Part shown: positions 1 to 64,000 of the stretch, piece by piece
How positions within the stretch are numbered: position 1 is the stretch's first letter
Layout: every line of letters begins with the position of its first letter
From: Lachnospiraceae bacterium
GTDB taxonomy: Bacteria > Bacillota > Clostridia > Lachnospirales > Lachnospiraceae
NCBI GenBank assembly: GCA_024694055.1
Contig: JAILKC010000071.1
Span: 3,789-67,788, forward strand
Length of the DNA: 64,000 nt
Direction: 5' to 3'
The notes under the pieces: generated by a model
Told to the model about the DNA's origin: nothing
What the model saw: the letters and a program-made list of their open reading frames with translations, nothing else
The model's database searches: none
Translations under genes and position numbers: made by a program

Positions 1-89
1 GAGTGGAAGGATATGAATTCACCGGAGACATTGATGAGGCAATTGACAGACTGGTGAGATATAAACAGGTTCAGGCATTGTTCAATTGA
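1..89 (+). CDS. 3' end of an upstream gene, probably a NifX/NifB-C-terminal (FeMo-cofactor carrier) family protein (partial)
   Basis: The frame from nt 3 reads VEGYEFTGDIDEAIDRLVRYKQVQALFN-stop (TGA 87-89). This resembles the C-terminal strand-helix of NifX/NifB-type domains, and it lies directly upstream of the nifH-like gene. Only 28 residues are visible. Confidence 0.45.
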   Translation, partial: VEGYEFTGDIDEAIDRLVRYKQVQALFN

Positions 90-106
90 CTGAATACAGC
101 AAGTGA

Positions 107-129
107 TCAACCCGTACAGATACGGTTGA
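107..129 (+). other. Intergenic stem-loop upstream of nifH-like gene
   Basis: TCAACCCGTA-CAGA-TACGGTTGA is an inverted repeat with one bulge and no U-tract. Confidence 0.4.
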
Positions 130-163
130 AATATCTAAAAGATTGGTTGTTAAGAAAGGATAA

Positions 164-1018
<855 letters not shown>

Positions 1019-1059
1019 TAAAGGGACTGATAAGGAATAGAAAGGACAGGATACAGGAT

Positions 1060-2511
1060 ATGGCTAATGCAACAGGAGTGGCAGAGGTCGAGATACGAGA
1101 CACGCGACTTAAGTCAATAATGGCTTTTCACGGAAAAGCGAGTGAACTGCAGGAATTCTCCAGGCAGTTAAAGAAACCGGCTGCAGACAGATGCTTTACA
1201 CAGTGTAGCGACTGTGCGCAGATGTGTGCCGGCACAGTGACCAATCACGTAAGGGGCTCCGCTGTGGTATATCACTCTCCGATGGGATGCTTTGCCAATA
1301 CACCGGTACAGAATGAAGCAACCTACAATGCTGCACTGGCCAGGGGCCTGGAGCCCTTTGATGTTAGAAGCGTCTGCAGCAACATAAGCGAGAAAGATAC
1401 CATATACGGCGGACTTAAAAAACTGAGGGATGCCGTAAAACTGGCATATGACAGATTCGTTCCGACCTGTATATTCATACAGTCATCATGCGCGGCAGGT
1501 ATAGTCGGAGACGATATCGAATCGGTAGCCGATGAGATGGCTGAGGAGCTTGGGATACCGATAGTGCCGGTGTTCTGTGAAGGCTTTAAGTCCAAGGCAT
1601 GGTCAACGGGATTCGATGCGGGATATCACGGGATACTGCGTAAGATAGCCCAAAAGCCCGAAAAGAGGCAGAAGGATCTGGTAAATATATTCAATTTCTT
1701 AGGTACGGATACATTTACACCGATGCTTGCCAAGATAGGGCTTAGGCCGAATTATCTTGTACCGCTTGCCGATCTTGAGACGTTAAGGACGATGACAGAG
1801 GCGGCCTGCTCAACGGAAGTATGTGAGACTTTGGGAACATATATCACGACCGTACTTGAGGAAGAATTCGGAGTACCCAAGGTACATGCTCCTTCACCTT
1901 ACGGTATCAAATGGACTGATGAGTGGTACAGAGAGATAGCAAGACTTACGGGTAAGACAGACATAGTCGAGAAGGTCATCGAGGAAGAGCATAAGAGGAT
2001 ACAGCCTGAGCTTGATGAACTGAAAAAGGAATTAGCCGGACTTAAGGTATATATATATGCCGGCGATTCTTATGCACATAATCTCGGAAGCCTTGTTCAC
2101 GATCTCGGGGTGGAGATAGTTGGTATGACGACTCTTCATCATGATATGAAGATAGACGGCGAAGATGCACAGCACAGTACACTTCAGGAGATGATAGATG
2201 TTGCGGGCGATATAGAAGAGTTTACGGTATGTAATAAACAGCCCTATGAAGTCATAAAGCATCTTAAGAAAGTAAAGCCCGACTTCATGATAGTCAGGCA
2301 TATGAATATGACGATCCTTGCAGCCAAGCTCGGTATACCGAGTATCTTCGAAGGAGAGATAAATGTAAGTGCGGGTTATGACGGCCTGTTGCTTACGGGC
2401 AGAAGGATAAAGGATCTTATAAAGGCTAAAAAGATACTTGCCACACTGGCGGAATACAATGAGTTCCCATACACTGACTGGTGGCTTGATCAGGAGGAAA
2501 ATTATATATGA
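1060..2511 (+). CDS. Nitrogenase component-1 alpha-like subunit (NifD/NifE-like; group IV, MarD/NflD-like)
   Basis: P-cluster-type Cys motifs CFTQCSDCAQMC, HSPMGC and SSCAAGIVGDD, plus CEGF and the cofactor-ligand-type Cys in TEVCETLG. The canonical NifD QMHSWDY motif is absent. Confidence 0.88.
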   Translation: MANATGVAEVEIRDTRLKSIMAFHGKASELQEFSRQLKKPAADRCFTQCSDCAQMCAGTVTNHVRGSAVVYHSPMGCFANTPVQNEATYNAALARGLEPFDVRSVCSNISEKDTIYGGLKKLRDAVKLAYDRFVPTCIFIQSSCAAGIVGDDIESVADEMAEELGIPIVPVFCEGFKSKAWSTGFDAGYHGILRKIAQKPEKRQKDLVNIFNFLGTDTFTPMLAKIGLRPNYLVPLADLETLRTMTEAACSTEVCETLGTYITTVLEEEFGVPKVHAPSPYGIKWTDEWYREIARLTGKTDIVEKVIEEEHKRIQPELDELKKELAGLKVYIYAGDSYAHNLGSLVHDLGVEIVGMTTLHHDMKIDGEDAQHSTLQEMIDVAGDIEEFTVCNKQPYEVIKHLKKVKPDFMIVRHMNMTILAAKLGIPSIFEGEINVSAGYDGLLLTGRRIKDLIKAKKILATLAEYNEFPYTDWWLDQEENYI

Positions 2512-3914
2512 GTACGATCATACAGGAAGCCAAGTTCACATGTGCCCTGGGTGCTCAGCAGTCGGTACTGGGGATTCCGGGAGCGGTCCCGGTGATACAT
2601 GCAGGTCCGGGCTGCTCACAGAGACAGTTTTCTTATCTGTCAGTAGGTTCGGGATACCAGGGAGAAGGATATACCGGCGGAGGTCAGATACCCTGTACGA
2701 ATTCCTCGCAGTCTGAGGTGGTATTCGGAGGAGAGAAGAAGCTGGCCAAGTTGTTGGATGCGACATATAAGGTGATGAAGGGTGATCTCTATGTAGTACT
2801 GTCTGGATGTACCGCGGGGATCGTAGGCGATGATGTAAAGCAGGTCACATACGATCACTCGACAAAAGAGCATCCCACGGTAGGTGTGGATACTTCAGGC
2901 TTTCGAGGCAATAACTATAAGGGACACAATATAGTCATAGAAGGGATAATAGACCAGCTTTTGGAAGAAGCGCAGCCCAATGTCCGCAAGGGACTTGTCA
3001 ATGTCTTCTCGGTAGTGCCCTTTCAGGATCCGTACTGGAGAGGTGATCTTGAAGAGATCAAGAGGATACTTGAAGGCTTGGGACTTGAGGTAAACATTCT
3101 CTTCGGATACGGAAGTAAGGGAGTATCGGAATGGTATGATATCCCGAATGCAGAACTTAACATAGTACTCTCACCCTGGGTGGGCCTGGGTGCAGCCAAG
3201 CTCTGCGAAAGAAGATTCGGTACGCCTTACCTTCATAATCCCGTTCTTCCGGTAGGTCTTAAGGATACATCGGCATTTTTACGCAAGGTGGCCGAGACTC
3301 TGTCTCTTGACAGGGAAAAGACCGAAGACTTCATAAAGTCGGAAGAGAGAAGATATAAGCAGTATTTTGTATCGATGGGAGATGTGCTGTCGGATTACGC
3401 TCCATACCTTCCTTATGATCTCTATCTTATAGACGACAGTGCTTACGGCCTAGGAACTGCAAGGTTCTGTACCAATGAGCTGGGCATGATCCCACAGGCA
3501 TTCTTCGATATAGATGTACCGCCTGCAACTGCAAAAGAGCTGATACAGGCTTCTTTGGAAGAGATTGATGAAGCATGGAAAGATAAGCTCATAGATGAGC
3601 CCGACAATGCAATCATCAGAAAAGCCGTTGAGCAGAGGATAGCGATAAGACAGACCAAATCACTTATCTTCGGCAGCAGCTGGGATAAGGATCTGGCGGA
3701 ACGCACAGATAATATCCTTATCTTCCACAGTGCACCGATCACCGACAATGTGATCCTTAATAAGACATACGTCGGCTATAACGGCGGACTTAATCTGATG
3801 CAGGATATCTATTCCGGAGTGTTTAACAGGAAAAAGGTAAGTAATCTTACTCATGGAGAAACAGAACGTGAAAGAAACACATACGGAACCGCTAAGACTG
3901 GCGGTAGCAACTGA
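2508..3914 (+). CDS. Nitrogenase component-1 beta-like subunit (NifK/NifN-like; MarK/NflK-like)
   Basis: FTCALG, IHAGPGC, EVVFGG and SGCTAGIVGDD motifs, with C-terminal YVGYNGG. ATGA overlap with the alpha-like gene. Lacks the long NifK N-terminal extension. Confidence 0.88.
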   Translation: MSTIIQEAKFTCALGAQQSVLGIPGAVPVIHAGPGCSQRQFSYLSVGSGYQGEGYTGGGQIPCTNSSQSEVVFGGEKKLAKLLDATYKVMKGDLYVVLSGCTAGIVGDDVKQVTYDHSTKEHPTVGVDTSGFRGNNYKGHNIVIEGIIDQLLEEAQPNVRKGLVNVFSVVPFQDPYWRGDLEEIKRILEGLGLEVNILFGYGSKGVSEWYDIPNAELNIVLSPWVGLGAAKLCERRFGTPYLHNPVLPVGLKDTSAFLRKVAETLSLDREKTEDFIKSEERRYKQYFVSMGDVLSDYAPYLPYDLYLIDDSAYGLGTARFCTNELGMIPQAFFDIDVPPATAKELIQASLEEIDEAWKDKLIDEPDNAIIRKAVEQRIAIRQTKSLIFGSSWDKDLAERTDNILIFHSAPITDNVILNKTYVGYNGGLNLMQDIYSGVFNRKKVSNLTHGETERERNTYGTAKTGGSN

Positions 3915-4311
3915 AGACGGGATCACAAGTGATGTGAGATTTAAAGATCTGCATATCGTCAATATCTATGAATATGATCCGGAAAAAGAGGAGTTCATAT
4001 TCACGGAGCAGAGGACCGTGGACAATAAGACATTTCAAGATAGTGACACAAGTGTCACAAACAGCAGCGGATGCGGAAACGGCACCGGAAACGGATGCCA
4101 TGATGAATCATATATAAAGGATATCATCAAAGTGATAGGAGACTGCGAATATCTGCTGCTTGGTAAGATAGGCCCAAGAGCTTCCCGTACTTTGTTACGT
4201 GAAGGAATATCAGTACTAGAAAAAGGAGGAAAAGTAAATGAAAGTCTGTTGCAGCTGTCATCATACGTAACCAAAAGGAATAGGGCAATGACTAAGATCA
4301 ACACAGACTGA
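3853..4311 (+). CDS. NifX/NifB/NafY family (dinitrogenase FeMo-cofactor biosynthesis domain) protein
   Basis: LAVATEDG...F, C..H loop (SGCGNGTGNGCH) and DCEYLLLGKIGPRA...L..EGI motif. The start may be GTG 3868 (GGAG at 3855-3858). Confidence 0.8.
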   Translation: MEKQNVKETHTEPLRLAVATEDGITSDVRFKDLHIVNIYEYDPEKEEFIFTEQRTVDNKTFQDSDTSVTNSSGCGNGTGNGCHDESYIKDIIKVIGDCEYLLLGKIGPRASRTLLREGISVLEKGGKVNESLLQLSSYVTKRNRAMTKINTD

Positions 4312-4376
4312 GCATTGACCCGTGTTAGATGACAAGGAGGAGTAGCATATCGGATGTGATATGTGAAAAGAAGATT

Positions 4377-5336
4377 ATGAAAAACTCATTATTGATTAAG
4401 AAGACATTAGGTGTTGTAGTAGGTACTGTACTTGCATTAGGACTTACAGCATGCGGAAAAGATGCAACTGCGACAACTGCACCGGCTACATCGGCAGATA
4501 ACAGTGCAACCGAGTCGACAGATGCGACATCGGCAGATACTGCTGTTGAGAGTGAAGCTACTGATGAGTCAAGTGAAGCCAGAACAATTAAGATCGTGGG
4601 AAAATCAAGTGAATACCCCCTGGAATTCATTGATGACAACGGACAGTGGGACGGATATGAGATAGAAGTCTTAAGACTCATTGATGAAGCACTTCCGCAA
4701 TATGATTTTGAATACGTTGAGGGTAATGATCAGACTTCCAACTATACCGGTGTATCAACAGGCAAGTATCAGCTGGTATTAAGCAACGCTTTCTATACAG
4801 ATGAAAGAGCACAGAATTATAACCTTCCGGCCAATCAGTCGGGTGCATCACCTCTCGGACTTATACAGCGTACGGAGAATGCGGATATCACATCTCTTGA
4901 TCAGGCTGCCGATGCAGGTCAGATATTCACCCCTTCACTTGCCGGTGACGGACTGACATATCAGCTTGAGGAATATAACAGACAGCATACGGATAAGCAG
5001 TTGCAGTTTGAGTATTCTGATCCCAACAGTCTGTGGACAGATGCAATCGCGTTTGTCGCTGAAGGAAGATATGATACAGCAATCTTCCCTGCTACATATT
5101 ATGAGCAGTTAGTAACGGCAGAAGACGGAAGCTATCACCAGTATGCGGATAAATTAAGCTTTAAGGCGACCATTCCATGCCCGACATATTTTGTCATTGC
5201 CAAGGAAGAGACAGAGCTCTCTGATGCAGTGAGTGAGCAGCTTGGTATCCTTAAGGATTCAGGCAAGCTTGAAGAGATCGCGATCAAGTGGTACGGATTC
5301 AATCCGTTCGATCTGGATGATGAACTTGCAAAGTAA
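4377..5336 (+). CDS. Polar amino-acid ABC transporter substrate-binding lipoprotein (family 3; cystine/TcyJ-K-like)
   Basis: MKNSLL signal peptide with lipobox LTAC, a T/A/S/D/E-rich linker, YPLEF..DGYEIEV, and the GKL..I..KW.G ending. Start moved from 4329 to ATG 4377. Confidence 0.85.
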   Translation: MKNSLLIKKTLGVVVGTVLALGLTACGKDATATTAPATSADNSATESTDATSADTAVESEATDESSEARTIKIVGKSSEYPLEFIDDNGQWDGYEIEVLRLIDEALPQYDFEYVEGNDQTSNYTGVSTGKYQLVLSNAFYTDERAQNYNLPANQSGASPLGLIQRTENADITSLDQAADAGQIFTPSLAGDGLTYQLEEYNRQHTDKQLQFEYSDPNSLWTDAIAFVAEGRYDTAIFPATYYEQLVTAEDGSYHQYADKLSFKATIPCPTYFVIAKEETELSDAVSEQLGILKDSGKLEEIAIKWYGFNPFDLDDELAK

Positions 5337-5377
5337 GATTGTTACGAACCGGTGATACGGAGAAACAATAAAGCACA

Positions 5378-5410
5378 GGGGATTTTCATATTGCTGATGT
5401 GAAGATCCCC
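5378..5410 (+). other. Intercistronic stem-loop after the substrate-binding gene (mRNA stabiliser or partial terminator)
   Basis: GGGGATTTTCATAT...ATGTGAAGATCCCC forms a 14-bp stem with two G-U pairs. Confidence 0.6.
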
Positions 5411-5465
5411 TTATGTATAAAGAACAGCATAATAACAAAGAAACTAAGTAACACAGTGGATCAAT

Positions 5466-6212
5466 ATGCAAAAAATAAGTATTAAGAAGATAATATATTA
5501 TTTCACCAAGTCGGTTCCGGCACTTGGCGTGACCTTCGCTTACGTGATCATATCGATGATCTTCGGTACTCTCATAGGGGCACTCATATACAGGATGAAG
5601 ACATCGAAGTACAGGATATTTAGGATCATAGCGAGTCTGTATGTGACGATAGTCAGATGTACTCCGTCGCTTGTCATGCTATTTTTGGTGTTTTACGGTC
5701 TGCCTCTTTTGGCCGGAGGTGAGCTTGGAGAGTGGCTTGAAGAACTGCCTATTCTGACTTTTGTATGTATTACCTTCTCTGTATTTATCGGAGCTTCTTC
5801 TTCTGAATTGATAAGAGCGGCACTTGAAGCTGTTGCCAAAGGACAGAAAGAAGCAGGGCTCTCTGTCGGGATGAGTTCGTTGCAGACATTTGTGCATGTA
5901 CTTTTACCTCAGATGTTACGTAATGCCACACCCAATATAGGCAATACGGTGATCCTTTTGATAAAAGAAGGAGCACTTGCGTATACTATCGGCCTTCGTG
6001 ATGTACTCGGTCAGGCATATTACTTAAGCGGAAGAGAGATGAATGCCTATGCGGTCAGCATGTATATTGCACTCACACTCATATATTGGCCGCTTACTAT
6101 CATACTTGAGAGACTGTTTGCGAGTCTGGAGCACGCTCTTACACCATGGGAGCGTAAGAACAGGCATAAAGATATATCGGTCGGTCCGGCAGTAGGGGAG
6201 TGTAATATATGA
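5466..6212 (+). CDS. Amino-acid ABC transporter permease (HisM/TcyL-like)
   Basis: RCTPSLV and the EAA loop SELIRAALEAVAKGQKEAGLSVGM; hydrophobic helices. Confidence 0.92.
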   Translation: MQKISIKKIIYYFTKSVPALGVTFAYVIISMIFGTLIGALIYRMKTSKYRIFRIIASLYVTIVRCTPSLVMLFLVFYGLPLLAGGELGEWLEELPILTFVCITFSVFIGASSSELIRAALEAVAKGQKEAGLSVGMSSLQTFVHVLLPQMLRNATPNIGNTVILLIKEGALAYTIGLRDVLGQAYYLSGREMNAYAVSMYIALTLIYWPLTIILERLFASLEHALTPWERKNRHKDISVGPAVGECNI

Positions 6213-6931
6213 AGATAGATTATGAGTTTATTAAAGAAGCATTGCCGGACATAGCCGGATACATACCGGTCACACTCAATCTTGTATTGGTGTCACTGCT
6301 CATATCATTTCCGTTAGGAGTGCTGTTTGCGTGGATAAACTATAAAAAAGTGAGAGTACTGAGTCCTGTTGTCAAGGCATATATGTCCCTTATAAGAGGA
6401 ACGCCGGTAGTCCTGCAGATCTACATCATATATAACATCACTCCCTATATACTTGCATCGATACTTGAAAAAATGGGAAGCGATGTAAATGTATACAGAT
6501 TAAATACGATATGGTACGCATATTTTGCCCTGTCTCTTTCAACTACCGTGACCATTGCCGAGGCGATGAGAGCAGGACTGGAGACTGTCAATAATGGACA
6601 GTTCGAAGCCGGTCTGTCGATAGGCTTAAGCGCCCCGCAGACTCTGTGGCACATTGTTTTCCCGCAGGCACTTACGGCGGCGATGCCGGTACTGGGTAAT
6701 GTTGCAGTGGAGCTGACCAAGGCCACGTCGCTTGCATTTATCATGGCGGTAACGGAGATCACGGGAAGAGCGAAGGTGTTGGGAGGAGGAGTACTGAGGT
6801 ATTTCGAAGCGTATATCTGCGTGTTTATTCTGTACATAGTGATCATTGCGATAATGGAGCAGTTGTTTAAACTGGTTGAGAAGAGGATATCGATATACAG
6901 GGTAGGAAGACACGGGTCTGTAAGGATATAA
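6209..6931 (+). CDS. Amino-acid ABC transporter permease (HisM/TcyM-like)
   Basis: RGTPVVLQ, EAMRAGLETVNNGQFEAGLSIG and KATSL motifs. ATGA overlap with the preceding gene. Confidence 0.92.
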   Translation: MKIDYEFIKEALPDIAGYIPVTLNLVLVSLLISFPLGVLFAWINYKKVRVLSPVVKAYMSLIRGTPVVLQIYIIYNITPYILASILEKMGSDVNVYRLNTIWYAYFALSLSTTVTIAEAMRAGLETVNNGQFEAGLSIGLSAPQTLWHIVFPQALTAAMPVLGNVAVELTKATSLAFIMAVTEITGRAKVLGGGVLRYFEAYICVFILYIVIIAIMEQLFKLVEKRISIYRVGRHGSVRI

Positions 6932-6935
6932 GCGA

Positions 6936-7700
6936 ATGGAGACAAGTATGTTAAGTGTAAGAGACGTACATAAGAGTTTTGGTGATAATCATGTGCTCAA
7001 GGGAGTCAGCTTTGATGTTGGAGAAGGCGATGTGGTCGCAGTGCTCGGAGCCAGCGGATCGGGCAAGACGACTTTGTTAAGATGCCTTGAGTTTTTTGAG
7101 CATGCGGATGAAGGCGAGATGGAACTTGACGGTATGAGCGTAGATCTGACCACTCATTCTGCAAAGATCACCAGGCAGATAAGGCAGAAGACGGCCTTTG
7201 TATTCCAGAACTATAATCTTTTTAACAACAAGACGGCACTTGAGAATGTGATGCTCGGACTTACTGTTGCCAGAAAGACCGATAAGGAAAAAGCAAGAGA
7301 GATCGCAACTGCTGCGCTTGCCAAAGTCGGACTGGCAGAAAGGCTTGATTATTATCCCTGTGAGCTTTCCGGCGGTCAGCAGCAGAGAGTGGGTATAGCA
7401 AGGGCGCTTGCGGTCAATCCCAAGATCATATTTTTCGATGAGCCGACATCAGCGCTTGATCCTGAACTTGTGGGAGAAGTGCTAGATACCATAAAGCAGC
7501 TGGCAAAAGAAGGTACTACGATGGTGGTAGTCACGCATGAGATGAGTTTTGCCAGAGATGTTGCCACCAAAGTTATATATATGGACGGTGGCGTGATATT
7601 GGAGCAGGGTAAGCCGGATAAGATATTCACGCAGCCCGAGAATGAACGTACGAGAAAATTTTTGGCAAGATATCTTCAGGACTTCGACTACAATATCTGA
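6936..7700 (+). CDS. Amino-acid ABC transporter ATP-binding protein (GlnQ/TcyN-like)
   Basis: GASGSGKT, LSGGQQQRV, FFDEPTSALDPE and VTHEM motifs. Confidence 0.96.
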   Translation: METSMLSVRDVHKSFGDNHVLKGVSFDVGEGDVVAVLGASGSGKTTLLRCLEFFEHADEGEMELDGMSVDLTTHSAKITRQIRQKTAFVFQNYNLFNNKTALENVMLGLTVARKTDKEKAREIATAALAKVGLAERLDYYPCELSGGQQQRVGIARALAVNPKIIFFDEPTSALDPELVGEVLDTIKQLAKEGTTMVVVTHEMSFARDVATKVIYMDGGVILEQGKPDKIFTQPENERTRKFLARYLQDFDYNI

Positions 7701-7756
7701 TACCGTGTGGTGTTCGGTCATACAGGTAACCTGGAGAAATATTATAGAGCAGCACT

Positions 7757-9025
7757 ATGAATTATAATAAGATCACTCAACTGATAAAGAAAGATATGCG
7801 AAAGGCTTTGGGATGTACAGAGCCCGGGATCATAGCCTTGGCTTGTGCCAAGGCTTCTCATATTGCAGGTGGAAGTGTAGAGAGAATAGATGTCAAAGTC
7901 AATTCCGGTATATATAAAAATGCCTATTCATGCGGAATTCCGGGGACACCTGTCATCGGAAACAAATTTGCGGCTGCGCTTGGAGCTATTGCGGGTGATC
8001 CGGATAAGGGGCTGATGTCACTTGAAGGGATAAGTGAGACTGATATCGCTCTGGCTGAGGAACTGATAGCCGATGAACATGTAAAAGTCGTTCTTCATGA
8101 TATCAGTCCGAAGATATATGTGGATGCAAGAGTCATAACTTCGTTGGGGCAGGGACGTGCCTGCATCGAAGGCGAGCACACATTCTTTTCTCTTTTGGAA
8201 AAGAATAACGAAGTCATATTCGAAGCGAAACACGGAGAGAATGAAGAGGAGAATATCGGCATGGCTGACATATCGTTTAATGATATGTATGAGTATGTGT
8301 CGACTGTGGAGTATAAAGAGATAGAGTTTATAGAGGAAGCGATAAGAGTTAATACAAGGCTTGCAGATGAAGGCCTTGCATGGGACAGATGTGTTATCTC
8401 GAAAGCGGTTAGGGATCTGGGATATCCCGCTGCTGTAGTGAATACTGCAGCAGCGATAGAAGGCAGATTTTTAGGAGCGGCATCACCTGCCATGAGTATA
8501 ACCGGAAGCGGTGCGCACGGGATTATATGCAGTGTTCCGCTTATATATGAGGCACGATCGCTGGGAGCAGATAAAGAAAGACTTGTTAGATCCATAGCAC
8601 TTAACTTCCTTGTAACAATGTACGTTAAGGAATGCTCGGGAAAACTCTCTGCGTTCTGTGGGTGTGGGATAGCAGGCGGACTTGGATTGGCATATGCGCT
8701 TCCGTTTTTGCACGGATTATCTCATGCAGTATCAGAAAAGGCGTTTTATAATATGGCTTCTTCCATAACGGGCATGATATGTACGGGAGGCAATCAAGCC
8801 TGCGCAATGAAGGCGATAGCTGCCGTTGAGTCGGCCTATACTGCAGTAAAGATTGCGGAGCTTGATTCGTCTGTATCGGCGCCTACGGGTATACTTGCCG
8901 GATCAATAGAGCATACGGCAAGGAATATCGGAAAAATAGCTTATCCGGGGATGGTAGCGACGGATGAGACGATAATAGAGATTCTTAGAGGCAATGATAA
9001 CAGAGAGTATGAGTATATAATCTGA
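7757..9025 (+). CDS. L-cysteine desulfidase / serine dehydratase-alpha family (CdsB/YhaM-like) Fe-S enzyme
   Basis: ALGCTEP, KNA..GIPG, GSGAHG, LSAFCGC and GMIC..G...CA.K motifs. Confidence 0.82.
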   Translation: MNYNKITQLIKKDMRKALGCTEPGIIALACAKASHIAGGSVERIDVKVNSGIYKNAYSCGIPGTPVIGNKFAAALGAIAGDPDKGLMSLEGISETDIALAEELIADEHVKVVLHDISPKIYVDARVITSLGQGRACIEGEHTFFSLLEKNNEVIFEAKHGENEEENIGMADISFNDMYEYVSTVEYKEIEFIEEAIRVNTRLADEGLAWDRCVISKAVRDLGYPAAVVNTAAAIEGRFLGAASPAMSITGSGAHGIICSVPLIYEARSLGADKERLVRSIALNFLVTMYVKECSGKLSAFCGCGIAGGLGLAYALPFLHGLSHAVSEKAFYNMASSITGMICTGGNQACAMKAIAAVESAYTAVKIAELDSSVSAPTGILAGSIEHTARNIGKIAYPGMVATDETIIEILRGNDNREYEYII

Positions 9026-9031
9026 TCTATT

Positions 9032-9065
9032 TTTCTTGACTATATCCATAGGAATAGTGTAAAAT
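9032..9065 (+). promoter_or_regulatory. SigA-type promoter of the Rrf2 gene with overlapping putative IscR/CymR-type operator
   Basis: -35 TTGACT (9036-9041), 18-nt spacer, -10 TAAAAT (9060-9065). The 25-mer TTTCTTGACTATATCCATAGGAATA (9032-9056) resembles IscR type-1-like Rrf2 boxes. Confidence 0.6.
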
Positions 9066-9142
9066 AATTGTGCTAGATTTATTGCAACAACTGTTGCGGA
9101 TCGCATTAAAACAGGTACTGATACCTGTAGGGGGTGTAAAAG

Positions 9143-9574
9143 ATGTGGATATCTACTAAAGGAAAAAATGCCATAAAAGTAATGATAGATTTGGGGCAGT
9201 ATTCGACAGGAGAGCCGGTTAAAGTCAAGGACATTGCCAAGAGACAGGATATTTCGGATAAGTATCTTGAACAGATCATATCTTTGCTCAACAAAGCGGG
9301 ACTTGTCAAAAGTATAAGAGGTGCAAGAGGCGGCTATACCCTGAATATGCCTACTGAGAAGTATACGGCAGGGATGATACTCGAGGCGGTCGAAGGCGAT
9401 ATGTCGGTGATCGATGATCAGGGAGAGAGAACATCTGAGAATATTACGGATACGGTCTGTATGAGGCTGTGGGATAAGCTTGATGAGTCGGTTCGGGCAG
9501 TGCTTGATAACGTGACACTGGCAGATATGCTTGAGTGGCAGGAAGCACTTTTGGTGGATCAATATATGATATAA
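9143..9574 (+). CDS. Rrf2 family transcriptional regulator (CymR/IscR-like, lacking the Fe-S Cys triad)
   Basis: ISTKG..A, IS.KYLEQI...L.KAGLV.S.RG..GGY and IL..VEG motifs. Only one Cys. Confidence 0.92.
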   Translation: MWISTKGKNAIKVMIDLGQYSTGEPVKVKDIAKRQDISDKYLEQIISLLNKAGLVKSIRGARGGYTLNMPTEKYTAGMILEAVEGDMSVIDDQGERTSENITDTVCMRLWDKLDESVRAVLDNVTLADMLEWQEALLVDQYMI

Positions 9575-9595
9575 GGATCATGTGTGAATAATAAG

Positions 9596-9640
9596 CAGAA
9601 GATGTTGCGATCAGAGTCTGACCGCAACATCTTTTGTGTT
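9596..9640 (+). terminator. Rho-independent terminator closing the nitrogenase-like/sulfur block
   Basis: CAGAAGATGTTGCGATCAG-AGT-CTGACCGCAACATCTTTTG is a 19-bp stem (one G-U, one mismatch) ending in a T-rich run. Confidence 0.75.
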
Positions 9641-9668
9641 TGCAACAGTTTATGGATTATCTTATACT
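9640..9668 (+). promoter_or_regulatory. Putative SigA promoter for mutS2
   Basis: TTGCAA (9640-9645), 17 nt, TATACT (9663-9668). Confidence 0.55.
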
Positions 9669-9716
9669 ATAGACTAGCGATTAAGATTAATGAATCGATT
9701 GGTAATTTGCAATATT

Positions 9717-12101
9717 ATGAATCAAAAAGTACTTACGGTATTGGAATATAACAAAATAACAGATATGCTTACGGAGCGTGCAACGTCTGAACTCGGAAAG
9801 ACACGTGCCACGAAACTGCAGCCATTGTCATCGATTCAGGAGATCAGACAGGCTCAGAAAGAGACCTCGGATGCACTCGCAAGACTGATAAGAGGAGACA
9901 GTGTTTCATTTTCTGCCAACAAGCCGTTGTCCAAATGCTTTAAGTCGTTGGAGATAGGTGCTTCTCTTACGGCGGGAGAATTGCTTTCTATAGCGGATTT
10001 TCTGGATAATGTGAGCAGGGTGAGATCATACGGCGCCAGAAAGTATGACGATGAAAAGGCAGATTGCCTGACCGGTATGTTTGAGGCGCTTGTATGCCTT
10101 GACAGAATATCCGATGATATATACAGGTGCATAATCTCGGAGGATGAGATAGCAGATGATGCTTCGCCAAAACTTAAGTCGATCCGACGTGAGATCGGAC
10201 TGTCCGGTGAGAGGATACACAAGCAGTTAAGTAGCATAATAGGCGGCAGTTTAAGGACGTACCTTCAGGATGCCGTTATCACTCAAAGAGACGGAAGATA
10301 TTGTATTCCTGTCAAATCAGAATATAGAGGACAGATACCGGGTATGATCCATGATCAGTCTGCTACCGGATCCACCGTGTTCATAGAACCGCAGGCAGTA
10401 GTTGAACTTAACAATAAGATCAAACAGCTAAAACTTGATGAAGCCAAGGAGATAGAACAGATACTTACGGAATTAAGTGCAGAGACTGCAGAGGAAAGAG
10501 GGGCGATGGAATCGGATCAGAAGCTTATGACTGATCTTGATTTTATCTTTGCCAAAGGCAGGCTTGCACTGGATATGAATGCATCTGAGCCGGTATTTAA
10601 TGACGCACATGTCATTAATATTAGAAAGGGCAGACACCCTCTTCTTGATAAGGACAAGGTCGTTCCGATAGACATCAGACTGGGAGATGACTTTGATCTG
10701 TTGGTGATCACAGGACCCAATACAGGAGGCAAGACTGTATCGCTTAAGACCGTTGGGCTGCTTACTCTTATGGGGCAGGCCGGACTCCATATTCCGGCAG
10801 GGGACAGATCGCAGTTGTCTGTATTTAAAAAGGTTTATGCCGATATCGGTGACGAACAAAGCATAGAGCAAAGCCTGTCAACATTCTCTTCTCATATGAA
10901 GAATATAGTGGCTATACTTAAGAATGCAGACGAAGACAGTCTGTGTCTTTTCGATGAGCTTGGAGCCGGAACCGATCCTACGGAAGGTGCGGCGTTAGCT
11001 ATAGCCATACTTGATCATCTTCACAAAAAAGGTATCAGGACAATGGCTACTACTCATTACAGTGAACTCAAGGTGTATGCACTGTCTACAGACATGGTTG
11101 AGAACGGAAGTTGTGAGTTTGATGTAGCGACACTTTCACCGACATACAAACTGTTGATTGGTATACCCGGCAAGAGTAATGCTTTTGCAATATCCAAGCG
11201 TCTTGGGCTAAGAGATGATATAATAGAGGATGCCAAGAACAGGATCACTGATGAGCAGGAGAGTTTCGAGGATATCATATCTGATCTTGAAAACAGCCGT
11301 CGCAGTATAGAGAGAGAACGTGAAGAGATTGCGGATTACAAGGCTAAGATCAAGTCGCATCAGGATGCTCTTGAACGTAAGAGAGATAAGATCGAAGACA
11401 GCAGAGATGCTATCTTAAGAAAGGCCAGAGAAGAAGCCGCCGATATATTGCAGGAGGCTAAGGATATAGCTGACGAGACAATTAAGACGTTCCGTATGGC
11501 CGGTCCTGAAGCCACCATGCGCGATTTGGAGAAGGCAAGAGACAGAGTCAGGAATAAACAAAAGGACAATGCATCACATCTGACGTTTAAGACTGATGAT
11601 AGGCCGGCCAAGCAGATTAAGACTGAAGATATCACTGTGGGAATGAGTGTAAAGATAAGATCGCTCGGTATGAGTGGTACCGTGAGCACACTTCCCGATG
11701 ACAAGGGACAGTTGTTTGTTCAATGCGGCATCATGAGGACCAAAGCCAATGTCTCTGATCTTACCATATTAAAGGATGATAAGGAGCAGGATAAAAAGGA
11801 TAAGTTTGATAAGAGTTCGCCATCTCTTGGCAAGATTAAGTCAGGCAAGACCATGACTGTGTCATCGGAGATCAATTTGCTCGGCAAGACGGTGGATGAA
11901 GCCCTATACGAACTTGATAAATATCTTGATGATGCATATCTTGCGCACATACCCAGCGTCAGAATAGTTCACGGTAAGGGAACAGGAGCTTTGAGACAGG
12001 CTGTACAGAATAAGCTGCGTAAGACCAAATATATAGCAGAATACAGACAGGGAGAATTCGGGGAAGGTGACGCAGGTGTCACTATAGCGACGTTTAAGTA
12101 A
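9717..12101 (+). CDS. mutS2: Endonuclease MutS2
   Basis: HDQSATGST.FIEP, ITGPNTGGKT, DELGAGTDP.EG and TTHYSELK motifs, with a C-terminal Smr domain (IVHGKGTG.L...GEGDAG). Start placed at MNQKVL; the ORF track gives 9690. Confidence 0.97.
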   Translation: MNQKVLTVLEYNKITDMLTERATSELGKTRATKLQPLSSIQEIRQAQKETSDALARLIRGDSVSFSANKPLSKCFKSLEIGASLTAGELLSIADFLDNVSRVRSYGARKYDDEKADCLTGMFEALVCLDRISDDIYRCIISEDEIADDASPKLKSIRREIGLSGERIHKQLSSIIGGSLRTYLQDAVITQRDGRYCIPVKSEYRGQIPGMIHDQSATGSTVFIEPQAVVELNNKIKQLKLDEAKEIEQILTELSAETAEERGAMESDQKLMTDLDFIFAKGRLALDMNASEPVFNDAHVINIRKGRHPLLDKDKVVPIDIRLGDDFDLLVITGPNTGGKTVSLKTVGLLTLMGQAGLHIPAGDRSQLSVFKKVYADIGDEQSIEQSLSTFSSHMKNIVAILKNADEDSLCLFDELGAGTDPTEGAALAIAILDHLHKKGIRTMATTHYSELKVYALSTDMVENGSCEFDVATLSPTYKLLIGIPGKSNAFAISKRLGLRDDIIEDAKNRITDEQESFEDIISDLENSRRSIEREREEIADYKAKIKSHQDALERKRDKIEDSRDAILRKAREEAADILQEAKDIADETIKTFRMAGPEATMRDLEKARDRVRNKQKDNASHLTFKTDDRPAKQIKTEDITVGMSVKIRSLGMSGTVSTLPDDKGQLFVQCGIMRTKANVSDLTILKDDKEQDKKDKFDKSSPSLGKIKSGKTMTVSSEINLLGKTVDEALYELDKYLDDAYLAHIPSVRIVHGKGTGALRQAVQNKLRKTKYIAEYRQGEFGEGDAGVTIATFK

Positions 12102-12111
12102 AGGAGAACCT

Positions 12112-12810
12112 ATGGCAACCAAACAGAAGATCATGATAGTAGATGATGATGACAACATAGCAGAGCTTATTTCGCTGTATCTTACAAAGGAATGCTTTGA
12201 TACCCAGATATACGGAGACGGCGAATCTGCGCTTGGCGGATTTGATAGTTTTGCACCGAATCTTGTTCTTTTGGATCTTATGCTTCCGGGAATGGACGGT
12301 TATCAGGTGTGCAGAGAGATAAGAGCCAAGAGTTCGACTCCTATTATCATGCTCTCTGCCAAGGGAGAAGTGTTTGACAAAGTGCTCGGACTGGAACTCG
12401 GCGCTGATGATTACATGGAAAAACCTTTTGATACAAAGGAACTTGTGGCCAGAGTCAAGGCAGTGCTTCGACGTTATAAGGTCGCTCCGGATGCTGCGGA
12501 TGAGACGCAGATCAGATGTGTAGAGTATCCTGATCTTATCATTAACCAGACCAATTATTCGGTGGTATACATGGGCAAGAGCGTAGACATGCCGCCAAAA
12601 GAGTTGGAACTTTTGTTTTTCCTGGCATCCTCTCCCAATCATGTATTTACCAGAGAGCAGTTGTTGGATCAGATTTGGGGTTATGAATACATAGGCGATA
12701 CACGTACGGTTGATGTACATATCAAGAGGCTCAGAGAAAAACTTGGTGATCATGAGCATTGGCGTATAGCTACTATCTGGGGCATAGGATACAAGTTCGA
12801 GACTATATAG
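12112..12810 (+). CDS. OmpR/PhoB family response regulator
   Basis: IVDDD, LLDLMLPGMDG and GADDY..KPF motifs, plus winged helix RTVDVHIKRLR...GIGY. Confidence 0.96.
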   Translation: MATKQKIMIVDDDDNIAELISLYLTKECFDTQIYGDGESALGGFDSFAPNLVLLDLMLPGMDGYQVCREIRAKSSTPIIMLSAKGEVFDKVLGLELGADDYMEKPFDTKELVARVKAVLRRYKVAPDAADETQIRCVEYPDLIINQTNYSVVYMGKSVDMPPKELELLFFLASSPNHVFTREQLLDQIWGYEYIGDTRTVDVHIKRLREKLGDHEHWRIATIWGIGYKFETI

Positions 12811-12814
12811 GTTT

Positions 12815-14239
12815 ATGCGTAAGACACTCTATCTTAAGTTCATATTGGCATATATCATATTTGGCGTGTTTAGCTTTATCATGGTGGCTACATTTGCGTC
12901 CAACATGACGATGGAGCAGTTAAAGAGGGAAAAAGCGGAGACTCTCTATAAGGAAGCAACTCTTATCGCCAATACATACGCGGCTGATCTGTATACCAAC
13001 GACACCAGTCTGGATACGGTTAAACATGAGCTTGATGCACTGGATGTATATCTTGATTCAATCATATGGATCATTAATCCTTCCGGCCGAATGGTCATCG
13101 ATTCATCCAAACCACTTAATCTTGACGATGAGGTGATCATAGAAGGATTTGATCCCACGATCATGTCCGGAGCTTACTATACGACCGGTGATTTTTTTGG
13201 CAGTTTTGATGATGAGAAACTTTCAGTCTTGGCACCGATCACGACCGGATATAAAGTCAGGGGATATGTGGTTATCCATACATCGATGGCCGGTATGATG
13301 AAGAGTAAGGAAAGCCTTCTGTCTATATCGTATATTCTGATGGTGCTCATCTTCCTTCTGTCCATGATCATCCTCATATTCTTTACGGAGTTCGTGTATG
13401 TTCCGATACGCAGGATAACGGACGCCACAGAGCAATATGCTGCAGGTAATATGCACTATGAGTTCACCATAGATTCCGACGATGAGATAGGTTATCTTGC
13501 GGCGGCGCTTCAATATATGGCCAGTGAGATATCCAAAGCGGAAGATAATCAAAAGAAATTCGTGGCAAACGTTTCCCATGATTTCAGATCACCGCTTACA
13601 TCCATCAAGGGATATCTTGAGGCGATGATAGACGGTACGATACCGGAGGATAAACACGAGAAGTATCTTGGCATCCTTTTAAATGAGACAGAACGTCTGA
13701 CTAAGCTTACCAATTCTCTTCTTACGCTCAACAACCTTAATGTCAGGGGTGTAGTGCTTGAGAAGTCCGTGTTTGACATCAATCAGGTGATCCGTGATAC
13801 GGCCGCATCGGCAGAGGTTCAGCTTTCTGCAAAAGAGATAAGATTGGATCTTGTGCTCACCGGAGATGAATTATATGTCGAGGCGGACATGGGCAAGATA
13901 CAGCAGGTGCTGTACAATCTGTTGGACAATGCCATTAAGTTCTCGCATACGGGCGGTGTTATCAAGATAGAGACCACAGAAAAGCACAGCAAGGTATTCA
14001 TATCCGTCAAAGATAACGGAATAGGTATTCCGAAGGACAGTCTTAAGCTTATTTGGGACAGATTCTACAAGACCGATCTGTCGCGAGGCAAGGATAAAAA
14101 GGGAACAGGGCTTGGTCTTTCGATCGCCAAAGAGATCATATCCGCACATGACGAACACATTAATGTAATATCAACGGAGGGCGTGGGATCGGAATTTATA
14201 TTCTCATTGCCTATAGTTGATGATGAGGATGATTATTAA
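12815..14239 (+). CDS. HAMP-domain sensor histidine kinase
   Basis: Two TM helices, HAMP (DEIG.L), H-box SHDFRSPLT, NLLDNAIKF, DNGIGI and GTGLGL. Confidence 0.96.
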   Translation: MRKTLYLKFILAYIIFGVFSFIMVATFASNMTMEQLKREKAETLYKEATLIANTYAADLYTNDTSLDTVKHELDALDVYLDSIIWIINPSGRMVIDSSKPLNLDDEVIIEGFDPTIMSGAYYTTGDFFGSFDDEKLSVLAPITTGYKVRGYVVIHTSMAGMMKSKESLLSISYILMVLIFLLSMIILIFFTEFVYVPIRRITDATEQYAAGNMHYEFTIDSDDEIGYLAAALQYMASEISKAEDNQKKFVANVSHDFRSPLTSIKGYLEAMIDGTIPEDKHEKYLGILLNETERLTKLTNSLLTLNNLNVRGVVLEKSVFDINQVIRDTAASAEVQLSAKEIRLDLVLTGDELYVEADMGKIQQVLYNLLDNAIKFSHTGGVIKIETTEKHSKVFISVKDNGIGIPKDSLKLIWDRFYKTDLSRGKDKKGTGLGLSIAKEIISAHDEHINVISTEGVGSEFIFSLPIVDDEDDY

Positions 14240-14271
14240 CACACTCTTTTAGAAATTTATAAAAAATTAAC

Positions 14272-14300
14272 TTGTCCTATTGCGTGTGTTATAGTATTAT
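14272..14300 (+). promoter_or_regulatory. Putative SigA promoter for the small XRE gene
   Basis: TTGTCC, 17 nt, TATTAT, preceded by an A/T-rich UP-like tract. RBS GGGAGGT before 14338. Confidence 0.5.
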
Positions 14301-14337
14301 ATTCCAAGGTAAATGCTTACTGGCAGGGAGGTAGAAT

Positions 14338-14532
14338 ATGGATTCCAGAGAGATATTGCGTAAGTTAAGAGAAGATACAGGTATGAACAGAAGACAGTTC
14401 TCTGATTATTTTGGTATTCCTTACAGGACTATCCAGGATTGGGAGCTCGGCAATCGTAAGATGCCTGAGTATCTTCTTCGTCTGATGGTATATAAGGCTA
14501 ATATGGAGAAGCTGGTAAAGTCTGATAAGTAA
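14338..14532 (+). CDS. Small XRE/Cro-like helix-turn-helix protein
   Basis: LRKLRE..GM.R.QF...FGIP.RTIQDWE.G.R pattern and a strong RBS. Confidence 0.88.
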   Translation: MDSREILRKLREDTGMNRRQFSDYFGIPYRTIQDWELGNRKMPEYLLRLMVYKANMEKLVKSDK

Positions 14533-14533
14533 C

Positions 14534-15475
14534 ATGTTTTGTGCTAGAGGATTATCAATGAGGATATGCAGCGTTGTGTGCATATCCTTATCTTTATTAT
14601 GTGTGGGCTGTGCTCCCAAGGGACATCCGCATATTGTGGTGCATGATGAGGAGATAGATCTCGGGCTTGATACAGATATGGATATAGTCTTTGTGGCTGA
14701 CACTCATATATCTCTGTGCGATGACAGAGATAAGGCTTTATCTGACAAGGCATTGGCGAGATATGAAATCTTTAAATCTCCTGACGGTATCCATGCGGAT
14801 GACATCTTTGCGGAAGAAATGGATTATGTGAAGGATACTTCGCCGGATCTGTTAGTACTTGGCGGAGATATAGTAGATTCGGCCATGTATGCTTCCATTG
14901 ATTTTGTAAAAGACAAGCTTGATGATGCGAACACTGAATATATCTATGGCATGGGCAATCACGATTTTGAATACGGTAATGAGTATTACAGTGATACGGC
15001 CTATGAAGAATATCTGCCCAGATTGCAAGAGGTCAGCGAAACCAATAACGGCTTCCAGATAAGAGAATATGACGACTGTGTCATAATGGTTGTGGATGAT
15101 GACAACAATCGTGTGACACCTCAGGCAACAGAGGCTTTATCCAAATTGTGTGAAGGAGATAAGCCCGTCATATTATTTACACATGTTCCGATAGAACCGA
15201 AGGAGCAAGAAAGCTCTTTGTGGAAACGTTCGATCGAGGTGTGGGGGGCATATGATGACGGAAGATCCAAGGTGCTGATGGGCCTTCATTCGTGTATACC
15301 TGATGAAGCTACGTCACAGTTCATAGATCTTGTAATGAATGAAGATAATCCAATAGCGGCTGTGTTGTCAGGACACATACATTTTTACGATTCGTCAGAG
15401 CTTCGTTCCGGACTTACGCAAACCGTTACAGGAGCGGGATTCGAGGGAGAATTAATACATCTGCATATCAGATGA
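14534..15475 (+). CDS. Calcineurin-like metallophosphoesterase, probably a lipoprotein
   Basis: ADTH, GGDIVD, GNHD, THVP and SGHIH motifs. N-terminal hydrophobic stretch ending CVGC. The true start may be the second Met. Confidence 0.88.
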   Translation: MFCARGLSMRICSVVCISLSLLCVGCAPKGHPHIVVHDEEIDLGLDTDMDIVFVADTHISLCDDRDKALSDKALARYEIFKSPDGIHADDIFAEEMDYVKDTSPDLLVLGGDIVDSAMYASIDFVKDKLDDANTEYIYGMGNHDFEYGNEYYSDTAYEEYLPRLQEVSETNNGFQIREYDDCVIMVVDDDNNRVTPQATEALSKLCEGDKPVILFTHVPIEPKEQESSLWKRSIEVWGAYDDGRSKVLMGLHSCIPDEATSQFIDLVMNEDNPIAAVLSGHIHFYDSSELRSGLTQTVTGAGFEGELIHLHIR

Positions 15476-15525
15476 TGATGATTAGGAGTATACAGGCATA
15501 GTAGTAGCAGATAACGGTGGTGATC

Positions 15526-17013
15526 ATGAAGATAGGATTTGACAACGACAAATATTTGAAGATGCAGTCTGAGCATATCCGAGAGAGGATAGCAGCTTTT
15601 AACAACAAGCTTTATTTGGAATTCGGCGGCAAACTTTTTGATGATTTTCATGCGTCAAGAGTGCTTCCGGGATTTGAACCGGACAGTAAGCTCAAGATGC
15701 TTTTACAGCTTCGTGATCAGGCAGAGATAGTGATCGTGGTCAATGCTGAAGATATAGATGAGGGCAAGGTGCGAGGTGATTACGGTATCACCTATGATAT
15801 GGATGTTCTCAGACTTATGGATGCTTTTCAGGGGATAGGCTTATACGTAGGAAGCATATGTGTGACGAAATACGCCGGACAGACTGCAGCAGATCAGTTT
15901 ATAGAGAAACTTAATGAACTGGGTATTCGTTCATACAAGCATTACAGGATTCCGGGATATCCTTCGGATGTGGCACGTATCGTAAGCGATGAAGGATATG
16001 GCAAAAATGAATATATTGAGACGACCAGACCTTTGGTAGTCATTACGGCACCGGGTCCCGGATCAGGCAAGATGGCCACATGTCTGTCACAGCTTTATCA
16101 TGAGAATAAGAGAGGGATTAAGGCAGGATATGCCAAGTTTGAGACATTCCCGATATGGAATCTGCCTCTTAAGCATCCTGTCAACATGGCATATGAGGCG
16201 GCTACGGCTGACCTTAACGATGTCAACATGATAGATCCTTTCCATCTTGAGGCATATGGGGAGACTACAGTCAATTACAACAGAGATGTTGAAATATTCC
16301 CTGTGCTTAATGCAATGTTTGAACAGATTCTCGGAGAGAGTCCGTATAAGTCACCTACTGACATGGGTGTCAATATGGCCGGCAATTGCATAATAGATGA
16401 CGATGTATGCAGACAGGCATCCGAGCAGGAGATCATACGCAGATATTATCAGTGCCTCTGCGATCTGAAGAGAGGCAAGGACTGCAAGAGTGATCTGTAT
16501 AAGCTTGAGCTTATCATGAAACAGGCATATCTTACTCCTGACGACAGACTTGTAGTAGGTGCTGCGCTTTCAAGAGAGGAGCAGACTGGTCATCCGGCGG
16601 CATCAATTGAGCTTCCGGACGGAACACTCATGACAGGTAAGACCACGGATCTTCTGGGTGCTTCGGCAGCCGTTCTTTTAAATGCACTTAAAGAGATGGC
16701 GGGAATAGATCATAAGCTTCATCTTGTATCTCCCGAAGCCATCGAGCCTATACAGAGACTTAAGACGGGGTATCTCGGAAGCAGGAATCCGAGATTGCAT
16801 ACGGATGAGATTCTTATAGCGCTTTCTATCTCAGCTGCCACGAATAAGATGGCTGAGATGGCACTTAAGCAGATACCGAATCTTAAGGGACTTGAGGCAC
16901 ATTCGTCGGTGTTGCTGTCGAGTGTGGATGAGCAGACATTTAAGCGTCTTGGACTTCGACTCACATCAGAACCGAAGTACGAAGAGAAGAATAAGAAGTA
17001 TCATAAGCATTAG
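15526..17013 (+). CDS. DUF1846 (UPF0371) family protein
   Basis: MKIGFDN.KY, KLYLEFGGKL.DD.HASRVLPGF, APGPGSGK and AGYAKFETFP motifs. Confidence 0.93.
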   Translation: MKIGFDNDKYLKMQSEHIRERIAAFNNKLYLEFGGKLFDDFHASRVLPGFEPDSKLKMLLQLRDQAEIVIVVNAEDIDEGKVRGDYGITYDMDVLRLMDAFQGIGLYVGSICVTKYAGQTAADQFIEKLNELGIRSYKHYRIPGYPSDVARIVSDEGYGKNEYIETTRPLVVITAPGPGSGKMATCLSQLYHENKRGIKAGYAKFETFPIWNLPLKHPVNMAYEAATADLNDVNMIDPFHLEAYGETTVNYNRDVEIFPVLNAMFEQILGESPYKSPTDMGVNMAGNCIIDDDVCRQASEQEIIRRYYQCLCDLKRGKDCKSDLYKLELIMKQAYLTPDDRLVVGAALSREEQTGHPAASIELPDGTLMTGKTTDLLGASAAVLLNALKEMAGIDHKLHLVSPEAIEPIQRLKTGYLGSRNPRLHTDEILIALSISAATNKMAEMALKQIPNLKGLEAHSSVLLSSVDEQTFKRLGLRLTSEPKYEEKNKKYHKH

Positions 17014-17038
17014 TTTACATAACTATACGGAGGATATT

Positions 17039-19051
17039 ATGGACAACGCAACCAATAACTATGAGGGTGGGAATAGTAGTTATTCGGGCGGCAATTCCGG
17101 AGGACAGAGACCGGGCGGAGGAAGACCGGGACAGAGTGATGGCAATGCACCCAAGAAGCAGAGCCTTTTGTTCCTTTTGATCGCCTGTCTTGTTACGCTG
17201 CTTTTTGTCAGCTATTTTATGAAGGCTGTTTCCGGAGCCACATCGCAGGAGATATCATACGATCAGTTCGTCAAGATGCTTGAGAATGATATGGTATCCA
17301 GCGTATATATTGACTCTGACAAGATTGAGATCACACCCAAGACTGTCGAGAAAAAAAGTGATCAGACGCCATCTTTGGGATTGCTGTCTGCAGGTTCACC
17401 CGTGATCACATATTATACAGGTATCAGTGAGAGCAATGACGCGCTTACTGACAGATTGCTCAAGGCAGGTGTAGAGATCAACAACGAGATTCCGGATAAT
17501 TCCGGATGGATCTTATCCATACTGCTTACCTATGTGCTTCCCATAGTTATTCTGTGGGGTGTAATGAGTCTGGCTTACAGACATATGTCAAAAAGCGGTG
17601 GCGGCATCATGGGCGTGGGTAAGTCCAATGCAAAGATATATGTACAGAAAGAGACCGGGGTGACATTTGCCGATGTGGCAGGTGAAGATGAAGCCAAGGA
17701 ATCATTGGTTGAAGTAGTTGACTTTCTTCATGATCCCGGCAAATATACGAGTATCGGTGCGAAGCTTCCAAAAGGTGCTCTGCTTGTGGGACCTCCCGGA
17801 ACAGGTAAGACTCTTTTGGCCAAGGCCGTTGCAGGAGAGGCGCATGTACCGTTCTTTTCACTTACGGGATCTGACTTTATAGAACTCTATGTCGGCGTGG
17901 GTGCCAGCAGAGTGAGAGATCTGTTCAAAGAAGCTACCAAGATTGCTCCGTGCATCATCTTTATTGACGAGATAGATGCCATAGGAAGAAGCAGGGACAG
18001 TAAATACGGCGGCGGCAACGAAGAGAGAGAGCAAACTCTTAATCAGCTCCTTTCAGAGATGGACGGATTCGATACAGCCAAGGGAATACTTGTACTTGGT
18101 GCGACAAACAGACCTGAGATTTTGGATAAAGCTTTACTCAGACCGGGAAGATTCGATCGAAGAATCATAGTAGAAAAGCCTGATCTTAAGGGCCGTGTGA
18201 ATATACTAAAGGTTCATGCCAAGAATGTGAAGATGGACGAAACGGTGGATTTTGAAGAGATCGCACTGGCCACAAGCGGCGCAGTCGGATCCGATCTTGC
18301 CAATATGATCAATGAGGCGGCCATCAATGCAGTCAAGGAAGGCAGAGAATTTGTATGCCAGAAGGATCTGTTCATAGCGGTTGAACAGGTGCTTGTGGGT
18401 AAAGAGAAAAAAGACCGTATTATGTCCAAGGAAGAACGCCGTATCGTATCCTACCATGAGGTGGGACACGCGCTTATCTCTGCTCTTCAGAAGAACTCCG
18501 AGCCTGTACAGAAGATCACCATAGTACCTCGTACGATGGGTGCTTTGGGCTATGTGATGCAGGTTCCGGAGGAAGAAAAATACCTCAATACGGAAGCAGA
18601 ATTAAGATCCATGCTTGTCAGCACTTTAGGTGGAAGAGCTGCTGAAGAACTGGTATTTGATACGGTTACTACCGGTGCTTCCAATGATATAGAGAAAGCT
18701 ACGGATATCGCCAAATCGATGGTGACTCAGTATGGCATGAGCAAGAAGTTCGGACTGATCGGATTGGCGACAGTTGAGAGTAAATACCTGTCAGGAACTG
18801 CCACGCTTAATTGCGCGGAGTCTACAGCAGCATTGGTTGATGAAGAAGTCATGAAGATATTGGCAGAGAGTTATGAGGAAGCCAAAAAGCTTTTGAATGA
18901 TAACAGAGAGATCCTTGATAAGATCGCTGAGCATCTGATTGAGCAGGAAACAATAACAGGTAAGGAATTCATGAAGATATTCAGAGAGCTTAAAGGGCTG
19001 CCTGAGCCTGACCCCGATGAGGAGAAGGCTTCAAGGATAAACATGAAATAA
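17039..19051 (+). CDS. ftsH: ATP-dependent zinc metalloprotease FtsH
   Basis: Two TM helices, [25 protein letters not shown] and HEVGH. RBS GGAGG before ATG 17039; the ORF-track start at 16892 overlaps the previous gene. Confidence 0.97.
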
Positions 19052-19074
19052 CGGAGCAATTCGTGTTATTTCAT
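19043..19074 (+). terminator. Inverted repeat over the ftsH stop (possible weak terminator)
   Basis: ATGAAATAAC (19043-19052) and GTTATTTCAT (19065-19074) are perfect 10-bp arms. No clear U-tract. Confidence 0.4.
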
Positions 19075-19163
19075 AAAGTAAGATATCAATTCATTAAACA
19101 TTATGCTTGCATAAAATGCTTAAGGACATTTACCGCATAGTGTGATAATATACAAGGGGACGT

Positions 19164-20459
19164 ATGGCGGATCAGAATAACAATAACAGTCAAAAATATA
19201 ATGATCTGGGCAATGAGATCAAGAAGTCGGTCATGGATGCCATTGAGAGCGGAGATTTTACCGGATTAAGCAATGGTATATCCAGATCCATCAATGCTGC
19301 TTTGGGAACTGTTCTCGGAGAAGTGGGAGATTCGATCAACAGGGCCGCTTCGCAGGGATTGAGTTCTGCGTCTCAGACGGCGAAGAGATATCATGAAGAG
19401 CAGGAGGCCAGGATCAGGCGCAATAAAGCGCTAAGAGCACAGGCGATAAAGCGTCCGAACAAGAACATTAAGTTCAATGATCATGGCGGAGTGATAAGTG
19501 TATTCCAGATGCTTATCGGATGCAATTTTGCTTTTATTGGTCTTATCGGAGTATTGGCATTCGCAACGACAGAATTTGAACTTGGTGGATTTTTGGTTGC
19601 GCTTGCATTTTGTGCTATCGGAGCTACGGCGATTACAAGGGGCCTTGACAAAAGAAAGGTTTTATCCACTGCGAGGAAACTTAAGGAACTTGTCAAAGAA
19701 AAGTTCTATGTATCCATAGAGGATGTATCGGCAGCTACCGGATACGACAGACGTAAGACGATCAAAGAGATCAAGAAGGTCTTGTCGAGGAACTTTTTCC
19801 CGGAAGGATTTCTTGACGAAGATGAGACTACGTTCATGGCTTCGAGAGAAGTCTATGATCAGTATCTGGCTACTAAGAAGCACAGTATAGAGACAGCCAA
19901 GGAAGAACTTAAGAAGCAGGGTGTTACCAATGCGGAAGAGACGTTTGACAATGAACAGTTAAGCGAACTCGGTGAGATGATGAGTGAAGGCAACAAAGCA
20001 ATAGCCAGACTTCACGAGCTCAATGACGAGATACCCGGAGAGGCCATATCAGCCAAGTTATATAAGACAGAGAGTCTGTTGCAGGATATTTTTGCAAGAG
20101 TCAAGGACCATCCCGAGCAGATGAAGAACTGTCACAAGCTTATGGACTATTATCTGCCTACGATGCTTAAACTTGTGGAAGCTTATGCGGAGTATGACAA
20201 GATAGCACAGCCGGGACCTGATATGATAAAGGCCAAGACTGAGATAGAGAAGACTATAGATACGATCAATGAAGCATTTGCCGAACTGCTTAATAAGCTG
20301 TTTCGTGATTCGGTATGGGATGTTACGGCGGATGCAAGAGTGCTGCAGTCCATGCTTGGACAGGATGGTCTGGCCAAGGACGAGTACGATACGGATGAAG
20401 ATGAATTAACAGCCACGGCTTCAAATGAAGAACCGGGCTTAAGTGTAGGTAAAAGGTAA
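19164..20459 (+). CDS. XpaC-like 5-bromo-4-chloroindolyl phosphate hydrolysis family membrane protein
   Basis: Two TM helices and C-terminal YYLPT..KL...Y...IE.TIDTIN.AF...D motif. Lies upstream of a TelA gene, as in xpaC-yaaN. Confidence 0.8.
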   Translation: MADQNNNNSQKYNDLGNEIKKSVMDAIESGDFTGLSNGISRSINAALGTVLGEVGDSINRAASQGLSSASQTAKRYHEEQEARIRRNKALRAQAIKRPNKNIKFNDHGGVISVFQMLIGCNFAFIGLIGVLAFATTEFELGGFLVALAFCAIGATAITRGLDKRKVLSTARKLKELVKEKFYVSIEDVSAATGYDRRKTIKEIKKVLSRNFFPEGFLDEDETTFMASREVYDQYLATKKHSIETAKEELKKQGVTNAEETFDNEQLSELGEMMSEGNKAIARLHELNDEIPGEAISAKLYKTESLLQDIFARVKDHPEQMKNCHKLMDYYLPTMLKLVEAYAEYDKIAQPGPDMIKAKTEIEKTIDTINEAFAELLNKLFRDSVWDVTADARVLQSMLGQDGLAKDEYDTDEDELTATASNEEPGLSVGKR

Positions 20460-20474
20460 TATTCAGGAGGGAGA

Positions 20475-21560
20475 TTGAGAGTTATGACAGATCAGGCAAT
20501 TTTATCAGCACCCGAAGAAGTAAAGGAGATGGATCTTACCGAGGCTGAACAGGAGAAGATCAAGGGATATGTCGACAAGATCGATATCAAGGACAGTCAG
20601 ATGGTTCTGCAGTACGGAGCAGGTATACAGAAACAGATTGCGGACTTTTCCGAAAGTGCGCTTTCCAGTGTTAAGACCAAGGATCTTGGTGAGATAGGTG
20701 ATATGTTATCGGGCGTTGTGACCGAACTTAGGGGATTCGATGCTACGGAGCAGGCCAAGGGTCTTAAGGGGCTTTTTAAGAAGAGTACCACTAAGGTGGC
20801 AGCTTTAAGAGCAAAGTATGATAAAGCAGAGAATAATATCAACGGTATCGTAAAGGCCATGGAGAATCATCAGGTTACACTGATGAAGGATGTTGCGATG
20901 CTTGATCAGATGTACGAGTCGAATCTTCAGTATTTTAAGGATCTTTCGTTGTATATCATAGCAGGTAAGGAGAAACTTAAGGAAGCAAGAGAGGTTGAAC
21001 TTCCGAAGCTTTTGGCAAAGGCAGAAGAGACAGGCCTACCTGAGGATGCGCAGGCAGCAAAGGATTATTCTTCCATGATCGACAGATTCGAGAAGAAGGT
21101 ATATGATCTTGAGCTTACACGTAACATCTCTATGCAGATGGCTCCGCAGATCAGACTTATTCAGTCCAATGATACTGTTATGTCAGAGAAGATACAGTCT
21201 ACTTTGCTTAATACCATTCCTCTTTGGAAGAGTCAGATGGTCATTGCCATAGGTCTTGAGCATTCACAGGATGCAGCCAAGGCTCAGAGAGAAGTGACAG
21301 ATGCTACCAATGAGCTTCTGAAGAAGAATGCGGCTGCACTTCAGATGGCTACCATAGATACAGCCAAGGAAAGTGAGAGAGGTATCGTGGATATCGAGAC
21401 TCTTACTCAGACCAATCAGACTCTTATCGACACTTTGGACGAAGTGCTTAAGATCCAGCAGGATGGTCGCAATAAGAGAGCCGAGGCTGAGAAGGAACTT
21501 GCACGTATAGAGGATCAGATGAGATCAAAAGTACTGGAAGTAAGCAGAGCTTCCAGATAA
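20475..21560 (+). CDS. Toxic anion resistance protein (TelA/YaaN family)
   Basis: QYGA..Q, QMAPQIRLIQ..., TIPLWK.Q and ERGIVDIETL motifs; coiled-coil character. RBS AGGAGG. Start is TTG 20475 or ATG 20484. Confidence 0.92.
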   Translation: MRVMTDQAILSAPEEVKEMDLTEAEQEKIKGYVDKIDIKDSQMVLQYGAGIQKQIADFSESALSSVKTKDLGEIGDMLSGVVTELRGFDATEQAKGLKGLFKKSTTKVAALRAKYDKAENNINGIVKAMENHQVTLMKDVAMLDQMYESNLQYFKDLSLYIIAGKEKLKEAREVELPKLLAKAEETGLPEDAQAAKDYSSMIDRFEKKVYDLELTRNISMQMAPQIRLIQSNDTVMSEKIQSTLLNTIPLWKSQMVIAIGLEHSQDAAKAQREVTDATNELLKKNAAALQMATIDTAKESERGIVDIETLTQTNQTLIDTLDEVLKIQQDGRNKRAEAEKELARIEDQMRSKVLEVSRASR

Positions 21561-21564
21561 TATA

Positions 21565-21585
21565 GTCGGGTGAGTTTTACCCGAC
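21565..21585 (+). terminator. Short GC-rich hairpin between telA and the MBOAT gene
   Basis: GTCGGGTGA-GTT-TTACCCGAC, with no U-tract on the + strand. Confidence 0.4.
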
Positions 21586-21601
21586 ATGGTGGATACAGGA
21601 T

Positions 21602-23065
21602 ATGGTTTATTCGGGACTGGCTTTTATATTTCATTTCTTTCCGATTTTTTTATTAACATACTACATAGTTAAGCCCAAGTACCGCTATATTGTTTTGTTG
21701 TTAGGCAGTTTGGCATTTTATGCTCTGGGCAGCCCTATATATATAGGACTGCTCATTATTTCGGTTGCGATCAATTATTTTATTGCATCAAGGATCAACC
21801 GAATATACAGGGAGAATGAGAAAGCTGAAAAGGCTGAAAAGGCTGAGAAAAATGAGAAGACTGAAAAGACTGATAAGCCACCAAAAGCAGCCAAAATATG
21901 GCTTATCGGAGCTTTGATCTATGATTTCGGAGTATTGTGCATATTCAAGTATCTGGATTTTATACTTAATGCGACTGACAGTATATTCCATACCGGTGTG
22001 ACCGGAATAGGACTTGCACTTCCGCTCGGAATCAGCTTTTATACCTTCCAGATCATATCGTTTATGATAGATACATACAGGCAAAATATCACCGGCAAAG
22101 TTAGTTTTTTACATTTTGCCGTATATGCCACCATGTTCCCGCAGATCACTTCGGGCCCTATCACGAGATTTGGAGAGATAGGAGATACCATAAGGGAAGG
22201 TTGGGGTGTAAGTACGAGATGCCTTGAACGCGGTATCATGTCATTCTGTCTGGGAATAGGCTATAAGGTTCTGCTTGCTGATAAGATCGCATCACTATGG
22301 AATGATGTATGGAGAGTAGGTGCGTACGGAATAGATGTTGCCACAGCATGGCTTGGAGCATGGAGTTATTCCATGCAGATATATTTCGACTTTTTGGGAT
22401 ATACTTTGATGGCTACGGGTGTGGGCTGGATGCTTGGATTCGAACTTCCGGACAACTTCACTGAGCCGTATTCATCAAAGACCATGACTTCGTTCTGGCG
22501 TAACTGGCATATCACACTCGGAAGGTGGTTTAGGGATTATCTTTATATCCCTCTTGGCGGCAATCGCTGCAGCAAGGGCAGGATGATATTGAATATGCTG
22601 GTTGTATGGCTGTGTACGGGCATATGGCATGGAGCAGGATATAATTTCATTCTGTGGGGACTTTTCCTTTTTGCGATACTTACGATAGAGAAGCTTACTT
22701 ATGGCAAATGGATGGAGAATACCAGAGTCATAGGCCATATATACATGATCATACTGATACCGATATCATGGACGATATTCAATATTGCGGATATGACACA
22801 GATGTCGGAATACTTCATGAGGATGCTTGGTATTCCTCTTGAGGGCATGGTGGTATTCGGATTTACCAAGTTTACAGAGCTTATGTATACATATTGGTGG
22901 CTGATACTTGTATGTATATTCTTCTGTACTCCGTATCCGATGAAGTTATTCAGAAGATTCAGGCGTAACATAGTTGTTAAAATACTGTTGTTGGCCATAT
23001 TCTGGTACAGTGTATATCAGTCGGCGATAAGCGGTGACAACCCGTTCATATACTTTAATTTCTAG
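21602..23065 (+). CDS. MBOAT family O-acyltransferase (AlgI/PatA/DltB-like)
   Basis: LPLGISFYTFQ, FPQI.SGPI.R, QIYFDF.GY, FWRNWHITLG.WFRDYLYIPLGG, G.WHGA and NPFIYFNF motifs. Confidence 0.95.
   Translation: MVYSGLAFIFHFFPIFLLTYYIVKPKYRYIVLLLGSLAFYALGSPIYIGLLIISVAINYFIASRINRIYRENEKAEKAEKAEKNEKTEKTDKPPKAAKIWLIGALIYDFGVLCIFKYLDFILNATDSIFHTGVTGIGLALPLGISFYTFQIISFMIDTYRQNITGKVSFLHFAVYATMFPQITSGPITRFGEIGDTIREGWGVSTRCLERGIMSFCLGIGYKVLLADKIASLWNDVWRVGAYGIDVATAWLGAWSYSMQIYFDFLGYTLMATGVGWMLGFELPDNFTEPYSSKTMTSFWRNWHITLGRWFRDYLYIPLGGNRCSKGRMILNMLVVWLCTGIWHGAGYNFILWGLFLFAILTIEKLTYGKWMENTRVIGHIYMIILIPISWTIFNIADMTQMSEYFMRMLGIPLEGMVVFGFTKFTELMYTYWWLILVCIFFCTPYPMKLFRRFRRNIVVKILLLAIFWYSVYQSAISGDNPFIYFNF
21812..21877 (+). 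repeat. Degenerate 9-bp in-frame tandem repeat encoding (EKx)n in the MBOAT gene
   Basis: GAGAATGAG AAAGCTGAA AAGGCTGAA AAGGCTGAG AAAAATGAG AAGACTGAA AAGACTGAT AAG encodes ENEKAEKAEKNEKTEKTDK. Confidence 0.8.
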
Positions 23066-23079
23066 ATACAGGCATATTA

Positions 23080-24153
23080 ATGAGTAATCGAAAGAAGAAG
23101 AGGAATAACAGCATAAATAAATGTCCGCTTTTTATCTGGGTTGCACTTACTGTTATCTGCGCTTTGATAATGGGTGTAGTTATGACGCAGGTAGAGGATT
23201 ATACATGGAAGCTTACGTGGGATCATCCTGTATTTGCTGCCGTGCTTTTGGATGAGAGAGATCCGGCACCCAAGCCTGAAGAGGAAGAACGGGTAGCAGT
23301 GATAGAGGAAGCGATACCTTCACCTGTGGTACCGACGCCTACACCTACTGAAGAACCTGCGGCAGAGGTGACTGAGGAAGAGCCTGAAGAAGAGCAGGAA
23401 CCGGAAGAAGAAAAACTTGTAAGCGATGAAGAGTACATGGAGTTGTACGGTGAGATCCCGTTCTATATTGATGACGGTGGCGCAGTGAAGTATGTCACAT
23501 GGAATGACAATGAGCCCAGATCAAAGTACTATGAGAATCCCGGAGTAAGACCCATTACATCGGAATACCCCTATCAGCACGTAGAACCCGATTACTATGC
23601 GGATGCGCTTTTTATTGGAGATTCAAGGATAGGCGGACTTGGAGTATATTCCGGTTGGAGTGAGGCGACATTCTGTTACAAGAACGGTCTCAGTATATAC
23701 AATATGATGGAGTCTACGGTCAACGCGGGTTATGGCCTAAACACCACTGTACCGGAAGTTTTGGCCGCAAGACAATACAACAAGATATATGTGATGTTTG
23801 GCATCAATGAGATCGGAACCGGTTATACATCGGATTTTGCTGAGAAATTCGGTGAGAATCTTGCGATCATCAGGACATATCAGCCGGATGCCAAGATCAT
23901 TATACTTGCCAATACCTATGTGACCAAAGAAAAGGACTTATCAAGTCCCATATATAACAATGACAATATCAATGCCAAAAATGCGGCCATAGCTGCATAT
24001 GCCAACGGCGAAGATATATTTTATTTTGATATGAATCCTGCACTTGTTGATGATGAAGGATATATGCGGGAAGAGATATCAAGAGACGGTATTCATATAA
24101 CCGCACAGTATTATTATCTGTGGGTAGATTGGATGAATGAGCATGGGCTATGA
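23080..24153 (+). CDS. Membrane-anchored SGNH/GDSL hydrolase-fold O-acetyltransferase/esterase (PatB-like)
   Basis: N-terminal TM, P/E-rich linker, FIGDSR (block I), FGINE (block III) and DGIH (block V). Confidence 0.85.
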   Translation: MSNRKKKRNNSINKCPLFIWVALTVICALIMGVVMTQVEDYTWKLTWDHPVFAAVLLDERDPAPKPEEEERVAVIEEAIPSPVVPTPTPTEEPAAEVTEEEPEEEQEPEEEKLVSDEEYMELYGEIPFYIDDGGAVKYVTWNDNEPRSKYYENPGVRPITSEYPYQHVEPDYYADALFIGDSRIGGLGVYSGWSEATFCYKNGLSIYNMMESTVNAGYGLNTTVPEVLAARQYNKIYVMFGINEIGTGYTSDFAEKFGENLAIIRTYQPDAKIIILANTYVTKEKDLSSPIYNNDNINAKNAAIAAYANGEDIFYFDMNPALVDDEGYMREEISRDGIHITAQYYYLWVDWMNEHGL

Positions 24154-25600
24154 GGATCTTGACAATATAGATACGCCTATTAAGCGTTATATATACCTCA
24201 GGGAAAAATACGATACCTTTGTCTACAGAGGATATCGTATTGCTTTTATGCCCGAAAGTTATCATGTTGAGTACGATTTTGAAATAGAAGGTCTTTCCGA
24301 ATTCACGGCCAAATGGGATTTCCCCGTATTTTCATCAAAGGAAGACATAGATGATTCTGCTTTTGGCAGGCTGCTGTTCCAACTTGGAATGGTGGAGGCC
24401 ATAAGCTATTATAAGATCACATGTCCGAGACATTTTAAAGTTATGCTGTCAGATGATATGGCAGAATACGCCCTTACACAGGATCAGTGTCTGTGGTGGC
24501 GAAAGCTTTTGTACTGTGGCCTTGGAGAATTCATGTACCGCAATGGGATCGATGTAAAAGAAGAAGAGCTGGTTGACATAACATGCGCAACCGACGATGG
24601 TTCTGTCGAGTCCGGGACGAAGAGATCAGGGATTGATAGCGGTAAGACTGCGGCTGTCAAGCCATATCACGACAGTCGTTCGTATGCCGGATGTCTGGTG
24701 CCCGTAGGAGGCGGTAAAGATTCGGTTGTAAGCCTTGAACTGCTAAAAGATATGGACGTTATCACATACAGTGTCAATGGTAACGAGACCACGCGTAATG
24801 TCATAGATATATGTGATCACAAAAAAGGAGATTATGTTGCACGCCGTGTTCTTGACAAACGTATGCTTGAACTTAATGCACTCGGTTATCTGAACGGTCA
24901 TACGCCTTTTTCTGCGATAGTCGCATTTTCTTCCGTGATCGCGGCATATATTACGGGAAGAAAATATATCACTTTGTCCAATGAATCAAGTGCAAATGAA
25001 TCTACGGTTAAGGATTCATTTGTCAATCATCAATATTCAAAGAGCTATGAATTTGAGCGTGATTTCAATGCATATATTAAAGATATCACGGACTCAGATA
25101 TACATTATTTCAGCCTTTTGAGACCTCTTACCGAATTGCAGATCGCGGCCGTTTTTTCAAAAGCGAAAAAATATCATAAGGCTTTCAGGAGCTGTAATGT
25201 AGGAAGCAAAAAAGGCATATGGTGCTGTAACTGCCCGAAGTGTCTTTTTGTATATATCATTTTGTCTCCTTTTTTATCGGATGACGAACTTACTGCCATA
25301 TTTGGAGAGAGACTTCTTGATAAAGAAAGTCTTGATAAGGATTTTAAAGAGCTTATTGGCATAGATGAGAATAAGCCTTTTGAATGTGTGGGTACGAGAC
25401 GTGAAGTGGCTGTGGCCATGAAATATTACAGGGCAAGAGGCGGCAGAAGTCTTCTGACGGACAGATATTCGCATTTTATTGACATGCAGACCGGCAATGT
25501 TAAAGACATGCTTACGGAATGGACTGATGAACACATGGTTCCGGCCGAACTGGCTAATAGAGTGCGTACTGCTGTAGATTCTGTGGAGATACTTAAGTGA
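24137..25600 (+). CDS. murL: UDP-MurNAc-L-Ala-L-Glu epimerase MurL
   Basis: SYYK, GLGEF.YRN, PP-loop-like VPVGGGKDS, LNGHTPFSA, SNESSA, NHQYSKS, WCCNCPKC and KPFECVG motifs. Directly followed by a MurD-like gene. Confidence 0.85.
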   Translation: MSMGYEDLDNIDTPIKRYIYLREKYDTFVYRGYRIAFMPESYHVEYDFEIEGLSEFTAKWDFPVFSSKEDIDDSAFGRLLFQLGMVEAISYYKITCPRHFKVMLSDDMAEYALTQDQCLWWRKLLYCGLGEFMYRNGIDVKEEELVDITCATDDGSVESGTKRSGIDSGKTAAVKPYHDSRSYAGCLVPVGGGKDSVVSLELLKDMDVITYSVNGNETTRNVIDICDHKKGDYVARRVLDKRMLELNALGYLNGHTPFSAIVAFSSVIAAYITGRKYITLSNESSANESTVKDSFVNHQYSKSYEFERDFNAYIKDITDSDIHYFSLLRPLTELQIAAVFSKAKKYHKAFRSCNVGSKKGIWCCNCPKCLFVYIILSPFLSDDELTAIFGERLLDKESLDKDFKELIGIDENKPFECVGTRREVAVAMKYYRARGGRSLLTDRYSHFIDMQTGNVKDMLTEWTDEHMVPAELANRVRTAVDSVEILK

Positions 25601-26787
25601 CCGTAAAAGAGTTGGATGGTAAGAAAATACTCATATGGGGATATGGAAGAGAGGGAAAGTCTACCGAACAATTCCTTAAGAAAAACGTTCCTTCGGCTGA
25701 TATAGATATATACGAGGGAGATCTTAAAGGAATTGACAGAGACGCATATGATCTTATCTTTAAAAGTCCCGGTATACGTATGGATGAAGCGGATCCGCGT
25801 TTTACCTCACAGACGGAGGTCTTTTTGCAGGCGTACAGAGATCAGACCATAGGTATCACTGGCACAAAGGGAAAGAGTACCACCAGTACATTTCTCTATA
25901 CCGTGCTTAAGGAGTGTCTGGACAGACCAGTAATATTACTTGGCAATATCGGTATTCCCTGTCTTGATCATTACGACGAGGTTACACCTGACACGATCAT
26001 AGTCTTTGAGATGAGTGCGCATCAGCTTAAGGATGTTAATGTATCGCCCCATATAGCAGTATTTCTCAATCTGTATGAGGAGCATCTGGATTATTACGAT
26101 ACAATGGACAGGTACTTTACTGCAAAATCCCATATAGCTTCTTATCAGCAAAAAGGTGATATTCTGTATATAGGAGAGAATGTACCGAATATAGATACGC
26201 AAGCTGACACATGTGTCATGTCATATGACGGTGAATATGATTATGATCTTTTGATCCCCGGCACACATAACAGATATAATGCAGAGATAGTATTTAGGAT
26301 AGCCACTATGCAATATGGATGTGATCCGAACAGGGTAAGAGAGATCCTGTCGCGCACCCGCGGGCTTCCACACAGACTTGAATATGTATGCAAAAAAGGT
26401 GACATCTCTTTTTACGATGATTCCATATCTACTATTCCCGAGGCTGCGATAACCGCTCTTGAGAGCATTCCTGAGGCAAGGACTGTTTTGATAGGAGGAA
26501 TGGACAGAGGGATCGATTACTCGAAACTTACCGAGTATATGCGGGTGCACGATGAATACAACTTTGTATGTATGTACGCATCCGGTCTGAGGATATATGA
26601 CAGTGAAGGGATAGCAGCGCTTCCGTATGTATATTATGAAGAAGATATGGAAGCAGCATTAAAAAGGGCGATTGATGTCACTGAAAAAGGAGCTGTGGTG
26701 TTATCACCTGCAGCAGCTTCATATGATCACTTCAAGAATTTCGAGGAGCGCGGCGATTGCTTCAGAAAGATGATTATGGTACTATAA
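25597..26787 (+). CDS. murD: UDP-MurNAc-L-Ala--glutamate ligase (MurD2-type, probably L-Glu-specific)
   Basis: G.GREG.S, KSPGI, GITGTKGKSTT, GNIG.P, EHLDY, LPHRLE, DDSIST, GG.DRG and LSPAAASYD.FKNFEERG motifs. GTGA overlap with murL. Confidence 0.92.
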   Translation: MTVKELDGKKILIWGYGREGKSTEQFLKKNVPSADIDIYEGDLKGIDRDAYDLIFKSPGIRMDEADPRFTSQTEVFLQAYRDQTIGITGTKGKSTTSTFLYTVLKECLDRPVILLGNIGIPCLDHYDEVTPDTIIVFEMSAHQLKDVNVSPHIAVFLNLYEEHLDYYDTMDRYFTAKSHIASYQQKGDILYIGENVPNIDTQADTCVMSYDGEYDYDLLIPGTHNRYNAEIVFRIATMQYGCDPNRVREILSRTRGLPHRLEYVCKKGDISFYDDSISTIPEAAITALESIPEARTVLIGGMDRGIDYSKLTEYMRVHDEYNFVCMYASGLRIYDSEGIAALPYVYYEEDMEAALKRAIDVTEKGAVVLSPAAASYDHFKNFEERGDCFRKMIMVL

Positions 26788-26829
26788 GATACAGGGGATT
26801 AAAGAGTCGGATTTCAGAAGGAGACAGAC

Positions 26830-27678
26830 GTGAAGAAGATCATTATTACAGGTTGTAACGGACAGCTGGGAAGAGAACTTAACAGATTCTATGCCGACAA
26901 GAGAGGACTTGAATTCATCAATACCGATGTCGGGGAACTTGACATCACAGATATAGATGCGGTCATGGAATTGGCTAACGGAGAGAAGCCCTATGCGATC
27001 ATCAACTGTGCCGCATATACCGCCGTTGATGCCTGTGAAGAGAATAAGGATGTGGCATTTAAGGTCAATACACTTGGGGCAAGGAATCTTGCCATTGCTG
27101 CGGAGAGCGTGGATGCCAGACTTGTTCATATATCTACGGATTACATATTTGATGGGACCAAATCCACTCCTTATATGGAATACGACATTCCCAATCCCAA
27201 GACAGTATACGGTATCACCAAGAGCAGAGCGGAAGATTTTGTGAGACAGTTCTCACGCAAGTATTTTATCCTGCGTACGGCATGGCTGTATGGTGACGGT
27301 AAGAACTTTGTCAAGACCATGCTTCGTCTGGCTGAGGATCATAGGGAGGTTCGTGTGGTCAGTGATCAGTTCGGTACACCTACCTCGGCAGCAGAACTTG
27401 TTAAAGCTATAGACAGTATCATATTTACGAACAACTACGGAACCTATCATGCTACATGTGCAGGAAGATGTTCGTGGGCAGATTTTGCGGAAGAGATATT
27501 CCGCCTGGCAGGCAAGGACGTCAAGGTGATCAGGGTAAGTACTGATGAATATGGAGTTGCCACTCCCAGACCGCTTAATTCCGTACTGGACAATTATATG
27601 CTTCGTATGATAGGGGCATATGAATTTATTGACTGGCATGATGCGTTGGCCGCATACATGAAGGAACTGGGATATTAG
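26830..27678 (+). CDS. rfbD: dTDP-4-dehydrorhamnose reductase
   Basis: ITGCNGQLG, NCAAYTAVD, ISTDYIFDG, YGITK and DQFGTPT motifs. GTG start with RBS AAGGAG. Confidence 0.95.
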   Translation: MKKIIITGCNGQLGRELNRFYADKRGLEFINTDVGELDITDIDAVMELANGEKPYAIINCAAYTAVDACEENKDVAFKVNTLGARNLAIAAESVDARLVHISTDYIFDGTKSTPYMEYDIPNPKTVYGITKSRAEDFVRQFSRKYFILRTAWLYGDGKNFVKTMLRLAEDHREVRVVSDQFGTPTSAAELVKAIDSIIFTNNYGTYHATCAGRCSWADFAEEIFRLAGKDVKVIRVSTDEYGVATPRPLNSVLDNYMLRMIGAYEFIDWHDALAAYMKELGY

Positions 27679-27708
27679 GACAGATCGGATCATCCTTAAG
27701 AGACAGAT

Positions 27709-29304
27709 ATGAGGGAACACGGATCACGTAATACATTTGTATACAGGGCTGTTTTGACAGCTGTCATAATGCTGCAAGTAATTGCAGCATTTTATTTCTG
27801 TGCGCGTAAGCAGGGTTTTCACTATGACGAATACTATTCATATTATTCCTCCAATGTGAGCAGCGGACTTGCTCCGTCAGACTGTGAATGGATGAACAGA
27901 GATGACATCATGGACGAATTCATGGTCATAAAAGGTGAAGGATTCAATTACGGCATGGTCAGAATTATGCAGACTTATGATGTGCATCCGCCGGTATACT
28001 ACTATGTTCTTCATACAGTATGTTCATTGACGCCGGGAGTCTTTTCCAAGTGGCAGGGTCTTGCAGTCAATCTGATCTTTTATGTTATGGGAATAGTCAT
28101 GCTGTGGATGATAGCTGACATTGTCTCGCGTGGTGACAAAAAGGCAGATGTTTTCACAGTGGCGCTGTTTGGCTTTTCGCCTGCGATCATAAGCGGGGTT
28201 GTGTTCATACGTATGTATGTCATGCTCACCTTTATGTGTCAGCTTTATATCTATATTCACCTGCGGGCGATCAGAGATAAGAGGTTTGATATTAAGCACT
28301 TTGACATTCCTGTTTTTATCCTTACATTCATTACAGCGGGAATACATTATTACGGAATAGTATTCATGTTCTTTGTGGCTTTATATATGTTCTTCCATCT
28401 TCTTATCGATTCTTCGACCAGGAAGAAGGCATTTACATATGCGGTATCCGTGTTTTTGGGACTTGCAGCATTCTTATTATCATATCCGGCAGCTGCCGGA
28501 CATATACTTCACAGTTACAGAGGCACGGAAGCGCAGGCAGCGTTTTTTGATATTCAAAATATGGCAGACAGAGCTGGACTGTTTGTTGGTATGTTGAATG
28601 AATACCTGCTTCACGGATCATTTTATATTCTTATATTGGTGGTTTTGCTGATATATGCAACGGGAAGATACAGAAGGACAATTGAGCACACACCGAGAGA
28701 TCATGAGAATTATATGTTGCGCCTTATATGTGTGACAGCATTTGGATATTTCTTTGTGGTGTATAAGACTGCATTGACCAACGCTGAAGAAGCGGTCAGA
28801 TATGAAATGCCGGTATATGGATTGATAATCTTTTTGACTGTTTATGCCATAATGGCTTGCAGGATAGAGATGTCGGAAGCAATCGGGCGTATAATATACC
28901 CAGCAAAAGTGACACTTCTGTCAGTTGCAGTAATCCTGCAACTTGTTGCCCTGTATCAGAGTAAGGTAGTATTCCTTTATGAACAGGACAAAACTTCGTA
29001 TGAGTGGGCTGAAAGCCACAGTGATGACACGATAGTGTATATATATAATCCGAACAATCAGTGGATGATATGGGATGATTCCATGGAGCTGATGCAGTAT
29101 GAACGTATATTTTTCGTAAGTATGGACGGTGAAGAAAAGATTACGGATACTGACATAACGGGAGCATCACATATGTATGTGTATACCGTGAGGGGCGATG
29201 TGGCCATGGACAGATTAAATGATATCATGGAAGCTGACGGCAATGATCACAATGCCGAAAAAGTGAGGGAATTGCAATATGTCGACATCTACGAGATCAG
29301 ATAA
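27709..29304 (+). CDS. Polytopic membrane protein, GT-C/GT39-like glycosyltransferase
   Basis: First-loop DEYYSY, DVHPPVYY, RMY and HYY motifs; about 10 TM helices. Confidence 0.7.
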   Translation: MREHGSRNTFVYRAVLTAVIMLQVIAAFYFCARKQGFHYDEYYSYYSSNVSSGLAPSDCEWMNRDDIMDEFMVIKGEGFNYGMVRIMQTYDVHPPVYYYVLHTVCSLTPGVFSKWQGLAVNLIFYVMGIVMLWMIADIVSRGDKKADVFTVALFGFSPAIISGVVFIRMYVMLTFMCQLYIYIHLRAIRDKRFDIKHFDIPVFILTFITAGIHYYGIVFMFFVALYMFFHLLIDSSTRKKAFTYAVSVFLGLAAFLLSYPAAAGHILHSYRGTEAQAAFFDIQNMADRAGLFVGMLNEYLLHGSFYILILVVLLIYATGRYRRTIEHTPRDHENYMLRLICVTAFGYFFVVYKTALTNAEEAVRYEMPVYGLIIFLTVYAIMACRIEMSEAIGRIIYPAKVTLLSVAVILQLVALYQSKVVFLYEQDKTSYEWAESHSDDTIVYIYNPNNQWMIWDDSMELMQYERIFFVSMDGEEKITDTDITGASHMYVYTVRGDVAMDRLNDIMEADGNDHNAEKVRELQYVDIYEIR

Positions 29305-30430
29305 ACTTAGAATAGCTATGCTTGGTCATAAGAGGATACCTTCGAGAGAGGGTGGAATTGAGGTGGTAGTGGACAGGCTCGCTACCGGAATGGCAAGACT
29401 CGGACACAGAGTTACATGCTATAACAGAGGCGGCCATCATGTAAGCGGTGCGGAATTTGACAAGGACCTCTATGATGGACCTGACAGATACAAGGGCGTT
29501 ATTCTTAAGAAAGCATGGACCATAGATGCAAAAGGACTTGCGGCAGTATCATCTTCTGTCTTTGCCAGCATAGCTGCAGCATTCGGCCCATATGACGTCG
29601 TGCATGTACATGCGGAAGGACCATGCCTTATGTGCGGATTTATCAAGTTCATGGGTAAGAGAGTGATAGTAACGGTACATGGACTTGATCATAGACGGGA
29701 AAAATGGGGGCGTTTTGCTTCCTGGTATATCATGCAGGGCGAACGAGCCGCGGTGAAGCATGCGGATGAGATCATAGTCTTAAGCAAGGCAGTTCAGGAT
29801 TACTTTATGGAACTGTATGGCAGAAGAACTGTATTTATACCTAACGGAGTGGATGCAGTCAAGCCGTTGGATGCAGATATCATCACAGACAAATGGGGCC
29901 TTAAGAAGGATGAGTATATCCTTTTTCTCGGGCGTATCGTACCTGAGAAAGGTGCGCATTATCTAATAGAGGCTTATCGTGGTCTTGGTACTGATAAGAA
30001 GCTTGTGATAGCAGGCGGAGCCTCTGATTCGGATGAGTACTATGATAAGTTAAAAGGGGCCGCCGGGGAAGATAAGAACATCATATTTACAGGTTTTGTG
30101 CAGGGAGAAGCACTTGAAGAACTCTACAGTAATGCATATATATACTGTCTTCCCAGTGATCTTGAGGGCATGCCTTTAAGCCTTTTGGAGGCGATGAGTT
30201 ACGGCAATGCCTGTCTGACTTCCGATATTCCCGAGTGCGCGGATGTCATTGCGGATAAAGGCGAGACATTTAAAAAGGGCGATGTCTCGGACTTAAGAGC
30301 AAAGCTTGTCATACTCATAGATGATCCTTCTGCAGTTGATGCTCTCAAAGCGCAGGCTGCCACATATATTACCGGCAAGTACAGTTGGGATGATTCCATC
30401 CGTAAGACCCTTGAATTGTATCGGGAGTAA
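29279..30430 (+). CDS. Glycosyltransferase family 4
   Basis: GHKRIPSREGGIE, FLGRIVPEKG and EGMPLSLLEAM (EX7E) motifs. Confidence 0.93.
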   Translation: MSTSTRSDKLRIAMLGHKRIPSREGGIEVVVDRLATGMARLGHRVTCYNRGGHHVSGAEFDKDLYDGPDRYKGVILKKAWTIDAKGLAAVSSSVFASIAAAFGPYDVVHVHAEGPCLMCGFIKFMGKRVIVTVHGLDHRREKWGRFASWYIMQGERAAVKHADEIIVLSKAVQDYFMELYGRRTVFIPNGVDAVKPLDADIITDKWGLKKDEYILFLGRIVPEKGAHYLIEAYRGLGTDKKLVIAGGASDSDEYYDKLKGAAGEDKNIIFTGFVQGEALEELYSNAYIYCLPSDLEGMPLSLLEAMSYGNACLTSDIPECADVIADKGETFKKGDVSDLRAKLVILIDDPSAVDALKAQAATYITGKYSWDDSIRKTLELYRE

Positions 30431-30461
30431 ATATGGCGAATGAGGATAACAGGGCTGTTTC

Positions 30462-30490
30462 TTGCGGTTTTAAGGCAAGTAGTGTATACT
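30462..30490 (+). promoter_or_regulatory. Putative SigA promoter for gmd
   Basis: TTGCGG (30462-30467), 17 nt, TATACT (30485-30490). Confidence 0.55.
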
Positions 30491-30583
30491 GTTTTCTGAT
30501 GATTCACAGACATACGGATATTTGAGAATACGTTACGGGGAAGATGTCCGAGACGTATGAATATATGAGAATGGAGAGAAAGT

Positions 30584-31651
30584 ATGGCAGATATAGCGCT
30601 TATCACAGGTGTTACAGGACAGGACGGATCTTATCTTGCAGAGTTTTTGCTTGATAAGGGATATGAGGTTCATGGTCTTATCAGGAGACATAGTACTCAG
30701 AATACCGAGAGGATAGATCATATACTGGCAGGCCCGTATAACGGCACGAAGTTTTTTCTGCACTATGCGGATATGACGGATTCGAGCGGACTGATCAGAC
30801 TTGTCTCTGAGATCAAGCCTACGGAGGTATACAATCTTGCGGCTCAGTCGCATGTAGGTATATCTTTTGAGGTTCCGGAGTATACGGCGGAGGCGACAGG
30901 AGTATCGACCATAAAACTGTTGGAGGCGCTCAGACTTTACGGCGGCTCGTGCAGATATTATCAGGCATCCACATCAGAGCTTTTTGGTGGAATACCCGAG
31001 ACTGCTCCGCAGAGTGAGAAGACACCATTTTATCCCAAGAGTCCGTATGGTGCAGCAAAGCTCTATTCATACTGGATCACGGTTAATTACAGAGAATCAT
31101 ATAAGATGTTTGCCTGCAACGGTATACTCTTTAATCATGAGTCGCCCAGACGCGGAGAGAATTTCGTAACAAGAAAGATCACTTTGGCTATAGCCAATAT
31201 TCTGGCCGGCAAGCAGGAGAAGCTTTCTCTTGGTAATATGAATGCCAAGAGAGACTGGGGGTTTGCAGGTGATTATGTGGAAGGCATGTGGCTGATCTTA
31301 CAGCAGGAGAAGCCGGATGATTTCGTGTTGGCTACCAATGAGACACATACAGTCAGAGAGTTTGTTGAAGCTGCATTTGCTGAATGCGGTATCAGTATTC
31401 GCTGGGAAGGCGAAGGAATAGATGAGAAGGGAATAGACGCAGCGACCGGCAAGGTGCTGGTAGATGTTAACCCTCAGTTCTACAGACCCGCAGAGGTTGA
31501 GTTCCTTTGGGGCGACTGCACCAAGGCAGAGACTACACTTGGATGGAAGCGTAAGGTTGATTTTAAGGGGCTTGTGGCCATGATGATGGATTCGGATCTG
31601 AAGGCCATAGCCGGTGTGAGCACGCAGGACTATCGTGCAGGAAAGAGATAG
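30584..31651 (+). CDS. gmd: GDP-mannose 4,6-dehydratase
   Basis: [46 protein letters not shown] and RDWG motifs. Confidence 0.97.
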
Positions 31652-31664
31652 ATCATAGAATATC

Positions 31665-33449
31665 ATGATCGAAGTATTGATAAGTTGGATATTCATAGGC
31701 TTTACCGCATATGTGACAGGTTTTTGTCTGTTGCATATTCTGTGTCGTATACTTGGAGTCGACTTTGGTATATGTAACAAAGAGATGCCTCATCTTCACG
31801 TGATGAGATCACTTTTCGGATTGTGCGGTATAAATGTATTTGCGCAGACAGTCAGTCTGTTTGGAAGAGTGGGTATGGTAGCAGATGTGCTGCTTATTGC
31901 AGTATGTCTGCTGCTTCTTTTTTTAATGCGAAAAGATCTCTTTTCAAAATTCTCAATTAAAATATGGATATATGAGCATCCGATCACCATGACGGTCTAT
32001 GCATTGCTGATCCTGCTTTTTGCATATGGGACCAGCAGAGGATACATGCATTTCGATACCAATCTGTATCATGCGCAGGCGATCAGATGGATCGAAGAAT
32101 ACGGTACAGTACCGGGGCTTGCCAATATTCAGAGCAGATTTGGATATAACAGTGCTGAGTTTGCGCTGAATGCATTATATGGATTTAAGTGGATGGTTGG
32201 AAGATCATTGCATACAACGGCGGGATATTTTGCACTCATATCATCTTTTGTGGCAGTAGGGATAAAAGATGCGTTGACCACAGAGGATGGAAAGATATGC
32301 ATAAAACCGCGCATCTCGGATTATGTTCGCCTGGGACTTATCTATTATCTGGGTATCATATACAGCGATATGGTATCGCCTGCATCAGACAATTATGCGG
32401 GAGTGCTGGTGTTTGACATAGTCATTTTTTGGCTTGATATATATAAAGCAGATACTGTGAATATGAACGCCCGTGACACTTCGGGTGATTTCAACAGGAA
32501 TTCTGACACAGATGTCACAATGATGTTAAGGGCATTCATCTGTATTCTGATCGTCTATGCCATCACCATCAAGTTGAGCCTTGCACCGTTACTGCTGTTG
32601 GCGCTTATACCGGGAATATATTGGATCCGACATCGGGATCACAGATCTGTGATCGTAAGTATATTGACTGGGCTTATTATTTCATTGCCGTATTTCATCA
32701 GAGGACATATCATATCCGGGTGGATACTGTATCCGTCTACACTTATATCCATAGGGTCTCCCGACTGGCAGTTGCCAAAGGGCATGGCACAGTATGATGC
32801 CAGAGAGATAGGAATGTGGGGGAGAGGTATAACTGACGCCACACTTTGGGACAGTACAGGATTTGTGAATTGGATTCCTAAATGGTGGAGTTCTTTGGCT
32901 GCTATGGAGAAAATATGGATGTTTACTACGGTGATTGCTTTGATCTATGTACTTACCGTGACAATCGCTTTATGGATTGCTCTACGGAAGACCGAATCAG
33001 AATCAGGATCGTATGCTGATATTCCATTGATGTGTATTGTGGCAGCAGGAACTGTTTTTTGGTTTATCAGCGCTCCGTTAATAAGATACGGATATCCTTA
33101 TCTTATAATAATGCCGCTTCTGTCTGTCGGATATTTTGCTACAACTGTTAACATACGTCGGATTATTAAGAATTTAATCTTTGCGGTTCTTGCCTTTGGA
33201 ATATGCATGGTAAAGTTTAAATATTTAACGCAGGATATATTACGAACAGCTGATTGGCAATATTATGTCAACCAACAGGACTATATCGATGGTGAGGCAT
33301 ATACTTATGAGGTAGACGGGATCACCGTGTATGTGGCCAAAGACGCAGGTCAGATAGGATATTATAAGATGCCTTCCACTGTCGAAGAGAGACATGATTT
33401 CTCTCTCAGAGGAGATGATCTTTCGGATGGATTTAAACATATTCAATAG
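31665..33449 (+). CDS. Polytopic membrane protein (LIC_10190-like, possible GT-C fold)
   Basis: DTNLYHAQAIRW...PGLAN...RFGYNS, SPASD, SGW..YP and WF.SAP..RYG motifs; many TM segments. Confidence 0.65.
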   Translation: MIEVLISWIFIGFTAYVTGFCLLHILCRILGVDFGICNKEMPHLHVMRSLFGLCGINVFAQTVSLFGRVGMVADVLLIAVCLLLLFLMRKDLFSKFSIKIWIYEHPITMTVYALLILLFAYGTSRGYMHFDTNLYHAQAIRWIEEYGTVPGLANIQSRFGYNSAEFALNALYGFKWMVGRSLHTTAGYFALISSFVAVGIKDALTTEDGKICIKPRISDYVRLGLIYYLGIIYSDMVSPASDNYAGVLVFDIVIFWLDIYKADTVNMNARDTSGDFNRNSDTDVTMMLRAFICILIVYAITIKLSLAPLLLLALIPGIYWIRHRDHRSVIVSILTGLIISLPYFIRGHIISGWILYPSTLISIGSPDWQLPKGMAQYDAREIGMWGRGITDATLWDSTGFVNWIPKWWSSLAAMEKIWMFTTVIALIYVLTVTIALWIALRKTESESGSYADIPLMCIVAAGTVFWFISAPLIRYGYPYLIIMPLLSVGYFATTVNIRRIIKNLIFAVLAFGICMVKFKYLTQDILRTADWQYYVNQQDYIDGEAYTYEVDGITVYVAKDAGQIGYYKMPSTVEERHDFSLRGDDLSDGFKHIQ

Positions 33450-33506
33450 TCAGGTCGTCTTCAATATACAATAACTAAGATTTTGATGACGTCTGCATAC
33501 TATATA

Positions 33507-33515
33507 TGGTATAAT
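33507..33515 (+). promoter_or_regulatory. Extended -10 promoter for fcl
   Basis: TG-G-TATAAT in the 137-nt intergenic gap. RBS GAGGAGG before 33587. Confidence 0.55.
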
Positions 33516-33586
33516 AATATGATTTTGGATACTTTGTGCAGGTGCAGTGATCTGCAATATGCACAGAGATAAAGAGGAGGTTCAAC

Positions 33587-34537
33587 ATGGCAAATATGTC
33601 AAAGGGAGATAAGATATATGTGGCCGGTCACAGGGGACTTGTGGGCAGTGCCATTGTCAGGTCGCTTAAGAGATCCGGATATGAGAATATAATAGGCAGA
33701 ACACATTCAGAACTTGATCTTACGGATCAGGCTGCGGTAAGAGCTTTTTTTGAAACAGAGAGGCCTGATGTGGTCGTTTTAGCGGCAGCCAAGGTAGGTG
33801 GTATCAATGCCAATCAGTCAGAACCGGCAGAATTTGCATATCAGAATATGCAGATACAGTGTAATGTCATCAAGTGCTGTCATGACTACAAGGTCAAGAA
33901 ACTTCTCTTTTTGGGCAGTACATGCATATATCCCAAGATGGCGCCTCAGCCTATTCCGGAGAGCGCTTTGCTCACAGGACCTCTTGAGATCACCAATGAA
34001 GCATATGCCATAGCCAAGATATCGGGACTTAAGATGTGCAGTTATTTTAAGCAACAGTACGGTGATGATTTCATCAGCTGTATGCCGACCAATTTGTACG
34101 GACCCTATGACAACTATGAATTGAGTGGTTCGCATGTGATGCCTGCGATGATCAGGAAGTTCCATGAGGCCAAGGTAAACGGCGCTCCGAGTGTTGAACT
34201 GTGGGGAACAGGTGCACCTTTAAGAGAGTTTCTTTATTCGGACGATATGGCTGATGCCTGTGTATATCTCCTTGAACACTATCAGGGAATGGAACATGTC
34301 AATATAGGAACAGGTAAGGAGATCACCATCAAGGGTCTGGCGGAACTTGTAAAAGATACGGTGGGCTTTGAAGGAGAGATTGTTTGGAATAGCGATATGC
34401 CTGACGGAACACCGAGAAAACTTACGGATGTGACTAAGCTCCATGAACTTGGTTGGACCCATAAGGTAGAGCTTGAAGAAGGCGTTAAGCTTGCTTATGA
34501 CTGGTTTAAAGATAACATTGACATAGCACGTAAATAA
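33587..34537 (+). CDS. fcl: GDP-L-fucose synthase
   Basis: [40 protein letters not shown] and SHV.PA motifs. Confidence 0.96.
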
Positions 34538-34557
34538 CAGCGCACATATCCAGAGGT

Positions 34558-35628
34558 GTGAGCAACATGGCAGTAATGGGGATAGTATTGATAGCAGTCC
34601 TGCCGTATATGGTGGGATATATCATAAAGACTCTTATGAATAGTAAAGAGACTGGTCAGATTGAGACATATCTGACGGGTTTCTTTTTTATTTTTTTACT
34701 GCAGGGACTGTTTTTTTCTGTGGGGTATATGGTACTTAACAGACCGTTCGATATGTTGTGCAGGGATTTCAAAATTGTTTTGGGTCTGATAGTCATCGCA
34801 TTTGTGATTGTAGGAACTGTTAATCTCGTTTTGATTTTTATTAAAGGGAAAAAAGAAATTTACAGAGCGAAGCTTAAGAACGATGAATGGATTCTGTTAG
34901 GCATCATGCTCGTTATTGCCGCATTGATAGTTGCCAGGGTGTTTTGCATTACAGATTATATCAGAGACGATTACATGCTTCCGACTGTCAGAATGACAGT
35001 ATCCACGCATACGATCAATGAGTTTAATCCCATCACCGGGAGACCGTACGAACTGGGACTTATAACCTCGAGAAAGATCATCACTCTGCCGGTGTATTAT
35101 GCCTTTTTATGCTGTACATTCGGGATAGATACTTTAAATCTTCTCTATGTCATCATGACTTTGCAGACTGTGGCATGTACATACCTGTCATGCATGTTTT
35201 TCATCACACCCATACTCAAGGTCAGGAGCAGGATATACATGTTTGGGATATTTTTGGGAGCGATCATATTAAGCGGAGACTATTTCATGAACGCCATAGG
35301 AGCAAAACTTTTGTGGCGTGGCTATGCCGGCGACACGATAGTGGCTGCGGTTATTCTTCCGTATGCTTTGGCTTTGGTTGTGGGAGATTACAGGCAGGTA
35401 TTTTTGGCAGATAAAGATCAGGCTGAGTATAAGAAAGAGATAAAGAGAATAAGGATACAGAGCATATTTAAGCTGATCTTAGTCAGCATGACATCTTTAT
35501 TTATCACAAGCGTTGCCAAAGGTTTGCTGATAATAGCCATCACGGTAGTCCTTGCACTTGTATGTTATATTGTAGCGATACGTAAACAAATGGGAGTCGA
35601 CGACGGCTCGCTGTTTTTAGGAGAATGA
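34558..35628 (+). CDS. Membrane protein (DUF6077-like)
   Basis: DD..L, NPITG.P and LLW.GY.G motifs; multiple TM helices. GTG start after GAGG. Confidence 0.6.
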   Translation: MSNMAVMGIVLIAVLPYMVGYIIKTLMNSKETGQIETYLTGFFFIFLLQGLFFSVGYMVLNRPFDMLCRDFKIVLGLIVIAFVIVGTVNLVLIFIKGKKEIYRAKLKNDEWILLGIMLVIAALIVARVFCITDYIRDDYMLPTVRMTVSTHTINEFNPITGRPYELGLITSRKIITLPVYYAFLCCTFGIDTLNLLYVIMTLQTVACTYLSCMFFITPILKVRSRIYMFGIFLGAIILSGDYFMNAIGAKLLWRGYAGDTIVAAVILPYALALVVGDYRQVFLADKDQAEYKKEIKRIRIQSIFKLILVSMTSLFITSVAKGLLIIAITVVLALVCYIVAIRKQMGVDDGSLFLGE

Positions 35629-35631
35629 CCT

Positions 35632-36405
35632 ATGGCTGCTGTAGCGGGTACAATGTATTCATTTTTTCAAAACAGCAAGATGGAAGGGGCATACATGCTG
35701 CTTTTTGCCCTGAGCCTTGTTATTCTTTATACGATGGGCAGAGACAGAGAAAAAACAATGGTTCTGTATTCTGTGTTGCTCCTTGCGACAGTTATATTTA
35801 ATCCTCTTACAGTGTGGATACTGTCGCTCATATTCCCTGCGGCCGGTGACTTTAAGCCGATCGTGGGTCTCATTCCGGTACTTGTATGTGTTCCATACGG
35901 CATAACCATACTTGTATATAATATCAAGAATTCCAGAGTCAGAAAAGTAGTATGCGGACTGTTGCTTCTGTATGTAGCGATATGCGGCAATTTCTTCGGA
36001 ATGTTCGGAGGCAATACAAGTACTGCCCGCAATCTTTACGATCCGGAGAAACAGAAGATAGTGGATTATTTAAGTGGATCCGATTCCGAACTAGTACTTG
36101 CGGATGATGGGATACTGCCTTTCATAACAGCGTATGGAGGGGGAGTACCTCTTATATACGGTGAAGATATCATGCTGTTTGACGGTGATCTTGGCATAAT
36201 GGACCGTTATGATAATGAAGCCATAGAATTGCATAATCTTATGTGGGAGCCGCAGAAGAATATGGATGAGATAGCTGATATGGCTTACGAACAGGGATGT
36301 GATATAATAGTGGCTAAGAGATATGCCGAATCAGAGTATGTTGCAGGGCACTATAAGGCCGATATTGCGACGAATGATTATATAGTCTACAGGATTGGAG
36401 ATTAG
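35632..36405 (+). CDS. Hypothetical membrane protein
   Basis: Four N-terminal TM helices (FNPL motif) and a soluble C-terminal domain. Operonic spacing, RBS AGGAG. Confidence 0.7.
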   Translation: MAAVAGTMYSFFQNSKMEGAYMLLFALSLVILYTMGRDREKTMVLYSVLLLATVIFNPLTVWILSLIFPAAGDFKPIVGLIPVLVCVPYGITILVYNIKNSRVRKVVCGLLLLYVAICGNFFGMFGGNTSTARNLYDPEKQKIVDYLSGSDSELVLADDGILPFITAYGGGVPLIYGEDIMLFDGDLGIMDRYDNEAIELHNLMWEPQKNMDEIADMAYEQGCDIIVAKRYAESEYVAGHYKADIATNDYIVYRIGD

Positions 36406-37342
36406 TGTGGATAAGAGATTACTCAGTGTCATAGTTCCGTGCTTCAATGAAGAAGCCAATATAGCGTATTTTTATGATGAACTTATGAAAAATGAACAGT
36501 TCTTTGAATCCAAGGATCTTGAACTGGAACTCATATATGTTGACGACGGATCGAAGGATCAGACGGTCGGTGAAGTAAAGAAGCTGCGAGATAAGGATGA
36601 AAGAGTAAGGCTTGTATCTTTTTCCCGTAATTTCGGCAAAGAGGCGGCTATTTATGCCGGTTTTGTCAAAGCCAAGGGTGACTATGCAGTCATAATGGAT
36701 GCGGATTTGCAGGACCCGCCGTCACTTTTGCCCGAGATGTTCGGATATATTGAAGAAGGATATGATTCGGTAGCGACGAGAAGAGTGAGCCGTAAGGGCG
36801 AACCGCCTATCAGAAGCTTTTTTGCGAGACGTTTCTACAGACTTATGAATAAGATCTCGCATGCGGATATCGTGGACGGAGCCAGAGATTACAGGCTTAT
36901 GACCAGACAGGTGGTGGACGCGATACTTTCACTCGGCGAGTATAACAGATTCAGTAAGGGTATATTCGGTTGGGTAGGTTTTAACACCAAATGGATAGAA
37001 TATGAGAACATTGAGCGCCTTAAGGGCGAGACCAAGTGGAATTTCTGGGGGCTGTTTTTGTATTCGCTTGAGGGTATAGTGGCTTTTTCTACCATGCCCC
37101 TTGCCCTTGCTTCGATACTAGGAGTGGTATTTTGCTTCATGGCCTTTATACTCATCCTTTTTATTCTGATCAGGTCACTGTTTTGGCATGATCCGACACC
37201 CGGCTGGCAGTCGTTAACATGTATTATTTCGCTCGTCAGCGGTGTGCAGCTTTTATGCCTTGGAATAGTAGGACAGTATCTGTCCAAGACGTATATGGAA
37301 GTCAAGAACAGACCCAAGTATCTGATTAAGGAAGAGATATGA
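36395..37342 (+). CDS. GT2 polyprenol-phosphate glycosyltransferase (GtrB/YkcC/CsbB-like)
   Basis: VPCFNEE, VDDGSKD, FSRNFGKEAA and MDADLQDPP motifs, two C-terminal TMs and EVKNRP.Y. Confidence 0.93.
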   Translation: MEISVDKRLLSVIVPCFNEEANIAYFYDELMKNEQFFESKDLELELIYVDDGSKDQTVGEVKKLRDKDERVRLVSFSRNFGKEAAIYAGFVKAKGDYAVIMDADLQDPPSLLPEMFGYIEEGYDSVATRRVSRKGEPPIRSFFARRFYRLMNKISHADIVDGARDYRLMTRQVVDAILSLGEYNRFSKGIFGWVGFNTKWIEYENIERLKGETKWNFWGLFLYSLEGIVAFSTMPLALASILGVVFCFMAFILILFILIRSLFWHDPTPGWQSLTCIISLVSGVQLLCLGIVGQYLSKTYMEVKNRPKYLIKEEI

Positions 37343-38097
37343 AGATATCAATCGTCACGCCGGTATATAATGCCATCGGTTTCATAGATGCTACGATAGA
37401 TATGGTCCTTAAGCAGGATTATGAAGATTGGGAATGGATCCTCGTGGAAGACGGATCCGGTGACGGTACCAGGCAGCATCTGGAAAAAATGATCGCTTCA
37501 GGATTACCGGACAGCCGTATACGCATTATCTTCGCGGATGATAATGAGCACGGGGCAGCAGGAGCACGCAATATAGGTATTGATGCAGCCGAGGGAAGAT
37601 ATATCGCCTTTTTGGATGCGGATGATATATGGCATAAGGACAAACTGTCAACACAGCTTACATTTATGGAAGAAGAAGATGCGGCATTTTCATTTACTTC
37701 TTATGAATTTGGAGACAGTGATGCCGTGGGCACCGGAAGATTCGTGAGGGTTCCTGACAGTCTAAGCTACAGACAGGCTCTGTCGCGGACGGTGATCTTT
37801 ACCAGTACGGTTATGATAGACACCGAGAAGATTGATAAGAAACTCATACACATGCCATATATAGCAAGTGAAGACACTGCGACATGGTGGAATGTATTAC
37901 GCACAGGTATATGTGCCAGGGGGATAGACAGATCTCTATCCATATACAGAAGGCCGGCCAAGTCTCTTTCCAGCAACAAATTACTGGCTGTCAGGCGTAT
38001 ATGGAATCTGTACAGAACACACGAAGGATTGGGAGTAATTAGTTCTGCTTACTATTTTGTCGGATGGGCAGTAAGAGCCACGATAAGAAGGATATGA
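37339..38097 (+). CDS. Glycosyltransferase family 2 (TuaG-like)
   Basis: TPVYN, EDGS.D, GAAGARN, FLDADD.W..KL, ED.A.W and SLSSNK motifs. Confidence 0.92.
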   Translation: MKISIVTPVYNAIGFIDATIDMVLKQDYEDWEWILVEDGSGDGTRQHLEKMIASGLPDSRIRIIFADDNEHGAAGARNIGIDAAEGRYIAFLDADDIWHKDKLSTQLTFMEEEDAAFSFTSYEFGDSDAVGTGRFVRVPDSLSYRQALSRTVIFTSTVMIDTEKIDKKLIHMPYIASEDTATWWNVLRTGICARGIDRSLSIYRRPAKSLSSNKLLAVRRIWNLYRTHEGLGVISSAYYFVGWAVRATIRRI

Positions 38098-38106
38098 TCA
38101 TCATTC

Positions 38107-39501
38107 ATGAACACTAAAGAAACCGTTAAAAGAACCGTTATACTGCTTTGGAGCATACTTGGCGTGGCCATACTCACGGCCATTTATGCATATGTGTGGA
38201 CCATGCTCATTCACGGACGTCTGGTATGGCATGTTAAACTGTATTTTAAAGGACACCTGCTCATGGTGTTCGTGTACTTTGTGCTCCTGTTTTTCTTTGA
38301 CAGCACTTTCGGAGGACTTAAGATCGGGTATCTTAAGCCTTGGGATGTGTTCTTCTCCAATGTATTTGCCATTGTTATAGTCGATGTTGTCAGTTATCTT
38401 CAGATATCACTTATGGAGATCAGACTGTTCAGAGGCGATGTGATGTTATTCATGGCGCTTGTACAGGTCGCCTTTGCAGGTGCATGGGTGTATCTGGGAG
38501 GAAGACTGTATCACCTGTTTTTCCCGCCGAGGAGACTGCTGCTTATATATGGCGATCATCCGATAGACGATATACGGGATAAGTTTGCAACGCGCAAGGA
38601 TAAATACCGTATAGAGAAGCTTATGTACATGGGCGAGGATGAGGAAATCCTATACTCGCAGATGAACAGTAAAGATTATGATGGTGTGGTATTGTGGGAC
38701 GTACCTGCCCAGACGCGTAATCGTATGCTTAAGTATATGTACGCACGTAACATCCGTGTATATATGATGCCCAAGATATCGGACGTGATCATCAAGGGGT
38801 CAGATCCGCTTCATCTTTTTGATACGCCAATATTCCTTACCAGAGAGTACAATCTCAAGGTAGAACAGCGATTTGCCAAGAGACTGATAGATATAGTATT
38901 TGCCCTGATTCTGTCGATCATCACTTCTCCCATCATGCTGATCACGGCAATAGCCATCAAGATATGTGACAGAGGACCGGTACTTTATAAGCAGATCAGA
39001 TGTACCGAAGGAGGCAGGGAATTTAAGATCATCAAGTTCAGATCCATGAGAGTGGACGCTGAGAAAGATGGGATTGCCAGACTTGCGACCAAGGGAGATG
39101 ATCGCATCACACCTGTCGGACATTTTATACGAGCGGTGCGCATTGATGAACTCCCGCAGCTTTTCAATATTCTTAAGGGAGATATGTCATTTATAGGTCC
39201 CAGACCGGAAAGACCTGACATAATAAAAGAATACATGGAAGAGATGCCTGAGTTTGCGTTCAGAATGAGGGTCAAGGCCGGACTTGCCGGATATGCGCAG
39301 GTATATGGCAAATACAATACCACACCATATGATAAGCTCAAATTGGACTTAAGCTATATAGAGAATTACAGTGTATGGATGGATATCAAACTTATGATAC
39401 TGACTCTTAAGATACTGTTCAGCCCTGAGGCTACGGAAGGCGTGGAAAGCGGGCAGACAACAGCGGCAAAGGAGACAGTTGATAAAAACAGTAAGCCATA
39501 G
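38107..39501 (+). CDS. Priming polyprenyl glycosylphosphotransferase (CpsE/WcaJ-like sugar transferase)
   Basis: KRLIDI, KFRSM..DAE, IDELPQLFNILKGDMS.IGPRPERP and GLAGYAQV motifs. Confidence 0.95.
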   Translation: MNTKETVKRTVILLWSILGVAILTAIYAYVWTMLIHGRLVWHVKLYFKGHLLMVFVYFVLLFFFDSTFGGLKIGYLKPWDVFFSNVFAIVIVDVVSYLQISLMEIRLFRGDVMLFMALVQVAFAGAWVYLGGRLYHLFFPPRRLLLIYGDHPIDDIRDKFATRKDKYRIEKLMYMGEDEEILYSQMNSKDYDGVVLWDVPAQTRNRMLKYMYARNIRVYMMPKISDVIIKGSDPLHLFDTPIFLTREYNLKVEQRFAKRLIDIVFALILSIITSPIMLITAIAIKICDRGPVLYKQIRCTEGGREFKIIKFRSMRVDAEKDGIARLATKGDDRITPVGHFIRAVRIDELPQLFNILKGDMSFIGPRPERPDIIKEYMEEMPEFAFRMRVKAGLAGYAQVYGKYNTTPYDKLKLDLSYIENYSVWMDIKLMILTLKILFSPEATEGVESGQTTAAKETVDKNSKP

Positions 39502-39511
39502 GAGGTAGATT

Positions 39512-40435
39512 ATGTCAACCTACAATCCGGGGGAACACGGCATAGATCTGAAAAGACTGTACAAACAGATAATACATAAGATATGGATAATAATAGCAGC
39601 GACAGTAATCGGTGCTATTATTGGCATCTTGGGATATATGCTGTACAGTCATATAGTCGGTGGAGATACGGTATACAGGATCAGCAATGACTATTATATT
39701 ACACTCAATTATGACGAATATCCCAACGGAGTGGATTACTATAATGCCTATACGTGGGACAGCATATTAAGGGATGACCCCATAGTCGAGTACGCGCTTA
39801 CTCTTATTCCGGGAGTGGAGAAACAACAGATACTTGATTCTGTGACCGGGGAGATACTCGGAGATTACAGACTTTTAACCGTGCATGTTACCGGAACGGA
39901 TGAAAACCTTGTAAGGGAGATATCCGATGCATACAAGCAGGCACTTCCGCATTTTGCGACAGATATAGATATGATATCGCATATAGATGTGTGGACTGAT
40001 GCGGATATGACTGTGTATGATGCATATACAAGGGACGGTAATGCGGGCTTTTTGGGCGCATTGGTTTGCTTTATCATTTCAGTGTTTGTTATCGCGTTAT
40101 ATTATGCGATAGATGACGGTATCTATACGGAGAGGGACTGGGCCGGCAGATATCCGGACATTCCTTTCTTCGGATACGAGGGATCCGATGAAGCTTCGGT
40201 TAATATCGGACACATAATAGGCAGCGAAGAGGGATACAGGATACTTTCCGTGTCAGATCTTAAGTTTGATGTGAATACATTTGATGAGATGAGAACCTCA
40301 AAGGGCGTCATACTAAGTGTCGTAGAGGGAAAAGACAAGGGAGATATCATAGATAAAGCGGTATATACCCTGCGCAAACAGGATATTAATGTTGCGGGAG
40401 TACTTATGCAGAAAAAGTCTGTAATGGAGGAATAA
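39512..40435 (+). CDS. Polysaccharide co-polymerase / chain-length determinant (CpsC/Wzz-like) with a short CpsD-like tail
   Basis: IDLK.L...I..K.WII TM1, an extracellular loop, TM2 followed by DD.IY, and the tail GVIL.V..G.....I..AV..L......VAGVL. Confidence 0.75.
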   Translation: MSTYNPGEHGIDLKRLYKQIIHKIWIIIAATVIGAIIGILGYMLYSHIVGGDTVYRISNDYYITLNYDEYPNGVDYYNAYTWDSILRDDPIVEYALTLIPGVEKQQILDSVTGEILGDYRLLTVHVTGTDENLVREISDAYKQALPHFATDIDMISHIDVWTDADMTVYDAYTRDGNAGFLGALVCFIISVFVIALYYAIDDGIYTERDWAGRYPDIPFFGYEGSDEASVNIGHIIGSEEGYRILSVSDLKFDVNTFDEMRTSKGVILSVVEGKDKGDIIDKAVYTLRKQDINVAGVLMQKKSVMEE

Positions 40436-40436
40436 T

Positions 40437-41210
40437 ATGACACTGCAGACACTTGTGTCAGGTGTAGAACTTAATACAGCGACTGTGGCGTCAGATATGA
40501 AGCTTGACAGTGATGCCATTGTGATCAATCAGACTGATCATTTCGGATATGATGAATACAAATACAATAATCATAAGATATGCTGCTACAGCTTTAAGGA
40601 GAGAGGAGTCGGCTTAAGCCGTAATAATGCCCTGCTTCGAGCAGACTCAGATCTCATTCTTTTTTCTGATGAAGACATAGTATATGATGAAGGGTATGCG
40701 TCCAGGATATGTGCCGCATATGAGCAGTATCCGGATGCAGACATGATACTTGTCAATATCAGGGTTGCTCCTGACAGAGCGACATATTGTATCAGAAAGC
40801 CCATGCGTGTTCATCTGTGGAATTGTGGCAGATACGCCACGTACAGTTTTTCATGCAAAAGAGAGAGCATTCACAAAGCCAATATCACATTTCATCTTCT
40901 GTTTGGAGGCGGAGCAAGATACAGCAACGGAGAAGACAGTTTGTTTATAGAAGAGTGTCTTAAAAAAGGGCTTAAGATATATGCTCTTCCCATAGAGATC
41001 GGTGAAGAGAAACCAAGACCCAGCACGTGGTTTACAGGATATAATGAGAAATACTTCTATGACAGGGGTGTGTTGTATAAGTACCTGTACAGAAGGATGG
41101 CTGTACCTATGTGTATGGTATATGTATTCAGAAAACGTAAGTGGATGCTTACGGAACTTTCTTTTAAACAGGCATTGTCGCTTATGCTTAAAGGAGTAAA
41201 AGAGGCATAG
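40437..41210 (+). CDS. Glycosyltransferase family 2 / GT-A
   Basis: ERGVGLSRN.AL, FSDED and FGGGA.YS.GEDS motifs. Confidence 0.88.
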   Translation: MTLQTLVSGVELNTATVASDMKLDSDAIVINQTDHFGYDEYKYNNHKICCYSFKERGVGLSRNNALLRADSDLILFSDEDIVYDEGYASRICAAYEQYPDADMILVNIRVAPDRATYCIRKPMRVHLWNCGRYATYSFSCKRESIHKANITFHLLFGGGARYSNGEDSLFIEECLKKGLKIYALPIEIGEEKPRPSTWFTGYNEKYFYDRGVLYKYLYRRMAVPMCMVYVFRKRKWMLTELSFKQALSLMLKGVKEA

Positions 41211-41213
41211 TAT

Positions 41214-42371
41214 ATGATCATGTATTTTCTGTTCGCTGCCGTTACCATGGCGTTGGCATGCGGATACAGACAAACAGCATATATGAGAAGTGACGGATTT
41301 ATTAGCAGGCAGCAAATGATCAACAGGATAATAGTCATTGCTTTGTTTACACTGCTTACGGGACTTGCAGCGCTTAGGATCGAGGTGGGAAATGACTATG
41401 GTACATATGTGGTCACCTGCCATGAGATATTCCAGCGAGGATATGTGGTTACCGAACCGGGATACAATCTCATAGTTCGAATTCTCTATACTCTGTCAGG
41501 CAAAGAAGATTATCTTCTAATGTTTGGGGTATTTGCTGCAGCGATCGCGGCGATCATCCTTAAGATCATCAAAGATCAGAGTGACAGCTTCGCTCTGAGC
41601 TTTTATATTTTTATGACCATGGGGCTGTATTTTAAGAGCTTTAATACGGTCAGATACTATTTCGCATTGCTCATAGCGATATACAGTTTAAGATATGTGG
41701 TTGACATAACACGCAAAGAAGACAACAGGATAAACTATGAGAATCTGATCAAATTCTTACTGTTGATCACTTTGGCGGCAACGTTCCATAAGAGCGTTCT
41801 GGTGGTGATACCGATGTATCTGTTTGCCAGACTTAAGTGGAATAGGTGGGTATATGCCGTTATGTTTGTTGCAGCGGCATTACTTTATGTATTTAGGGCA
41901 CAGGTGATGGACCTTGCACTAAAACTGTATCCCTCATATAAGGATACAGTCTATGTGGAGCAGACGCACAGTATTTCGGAGAACTATGCAGCCATAGCAG
42001 GATGCATTCTGATTCTTATCCTCTGTATCATATATTATAAGGCCGCTATAGCAGACAGGGCTGATAACAGACTGTACCATCATCTGAATGTAATGGCGAT
42101 ACTTATGTATCTGAGTTGCAGTTTTCTTCCGCTTATAACAAGATTCGGATATTACCTTATCACTCCGGAGATACTTCTTGTTCCGAATATCATATGCTCC
42201 ATTAAGGATGAGGATGAAAAAAGGCGTGTTAAACTTGCGGCAGTTGTTTTTTGCGCACTGTATTTTGTGTATTTCCTGCATATAGCAGACAGAGTAGGAA
42301 TCCGTGTATTGCCGTATAAGAGCTGGCTGTTTTATGATCACTACTGGCTGAACCAGACCGATACTTTCTGA
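41214..42371 (+). CDS. EpsG family protein (putative Wzy polymerase)
   Basis: LR..VGNDY..Y, EPGY, N.VR, FHKS and PY motifs; about 10 TM helices. Confidence 0.85.
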   Translation: MIMYFLFAAVTMALACGYRQTAYMRSDGFISRQQMINRIIVIALFTLLTGLAALRIEVGNDYGTYVVTCHEIFQRGYVVTEPGYNLIVRILYTLSGKEDYLLMFGVFAAAIAAIILKIIKDQSDSFALSFYIFMTMGLYFKSFNTVRYYFALLIAIYSLRYVVDITRKEDNRINYENLIKFLLLITLAATFHKSVLVVIPMYLFARLKWNRWVYAVMFVAAALLYVFRAQVMDLALKLYPSYKDTVYVEQTHSISENYAAIAGCILILILCIIYYKAAIADRADNRLYHHLNVMAILMYLSCSFLPLITRFGYYLITPEILLVPNIICSIKDEDEKRRVKLAAVVFCALYFVYFLHIADRVGIRVLPYKSWLFYDHYWLNQTDTF

Positions 42372-42373
42372 TT

Positions 42374-43588
42374 ATGGATAAAAGAAACAAAACTGTAATA
42401 ATAATATCCGTGTTATGTGCATTTGCAGGCATAATATTTTCCGTTGCCATAATATGCGGGATATATTTGACAAAAAACGATGTGAATCCTTCAAATGACG
42501 CGACTGTCATATCTGCAGAAGGCAATACGGATGTACACGAATCTGAGATTCAGCAGATAACTCCGACAGCAGATATTACAGGTGGAACTGATGTTGTAGA
42601 CAGTGATACTGCCGGCACAGCAGATTCCGCTGAAAAATTCGGCGATATCAAAGAGGGCGAACAGGATGATGATCCCGATTCCAAGACCACAGCCGTGCAG
42701 ATTAAAGAGCTACCATATTTTCCTTTGGAAGTGGTCAATGAGCAGGTGATAATCGGGAGATCCGGCTGGTTGTTTTATGCGGGAAAGAACAACGTTGAAA
42801 GCTATAACGGATCCAACTTAATGTCAGATGAAGAACTGGAAAAATGTGCGGAAACTCTGGCAGAGCTTACTGAGGTCGGTAAAGCGTGCAATAAAGAGAT
42901 CCGTTTTATGGTATGTCCTGAGAAGGAAGCCATATATCCCGAGTATTATCCTACAGTGGACATGTATTCTGAAAAGACCAGAGCGGACATCGTATATGAG
43001 TATATGCAGGGATATCCCGATGTGTATTACATATATCCGAAACAGGCACTTATTGATGAAAAGAGAAATCTTCAGCTTTATTATACGTATGATTCTCATT
43101 GGAACAGTGCCGGTGGATATATAGGAGCGAAAGAACTCTTATCAACTCTTGATATACACATGGATGACATCAAAAATATGAGGGTACGCAGAGTTGTTTC
43201 ATTGTCGGGAGATCTCCTTTTGCTTGGTAACATGAGCGGTGACGACAATAAAAAAGACGTCGATTTCGATTTGGGATATAAGCCTGATACAGAGATCATC
43301 TCGGCTCCTGAGACGCATGCCGTTGAACAGACGGCAGATTATATAACCGATGCTAAGGATGACAGACATTTTGTTATGGTCGGTGATTCGTTTAACGTGC
43401 AGATGATGAATTATATCTGCAGGGAATATGCACATTGTTCATTTGTGCATGCAATGATGATCAACGGCAAGGAAGCGCGCAATATGATCAGTGATGCGGA
43501 CATTCTGGTATTGGAGACCGTTGAACGAAATCTGGGTGATCTGCCGGCCTATGCCGACAGCATAAGAAGGCAGCTGGAGGCCGATTGA
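42374..43588 (+). CDS. AlgJ/AlgX-type SGNH O-acetyltransferase (DHHW-like)
   Basis: TM anchor, IGRSGWLF, P.KE.IYPE, YY.YDSHWN..G, VGDSF and VER motifs. Confidence 0.85.
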   Translation: MDKRNKTVIIISVLCAFAGIIFSVAIICGIYLTKNDVNPSNDATVISAEGNTDVHESEIQQITPTADITGGTDVVDSDTAGTADSAEKFGDIKEGEQDDDPDSKTTAVQIKELPYFPLEVVNEQVIIGRSGWLFYAGKNNVESYNGSNLMSDEELEKCAETLAELTEVGKACNKEIRFMVCPEKEAIYPEYYPTVDMYSEKTRADIVYEYMQGYPDVYYIYPKQALIDEKRNLQLYYTYDSHWNSAGGYIGAKELLSTLDIHMDDIKNMRVRRVVSLSGDLLLLGNMSGDDNKKDVDFDLGYKPDTEIISAPETHAVEQTADYITDAKDDRHFVMVGDSFNVQMMNYICREYAHCSFVHAMMINGKEARNMISDADILVLETVERNLGDLPAYADSIRRQLEAD

Positions 43589-43589
43589 T

Positions 43590-44441
43590 ATGAAAGTACA
43601 TTTTGATATCATTGTGGTGAATTTCAATTCGGGTGAAGGACTTAAAAGTACCCTTACTAGCATCTACGAACAGGATTACTGGGATTATGACGTGTTTATA
43701 AAGGATGCGGAATCTGCGGATGAAAGCTTAAATGGCCTTACTAAAGCCGGATTCTTTGCAGATGAGCACAGAAGTACAAGGACTCACATATATACGGATA
43801 AGGACGGGGGGATATACGATGGTATGAATCGTGCCCTGTCACATCTTAAAGAAGAAAAAGGACTTGGTCACGCACAGTATGTAATCTTTCTTAACAGCGG
43901 TGACAGATTCTATGACAGGCAGGTGCTTGGAAAAGCTGCGGACGTGATAGAAGAAAAGGCACATGATGCAAACAGACCTCATATATTTTATGGAGATCAG
44001 TATAATGATGCCACAAAAACGGCAGTAACTTCGGCCCCAAAGCTTAATGAGTTTGCGCTTTTTCGAAATGTTCCGTGCCATCAGGTGTGTTTCTATGACA
44101 GCACTCTTTTTGAAGATAGGGGATATGATACGAAATACAGGGTGCGGGCTGATTATGAGCATTTTTTGTACTGTGTATATGAAAAAATGGCTTTGACCGT
44201 ACATATGGATATAACGGTGTCCGAATACGAAGGCGGTGGTTTCTCTGAGACTAAGAACGGAAAGAACATATCCGCGGAAGAACATAAAGAGATAACGGAC
44301 AGATATATGGGTGAGCGAGCTTTAAGATACAGATTGATAATGGCAATGACCGGAGCGGGATTACGTACCAGGATTGCGGAGAATCCAAGATTTGCAGGTG
44401 TGTATAATCGTATTAAGACGGGGATATATAAAAGAAGATGA
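43590..44441 (+). CDS. Glycosyltransferase family 2 (WcaE-like, candidate fucosyltransferase)
   Basis: D.GIYDGMN, FLNSGD.F, CHQ, ADYE and GGFS motifs. Confidence 0.88.
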   Translation: MKVHFDIIVVNFNSGEGLKSTLTSIYEQDYWDYDVFIKDAESADESLNGLTKAGFFADEHRSTRTHIYTDKDGGIYDGMNRALSHLKEEKGLGHAQYVIFLNSGDRFYDRQVLGKAADVIEEKAHDANRPHIFYGDQYNDATKTAVTSAPKLNEFALFRNVPCHQVCFYDSTLFEDRGYDTKYRVRADYEHFLYCVYEKMALTVHMDITVSEYEGGGFSETKNGKNISAEEHKEITDRYMGERALRYRLIMAMTGAGLRTRIAENPRFAGVYNRIKTGIYKRR

Positions 44442-45745
44442 AGGTATTATGGGTATGTAACACTTTGCCTGCAACGGTTGCAAGAGTGCTGCATAAGACA
44501 GAAGATAATAAGGAGGGCTGGCTGGACGGAACACTTGGCCGTATGTCAGCAGAAGCAGACGTATCGAATACTCTTACTCTGGCCATAGCCTACCCATCTG
44601 ATCCGTCCGGTACGAATCAGGCCGGCAATGGCACAGAGGTTTCTCTTAATGATATGTTTAAGGTAAATCTGTACGGTTACAGTGATGACCGGATAAGGCC
44701 GGAGATATATAACTGTATGCTCGAAGGAGAATTTGAAAGGATAATCAATGACTTTGATCCTGATATAATACATGTTTTTGGAACGGAATATGGTCACAAT
44801 CTTGCCGTCAGTCGCGTAAGAGACAGATTAAAGACAGAGGCCGGAAAGCCGGCACTTCTTATCGGGCTCCAGGGAATTATATCAGAGTGTGCAAAAGAGT
44901 ATACTGCCGGTATGCCGCAAAAAGCAGTGGAATCAAAAACCTTAAGAGATGTTCTTAGAGATGACAATGTGGCCAGGCAGCTGGAGAAATTTGCAAAGAG
45001 AGGCGAATTTGAGAAAGAAGCTGTTACGTATGCAACAGATATTACCGGAAGGACTTCCTTTGACAGAAACTGGTCTGAGGATCACAGCCCTAATGCCCGT
45101 TACCATCATATGAACGAGACTCTGAGATCGAAGTTCTATTCAGGCACATGGGATATTACAGAATGTGACAGGCATGTCATATTTATGAGTCAGGGAGACT
45201 ATCCGTTAAAGGGAGTACATAATGTGATTGTGGCCTTGGCAACACTTAAGGAGAAGTATCCTGATTGTAAGCTTGTTGTCGCCGGCGCCAATATCACGGC
45301 AGCCGATACAGCCATGCAGAGACTTAAACTTTCAGGATACGGAAGATACTTAAGGCAGCTTATTGACAGATATGATCTGAAAGATCATGTGTGCTTTACC
45401 GGCCCTCTTAATGCAGATCAGATGAAAGTCATATTTCTTAAGTGTCACACTTATTTATGTGCAAGTTCACTCGAGAATTCACCCAATTCCATGGGAGAAG
45501 CGATGCTCCTGGGTGTGCCTGTAGTAGCGTCAAGAACGGGTGGGATACCATCAATGATAAAAGATGATGAAGAAGGGCTTTTATATGATTCGATCGAGGA
45601 CATGACTGAGGCCATGGATAAGATCTGGTCGGATGATGCATATGCAACCGAACTTGGTGCTCATGGTATGGCCAGAGCCAAAGTGACGCATGATCCGGAT
45701 ACCAATTACAGGAGACTGATCGAGATATATGAAGAAATCTGTTAA
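44438..45745 (+). CDS. Glycosyltransferase family 4
   Basis: DIIHVFGTE, YPLKG and ENSPNSMGEAM (EX7E) motifs. Confidence 0.9.
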   Translation: MKVLWVCNTLPATVARVLHKTEDNKEGWLDGTLGRMSAEADVSNTLTLAIAYPSDPSGTNQAGNGTEVSLNDMFKVNLYGYSDDRIRPEIYNCMLEGEFERIINDFDPDIIHVFGTEYGHNLAVSRVRDRLKTEAGKPALLIGLQGIISECAKEYTAGMPQKAVESKTLRDVLRDDNVARQLEKFAKRGEFEKEAVTYATDITGRTSFDRNWSEDHSPNARYHHMNETLRSKFYSGTWDITECDRHVIFMSQGDYPLKGVHNVIVALATLKEKYPDCKLVVAGANITAADTAMQRLKLSGYGRYLRQLIDRYDLKDHVCFTGPLNADQMKVIFLKCHTYLCASSLENSPNSMGEAMLLGVPVVASRTGGIPSMIKDDEEGLLYDSIEDMTEAMDKIWSDDAYATELGAHGMARAKVTHDPDTNYRRLIEIYEEIC

Positions 45746-47003
45746 GATCACTTTTGTGTCCAATTACATAAATCATCATCAGATTCCTTTCTGTGAGGCT
45801 CTGCATAACAGGTCAGACTGTGACTTTTGTTTTGTACAGACTCAGGAGATGGAGCAAAAAAGAATTGACATGGGATGGGGCGTCGATGTAAATAACCTTT
45901 CCTATGTAACAGAAGCATATGCCGACAGCAGGAAGGCATACGAAGCCGTTATGAACAGTGATATTCTGCTGATTGGATGGAACGAAGATGAGAGCCTGAT
46001 ATATGATGCTCTTGAAGAAGTGAGAAAAGACAGAAGCAGCAGAAGATTGGTCATACGTATCAGCGAGAGACTGTACAGGGAAGGTCAATGGAGAGCGATA
46101 TCGCCCAAGGGACTCCTTCGCAAGTACAGGGAGCATATAAGATACAGAAGATCTCCGGTATATCTTTTGTGCAACGGAGCATATGTTGCCTCCGATTATG
46201 CACTTATCGGAGCATATCCGGGCAAAAGATATAAGTTTGGATATTTTCCTGCAACAAGGAGATATGAAGATCCGGAGGATCTGTTTAAAAAGAAGCCTGC
46301 GCTCAAACGTGTGGATCCGGGCAATACAGAAGAACTTCCGACAGAACCACCGGTACTTACCGATCATAATATAGAGATAGTATGGGTGGGCCGACTTATT
46401 CCGCTTAAGCATCCGGAGTATATGATTAAGATGGCAGACGAACTGTGCAGATGTGGCTATCGTTTTCATATAACCATAGTAGGCGACGGGAGACTTATGG
46501 ATGAGCTTCAGACAGAAGCTTCGGACAGAATGGTAGATGACTATATTACATTTGCAGGAATGAGATCCCCTGAAGAAGCCAGAGATATCATGGAGAAGAG
46601 CCATATACACATCTTTACAAGCAATTATCTTGAGGGATGGGGCGCAGTAGTCAATGAGGGAATGAATGCAGGATGTGCTGAAGTGGTAAGTGAAAATACA
46701 GGTGTGGGTCCATATCTTATTGAGAATGGTGTGAGCGGACTTTTATATAAAGATGACAGTTACAGTGCCATGGTGGGTTGTGTGCTTAAACTCCTTGATG
46801 AGCCTGAACTAATAGAACAGTACGGAAGAAAGGCATATGACAGGATTGCCGGTTTGTGGAACGCAGAAGTCGCAGCAGAGAGGCTTATTAAGTTTCACGA
46901 AGGATATCTTGCGGGACATATCACGGCGCAAAAAGACGGTCCCTTTTCCGAAGCCTTCATCATAAAACCTGATTTTTGGGCTAAGGGAAGACTTACGGAT
47001 TAA
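45729..47003 (+). CDS. Glycosyltransferase family 4
   Basis: NHHQ.P, GRLI.LKHP and EGWGAVVNEGM motifs. Confidence 0.9.
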   Translation: MKKSVKITFVSNYINHHQIPFCEALHNRSDCDFCFVQTQEMEQKRIDMGWGVDVNNLSYVTEAYADSRKAYEAVMNSDILLIGWNEDESLIYDALEEVRKDRSSRRLVIRISERLYREGQWRAISPKGLLRKYREHIRYRRSPVYLLCNGAYVASDYALIGAYPGKRYKFGYFPATRRYEDPEDLFKKKPALKRVDPGNTEELPTEPPVLTDHNIEIVWVGRLIPLKHPEYMIKMADELCRCGYRFHITIVGDGRLMDELQTEASDRMVDDYITFAGMRSPEEARDIMEKSHIHIFTSNYLEGWGAVVNEGMNAGCAEVVSENTGVGPYLIENGVSGLLYKDDSYSAMVGCVLKLLDEPELIEQYGRKAYDRIAGLWNAEVAAERLIKFHEGYLAGHITAQKDGPFSEAFIIKPDFWAKGRLTD

Positions 47004-47024
47004 CAGCGGAAGATTATTAACGGA

Positions 47025-48059
47025 GTGGAGATCAGTATGAGTGATAAGGCGTTAGTCTCTGTCATAATACCGGTATATAATATAGAATCACATCTGCTTA
47101 TCAGATGTATTGAATCTGTTGCAGCACAGACTTATGATCCGATTGAGATCATAGTGGTGGATGACGGATCGACTGACGGATCCGGAAAAGTATGTGATGA
47201 GACGGCTGCACGTTTAAACAGTGACAATGGTTCGCGTCGCAGAGAGATTAAGGTAATACATAAGGAAAACAGCGGATCATCCGGAGCAAGGAATGCCGGG
47301 CTTAAGGCCGCCTGCGGAGAATACATAGGATTTGTTGACAGTGATGACTATGTGGATCCTGATTTTGTAAGCAGTATGATGTCTGCCATTGACAGATACG
47401 GTGTTTCCATGGCACAGATCTCCAGAGACGAGATCGCAGAAGACGGATCCCGACTGCCGGATGTATGTATTCCGCCGGATAAGGAGTATCTTATAAGTGC
47501 CACGGAGCAGATGAGAGAGCTGCTGCTTCACAGAGGGGATTGCAGTTTCTGTACAAGGCTCACAAAGAGAGAGCTGTTTAATGGAAGAGAGTTTCCCGAA
47601 GGAAAGCTTAATGAGGACTTTTATCTTCTTGTTCAGATGCTTTCGGAAGTGGGTGAGTATGTGATACTGCCGACACAGGCATATCATGTATATTACCGCA
47701 GCGGAAGCAACAGTAGAAGCGGAGACAGAGAAGTATTCAGACAGGTATTTGCTGATATAGTGGATAATGCCGATCATGCGGAGAGGATCGTAAAGGAGCA
47801 GTATCCTTCTTTAATTACAGAAGCCAAGAGATTTGCCTTGTATCAGAGGCTTGATTATCTTTTGCATGTGCCTGTATCCATGATGAGAAGCGACAATTCG
47901 TTTTACGGATCGGTGATAAGATACATAAGAGGCAATATAGGAGCGGTATTGTTTAACAGATATCTTACTTTGAAGAACAGGGTATATCTTATGCTTTTTG
48001 CCGTCGCTCCGAAGACAATAAGAGTGATACATAAGAAGATAAAGAGATTTGATGCATAG
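47025..48059 (+). CDS. Glycosyltransferase family 2
   Basis: SVIIPVYN, VDDGSTD, ARN.GL, FVDSDD and NED motifs. The start may be ATG 47037. Confidence 0.92.
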   Translation: MEISMSDKALVSVIIPVYNIESHLLIRCIESVAAQTYDPIEIIVVDDGSTDGSGKVCDETAARLNSDNGSRRREIKVIHKENSGSSGARNAGLKAACGEYIGFVDSDDYVDPDFVSSMMSAIDRYGVSMAQISRDEIAEDGSRLPDVCIPPDKEYLISATEQMRELLLHRGDCSFCTRLTKRELFNGREFPEGKLNEDFYLLVQMLSEVGEYVILPTQAYHVYYRSGSNSRSGDREVFRQVFADIVDNADHAERIVKEQYPSLITEAKRFALYQRLDYLLHVPVSMMRSDNSFYGSVIRYIRGNIGAVLFNRYLTLKNRVYLMLFAVAPKTIRVIHKKIKRFDA

Positions 48060-48082
48060 CAATATATCGGGATTTAGAATTT

Positions 48083-50470
48083 ATGAGTAGTAAAGAGGAC
48101 AGATTTGAATATAATATTCCTCATGCAATGGCGGCATGCGTTATCGCAGCCATACTGTATATCGCGTTCCTTACAATGTGCGGGATAGTTCCTTTTGGGG
48201 ATAATTCCTGGATCATAAAAGGAATGGAGAGGCAGTATGCGGATTATTTTACGTTCTTTAAGACCGTAATAGCCGGACAGAATGATTTTTTCTATTCATT
48301 TGATGGAACACTTGGCAGGAGTATGGTAGGGTTTTGCACATATTATCTGACCAGCCCGTTTTTGTTTATAACTCTTCTGTTTCCGCCCGAAGCTTTACCG
48401 ATGGCAGTGTCACTCATTGCAGGACTTAAGCTTGCTTTATGTGCGTTTACATTTGATATGATGCTGCAGAGATTATGCGGCAGGAGTACGTATCTGTGTT
48501 CCGTGACCTACGCCGTCTGCGGATACATGATCTATAATGTTCCGAATCTCATGTGGTTGGATGTGCTTATTCTTTTTCCATTAGCGGTCATTGCTTTGGA
48601 AGCCCTTATAAAAGACGGCAAACTCATGGGTTATACGATATGCACCGCCCTCATCATATATCTTAACTACTTTATGGGATATATGGTGCTTGCATTTTTG
48701 TTTTTATGGACGATCGTAAGAGTGTTGATCGAGGTAAACGGCAACAGGCAGGAGATCATAATGCGATGGGGTGTTGCCACAACAGCCGGAATTGGAATAG
48801 ACGCATTTGTGTTATTACCGGCGATCCTGGAACTGAGGGATATTTCTCTGACCTATGACGTGACCTATTCACGCATGGATATATCTTTGCTTTATTCCGG
48901 TATTCCCGTGATGATATTTGCAATACTGTATTTCTTCAGTCGCAAGATACCCGCAAGAGAGAGATTCGTGATGTTTCTTTTGATGATCCTGCTCGGAGTA
49001 TCTTATACATGGAAAAATGCGGCGATCATGTGGCATTTTCTGTTTAAGTCTGCTGACGGATCGTTTCCGGAAGCCTTTGCGGGAGTGTTTGTCACTTTGG
49101 TATGTGCCTGTCGTTTTTTACAGGTATGCGATCTTTCACGATCAAAAAGGATCATTGCAATATTGTTCTGTCTGTTGACGACAGTTATTCAGTTTGGCGA
49201 TACACTTCGCAACGGAACAAATGTATACAAGGCGGATGCAGCAGACGTTAAGACCGCATCAGAGTATGCCAAAGAATATGATATGGCTGCTGATGCCATA
49301 GAATATATCAAGAAAAACGATGTCAATTTCTGGCGCATGGACAGTCGGGCACCGGCCAGAAAGAATGACGGAATGGCACATGATTATAGAAGCCTTACGT
49401 ATTCGGGGACTTCAGAACTTGTATATTCAAGGGATTTTCTGTACAGATTGGGATATGATACCGGAAGAAACTATGTGGACTACGGATGTGACAATACTGA
49501 GACCGCGGACTCCATTTTGGGAATAAGATATGTAATGGCAGATGCGACGCAGGCCCCCTCGATGCACAGAGAATATAAGCTTGCTTACGACGGAGACACG
49601 AAGGTGTATGTCAATCCGTATTCGTTGCCGGTTGCCTTGGGTGTATACAGAGAGATGAGCGGTGAGTCGTCGGATCCTTTTTCAATGCAGGAAGATATAT
49701 ATGACAGGCTTACAGGCGAACCGGCAGACATATTTGTCTATGCGGATTCAGAGTATATCGAATCCGATAACAGCAGACCCGTCAGGGAATATGAGGTAAA
49801 AGCGGCGGCAGACGGAGAGATGTATATGTACATATCCGATCTTATGGATGATGATGCCGGCCTTGAAATATATCTTAACAATGAATTCGTATGTTATTAT
49901 GGTGAGGAAATATCCAAGAAAGTGATCAACCTCGGATACTATAAAAAGGGTGAAAACTTATTGGTACATCTGATCGCTTCGGATTCAAGTGAATTCGGCA
50001 ATGTGATATTTGCAACGGAAGATACGAAGGCTTTGGAGGAAGCATATAAAAAGACCATATCAAGACATGGTCTTGTGAGACAGATAAAGCCATCAAGTTT
50101 ATATATCACTTTGGACAGTGCATATACCGTAGGAGATGATATAAGCGGTGAAGTAGGGGTGTTTACCACGATTCCGTATCAGAAGGGGTGGAAAGCCAAA
50201 GTTGCGGGGGTAAAGGTAGAGCCGATAGAAGTATATGATGCGCTTGTATATATACCTGTTACGGAAGCCCTTCAACAGGCAGAGCTTATGCCTGATGAGA
50301 ATATCAGGATCGAGCTGTATTTTGTGCCTGACGGCTTTTATTTCGGAATACTTGTAAGTCTTGTATCGGTGTTTATTATTGTATTGATGGCAATCATAAA
50401 AAACAGCGAAGCAAGCTTTTTTGAAGATGATTATGAGGAAGAGCAAGAGGAGGAGTTAAATGAAAAATAA
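48083..50470 (+). CDS. YfhO family GT-C membrane protein
   Basis: PFGD....QY, YYLTSPF, N.MWLD, D..LG.RY, VNPY.LP and TIPY.KGW motifs, plus a C-terminal TM. Confidence 0.82.
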   Translation: MSSKEDRFEYNIPHAMAACVIAAILYIAFLTMCGIVPFGDNSWIIKGMERQYADYFTFFKTVIAGQNDFFYSFDGTLGRSMVGFCTYYLTSPFLFITLLFPPEALPMAVSLIAGLKLALCAFTFDMMLQRLCGRSTYLCSVTYAVCGYMIYNVPNLMWLDVLILFPLAVIALEALIKDGKLMGYTICTALIIYLNYFMGYMVLAFLFLWTIVRVLIEVNGNRQEIIMRWGVATTAGIGIDAFVLLPAILELRDISLTYDVTYSRMDISLLYSGIPVMIFAILYFFSRKIPARERFVMFLLMILLGVSYTWKNAAIMWHFLFKSADGSFPEAFAGVFVTLVCACRFLQVCDLSRSKRIIAILFCLLTTVIQFGDTLRNGTNVYKADAADVKTASEYAKEYDMAADAIEYIKKNDVNFWRMDSRAPARKNDGMAHDYRSLTYSGTSELVYSRDFLYRLGYDTGRNYVDYGCDNTETADSILGIRYVMADATQAPSMHREYKLAYDGDTKVYVNPYSLPVALGVYREMSGESSDPFSMQEDIYDRLTGEPADIFVYADSEYIESDNSRPVREYEVKAAADGEMYMYISDLMDDDAGLEIYLNNEFVCYYGEEISKKVINLGYYKKGENLLVHLIASDSSEFGNVIFATEDTKALEEAYKKTISRHGLVRQIKPSSLYITLDSAYTVGDDISGEVGVFTTIPYQKGWKAKVAGVKVEPIEVYDALVYIPVTEALQQAELMPDENIRIELYFVPDGFYFGILVSLVSVFIIVLMAIIKNSEASFFEDDYEEEQEEELNEK

Positions 50471-51461
50471 CCTGCACGGATCGGTAATCATTACATACAG
50501 ATGTAATGCGCACTGCAATATGTGTGATTGCTTTAGGGATCCCACCAGACCGGAAGAAGAGATAGATCTTGAGACTTTAAAGAAGCTTCCGGACATGGCA
50601 TTTACCAATATAACGGGAGGAGAGCCTTTTATCCGTACGGATATAGGAGATATTGTGGAGTTGATATATAAGAAAACTCCCAGAATAGTGATATCTACAA
50701 ATGGATACTTTACGGACAGGATTATAGAGTTATGTAAACAATATCCACAGATAGGCATCCGTATATCCATTGAGGGACTGGAGGAGACCAACAATGCCAT
50801 AAGAGGTCTTCCGGATGGATTTAACAGAGGCTATGGCACTTTGCAGAAGCTCGTGGAGATGGGGCATAAGGATGTAGGGTTTGGAATGACGGTTCAGGAC
50901 ATGAACTGCAAGGATCTTGTACCGCTCTATCATATGGCCTGTGAACTTGATATGGAATTTGCAACGGCAAGCCTGCATAACAGCTTTTATTTTCGTAAAA
51001 CGGACAATAAGATAGATGATAAGTACAAGGTGGCCAAGGCTTTCGAGGAACTGGTCAATGAGCTTTTACAGAGCAAGAGCCCCAAAAAGTGGGGAAGAGC
51101 CTATTTCAACCACGGACTGATCAATTATATATATGATCAGCCGAGACTTCTTCCGTGTGAGATGGGCAGTAACGGATTCTTCCTTGATCCGTATGGACAT
51201 GTATTGCCGTGTAACGGTTCTACCGAAAAGATGTCCATGGGTAATCTCCACGACAATACGTGGGAAGAGATATGGAACGGAGAGCAGGCTGCCAGAGTCA
51301 GAGAACAGGTCAAGCACTGTGAGAAGAACTGCTGGATGATAGGTTCGGTAGCTCCCGCCATGAAGCAGAGGATATGGGTGCCCGGATGGTGGGTGATCAA
51401 GCATAAGCTCTTTATGGGAGGGCATTACAGCCTGGAAGAGAATAAGTTCATAAATCAGTAG
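50460..51461 (+). CDS. Radical SAM protein with SPASM/twitch domain
   Basis: TYRCNAHCNMC (CX3CX2C), TGGEP, STNG and the Cys-rich C-terminus PC...PC...C..NC. Confidence 0.92.
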   Translation: MKNNLHGSVIITYRCNAHCNMCDCFRDPTRPEEEIDLETLKKLPDMAFTNITGGEPFIRTDIGDIVELIYKKTPRIVISTNGYFTDRIIELCKQYPQIGIRISIEGLEETNNAIRGLPDGFNRGYGTLQKLVEMGHKDVGFGMTVQDMNCKDLVPLYHMACELDMEFATASLHNSFYFRKTDNKIDDKYKVAKAFEELVNELLQSKSPKKWGRAYFNHGLINYIYDQPRLLPCEMGSNGFFLDPYGHVLPCNGSTEKMSMGNLHDNTWEEIWNGEQAARVREQVKHCEKNCWMIGSVAPAMKQRIWVPGWWVIKHKLFMGGHYSLEENKFINQ

Positions 51462-51513
51462 ATTTGTGGTAGAATATACACATTGGTAATCTGACATATA
51501 GAGGAGAATAATT

Positions 51514-52500
51514 ATGCTAAACGGCAAGACCATACTTGTGACAGGCGGAACGGGATCATTCGGCAAGTGTTTTACAAAATATGTGCTCACACATTATGAT
51601 CCCAAGAAGATCATTATATATTCGAGGGATGAATACAAGCAGTTTGTTATGCAGAACGATATGAAAGAATATGCGGACAAACTGAGATTCTTCATCGGCG
51701 ATGTAAGAGACAGGGACAGGCTCTCAAGAGCTCTGGTGGGTGTGGACTATATTGTACATGCAGCGGCTCTTAAGCAGGTTCCTGCCTGTGAATATAATCC
51801 CAACGAGGCGATCAAGACCAATATTCACGGTGCGATGAACGTGATAGATGCAGCGCTGGATTCAGGTTCTGTGCGTAAGGTTGTGGCTCTTTCCACGGAT
51901 AAGGCGGTTAATCCTGTCAATCTCTACGGTGGCACCAAGCTTGTATCTGATAAGCTCTTCATAGCAGCCAATGCTTACAGCGGAGTGAGTGATATCAATT
52001 TTTCGATAGTAAGATACGGTAATGTGGCAGGCAGCAGAGGCAGTGTCATACCGTTTTTCAGAAACATCATTGAAAACGGTGGAGACAAACTCCCGATCAC
52101 CGATTACCGTATGACGAGATTCTGGATCAGTCTTGAGCAGGGAGTGGAACTGGTTATCAAGGCTCTTTCAGAGGCAAGAGGCGGAGAGACTTTTATCAGC
52201 AAGATCCCGTCATTTAAGATCACGGATCTGGCTCAGGCCATGCTTCCCGGATGTGAGATGCCCGAGGTGGGCATCAGAGAAGGCGAGAAGCTTCACGAGA
52301 TCATGGTGACGGTAGAAGATTCGCTTACGACATATGAATACGATAAGCATTTTATAGTATATCCGCAGATGACATGGAATGACAGACAGTTGCCTATCCC
52401 GGGAGGAAAACCTGTAAAGCAGGGCTTCTCATACAGTTCGGGTAATAATACTGAGTGGCTTAGCGTTGATCAGATCAAGGAACTGCTTAAGACCGTATAG
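51514..52500 (+). CDS. pseB: UDP-N-acetylglucosamine 4,6-dehydratase (inverting)
   Basis: TGGTGSFG, SRDE.KQ, HAAALKQVP..EYNP, LSTDKA.NP.NLYG.TK, RYGNV.GSRGSV, MTRFWI and GIR.GEKLHE motifs. Confidence 0.95.
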   Translation: MLNGKTILVTGGTGSFGKCFTKYVLTHYDPKKIIIYSRDEYKQFVMQNDMKEYADKLRFFIGDVRDRDRLSRALVGVDYIVHAAALKQVPACEYNPNEAIKTNIHGAMNVIDAALDSGSVRKVVALSTDKAVNPVNLYGGTKLVSDKLFIAANAYSGVSDINFSIVRYGNVAGSRGSVIPFFRNIIENGGDKLPITDYRMTRFWISLEQGVELVIKALSEARGGETFISKIPSFKITDLAQAMLPGCEMPEVGIREGEKLHEIMVTVEDSLTTYEYDKHFIVYPQMTWNDRQLPIPGGKPVKQGFSYSSGNNTEWLSVDQIKELLKTV

Positions 52501-52511
52501 TAAGGACAGAT

Positions 52512-53825
52512 ATGAATACAGACAATGCCGGAAAGAGAATGTATGATCTGACTGCGAAGATATTTCCATATTTCAGAAGTCTTACGGGTAAGGGAGTGAG
52601 AGATACTCTTAAGGATATAGAAGAATACATAAAGAAACCTGCCGAAGGATATGATCCTCCGGCTTTTAGTGTATATGAAGTACCTACGGGGACGCAGGTA
52701 TTTGATTGGACAGTTCCCAATGAATGGGTGATAAGACAGGCATATATTGAGGATGAAAAAGGCGATCATATCATAGATATTAAGGATCACAATCTTCATG
52801 TGCTCGGATATTCCACACCTGTTGATGAATGGGTAAGCCTTGATGAACTTAAGAAACACGTATATGTTGAGGACAAACAGCCGGATGTGATACCTTATGT
52901 CACATCATACTATAAGGAGAGATACGGATTCTGTATGTCAAAGAATCAGTTGGACTCACTTCCGGAAGGTCGATATCACATGTATATCGACAGCGAACTT
53001 ATTGAAGGCAGTCTGACTTATGCGGATGTGGTGATAAAGGGTGAGACAGACAGAGAGATTCTTTTTTCCACATACTTCTGTCATCCGTCAATGGCCAATA
53101 ATGAATGTTCGGGATTGGCTTTATCCGCTGAACTCATCAGATACGTTGCTTCGATGACAGACAGAAGATATACATACAGGTTCGTATTTGTTCCTGAAAC
53201 CATAGGCTCTATCACATACTTAAGTCAGGATGATCATGTGAAGTATCTTAAGGAACACTTGGACGCCGGTTTTGTCTTATCCTGTGTGGGAGACGATAAG
53301 GATTATTCCATTGTACGTTCCAAATACGGTGATACTCTGGCAGACCGTGCTCTGATACAGATACTTAAGCACACAGATCATTATACGGATTATCCCTTCA
53401 GAGAGAGGGGATCAGATGAAAGACAGTATAATTCAGCGGGCGTTGATCTGCCTGTTGTATGTTTCTGTAGGTCAAAGTTCGGAGAATTTCCTGAGTATCA
53501 TACATCTGCAGACGATATGACATTTGTGTCACAACAGGGATATCAGGGAAGTTTTGATGCGATTACGGCTCTTATACGTATGCTTGAACACAACAGATAT
53601 TACCGCATGAAGGTGGCATGTGAGCCGCAGCTTGGCAAGAGAGGACTGTATCCCGATATCAGCAGGAAAGGATCATATGATGTCATCATGACACAGAGGG
53701 ATGTGATATCGTATGCCGACGGAAGGAACGATCTTATCGATCTGTGTGAGATAATCGGAGCACATCCGGACGAGATAACGGACATTATAGATAAGCTTGC
53801 GGCGGCTGATCTTATTGAGGCGTAG
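52512..53825 (+). CDS. DUF4910/DUF2172 zinc-aminopeptidase-like protein
   Basis: RSLTG.GVR.TL, FDW.VP.EW, PYVTSYY, CHPSMANNE.SG, PETIGS, GSDERQY and YHTS.D motifs, with a C-terminal HTH (EPQLGKRGLY). Confidence 0.9.
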   Translation: MNTDNAGKRMYDLTAKIFPYFRSLTGKGVRDTLKDIEEYIKKPAEGYDPPAFSVYEVPTGTQVFDWTVPNEWVIRQAYIEDEKGDHIIDIKDHNLHVLGYSTPVDEWVSLDELKKHVYVEDKQPDVIPYVTSYYKERYGFCMSKNQLDSLPEGRYHMYIDSELIEGSLTYADVVIKGETDREILFSTYFCHPSMANNECSGLALSAELIRYVASMTDRRYTYRFVFVPETIGSITYLSQDDHVKYLKEHLDAGFVLSCVGDDKDYSIVRSKYGDTLADRALIQILKHTDHYTDYPFRERGSDERQYNSAGVDLPVVCFCRSKFGEFPEYHTSADDMTFVSQQGYQGSFDAITALIRMLEHNRYYRMKVACEPQLGKRGLYPDISRKGSYDVIMTQRDVISYADGRNDLIDLCEIIGAHPDEITDIIDKLAAADLIEA

Positions 53826-53830
53826 GATAA

Positions 53831-54658
53831 TTGGAACTTAAATATACCGATCTATATAGAGGAATGGACATACATGAAGGCGATGTTATAGATGTAGCCT
53901 CCGACCTGGCAGGAATCATGCTCTACTGTAAAAAGAAGGGCCTTGAGTTTAATGCGGATCATCTTATTGACAGTCTCAAAGAGACCGTAGGTGAGAACGG
54001 AACCGTTCTGATACGTACATTTAACTGGGATTTTTGCAAAGGGATAAGTTTTGATATTAAAAGAAGCGTAAGCCGTGTGGGTGCACTGGGCAATGTGGCA
54101 CTTAGAAGAGATGATTTTGTAAGGACGGCACATCCTATATATTCATGGATGGTCTGGGGAAAGCTTACAGACGAACTTATAAGATATGACAATAAGTCGG
54201 CATTCGGCAAGGATACTCCGTTTGATCTGCTCTATATGTATAATGCCAAGCAGCTAAGTCTCGGTAATATCGATGGGGACTCATGTACCCAATTGCATCA
54301 CAGCGAAGCCGTGTGCGAAGTTCCCTACAGATTTGATAAGTCATATACAGGCGAATATACAGACAGAGACGGTCATACCGATGTACGCACGTACAGTATG
54401 CATGTAAGACCATATAATTTAAAGGTTGCTGTTCATACATTTCATGAAGGTGATGATTACAGACTTGTGGAATCACTTGGAATAGCCAGGAAGATGATGT
54501 ATGACGATACACTCAGGTGCCTTGTTTTTGACCTGCATGGAATGCAGGACTTTATAGTGGATGATATTAAGAATAATAATGGTAAGAGGATGGTCTTTAT
54601 AGACGGTAAACCCGGAATCATGCATCCTGAGATCGATTATTCGAAGATGGAATTCTAA
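53831..54658 (+). CDS. AAC(3)/YokD family N-acyltransferase
   Basis: G..GT...TFN, FD...S...G.L, R..HP..S and T.LH..E....PYR..K motifs. TTG start after AGGA. Confidence 0.82.
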   Translation: MELKYTDLYRGMDIHEGDVIDVASDLAGIMLYCKKKGLEFNADHLIDSLKETVGENGTVLIRTFNWDFCKGISFDIKRSVSRVGALGNVALRRDDFVRTAHPIYSWMVWGKLTDELIRYDNKSAFGKDTPFDLLYMYNAKQLSLGNIDGDSCTQLHHSEAVCEVPYRFDKSYTGEYTDRDGHTDVRTYSMHVRPYNLKVAVHTFHEGDDYRLVESLGIARKMMYDDTLRCLVFDLHGMQDFIVDDIKNNNGKRMVFIDGKPGIMHPEIDYSKMEF

Positions 54659-54668
54659 GGAGAATCAT

Positions 54669-56219
54669 ATGTATATCAATGTCTTGGAAATGCTTGAAGA
54701 CAATGTCAGGGATAATCCTGACAGAGTGGCACTGCGGGACGAAAATGAAAGCATTACATACAAAGAATTATATGAAAGGGCAAGGAGTATAGCAGGTTAT
54801 ATCCTCGCTCATACAGGGGTGGAGTCAGGACTTGCGGCAACGACACATCTGCCTAAACCGGTGGCGGTATGCATAGATCGAGATATCAGAAGTATCATCT
54901 TATTTTTTGGTATCGTATACAGTGGCAACTTCTATGTTCCGATTGATGTGAACATGCCAAAAGAGAGGATAGATACGATATTTGCAGATCTTAAGCCGAT
55001 GATGATCCTAAGCTCTGCGGGCCAGACGATAGAAGGGCTTGATGTAACTGATTATGAGAAGGCAGTCTGTTCTGACGCAGATGAGGATGTATTGTCCGTT
55101 ATCAGAACCAATCACATAGACACCAATCCTTTATATGCCATATATACATCCGGATCAACGGGTAAGCCCAAAGGAGTGCTCATCAGTCACAGATCGGTGA
55201 TAGATCTTGTAGAACAGTTTGCGATCACTTTTCCTTTTCCGGATAATCTTAATTTTGGCAATCAGGCGCCGTTTGATTTTGACGTATCGGTTAAGGATAT
55301 ATATGATGCGCTTTATAATCACGGAACGGTGACAGTCATTCCCAAGGCACTTTTCTCCATGCCGCTCAAGCTTATAGAGTATATTAATGAAAATGATATC
55401 AATACGATGATCTGGGCTGTATCAGCCATGAGAATCGTAGAGAATTTCAAGACTTTTTCACAGATACAGACTGACAGACCGAAGCTTATAATGTTCTCCG
55501 GCGAGATCATGCCTGTGAAGGTACTCAATTACTGGAAGGAGAATGTTCCCGGCGCAGTGTATGTCAATCTCTACGGACCGACTGAGATCACGTGTAACTG
55601 CAGCTACTATATCATAGACAGGGAATATGCTGTGGATGAGGCTCTTCCTATAGGAGTGCCTTTCAGAAACACACAGATACTCTTACTTGATCCGGAAAGC
55701 GGTACTCCCATTACAGAGAGCGGAAAAGAAGGGGAGATATGCGTAAGAGGAAGCAGCCTTGCGCTTGGCTATTACGGAGCACCTGATAAGACTGCGGAGA
55801 GTTTTGCAGCCAGTCCGCTTACCGATAAGTATCCTGAGAGAATATATCATACCGGCGACCTTGGTTACTATGGAGATGACGGACTTTTAAGATTTACATC
55901 CAGAAAAGACTATCAGATCAAGCACATGGGACACAGGATAGAGCTTGGTGAGATAGAAGTGGCAGTTTGTGCCATAGATTATATTGATGCAGCCGTATGT
56001 GTATTCGATAAAGTAAGGGAGAAGATAGTCCTTTTCTATCAGACGGGTGAAGGCGCTGATGTATTTGCCACGGATAAGGAACTTGAGAGAGATATAGTTA
56101 AGAAAATATCCCTAAAGCTTCAGAAGTTCATGTGGCCTAATGTATACAAAAGGTACGACAGATTACCGCTTAATAAGAACGGTAAAATAGACAGAGTGTA
56201 TTTGGCATCGAAGTTATAG
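54669..56219 (+). CDS. Stand-alone amino-acid adenylation domain protein (DltA/NRPS A-domain-like)
   Basis: YTSGSTGKPKG, FDFDVS, NLYGPTE, Y.TGDLG, R.D.QIK..G.RIELGEIE and N.NGKIDR motifs. Confidence 0.93.
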   Translation: MYINVLEMLEDNVRDNPDRVALRDENESITYKELYERARSIAGYILAHTGVESGLAATTHLPKPVAVCIDRDIRSIILFFGIVYSGNFYVPIDVNMPKERIDTIFADLKPMMILSSAGQTIEGLDVTDYEKAVCSDADEDVLSVIRTNHIDTNPLYAIYTSGSTGKPKGVLISHRSVIDLVEQFAITFPFPDNLNFGNQAPFDFDVSVKDIYDALYNHGTVTVIPKALFSMPLKLIEYINENDINTMIWAVSAMRIVENFKTFSQIQTDRPKLIMFSGEIMPVKVLNYWKENVPGAVYVNLYGPTEITCNCSYYIIDREYAVDEALPIGVPFRNTQILLLDPESGTPITESGKEGEICVRGSSLALGYYGAPDKTAESFAASPLTDKYPERIYHTGDLGYYGDDGLLRFTSRKDYQIKHMGHRIELGEIEVAVCAIDYIDAAVCVFDKVREKIVLFYQTGEGADVFATDKELERDIVKKISLKLQKFMWPNVYKRYDRLPLNKNGKIDRVYLASKL

Positions 56220-56239
56220 AATTTGGAGGTTTTATAGTT

Positions 56240-56467
56240 ATGGAAGAATTGATTAAGATACTTGAAGAAGTCAGACCGGATCTTGATTTTGCAAGCGAGA
56301 CATCCCTTATAGACGGCGGGATACTTGATTCATTTGACATCATCACGATCGTTGGTGAGTTTAATGATGCGTTCGATATAGAGATCAACGTTGCAGATCT
56401 TTTGCCTGAGAACTTTAACTCGGCGGCTGCCATGTGGGAACTGGTGCAGAAGCTTAAGAATGCATAG
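56240..56467 (+). CDS. Acyl/aminoacyl carrier protein
   Basis: 75 aa acidic protein with the phosphopantetheine site GILDSF and PENF.S. RBS GGAGG. Confidence 0.92.
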   Translation: MEELIKILEEVRPDLDFASETSLIDGGILDSFDIITIVGEFNDAFDIEINVADLLPENFNSAAAMWELVQKLKNA

Positions 56468-56476
56468 AGGATACCG

Positions 56477-57721
56477 ATGAACAGGACCGATACGGAAGTT
56501 CTTTTAAAAAACGGAGCGATAAAGACTCCGTGTTATATTCTTAATAAGGATGATCTTAATGCCCATGTGGACAGGGTATGCAGTATCGTATCCGACATAG
56601 CAGGAGACAGAGTAGGCCTCTGTTATGCGATGAAAGCCAATGCGCTTATCACGGATATCATGTCTGAGAAGACAGGCCATATTGAAGTATGTTCGCCGGG
56701 GGAACTTAAGATATGTAAAGGCCTTGCCATACCGGGTGAGAAGATTATTTTTTCCGGTGTCAATAAGACCGAAGAGAATATACATGATGCGATCGAATAC
56801 GGCGTGGATATAGTCACTCTTGAATCGATCAGACAGTATAATATTGTAAAAGATTATGTGGCAGGGGCAGGCAGATCAGTTAAAGTACTTCCGAGACTGT
56901 CCGGTGGAGCGCAGTTTGGCATGTCCGAAGAGGAAGTCAGATTCGTTATAGACGACAGTATTCATACTGACGGTATTGACGCTATAGGTATTCACTATTT
57001 CACCGGTACGCAGAAAAAGAAGATCGACAAAGATATAGAGGAACTGGAGTATCTGACTGAATTTATAAAGGGATTAAAGGAGGAATACGGTTTTTCTCCG
57101 AAACTTTTGGAATATGGTGCAGGTCTTGCGGTTCCGTATTTTGAGGGCGATGATCATGAACATGTATATGACAGTCTGACGGAGCTTGTTACATACATTG
57201 CAGGGCTAGATATAGACTATAAAGTCGGAATAGAGCTTGGAAGATATTTCGCATACAGCTGTATGACATATCTTACGACAATAGATGATATGAAGAGATG
57301 TGCCGATACCAATATCCTTATAGTTGATGGCGGCATACATCATGTCAATTACTATGGCCAGAATATGGCCATGAGGGTTCCGCTCATGGATCTGATCCAT
57401 ACGGAGTCAGACGATAAGGGATCCGAAATGTCGATCGGAGCAGTGGATTATTCGGATGAGAACTGGAAGGTGTGCGGATCATTGTGCACATTTGCAGATA
57501 TTCTGGTGCGTAAGGTGACACTTGATGAGCCGAAGATAGGAGATGCGTTAGTATTCCATAATGCAGGTGCGTATTCGATGACCGAATCGCCCGCACTTTT
57601 CTTAAGCCGCCCGATGCCAGGGATATACAGTTACGGCAAAAATGATGGGCTTAAAGTTATTCGTGAGACCACAGAGACTTATGGTATCAATAATCCGCTG
57701 TCGGATGACAGAAACATCTGA
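56477..57721 (+). CDS. Fold-type III PLP-dependent decarboxylase (LysA/BtrK/VinO-like)
   Basis: YAMKAN (PLP Lys), EVCSPGE, H.F.GTQ, ELGRY, DGG, GSLCT..D and AGAYS motifs. Confidence 0.9.
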   Translation: MNRTDTEVLLKNGAIKTPCYILNKDDLNAHVDRVCSIVSDIAGDRVGLCYAMKANALITDIMSEKTGHIEVCSPGELKICKGLAIPGEKIIFSGVNKTEENIHDAIEYGVDIVTLESIRQYNIVKDYVAGAGRSVKVLPRLSGGAQFGMSEEEVRFVIDDSIHTDGIDAIGIHYFTGTQKKKIDKDIEELEYLTEFIKGLKEEYGFSPKLLEYGAGLAVPYFEGDDHEHVYDSLTELVTYIAGLDIDYKVGIELGRYFAYSCMTYLTTIDDMKRCADTNILIVDGGIHHVNYYGQNMAMRVPLMDLIHTESDDKGSEMSIGAVDYSDENWKVCGSLCTFADILVRKVTLDEPKIGDALVFHNAGAYSMTESPALFLSRPMPGIYSYGKNDGLKVIRETTETYGINNPLSDDRNI

Positions 57722-57735
57722 GGGAGCAGCATATA

Positions 57736-58845
57736 ATGTTCAGTCGTAGATTTAAGATAGGCGACAAATTCATAGGGGACGGATGCCCGGCATATATCGT
57801 TGCAGAGATATCTGGCAATCATAACGGAGATTATGACAGAGCCGTAGAGATCATTCATGCGGCAGCCAAAGCGGGAGCAGATGCTGTCAAGCTGCAGACA
57901 TATACGGCCGATACGCTTACGATAGACAGTGACAAACCGTATTTTCGTACTTCCGACAACAATATGTGGGCAGGAAGAACACTTTATGATCTGTATAAGG
58001 AGGCATATACACCGTGGGAATGGCAGCCTAAGCTTAAGGAAGAAGCAAAAAAGCTTGGCCTTGAATGTTTTTCGTCTCCTTTTGATCCTACGTCGGTGGA
58101 TTTTTTGGAAGATATGGGAGTATCGGCATACAAGATCGCAAGTTACGAGATCAACGATATTCCTCTTATACGCAAAGTAGCGTCAAAGCGTAAACCGGTC
58201 ATATTTGCGACCGGTATAGCATACAGATCGGATATAGAGAGAGCACTTAAAGTCTGTAAGGAAGAGGGTAACGATCAGATCATCCTTCTTAAATGTGTGA
58301 GCTCATACCCCACACCTTACAGTCAGGTCAATCTGCAGGTGATGAAGACTCTGGCAGAGGAGCACGGCTGTCTTGTAGGACTATCCGATCATACAATAGG
58401 AAGTGTAGTGCCCGTCGGAAGTATATTCATGGGCGGTAAGATGATAGAGAAACACTTAACCCTTGATCGTAAAGGCGGTGGAGTGGATGATGCTTTTTCG
58501 ATGGAACCGGATGAATTTACCGCTATGGTAAGGGATGTTCGCATAGCGGAAGAGGCTGCCGGATCTGAAGTTTATGAGCTTACGGACAAGCAGATCGAGG
58601 AAAGAGAAGGCAGTCGCTCGCTTTTCGCGGTAGCTGATATTAAGGCAGGTGAAGTGATCTCAACTGATAATGTGAGATCCGTAAGACCCGGTGTGGGCAT
58701 GCATACCATGTATTATGATCTGATACTGGGAAAAAAGGCGTCAACGGATGTGGAGCGTGGTACACCGATAGCACCTGAGATGATAGAAGGAATAAGCAGG
58801 GATGATGCACCTTATACGGGACAGGATAACTGTCCTATAGATTGA
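57736..58845 (+). CDS. pseI: Pseudaminic acid synthase
   Basis: AEISGNHNG, KLQTYTADT.T, TPWEW, KIASYE, LKC.S.YP, GLSDHT and IEKH motifs, plus a C-terminal SAF domain. Confidence 0.94.
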   Translation: MFSRRFKIGDKFIGDGCPAYIVAEISGNHNGDYDRAVEIIHAAAKAGADAVKLQTYTADTLTIDSDKPYFRTSDNNMWAGRTLYDLYKEAYTPWEWQPKLKEEAKKLGLECFSSPFDPTSVDFLEDMGVSAYKIASYEINDIPLIRKVASKRKPVIFATGIAYRSDIERALKVCKEEGNDQIILLKCVSSYPTPYSQVNLQVMKTLAEEHGCLVGLSDHTIGSVVPVGSIFMGGKMIEKHLTLDRKGGGVDDAFSMEPDEFTAMVRDVRIAEEAAGSEVYELTDKQIEEREGSRSLFAVADIKAGEVISTDNVRSVRPGVGMHTMYYDLILGKKASTDVERGTPIAPEMIEGISRDDAPYTGQDNCPID

Positions 58846-58873
58846 TCTTGCCGGTGCGTTTTTAGAATACATA

Positions 58874-60010
58874 TTGAGAATGATTGGAATTAGAGTAGAT
58901 GCCAACAGTATAATTGCCACAGGTCACATCATGCGTTGTATCACTATAGCAAGGGCGATAGTGAGAAATGGCGGGTCTGTGACCTTTTTTATAGCTGACG
59001 AAGAATCAGCTCTTCTGTTGCGCAAAAATGCAGGTGAATTATCTGACACGAATGTCGTTATCCTTAACTCCGTATGGGATGATATGGAGAGCGAACTGCC
59101 CGTACTCATAGAGCAGATACAGCTTCGAGGAATCGATATGCTCTTAGTGGATTCCTATAAGGTGACATATGATTACTTTAAGGCAATAAGCCGTGTGTGC
59201 AGGACGGCATACATAGATGACCTGCATGAAGGGATCTTTCCTGTAGATATCCTTATCAACTACAGCGGTTATCACGACATGTTTGATTATACGTCCGATT
59301 ATGCCAATATGCGCGGGCATGGTGAGACGACTACCAGACTTTTGCTTGGCCTTATGTATGCACCATTAAGAGAACAGTTTGCACTGGATGTCGGATCACA
59401 TGGAACGGATGTTGGCGGGCATGGCATAAAAGACATTCTTCTTGCATGCGGCGGAGGTGACACCTTGGGAATGATACTTCCGATGATGGAAGTGATCGCT
59501 GACAGGGGACTTGTCGGCAGTGTTGCAGATGACAGCAGTGTCAGTAAGGATGAGGTCGAAGCATGTAAATCCGGCCTTATATGGCATGTGGTAGTCGGGG
59601 ATTATGTAGAGAATAAGGAAGAGATAAGAGCATTTGCTTCATTACATAAAGGCTTTGTGATACATGAATCCGTACAGGATATGGCATCTCTTATGCGATC
59701 ATGTGATCTGGCAGTGGTGGCGGCAGGGACCATGCTGACGGAATGTGCGGCGATAAGGCTTCCGGCGGTATTCTATCAGGTGGCGGACAATCAGAAATAC
59801 GGTGTACAATACTGGAGCGGACCGGATCGGATGATATATGCAGGTGATGCCATTATAGATAAAAGCGGAGTCATCGCTTCAGTCATAAGGGAAGTGACAT
59901 CACTTATGAATGATCAGAACAGACTGGTCAACATACAGGATAAGCTGGGATCCATTACGGACGGTCACGGAGCCGAAAAGATCGCAGAGGCATTGCTTGA
60001 CAGAAACTGA
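58874..60010 (+). CDS. pseG: UDP-2,4-diacylamido-2,4,6-trideoxy-beta-L-altropyranose hydrolase (PseG/SpsG-like)
   Basis: RVDA...IATGHIMRC, VDSY, IDDL, GG.D, AAG....E, ADNQ and DG.GA motifs. No fused GNAT domain. Confidence 0.88.
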   Translation: MRMIGIRVDANSIIATGHIMRCITIARAIVRNGGSVTFFIADEESALLLRKNAGELSDTNVVILNSVWDDMESELPVLIEQIQLRGIDMLLVDSYKVTYDYFKAISRVCRTAYIDDLHEGIFPVDILINYSGYHDMFDYTSDYANMRGHGETTTRLLLGLMYAPLREQFALDVGSHGTDVGGHGIKDILLACGGGDTLGMILPMMEVIADRGLVGSVADDSSVSKDEVEACKSGLIWHVVVGDYVENKEEIRAFASLHKGFVIHESVQDMASLMRSCDLAVVAAGTMLTECAAIRLPAVFYQVADNQKYGVQYWSGPDRMIYAGDAIIDKSGVIASVIREVTSLMNDQNRLVNIQDKLGSITDGHGAEKIAEALLDRN

Positions 60011-60054
60011 CTGATTCTTAATATGACGCAGAAGATAGATGGAAGATAAGAAAT

Positions 60055-61236
60055 ATGAGATTAGCAATAATAGGTGCTTCGGACGAAGCCTTACATACAA
60101 TTGAATGTGCGAAGGGGCTTGGAATAGAGACAGTAGCTTTGGACGGTAATCCCAAAGCTGCAGGGCTTGAGGCGGCAGATATACCGATAGCGGTTGACAT
60201 AACTGATGAGAGTGCTGTCATAGATGTGATAGGAAAACTTGGAACGGACTGGATTCAGACTGTTCCCATAGGCAGATATCTCACAACTACCGGTGCCGTA
60301 AATGATGCGCTTGGTTTGCCCGGCATATCCAAGGATATGGCGATACTATGTACGGATAAGTATGCTTTCCATAAGACATTATCTGCAAAAGGACTTAGAA
60401 ACTGCTGCTGTGGACTGGTAAAAAACGGCGTTATAGGAGAGATGGACAGTCAGTCATTTACATATCCTGTCATAATAAAGCCAAGATACGGATCGGGCAG
60501 CAGGGGTATAATGATAGCACATGATGAGGACGAACTACCCGCATTCCTTGAAGATATAAAGAACGTGGACGAGGATTATATTGTGGAAGAATGCCTGGAT
60601 GGAGAAGAGTATGGTGTAGATGCCGTGGTGTCAGATGGCAGGCTTCATATCGTACTGATCCGTTATAAGTTAAATACTCCTCTTCCCAATAGGCAGGCAG
60701 TGGCTTATATCAGTGTGGATCCTAAGGAAAAAGTGCATGGACAGATCACGGATTATTTAAGCAGAGTAGTAGCCGCCATGGGCCTTAATGAATGCCTCAT
60801 GCATGCAGATATACTTGATACCCCTAAAGGGATATTTGCCATAGAGCTTTCCGCAAGACCTTCAGGGCACAATCTTCATAATCTTTTTACACCGCTTGCG
60901 ACCGGTGTGGATATAGCAAAAGAGTATATGAAGTACAGAATGGGTGAGGATCATTCATTTGACCCTAAATATACAAAACCTCTGATGATCCATTTTTTTG
61001 ATATGGAAGGAAGGGTGAAGACAGTTCCTGACAGAGAGGCTATAAAAAAAGCAATTGAGGCTTACGGAGCAAGCCTCACGGACTGGAACTGCAATATACA
61101 TCCAGGGGATGAACTTGAATCGGTAACTACCGGGCATTCGCTTATGTATCGCGGATATTATATTGTTGAATACGGTGACAGGACAGATATACCGAAGATC
61201 ACCAGTGCTGTGCGTGCTTCGTTTTCCATAGATTGA
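60055..61236 (+). CDS. ATP-grasp domain protein
   Basis: DK, YPVIIKPR.GSGSRG, EE.L.G.EYGVD, HAD and IE...RP.G motifs. Confidence 0.9.
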   Translation: MRLAIIGASDEALHTIECAKGLGIETVALDGNPKAAGLEAADIPIAVDITDESAVIDVIGKLGTDWIQTVPIGRYLTTTGAVNDALGLPGISKDMAILCTDKYAFHKTLSAKGLRNCCCGLVKNGVIGEMDSQSFTYPVIIKPRYGSGSRGIMIAHDEDELPAFLEDIKNVDEDYIVEECLDGEEYGVDAVVSDGRLHIVLIRYKLNTPLPNRQAVAYISVDPKEKVHGQITDYLSRVVAAMGLNECLMHADILDTPKGIFAIELSARPSGHNLHNLFTPLATGVDIAKEYMKYRMGEDHSFDPKYTKPLMIHFFDMEGRVKTVPDREAIKKAIEAYGASLTDWNCNIHPGDELESVTTGHSLMYRGYYIVEYGDRTDIPKITSAVRASFSID

Positions 61237-61287
61237 CAGTAAATTTACGGTTTAGTGACAAAGTGCAGACATGATTGCAGGTAGAGT

Positions 61288-62319
61288 ATGAAACTCAGTA
61301 TAATTGTACCCGTCTATAATATGGCGGCAGACGACAAACTTACATATTGCCTTGATTCGCTTATAGCGCAGACGATTGATGATTATGAGATCATAGCCGT
61401 GGATGATTGCTCAACGGATGATTCGTATATGATCATGCAGGAATATGAGAAAAGATATCCTGATAAGTTTCGCGCCATCCACAGTGAGGTCAATCTCCAC
61501 CAGGGTGGAGCCAAGAATATCGGAATAAAGGCCGCAAAGGGTGACTGGATCGGATTTATAGATGCAGATGACTGGATCGTACCCGACTACTATGAGAGAA
61601 TGATAGGCAAAGCAGAGGAAACGGGCGCTGATATTGTGGGATGTGATTATACCATTGTGCATGGTCATACCTATGAGATCGGAGAGATTGATACCAATGG
61701 AAGAGCGGATCAGGTCGGGGTACTTGATCATGATAAAAAGAGAAGCCTTATTTTAGACAGCGGTTCTTTGTGTGTAAAGATTTTTAAGAGGAAGACCATC
61801 CTTGATAATGAACTATGGTTTCCGGAACATATCTTTTATGAGGATAATGCTCTTGGCAATTCATATATGCTCACCGGAACACATTTTGAATATATACAGG
61901 AACCCTTATACTACTATTATCAGCATGGAGATTCTACGGTACATTCTTTCTCTGTCAAGAGATGTGAAGACAGGATGGAAGCCGGAAGGCTTATGATAGC
62001 GGAAGCAAAAAGACTGGGATTTTATGAAGAGTTCAAGGACGAACTGGAATATAAGTTCACTCAGCTTTTCTATGTGAATACACTCTTTACATATATGCCC
62101 TGTGTTCGTCCGACCAAGGTGGGTTTTGTAAAAGCGATGACAGCTGAGTTGCTCTCATTTTTTCCGGACTTTAAGGAGAATGAATATTACAGAGAGCGCA
62201 CGCCTAAAGAAGAAAAGCGCCTGATCGATATGGCGTGTGACAGTGCGCTTAAGTTCTATGTGTACTATAAACTTTTATGGGCATACAGGAATATGAGAAA
62301 GAAGGTAAGCAGAAGATGA
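61288..62319 (+). CDS. Glycosyltransferase family 2
   Basis: SIIVPVYN, VDDCSTD, QGGA.N.G, FIDADD and YED motifs. Confidence 0.92.
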   Translation: MKLSIIVPVYNMAADDKLTYCLDSLIAQTIDDYEIIAVDDCSTDDSYMIMQEYEKRYPDKFRAIHSEVNLHQGGAKNIGIKAAKGDWIGFIDADDWIVPDYYERMIGKAEETGADIVGCDYTIVHGHTYEIGEIDTNGRADQVGVLDHDKKRSLILDSGSLCVKIFKRKTILDNELWFPEHIFYEDNALGNSYMLTGTHFEYIQEPLYYYYQHGDSTVHSFSVKRCEDRMEAGRLMIAEAKRLGFYEEFKDELEYKFTQLFYVNTLFTYMPCVRPTKVGFVKAMTAELLSFFPDFKENEYYRERTPKEEKRLIDMACDSALKFYVYYKLLWAYRNMRKKVSRR

Positions 62320-63011
62320 AAACACTTGCGATAATTACAGCGCGTGGCGGAAGCAAGCGTATACCAAGAAAAAATATCAAGGAATTTAACGGTAAGCCCA
62401 TAATGGCTTATTCGATTGAGGCGGCCGTAGGATCGGGAGTTTTTGACAGAGTCATGGTCTCAACTGAAGATGAGGAGATAGCTGACATTGCAAAGCGTTA
62501 CGGGGCGGAGGTTCCTTTTTACCGCAGTGAGCAGACAGCGGGCGACTATGCTACCACATCGGATGTGCTAAATGAAGTTATAGCTGAGTATGAAAAGCGT
62601 GGTGAACAATTCGATATTATTGCATGTATCTATCCGACTGCGCCTTTTATCACTGCGGGCAGGCTTAAGGAAGCCGTGGAAGCTTTGCAGAAAAGTGATG
62701 CGGACTCACTTATTCCGGTTGTGAGATTCTCTTTCCCGCCGCAGCGGGCCATGGAGATCCGGGATGGATATTTAGTGTTCAGGCAGCCGGAATACATAAA
62801 TACCAGAAGTCAGGATCTGACCCCGCATTATCATGATGTGGGTCAGTTCTATGTGTTCAGAACAGAGAGTTTTGTTAAGAATCAGCGTATAATGGCCGGT
62901 AAGATATTGCCTATGGAACTTCCTGAAACTGAAGTACAGGATATAGACAATCCTGTAGACTGGCAACTTGCAGAACTTAAGTATAAGCTTATGAGTGAAC
63001 AGAATGGCTAA
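62316..63011 (+). CDS. pseF: Pseudaminic acid cytidylyltransferase
   Basis: AII.ARGGSKRIP.KNIK, CIYPTAP, RSQDL...YHD.GQFY and QDID...DW motifs. Start at ATGA 62316, overlapping the previous stop. Confidence 0.94.
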   Translation: MKTLAIITARGGSKRIPRKNIKEFNGKPIMAYSIEAAVGSGVFDRVMVSTEDEEIADIAKRYGAEVPFYRSEQTAGDYATTSDVLNEVIAEYEKRGEQFDIIACIYPTAPFITAGRLKEAVEALQKSDADSLIPVVRFSFPPQRAMEIRDGYLVFRQPEYINTRSQDLTPHYHDVGQFYVFRTESFVKNQRIMAGKILPMELPETEVQDIDNPVDWQLAELKYKLMSEQNG

Positions 63012-64000
63012 AAAAGACAGGATCTATGTATGTCACACCTTTTATCATGTGTACATATCGGTCATAAAAGAACTGAATCTGAGTAAAGATATGCGTGGAA
63101 ATGCATCTTTGGTCTTAAGTACGATGTCCAATGATTTCGGTAATATCGCGGACAGAATACTTGGTACGGATCTTTTTACGGATGTATATATGTTTGATGA
63201 AAAGGAAGATGTGGTTCTTCCGGAGGTGATGAAATATCACGAGGACAGAGGCAACCTGACCCTTAATCTTTTGCAACGCATCAAATATACCAAGGCTTTG
63301 GGCAGGGCGCAGGAAGAGTATGTCCCTGTGGATTTTAAGGAATATAAAGACATATATGTATTCTGCGATCTTGATCCGATAGGCTATTACTTAAATTATA
63401 AAAAGATAAGATATCATGCACTTGAAGATGGATTGGATACCGTTTTATATTGTGACAATGCAAGATTCAGCAATATCGGGCACTTTGAGATCAAGGCATT
63501 TATGGCTAAGATCGGGCTTATATTTATTGAAAACGGATATTCAAAGTATTGCATTGACATGGAAGTCAACAATGCAAAGGATCTTAAGTATCCGATGAGC
63601 TTTTATAAGGAAGTGCCGAGAAAGCAACTGACGGATAATGTTGCAGAAGAGGACAGACATTATCTGATAGATATATTCATGGAGAATCCTGATAAGCTTT
63701 TAAAGCAGGTGTCCCGGATCAAGGATGATAAGCGTAAGGTTCTTATTCTGTCGGATCCGGTGTGTGATCTCGTTACTCGTAAGAAGATAATGCGTGATAT
63801 AATAAATAGATACTGTGAAGATTCGACGGTGTTCATTAAGCCACACCCGAGGGATGTGCTTGACTATGATACCGATGATTTTTCGGACTGTATCATTCTT
63901 AAGGGCAGATTCCCGATGGAGATGATGAACTATTTCCCAGAACTGCATATGAATCTGGCCCTTTCAATATTTACGACGGTAGACAGTATCGAATTTGCCG
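63004..64000 (+). CDS. Sialyltransferase-like glycosyltransferase (CpsK/Lst, GT52-like), probable pseudaminyltransferase; truncated by the window end
   Basis: Not in the ORF track because it has no stop. My translation starts MAKKDRIYVCHTFYHVYIS and contains in-frame LEDG (63421) and IKPHPRD (63835), the D/E-D/E-G and HP motifs of bacterial sialyltransferases. Confidence 0.82.
   Translation, partial: MAKKDRIYVCHTFYHVYISVIKELNLSKDMRGNASLVLSTMSNDFGNIADRILGTDLFTDVYMFDEKEDVVLPEVMKYHEDRGNLTLNLLQRIKYTKALGRAQEEYVPVDFKEYKDIYVFCDLDPIGYYLNYKKIRYHALEDGLDTVLYCDNARFSNIGHFEIKAFMAKIGLIFIENGYSKYCIDMEVNNAKDLKYPMSFYKEVPRKQLTDNVAEEDRHYLIDIFMENPDKLLKQVSRIKDDKRKVLILSDPVCDLVTRKKIMRDIINRYCEDSTVFIKPHPRDVLDYDTDDFSDCIILKGRFPMEMMNYFPELHMNLALSIFTTVDSIEFA

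Follow-up and report, generated by a model that had tools for sequence, protein, structure and literature searches.

A pseudaminic acid operon from a Lachnospiraceae bacterium with a candidate carrier-protein-dependent N-acyl exchange cassette

Organization of the locus

In the DNA analyzed here (a stretch of 64,000 nucleotides from a gut Lachnospiraceae bacterium, referred to as the window), pseudaminic acid (Pse) genes enclose an adenylation (A) domain, a carrier protein and a PLP decarboxylase. This raises the question of which acyl group the cassette makes, how it would reach the sugar, and whether the cassette stands in for PseH, as proposed in an earlier note on this DNA. The twelve genes named there with operonic spacing were all confirmed as real by the ORF list and by Pfam/NCBIfam naming. 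They run in one direction (+) with tight spacing: two pairs overlap, and the other neighbours are 5 to 51 nt apart. The NCBI curated cut-offs were passed by PseB, PseI, PseG and PseF (NCBIfam). The operon and the gene directly 5' of it are as follows.

50460..51461, +, radical SAM/SPASM gene, directly 5' of pseB (Pfam)
51514..52500, +, pseB, UDP-GlcNAc 4,6-dehydratase (inverting) (TIGR03589 524 bits, cut-off 408; Polysacc_synt_2)
52512..53825, +, DUF4910/DUF2172/HTH_47 single-zinc M28-like protein of the Cj1295 / CA_C2195 family, candidate sugar de-N-acetylase (Pfam 302 bits; PDB 3K9T E 3e-99)
53831..54658, +, AAC(3)-fold N-acyltransferase, candidate carrier-protein-dependent acyl transferase (Antibiotic_NAT PF02522 78.7 bits)
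54669..56219, +, stand-alone amino-acid adenylation enzyme, code DVKIMSLCNK (TIGR01733 310 bits, just missing the cut-off of 317.4; DltA-like 308 bits)
56240..56467, +, carrier protein, 75 aa (PP-binding 26.4 bits; DltC-like 34 bits)
56477..57721, +, fold-III PLP decarboxylase (Orn/DAP/Arg-type), BtrK-like (PDB BtrK 2J66 and 7RU7, E 4e-30)
57736..58845, +, pseI, pseudaminic acid synthase (TIGR03586 463 bits, cut-off 340)
58874..60010, +, pseG, UDP-sugar hydrolase, without GNAT fusion (TIGR03590 159 bits, cut-off 153.6)
60055..61236, +, ATP-grasp enzyme, L-amino-acid-ligase-like, accessory (ATP-grasp_4)
61288..62319, +, GT2 glycosyltransferase (PF00535 124 bits)
62277..63011, +, pseF, CMP-pseudaminic acid synthetase (TIGR03584 282 bits, cut-off 206)
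62995..64000, running 80 nt beyond the window, +, GT52/polysialyltransferase-like gene, candidate pseudaminyltransferase (PF07922 and PF07388)

The nearest relatives share this gene order, with pseC placed between pseB and the DUF4910 gene (L016) or directly before the latter (L046); the arrangement is therefore not due to chance.

The candidate loading enzymes

The A domain found its best single-domain PDB match in DltA (221 bits). Its code, DVKIMSLCNK, was identical in all nine intact A domains linked to a decarboxylase, at overall identities as low as 40%, and a tenth copy, which is frameshifted (L028), agrees with it in the motifs that can be read. None of 12 amino-acid-type A domains without a decarboxylase carried this code; those read DNLFLCLDAK or DAPIMCLYAK. 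The carrier protein is encoded by a single-copy gene in the genome; its phosphopantetheine serine lies inside the motif GILDSFD, and Ser31 was invariant in 14 homologues. The decarboxylase matched BtrK 2J66 and 7RU7 above the DAP decarboxylases, and it retains the PLP lysine and the GxG, ExGR and Cys motifs. Its CTF motif can be compared with CTP in BtrK and CES in the genome's own LysA, which was located on contig C138, and it scored 151 bits against the LysA model (cut-off 298). It is well supported that the three proteins act as one unit, which is evolutionarily fixed. The idea that this unit yields an omega-aminoacyl thioester in the manner of butirosin and vicenistatin biosynthesis also held up, given BtrK as the closest solved relative, a LysA elsewhere and a code that tracks the decarboxylase.

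BtrK, CtaF, FlvO and VinO are established cases of decarboxylation on the carrier after loading through the side chain (PMC11350588, PMC11284099). In VinN/VinL/VinO (vicenistatin) and FlvN/L/O (fluvirucin), an A-domain enzyme attaches an acidic amino acid by its side-chain carboxyl to a stand-alone carrier, and the PLP decarboxylase acts on the tethered form only (PMC11284099, PMC11350588). The A domain here differs in resembling DltA and NRPS domains (221 bits) more closely than the VinN type (~150 bits); VinM, VinK and VinJ have no counterparts, and the predicted acceptor is a sugar amine instead of a PKS loading domain. Butirosin biosynthesis (BtrI/BtrJ/BtrK) likewise ends in an omega-aminoacyl group on an amino sugar. 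However, its loader BtrJ is an ATP-grasp enzyme and not an A domain, which makes the vicenistatin parallel the closer one, and its transferase BtrH and deprotecting BtrG have other folds and no counterpart here. For the present A domain we infer side-chain loading, rather than state it, because Asp235 is normally the ligand of the alpha-amine. The sequence favours neither Asp nor Glu as the loaded amino acid.

In NCBIfam, the A domain and the carrier protein have DltA and DltC as their top neighbours. However, both score under the Dlt cut-offs, are accompanied by a decarboxylase and are not adjoined by DltB or DltD genes; the specificity code is also a different one, and an amide linkage is expected and not an ester. 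The trio could conceivably be a variant of Dlt that has no part in Pse biosynthesis and serves MBOAT/DltD-like O-acylation of a wall polymer, while the DUF4910 and AAC(3)-like proteins use another donor. The trio with the same code indeed lies beside MBOAT and DltD-like genes in L044, L045 and L069, from other Clostridia, the carrier protein being 73% identical to that of L045. Nine MBOAT paralogues occur in the genome, and the one inside the window (21602-23065) has an SGNH partner. We consider this reading highly improbable. Six loci have the trio inserted between pseI or pseF on one side and the AAC(3)-like gene on the other, and lack an adjoining MBOAT gene, although one of these (L070, an extension of L028) has an MBOAT-like gene ~8 kb along the contig. 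The MBOAT of the window, 30 kb upstream, shares just 30% identity with the Dlt-like ones, and about two-thirds of the cassette loci examined pair a carrier protein and a loader with DUF4910/AAC(3). The trio occurs with three different transfer machineries, namely DUF4910 plus AAC(3)-like, MBOAT plus DltD-like, and a NodB-type deacetylase with PglD and NeuB (L068), a recurrence that further supports it as one unit.

The DUF4910 protein and its AAC(3)-like partner

The DUF4910 protein aligned over its full length, with the same three domains, to CA_C2195 of Clostridium acetobutylicum (PDB 3K9T). H191 and H330 line up with the zinc ligands H189 and H324, N197 takes the place of the third ligand D195, and the next residue, E198, is invariant. 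S193 and P228 are found where M28 enzymes have the catalytic Asp and Glu (cf. PMC4000134). CA_C2195 itself has no M28 general base, and an amidase role was judged possible only via unusual residues (PMC4000134). This lack, together with Asn197 followed by Glu198 in place of Asp195, also speaks against a deacetylase role and hence against an acyl exchange. The published CA_C2195 neighbourhood (Das et al. 2014; PMC4000134) resembles the present one through its ATP-grasp aminoacyl ligase and ACP, its NeuB and its aminosugar N-acetyltransferases, but it includes a Maf-type flagellin transferase and lacks both A domain and decarboxylase.

The AAC(3)-like protein reached only 43.8 bits against the AAC_3 equivalog (cut-off 270), which indicates that its gene is not a resistance gene. 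Its T153-H156-E159 motif lines up with TxxHxxE of YokD and FrbF. The gene adjoins DUF4910 in 24 of 27 other loci examined, and the two were fused in all 26 longer homologues and in L059. While the pair is constant, its loader varies (A domain; A domain plus formyltransferase; FkbH plus ACP), which points to a carrier-bound acyl donor. A transferase function for the AAC(3)-fold enzyme, as first suggested, is the most economical reading. DUF4910, on the other hand, had been taken for a peptidase that removes a cap added by the ATP-grasp enzyme. The latter matched 4DIM and the L-amino acid ligases 3VOT and 4WD3 in the PDB, and its atlas neighbours have LAL_C2. Its gene was present in only 3 of ~30 loci (among the relatives, L016 and L046 only), so that the pair occurs with or without it. 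Such a distribution, beside the adjacency and fusion of the pair and the missing M28 catalytic residues in the solved homologue (PMC4000134), does not support a deprotecting peptidase.

Roles within the pair could also be the reverse, DUF4910 being a transacylase from carrier to sugar and the AAC(3)-like protein an acetyl-CoA N-acetyltransferase that caps the terminal amine, giving N-acetyl-aminoacyl Pse, or that replaces PseH; this is quite unlikely. N-acetyl-aminoacyl substituents are known on nonulosonic acids, which counts in its favour. An N-acetylglutamine derivative is mentioned in PMC3068675, a non-peptidase reaction such as peptide/glutamine transacylation onto an amino sugar was preferred by Das et al. 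2014, and the AAC(3)-like protein has the His/Glu motif of acetyl-CoA-using relatives. However, the M28 fold has no known transacylase precedent. Three loci (L014, L025, L029) have a formyltransferase between A domain and carrier protein and still retain the AAC(3)-like gene, where a mere amine capper would be redundant. The FkbH/ACP versions, whose acyl group has no amine to cap, nevertheless keep the AAC(3) domain in fused form.

Among the closest systems known is Cj1295 of Campylobacter jejuni NCTC 11168 (DUF2172/DUF4910), assigned to the same family on the basis of Pfam, PIRSF and 3K9T. It has the same size and adjoins the N-acetyltransferase gene Cj1296/7 amid Pse genes. Loss of Cj1295, which is required for non-acetyl N-acyl Pse, abolished Pse5(di-O-methylglyceroyl)7Ac and left Pse5Ac7Ac; the authors proposed de-N-acetylation at C5 followed by re-acylation (PMC3068675). 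Across 16,130 genomes, cj1295 was strongly correlated with pse genes (PMC13130089). In contrast to the present case, the flagellin there bears a glycerate-derived acyl group (2,3-di-O-methylglyceroyl), and the model involves neither an A domain nor a decarboxylase. Moreover, Cj1296/7 is switched off (out of frame) and the Cj1295-dependent glycan is still produced, an observation against exchange by a coupled pair; the partners may act separately there.

PseC and PseH

No PseC or PseH was found by Pfam/NCBIfam in the 64-kb window or the next 2.5 kb, in line with the earlier note. Elsewhere in the same assembly, PseC was detected over its cut-off (contig C154, 488 bits), and a GNAT on contig C8 had PseH as its best family, at 77 bits and under the cut-off of 93. 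Relatives of this GNAT adjoin pseI (L035) or pseF (L021) in genomes with the same cassette. Altogether, PseH-like GNATs, all scoring under the curated cut-off, were found in 12 of the 20 other cassette genomes searched as well as in the genome analyzed here. Searches found no PseH-like GNAT in the closest relative, MAG G001, or in three of eight cassette genomes of high quality; these absences and the sub-cut-off scores weigh against an exchange. In addition, two loci combine the pair with a sugar N-acyltransferase of their own. In one (L015, unfused pair), pseI and pseG flank a gene for a sugar-type N-formyltransferase, and the other (L072, fused pair) has a PglD-like N-acetyltransferase within the cluster.

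These data bear on the model first put forward, in which the AAC(3)-fold enzyme replaces PseH, transfers an omega-aminoacyl group that bears a cap from the ATP-grasp ligase straight to the PseC-made 4-amine (N7 of Pse), and DUF4910 later removes the cap. The absence of PseH from the window, the genomes in which no PseH-like GNAT was found and the protect-and-deprotect logic of butirosin and vicenistatin speak for it. So does the position of pseC, which directly precedes DUF4910 in five relatives (L016, L018, L027, L028, L046); this placement also fits direct use of the PseC product and as such argues against exchange. The model nevertheless seems unlikely. DUF4910, often fused to the transferase, occurs in loci that have no capping enzyme, and the solved CA_C2195 misses the peptidase catalytic residues. 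The C8 GNAT, with its relatives beside pseI or pseF, and the 4-amine formyl- or acetyltransferases of L015 and L072 do not suit a cassette in place of PseH. The Cj1295 mutant, finally, falls back to Pse5Ac7Ac and to no heavier capped sugar. The original interpretation was thus supported as to the A domain/carrier/decarboxylase unit but not as to the replacement of PseH or the deprotecting peptidase.

Proposed pathway

Exchange, and not replacement of PseH, is preferred because PseH-like GNATs coexist with the cassette, L015 and L072 have their own transferases, and in L068 a NodB deacetylase occupies the place expected for DUF4910. With middling confidence, and from sequence comparison, the locus is read as a Pse operon that contains a cassette for carrier-protein-dependent N-acyl exchange, in which deacetylation would be followed by re-acylation from the carrier. 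Most likely the cassette makes a decarboxylated, amine-ended aminoacyl group that is swapped onto the sugar for acetyl. The A domain (DVKIMSLCNK, with Lys at position 239) would load Asp or Glu via the side-chain carboxyl onto the carrier protein, and the decarboxylase would strip the free alpha-carboxyl, giving beta-alanyl- or 4-aminobutyryl-S-carrier protein as in VinN/L/O, FlvN/L/O and BtrI/K. DUF4910, with its single-zinc M28-like fold, would take an N-acetyl group off the sugar, most likely, as in the Cj1295 proposal, the one at N5 that stems from UDP-GlcNAc. The AAC(3)-fold enzyme would then move the carrier-bound acyl group to the freed amine, while the PseH-like GNAT encoded elsewhere would still acetylate N7. 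The ATP-grasp ligase may provide optional extra tailoring, for example by coupling an amino acid to the terminal amine that the exchange introduces. The predicted product is a cationic or zwitterionic N-(omega-aminoacyl) Pse, which the GT52-like transferase would hand to a surface acceptor. The sequence itself favours neither N5 nor N7, and nothing in it points to the N7 position or the Wzy-type acceptor suggested before. What is new here is the loader combining an amino acid and a decarboxylase; the underlying gene set is widespread.

Flanking genes

The GT52-like gene is whole on the contig (361 aa, L009 11784-12869), and an ABC exporter and GtrA lie downstream of it, in the 2.5 kb beyond the window. 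Copies of the GT2 gene (62-85% identical) were found in at least 13 related loci, where it adjoins the GT52-like gene. The radical SAM/SPASM gene upstream of pseB is possibly a member of the tailoring set; it has a 90% identical copy in the same place in L016, and a radical SAM/SPASM gene adjoins DUF4910 in L014 and L073.

Gene content and surroundings of the operon

The pse operon (window 51514-64000, plus strand) comprises 12 ORFs, all in the same direction, with spacers of 5-51 nt or overlaps. The gene names given to them in the earlier note were matched by Pfam and NCBIfam assignments.

Table. ORFs of the pse operon and their assignments
PseB: NCBIfam 524 bits, curated cut-off 408, passed
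DUF4910/DUF2172/HTH_47 protein: Pfam/NCBIfam
Antibiotic_NAT (AAC(3)-fold) protein: Pfam/NCBIfam
Amino-acid adenylation enzyme (A domain): Pfam/NCBIfam
75-aa PP-binding (carrier) protein: Pfam/NCBIfam
Orn/DAP/Arg-type PLP decarboxylase: Pfam/NCBIfam
PseI: 463 bits, cut-off 340, passed
PseG: 159 bits, cut-off 154, passed
ATP-grasp enzyme: Pfam/NCBIfam
GT2 glycosyltransferase: Pfam/NCBIfam
PseF: 282 bits, cut-off 206, passed
GT52/polysialyltransferase-like protein: extends 80 nt beyond the window end

Past the window, the contig carries an ABC exporter, then GtrA, and then ends. The assembly is fragmented (186 contigs, 84% complete), and the relatives of the window are Lachnospiraceae MAGs. The cassette, built around the DUF4910 and AAC(3)-like genes, is patchily distributed. 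It was present in 11 of the 300 other Lachnospiraceae genera sampled and was not found in the sole other genome of the same genus.

The following features were located around the operon and in its closest relatives (L016 and L046):
Window 48083-50470: YfhO-family membrane glycosyltransferase, upstream of the pse block
Window 50460-51461: radical SAM/SPASM gene, immediately 5' of pseB, with a 90% identical copy at the same place in L016
L009 (window contig continued) 12911-15117: ABC exporter and GtrA, downstream of the pse block
L016 15449-17232: 1.8 kb with no long plus-strand ORF, between the ATP-grasp and GT2 genes
L046: mobile-looking insert (AAA_15, HTH_3, Bro-N) between GT2 and pseF

L014 and L073, the latter a fusion locus, have similar radical SAM/SPASM genes beside DUF4910.

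A Wzy-type polysaccharide had been proposed as the acceptor. Genes for a polymerase-like protein of the EpsG family and for a priming transferase do lie upstream of the cassette, but its conserved companions are GT2, GT52-like, ABC exporter, GtrA and YfhO or DUF6020 genes, and the proposal was not retained. With YfhO on one side and the ABC exporter and GtrA on the other, the pse block looks less like a Wzy route than like a three-component system of extracytoplasmic glycosylation.

PseC and PseH outside the window

Neither a pseC nor a pseH gene was found within the window. PseC was located on contig C154 of the same assembly (488 bits, cut-off 423.5). This gene (L010 3436-4644, minus strand) is the only one above the cut-off and lies away from the operon, with a hybrid histidine kinase on one side and a 654-aa Glft2_N-containing protein on the other. 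Since pseC stands between pseB and DUF4910 in L016 and immediately before DUF4910 in L046, it has been relocated in the genome of the window.

Regarding PseH, a 192-aa GNAT is encoded on contig C8 (3.8 kb), flanked by genes for a GT2 and a DUF6020 protein. PseH is its best NCBIfam model (77 bits, cut-off 93.1), and the next family reaches 37; its relatives score 58-98 bits with the same model. Such relatives were found immediately 3' of pseI in L035 (from the genome of L018), immediately 3' of pseF in L021, and 10-30 kb or less from the cassette in genomes G003, G250 and G078. A search at E <= 1e-12 detected a PseH-like GNAT in the genome of the window and in 12 of 20 further cassette-bearing genomes, but neither in the closest relative (G001, a MAG) nor in three of the eight high-quality cassette genomes. 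The absence of PseH asserted in the earlier note thus stands for the window, and probably does not extend to the organism, given the GNAT on C8 and the positions of its relatives.

The decarboxylase and its predicted product

The best solved relatives of the decarboxylase are two BtrK entries (E 4e-30), which rank above every diaminopimelate decarboxylase. The protein retains the PLP lysine, the glycine-rich loop, and the ExGR and cysteine motifs. Against the LysA equivalog model TIGR01048 it scored 151 bits, under the cut-off of 298, and the true LysA of the genome is encoded on contig C138 (376 bits). As a fold-III PLP enzyme that accompanies a loader and a stand-alone carrier and is distinct from LysA, it is a candidate member of the carrier-dependent group of BtrK, VinO, FlvO and CtaF. 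The latter enzymes decarboxylate Asp or Glu on the carrier, where the amino acid is tethered via its side-chain carboxyl (PMC11350588, PMC11284099). Based on this precedent and on Lys239 of the A domain, which would fit recognition of a distal carboxylate, the predicted formation of a beta-alanyl or 4-aminobutyryl group on the carrier protein is well supported by comparison. Alternatively, meso-diaminopimelate could be loaded at one end and decarboxylated at the other, giving a lysyl-carrier protein. This is unlikely because the CTx motif is common to the cassette decarboxylases (CTF) and BtrK (CTP), in contrast to CES in the genome's own LysA. Between 50460 and the end of the contig, no gene has a Pfam domain of a BtrH-like transferase or of a gamma-glutamyl cyclotransferase (BtrG).

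The A domain and the carrier protein

The ten Stachelhaus positions were located with the help of motifs A4, A5 and A10 and of HMMER alignments to LgrA. The resulting code, DVKIMSLCNK, is shared without change by all nine intact A domains adjoining a decarboxylase, although their overall identity goes down to 40%. At L028 3435-4909 a frameshift splits the A domain into two overlapping ORFs, both halves of which retain the DVKIMSLCNK motifs; either a misassembly or a pseudogene could explain this. An apparent 344-bit match of the window's A domain to LgrA adds up the scores of two A domains (156 and 187 bits), and it is therefore uninformative on glycine specificity.

Among the cassettes without a decarboxylase, ten carry the code DNLFLCLDAK, one locus, represented by both L014 and L023, carries DAPIMCLYAK, and two have non-amino-acid ligases. 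The DNLFLCLDAK flavour was observed in L013, L015, L017, L020-L022, L024, L025 and L029. In three loci (L025, L029 and L014) the genes for the A domain and the carrier protein are separated by one for a 290-aa formyltransferase, suggesting that the amino acid is N-formylated while it is tethered.

The serine of the carrier protein was kept in every copy, and the genome encodes no second carrier protein of this kind. The trio of A domain, carrier protein and decarboxylase is conserved in 10 loci, the window included. It accompanies the DUF4910 and AAC(3)-like genes inside pse loci in the window, L016, L018, L028, L046 and L058.

The DUF4910 and AAC(3)-like pair

The AAC(3)-like protein scored 43.8 bits with the NCBIfam AAC_3 resistance equivalog (cut-off 270) and matches only the fold-level Pfam model PF02522; its genomic context is biosynthetic. 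It retains the T-x-x-H-x-x-E motif, aligned with YokD and FrbF.

The DUF4910 protein matches CA_C2195 (PDB 3K9T) with E 3e-99. CA_C2195 binds one zinc via H189, D195 and H324, and is devoid of the M28 catalytic Asp and Glu (Das et al., PMC4000134). The residues aligned to 3K9T are H191, N197 (followed by an invariant E198), H330, S193 and P228. S193 and P228 occupy the M28 catalytic positions, leaving a single zinc site. With the Pfam M28 model, a family that has five zinc ligands and the catalytic Asp/Glu, the protein scored 17.3 bits against a cut-off of 21.3.

Of the 27 other loci examined, 24 have the two genes side by side, and all 26 longer AAC(3)-like homologues are fused to DUF4910/DUF2172/HTH_47, one fusion being confirmed in L059. 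This natural fusion of 691 aa (L059 9521-11596, genome G252) lies outside any glycan locus, and its neighbours are plsY, a FKBP/trigger-factor-like gene, MaoC, Sir2, ssb and rpsR. The acyl supplier beside the pair varies: A domain and carrier protein, the same with the inserted formyltransferase (L014, L025, L029), or FkbH and ACP (L072, L073). Beside the carrier protein, most of these loci have no recognisable acyltransferase candidate other than the pair; some contain, in addition, a gene of the Acyl_transf_3 or hexapeptide-repeat type. Most likely, the carrier protein would hand its acyl group to the AAC(3)-fold enzyme. A predicted complex of the AAC(3)-like protein with the carrier protein scored 0.27, below the mark of 0.32, and counts neither for nor against this.

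Proposed N-acyl exchange and its alternatives

Regarding the function of the pair, N-acyl exchange rather than PseH replacement is the best reading, with about an even chance of being correct. The N5 acetyl of pseudaminic acid comes from UDP-GlcNAc and can be changed only by removal, which would explain a hydrolase-like partner of the transferase. The hydrolase position is filled by a classical deacetylase in L068, where DUF4910 would stand. Some loci have an N-acyltransferase of their own, namely a sugar-type N-formyltransferase between pseI and pseG in L015 and, within the complete pathway of L072, a PglD-like N-acetyltransferase; the amine made by the aminotransferase is therefore already served there. 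In C. jejuni without Cj1295, Pse5(di-O-methylglyceroyl)7Ac was lost and Pse5Ac7Ac was left, and C5 de-N-acetylation was proposed (PMC3068675). Moreover, cj1295 tracks the pse genes in 16,130 genomes (PMC13130089).

The earlier note had favoured N7 acylation by protection and deprotection, with the ATP-grasp enzyme capping the acyl group and DUF4910 trimming the cap. Two observations agree with this better than with the exchange: pseC stands immediately before DUF4910 in five relatives, and some cassette genomes gave no PseH-like GNAT. The ATP-grasp enzyme resembles L-amino-acid ligases and is encoded by an accessory gene. It occurs only in the window, L016 and L046, whereas DUF4910 partners the transferase with or without a capping enzyme, which speaks for the exchange and against a cap trimmer; the protection scheme is considered improbable. 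The DUF4910 fold is not known to have amidase activity, which also counts against the exchange. So does the Campylobacter glycan, which was still made with Cj1296/7 out of frame (PMC3068675). An interchange of the roles of DUF4910 and the AAC(3)-like enzyme was likewise weighed and was judged slightly less probable than the protection scheme.

The trio in other glycan loci

Nonulosonic acids form the outer tip of bacterial surface glycans, and their N-acyl groups influence charge, antigenicity, and phage and lectin recognition. Almost nothing is known of the enzymes that add non-acetyl groups to them (PMC5378307). The link of DUF4910 proteins with N-acetyltransferases, ACPs and nonulosonic-acid genes was already published in 2010 and 2014. 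A full-text literature search found no publication on the version with amino acid and decarboxylase, the invariant A-domain code or the trio in Dlt-like operons. The locus is a compact and fully intact test case of gut commensal origin, for which the loader, the tailoring enzyme, the exchanger pair and the type of product can be predicted. In other genomes, loaders of the decarboxylase type can be sought simply by the invariant code.

Apart from the pse loci, the trio was found with NodB-type deacetylase, PglD-like, NeuB and NeuC-like genes in L068, and with MBOAT and DltD-like genes in L044, L045 and L069. The following coordinates were obtained:
L068 1235-10477: Leg/Neu-type nonulosonic-acid locus, which also encodes a 340-aa protein, an ornithine-cyclodeaminase-like protein and a NeuC-like epimerase; no DUF4910 or AAC(3)-like gene was found in it
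L044 9001-14526: Dlt-like operon with the DVKIMSLCNK trio
L045 4737-10200: Dlt-like operon with the DVKIMSLCNK trio
L069 6228-12033: Dlt-like operon with the DVKIMSLCNK trio

The hosts of these Dlt-like operons are Butyrivibrio sp. AE2005 and two other Clostridia. The operons suggest that a wall polymer is esterified with a decarboxylated amino acid in place of D-alanine, and the presence of the code in them that some Clostridia have a cationic wall group other than D-alanine. A Dlt-like use of the trio in the window itself is the least probable of the alternatives, with little chance of being right. The A domain scored 295-308 bits with DltA models (cut-offs 476-560) and the carrier protein 34 with DltC (cut-off 68), and no MBOAT gene adjoins the trio.

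Taken across loci, we tentatively propose, at somewhat less than even chance, that one fixed trio (DVKIMSLCNK A domain, carrier and BtrK-like decarboxylase) feeds beta-alanyl or 4-aminobutyryl groups to at least three surface-glycan acylation machineries of gut Clostridia. On pseudaminic acid, as in the window, the machinery would be an N-acyl exchanger of the AAC(3)-fold/DUF4910 type; on a second nonulosonic acid, a version with a NodB deacetylase; and on wall polymers, Dlt-like MBOAT systems. If true, both an AAC(3)-fold enzyme with a carrier-protein acyl donor and surface amino-acylation with omega-amino acids other than D-alanine would be new biochemistry.

The 2.3-Mb genome of the window (G000) encodes nine MBOAT paralogues (contigs C86, C164, C88, C165, C169, C50, C87, C103 and C52), an unusually high number of membrane O-acyltransferases.
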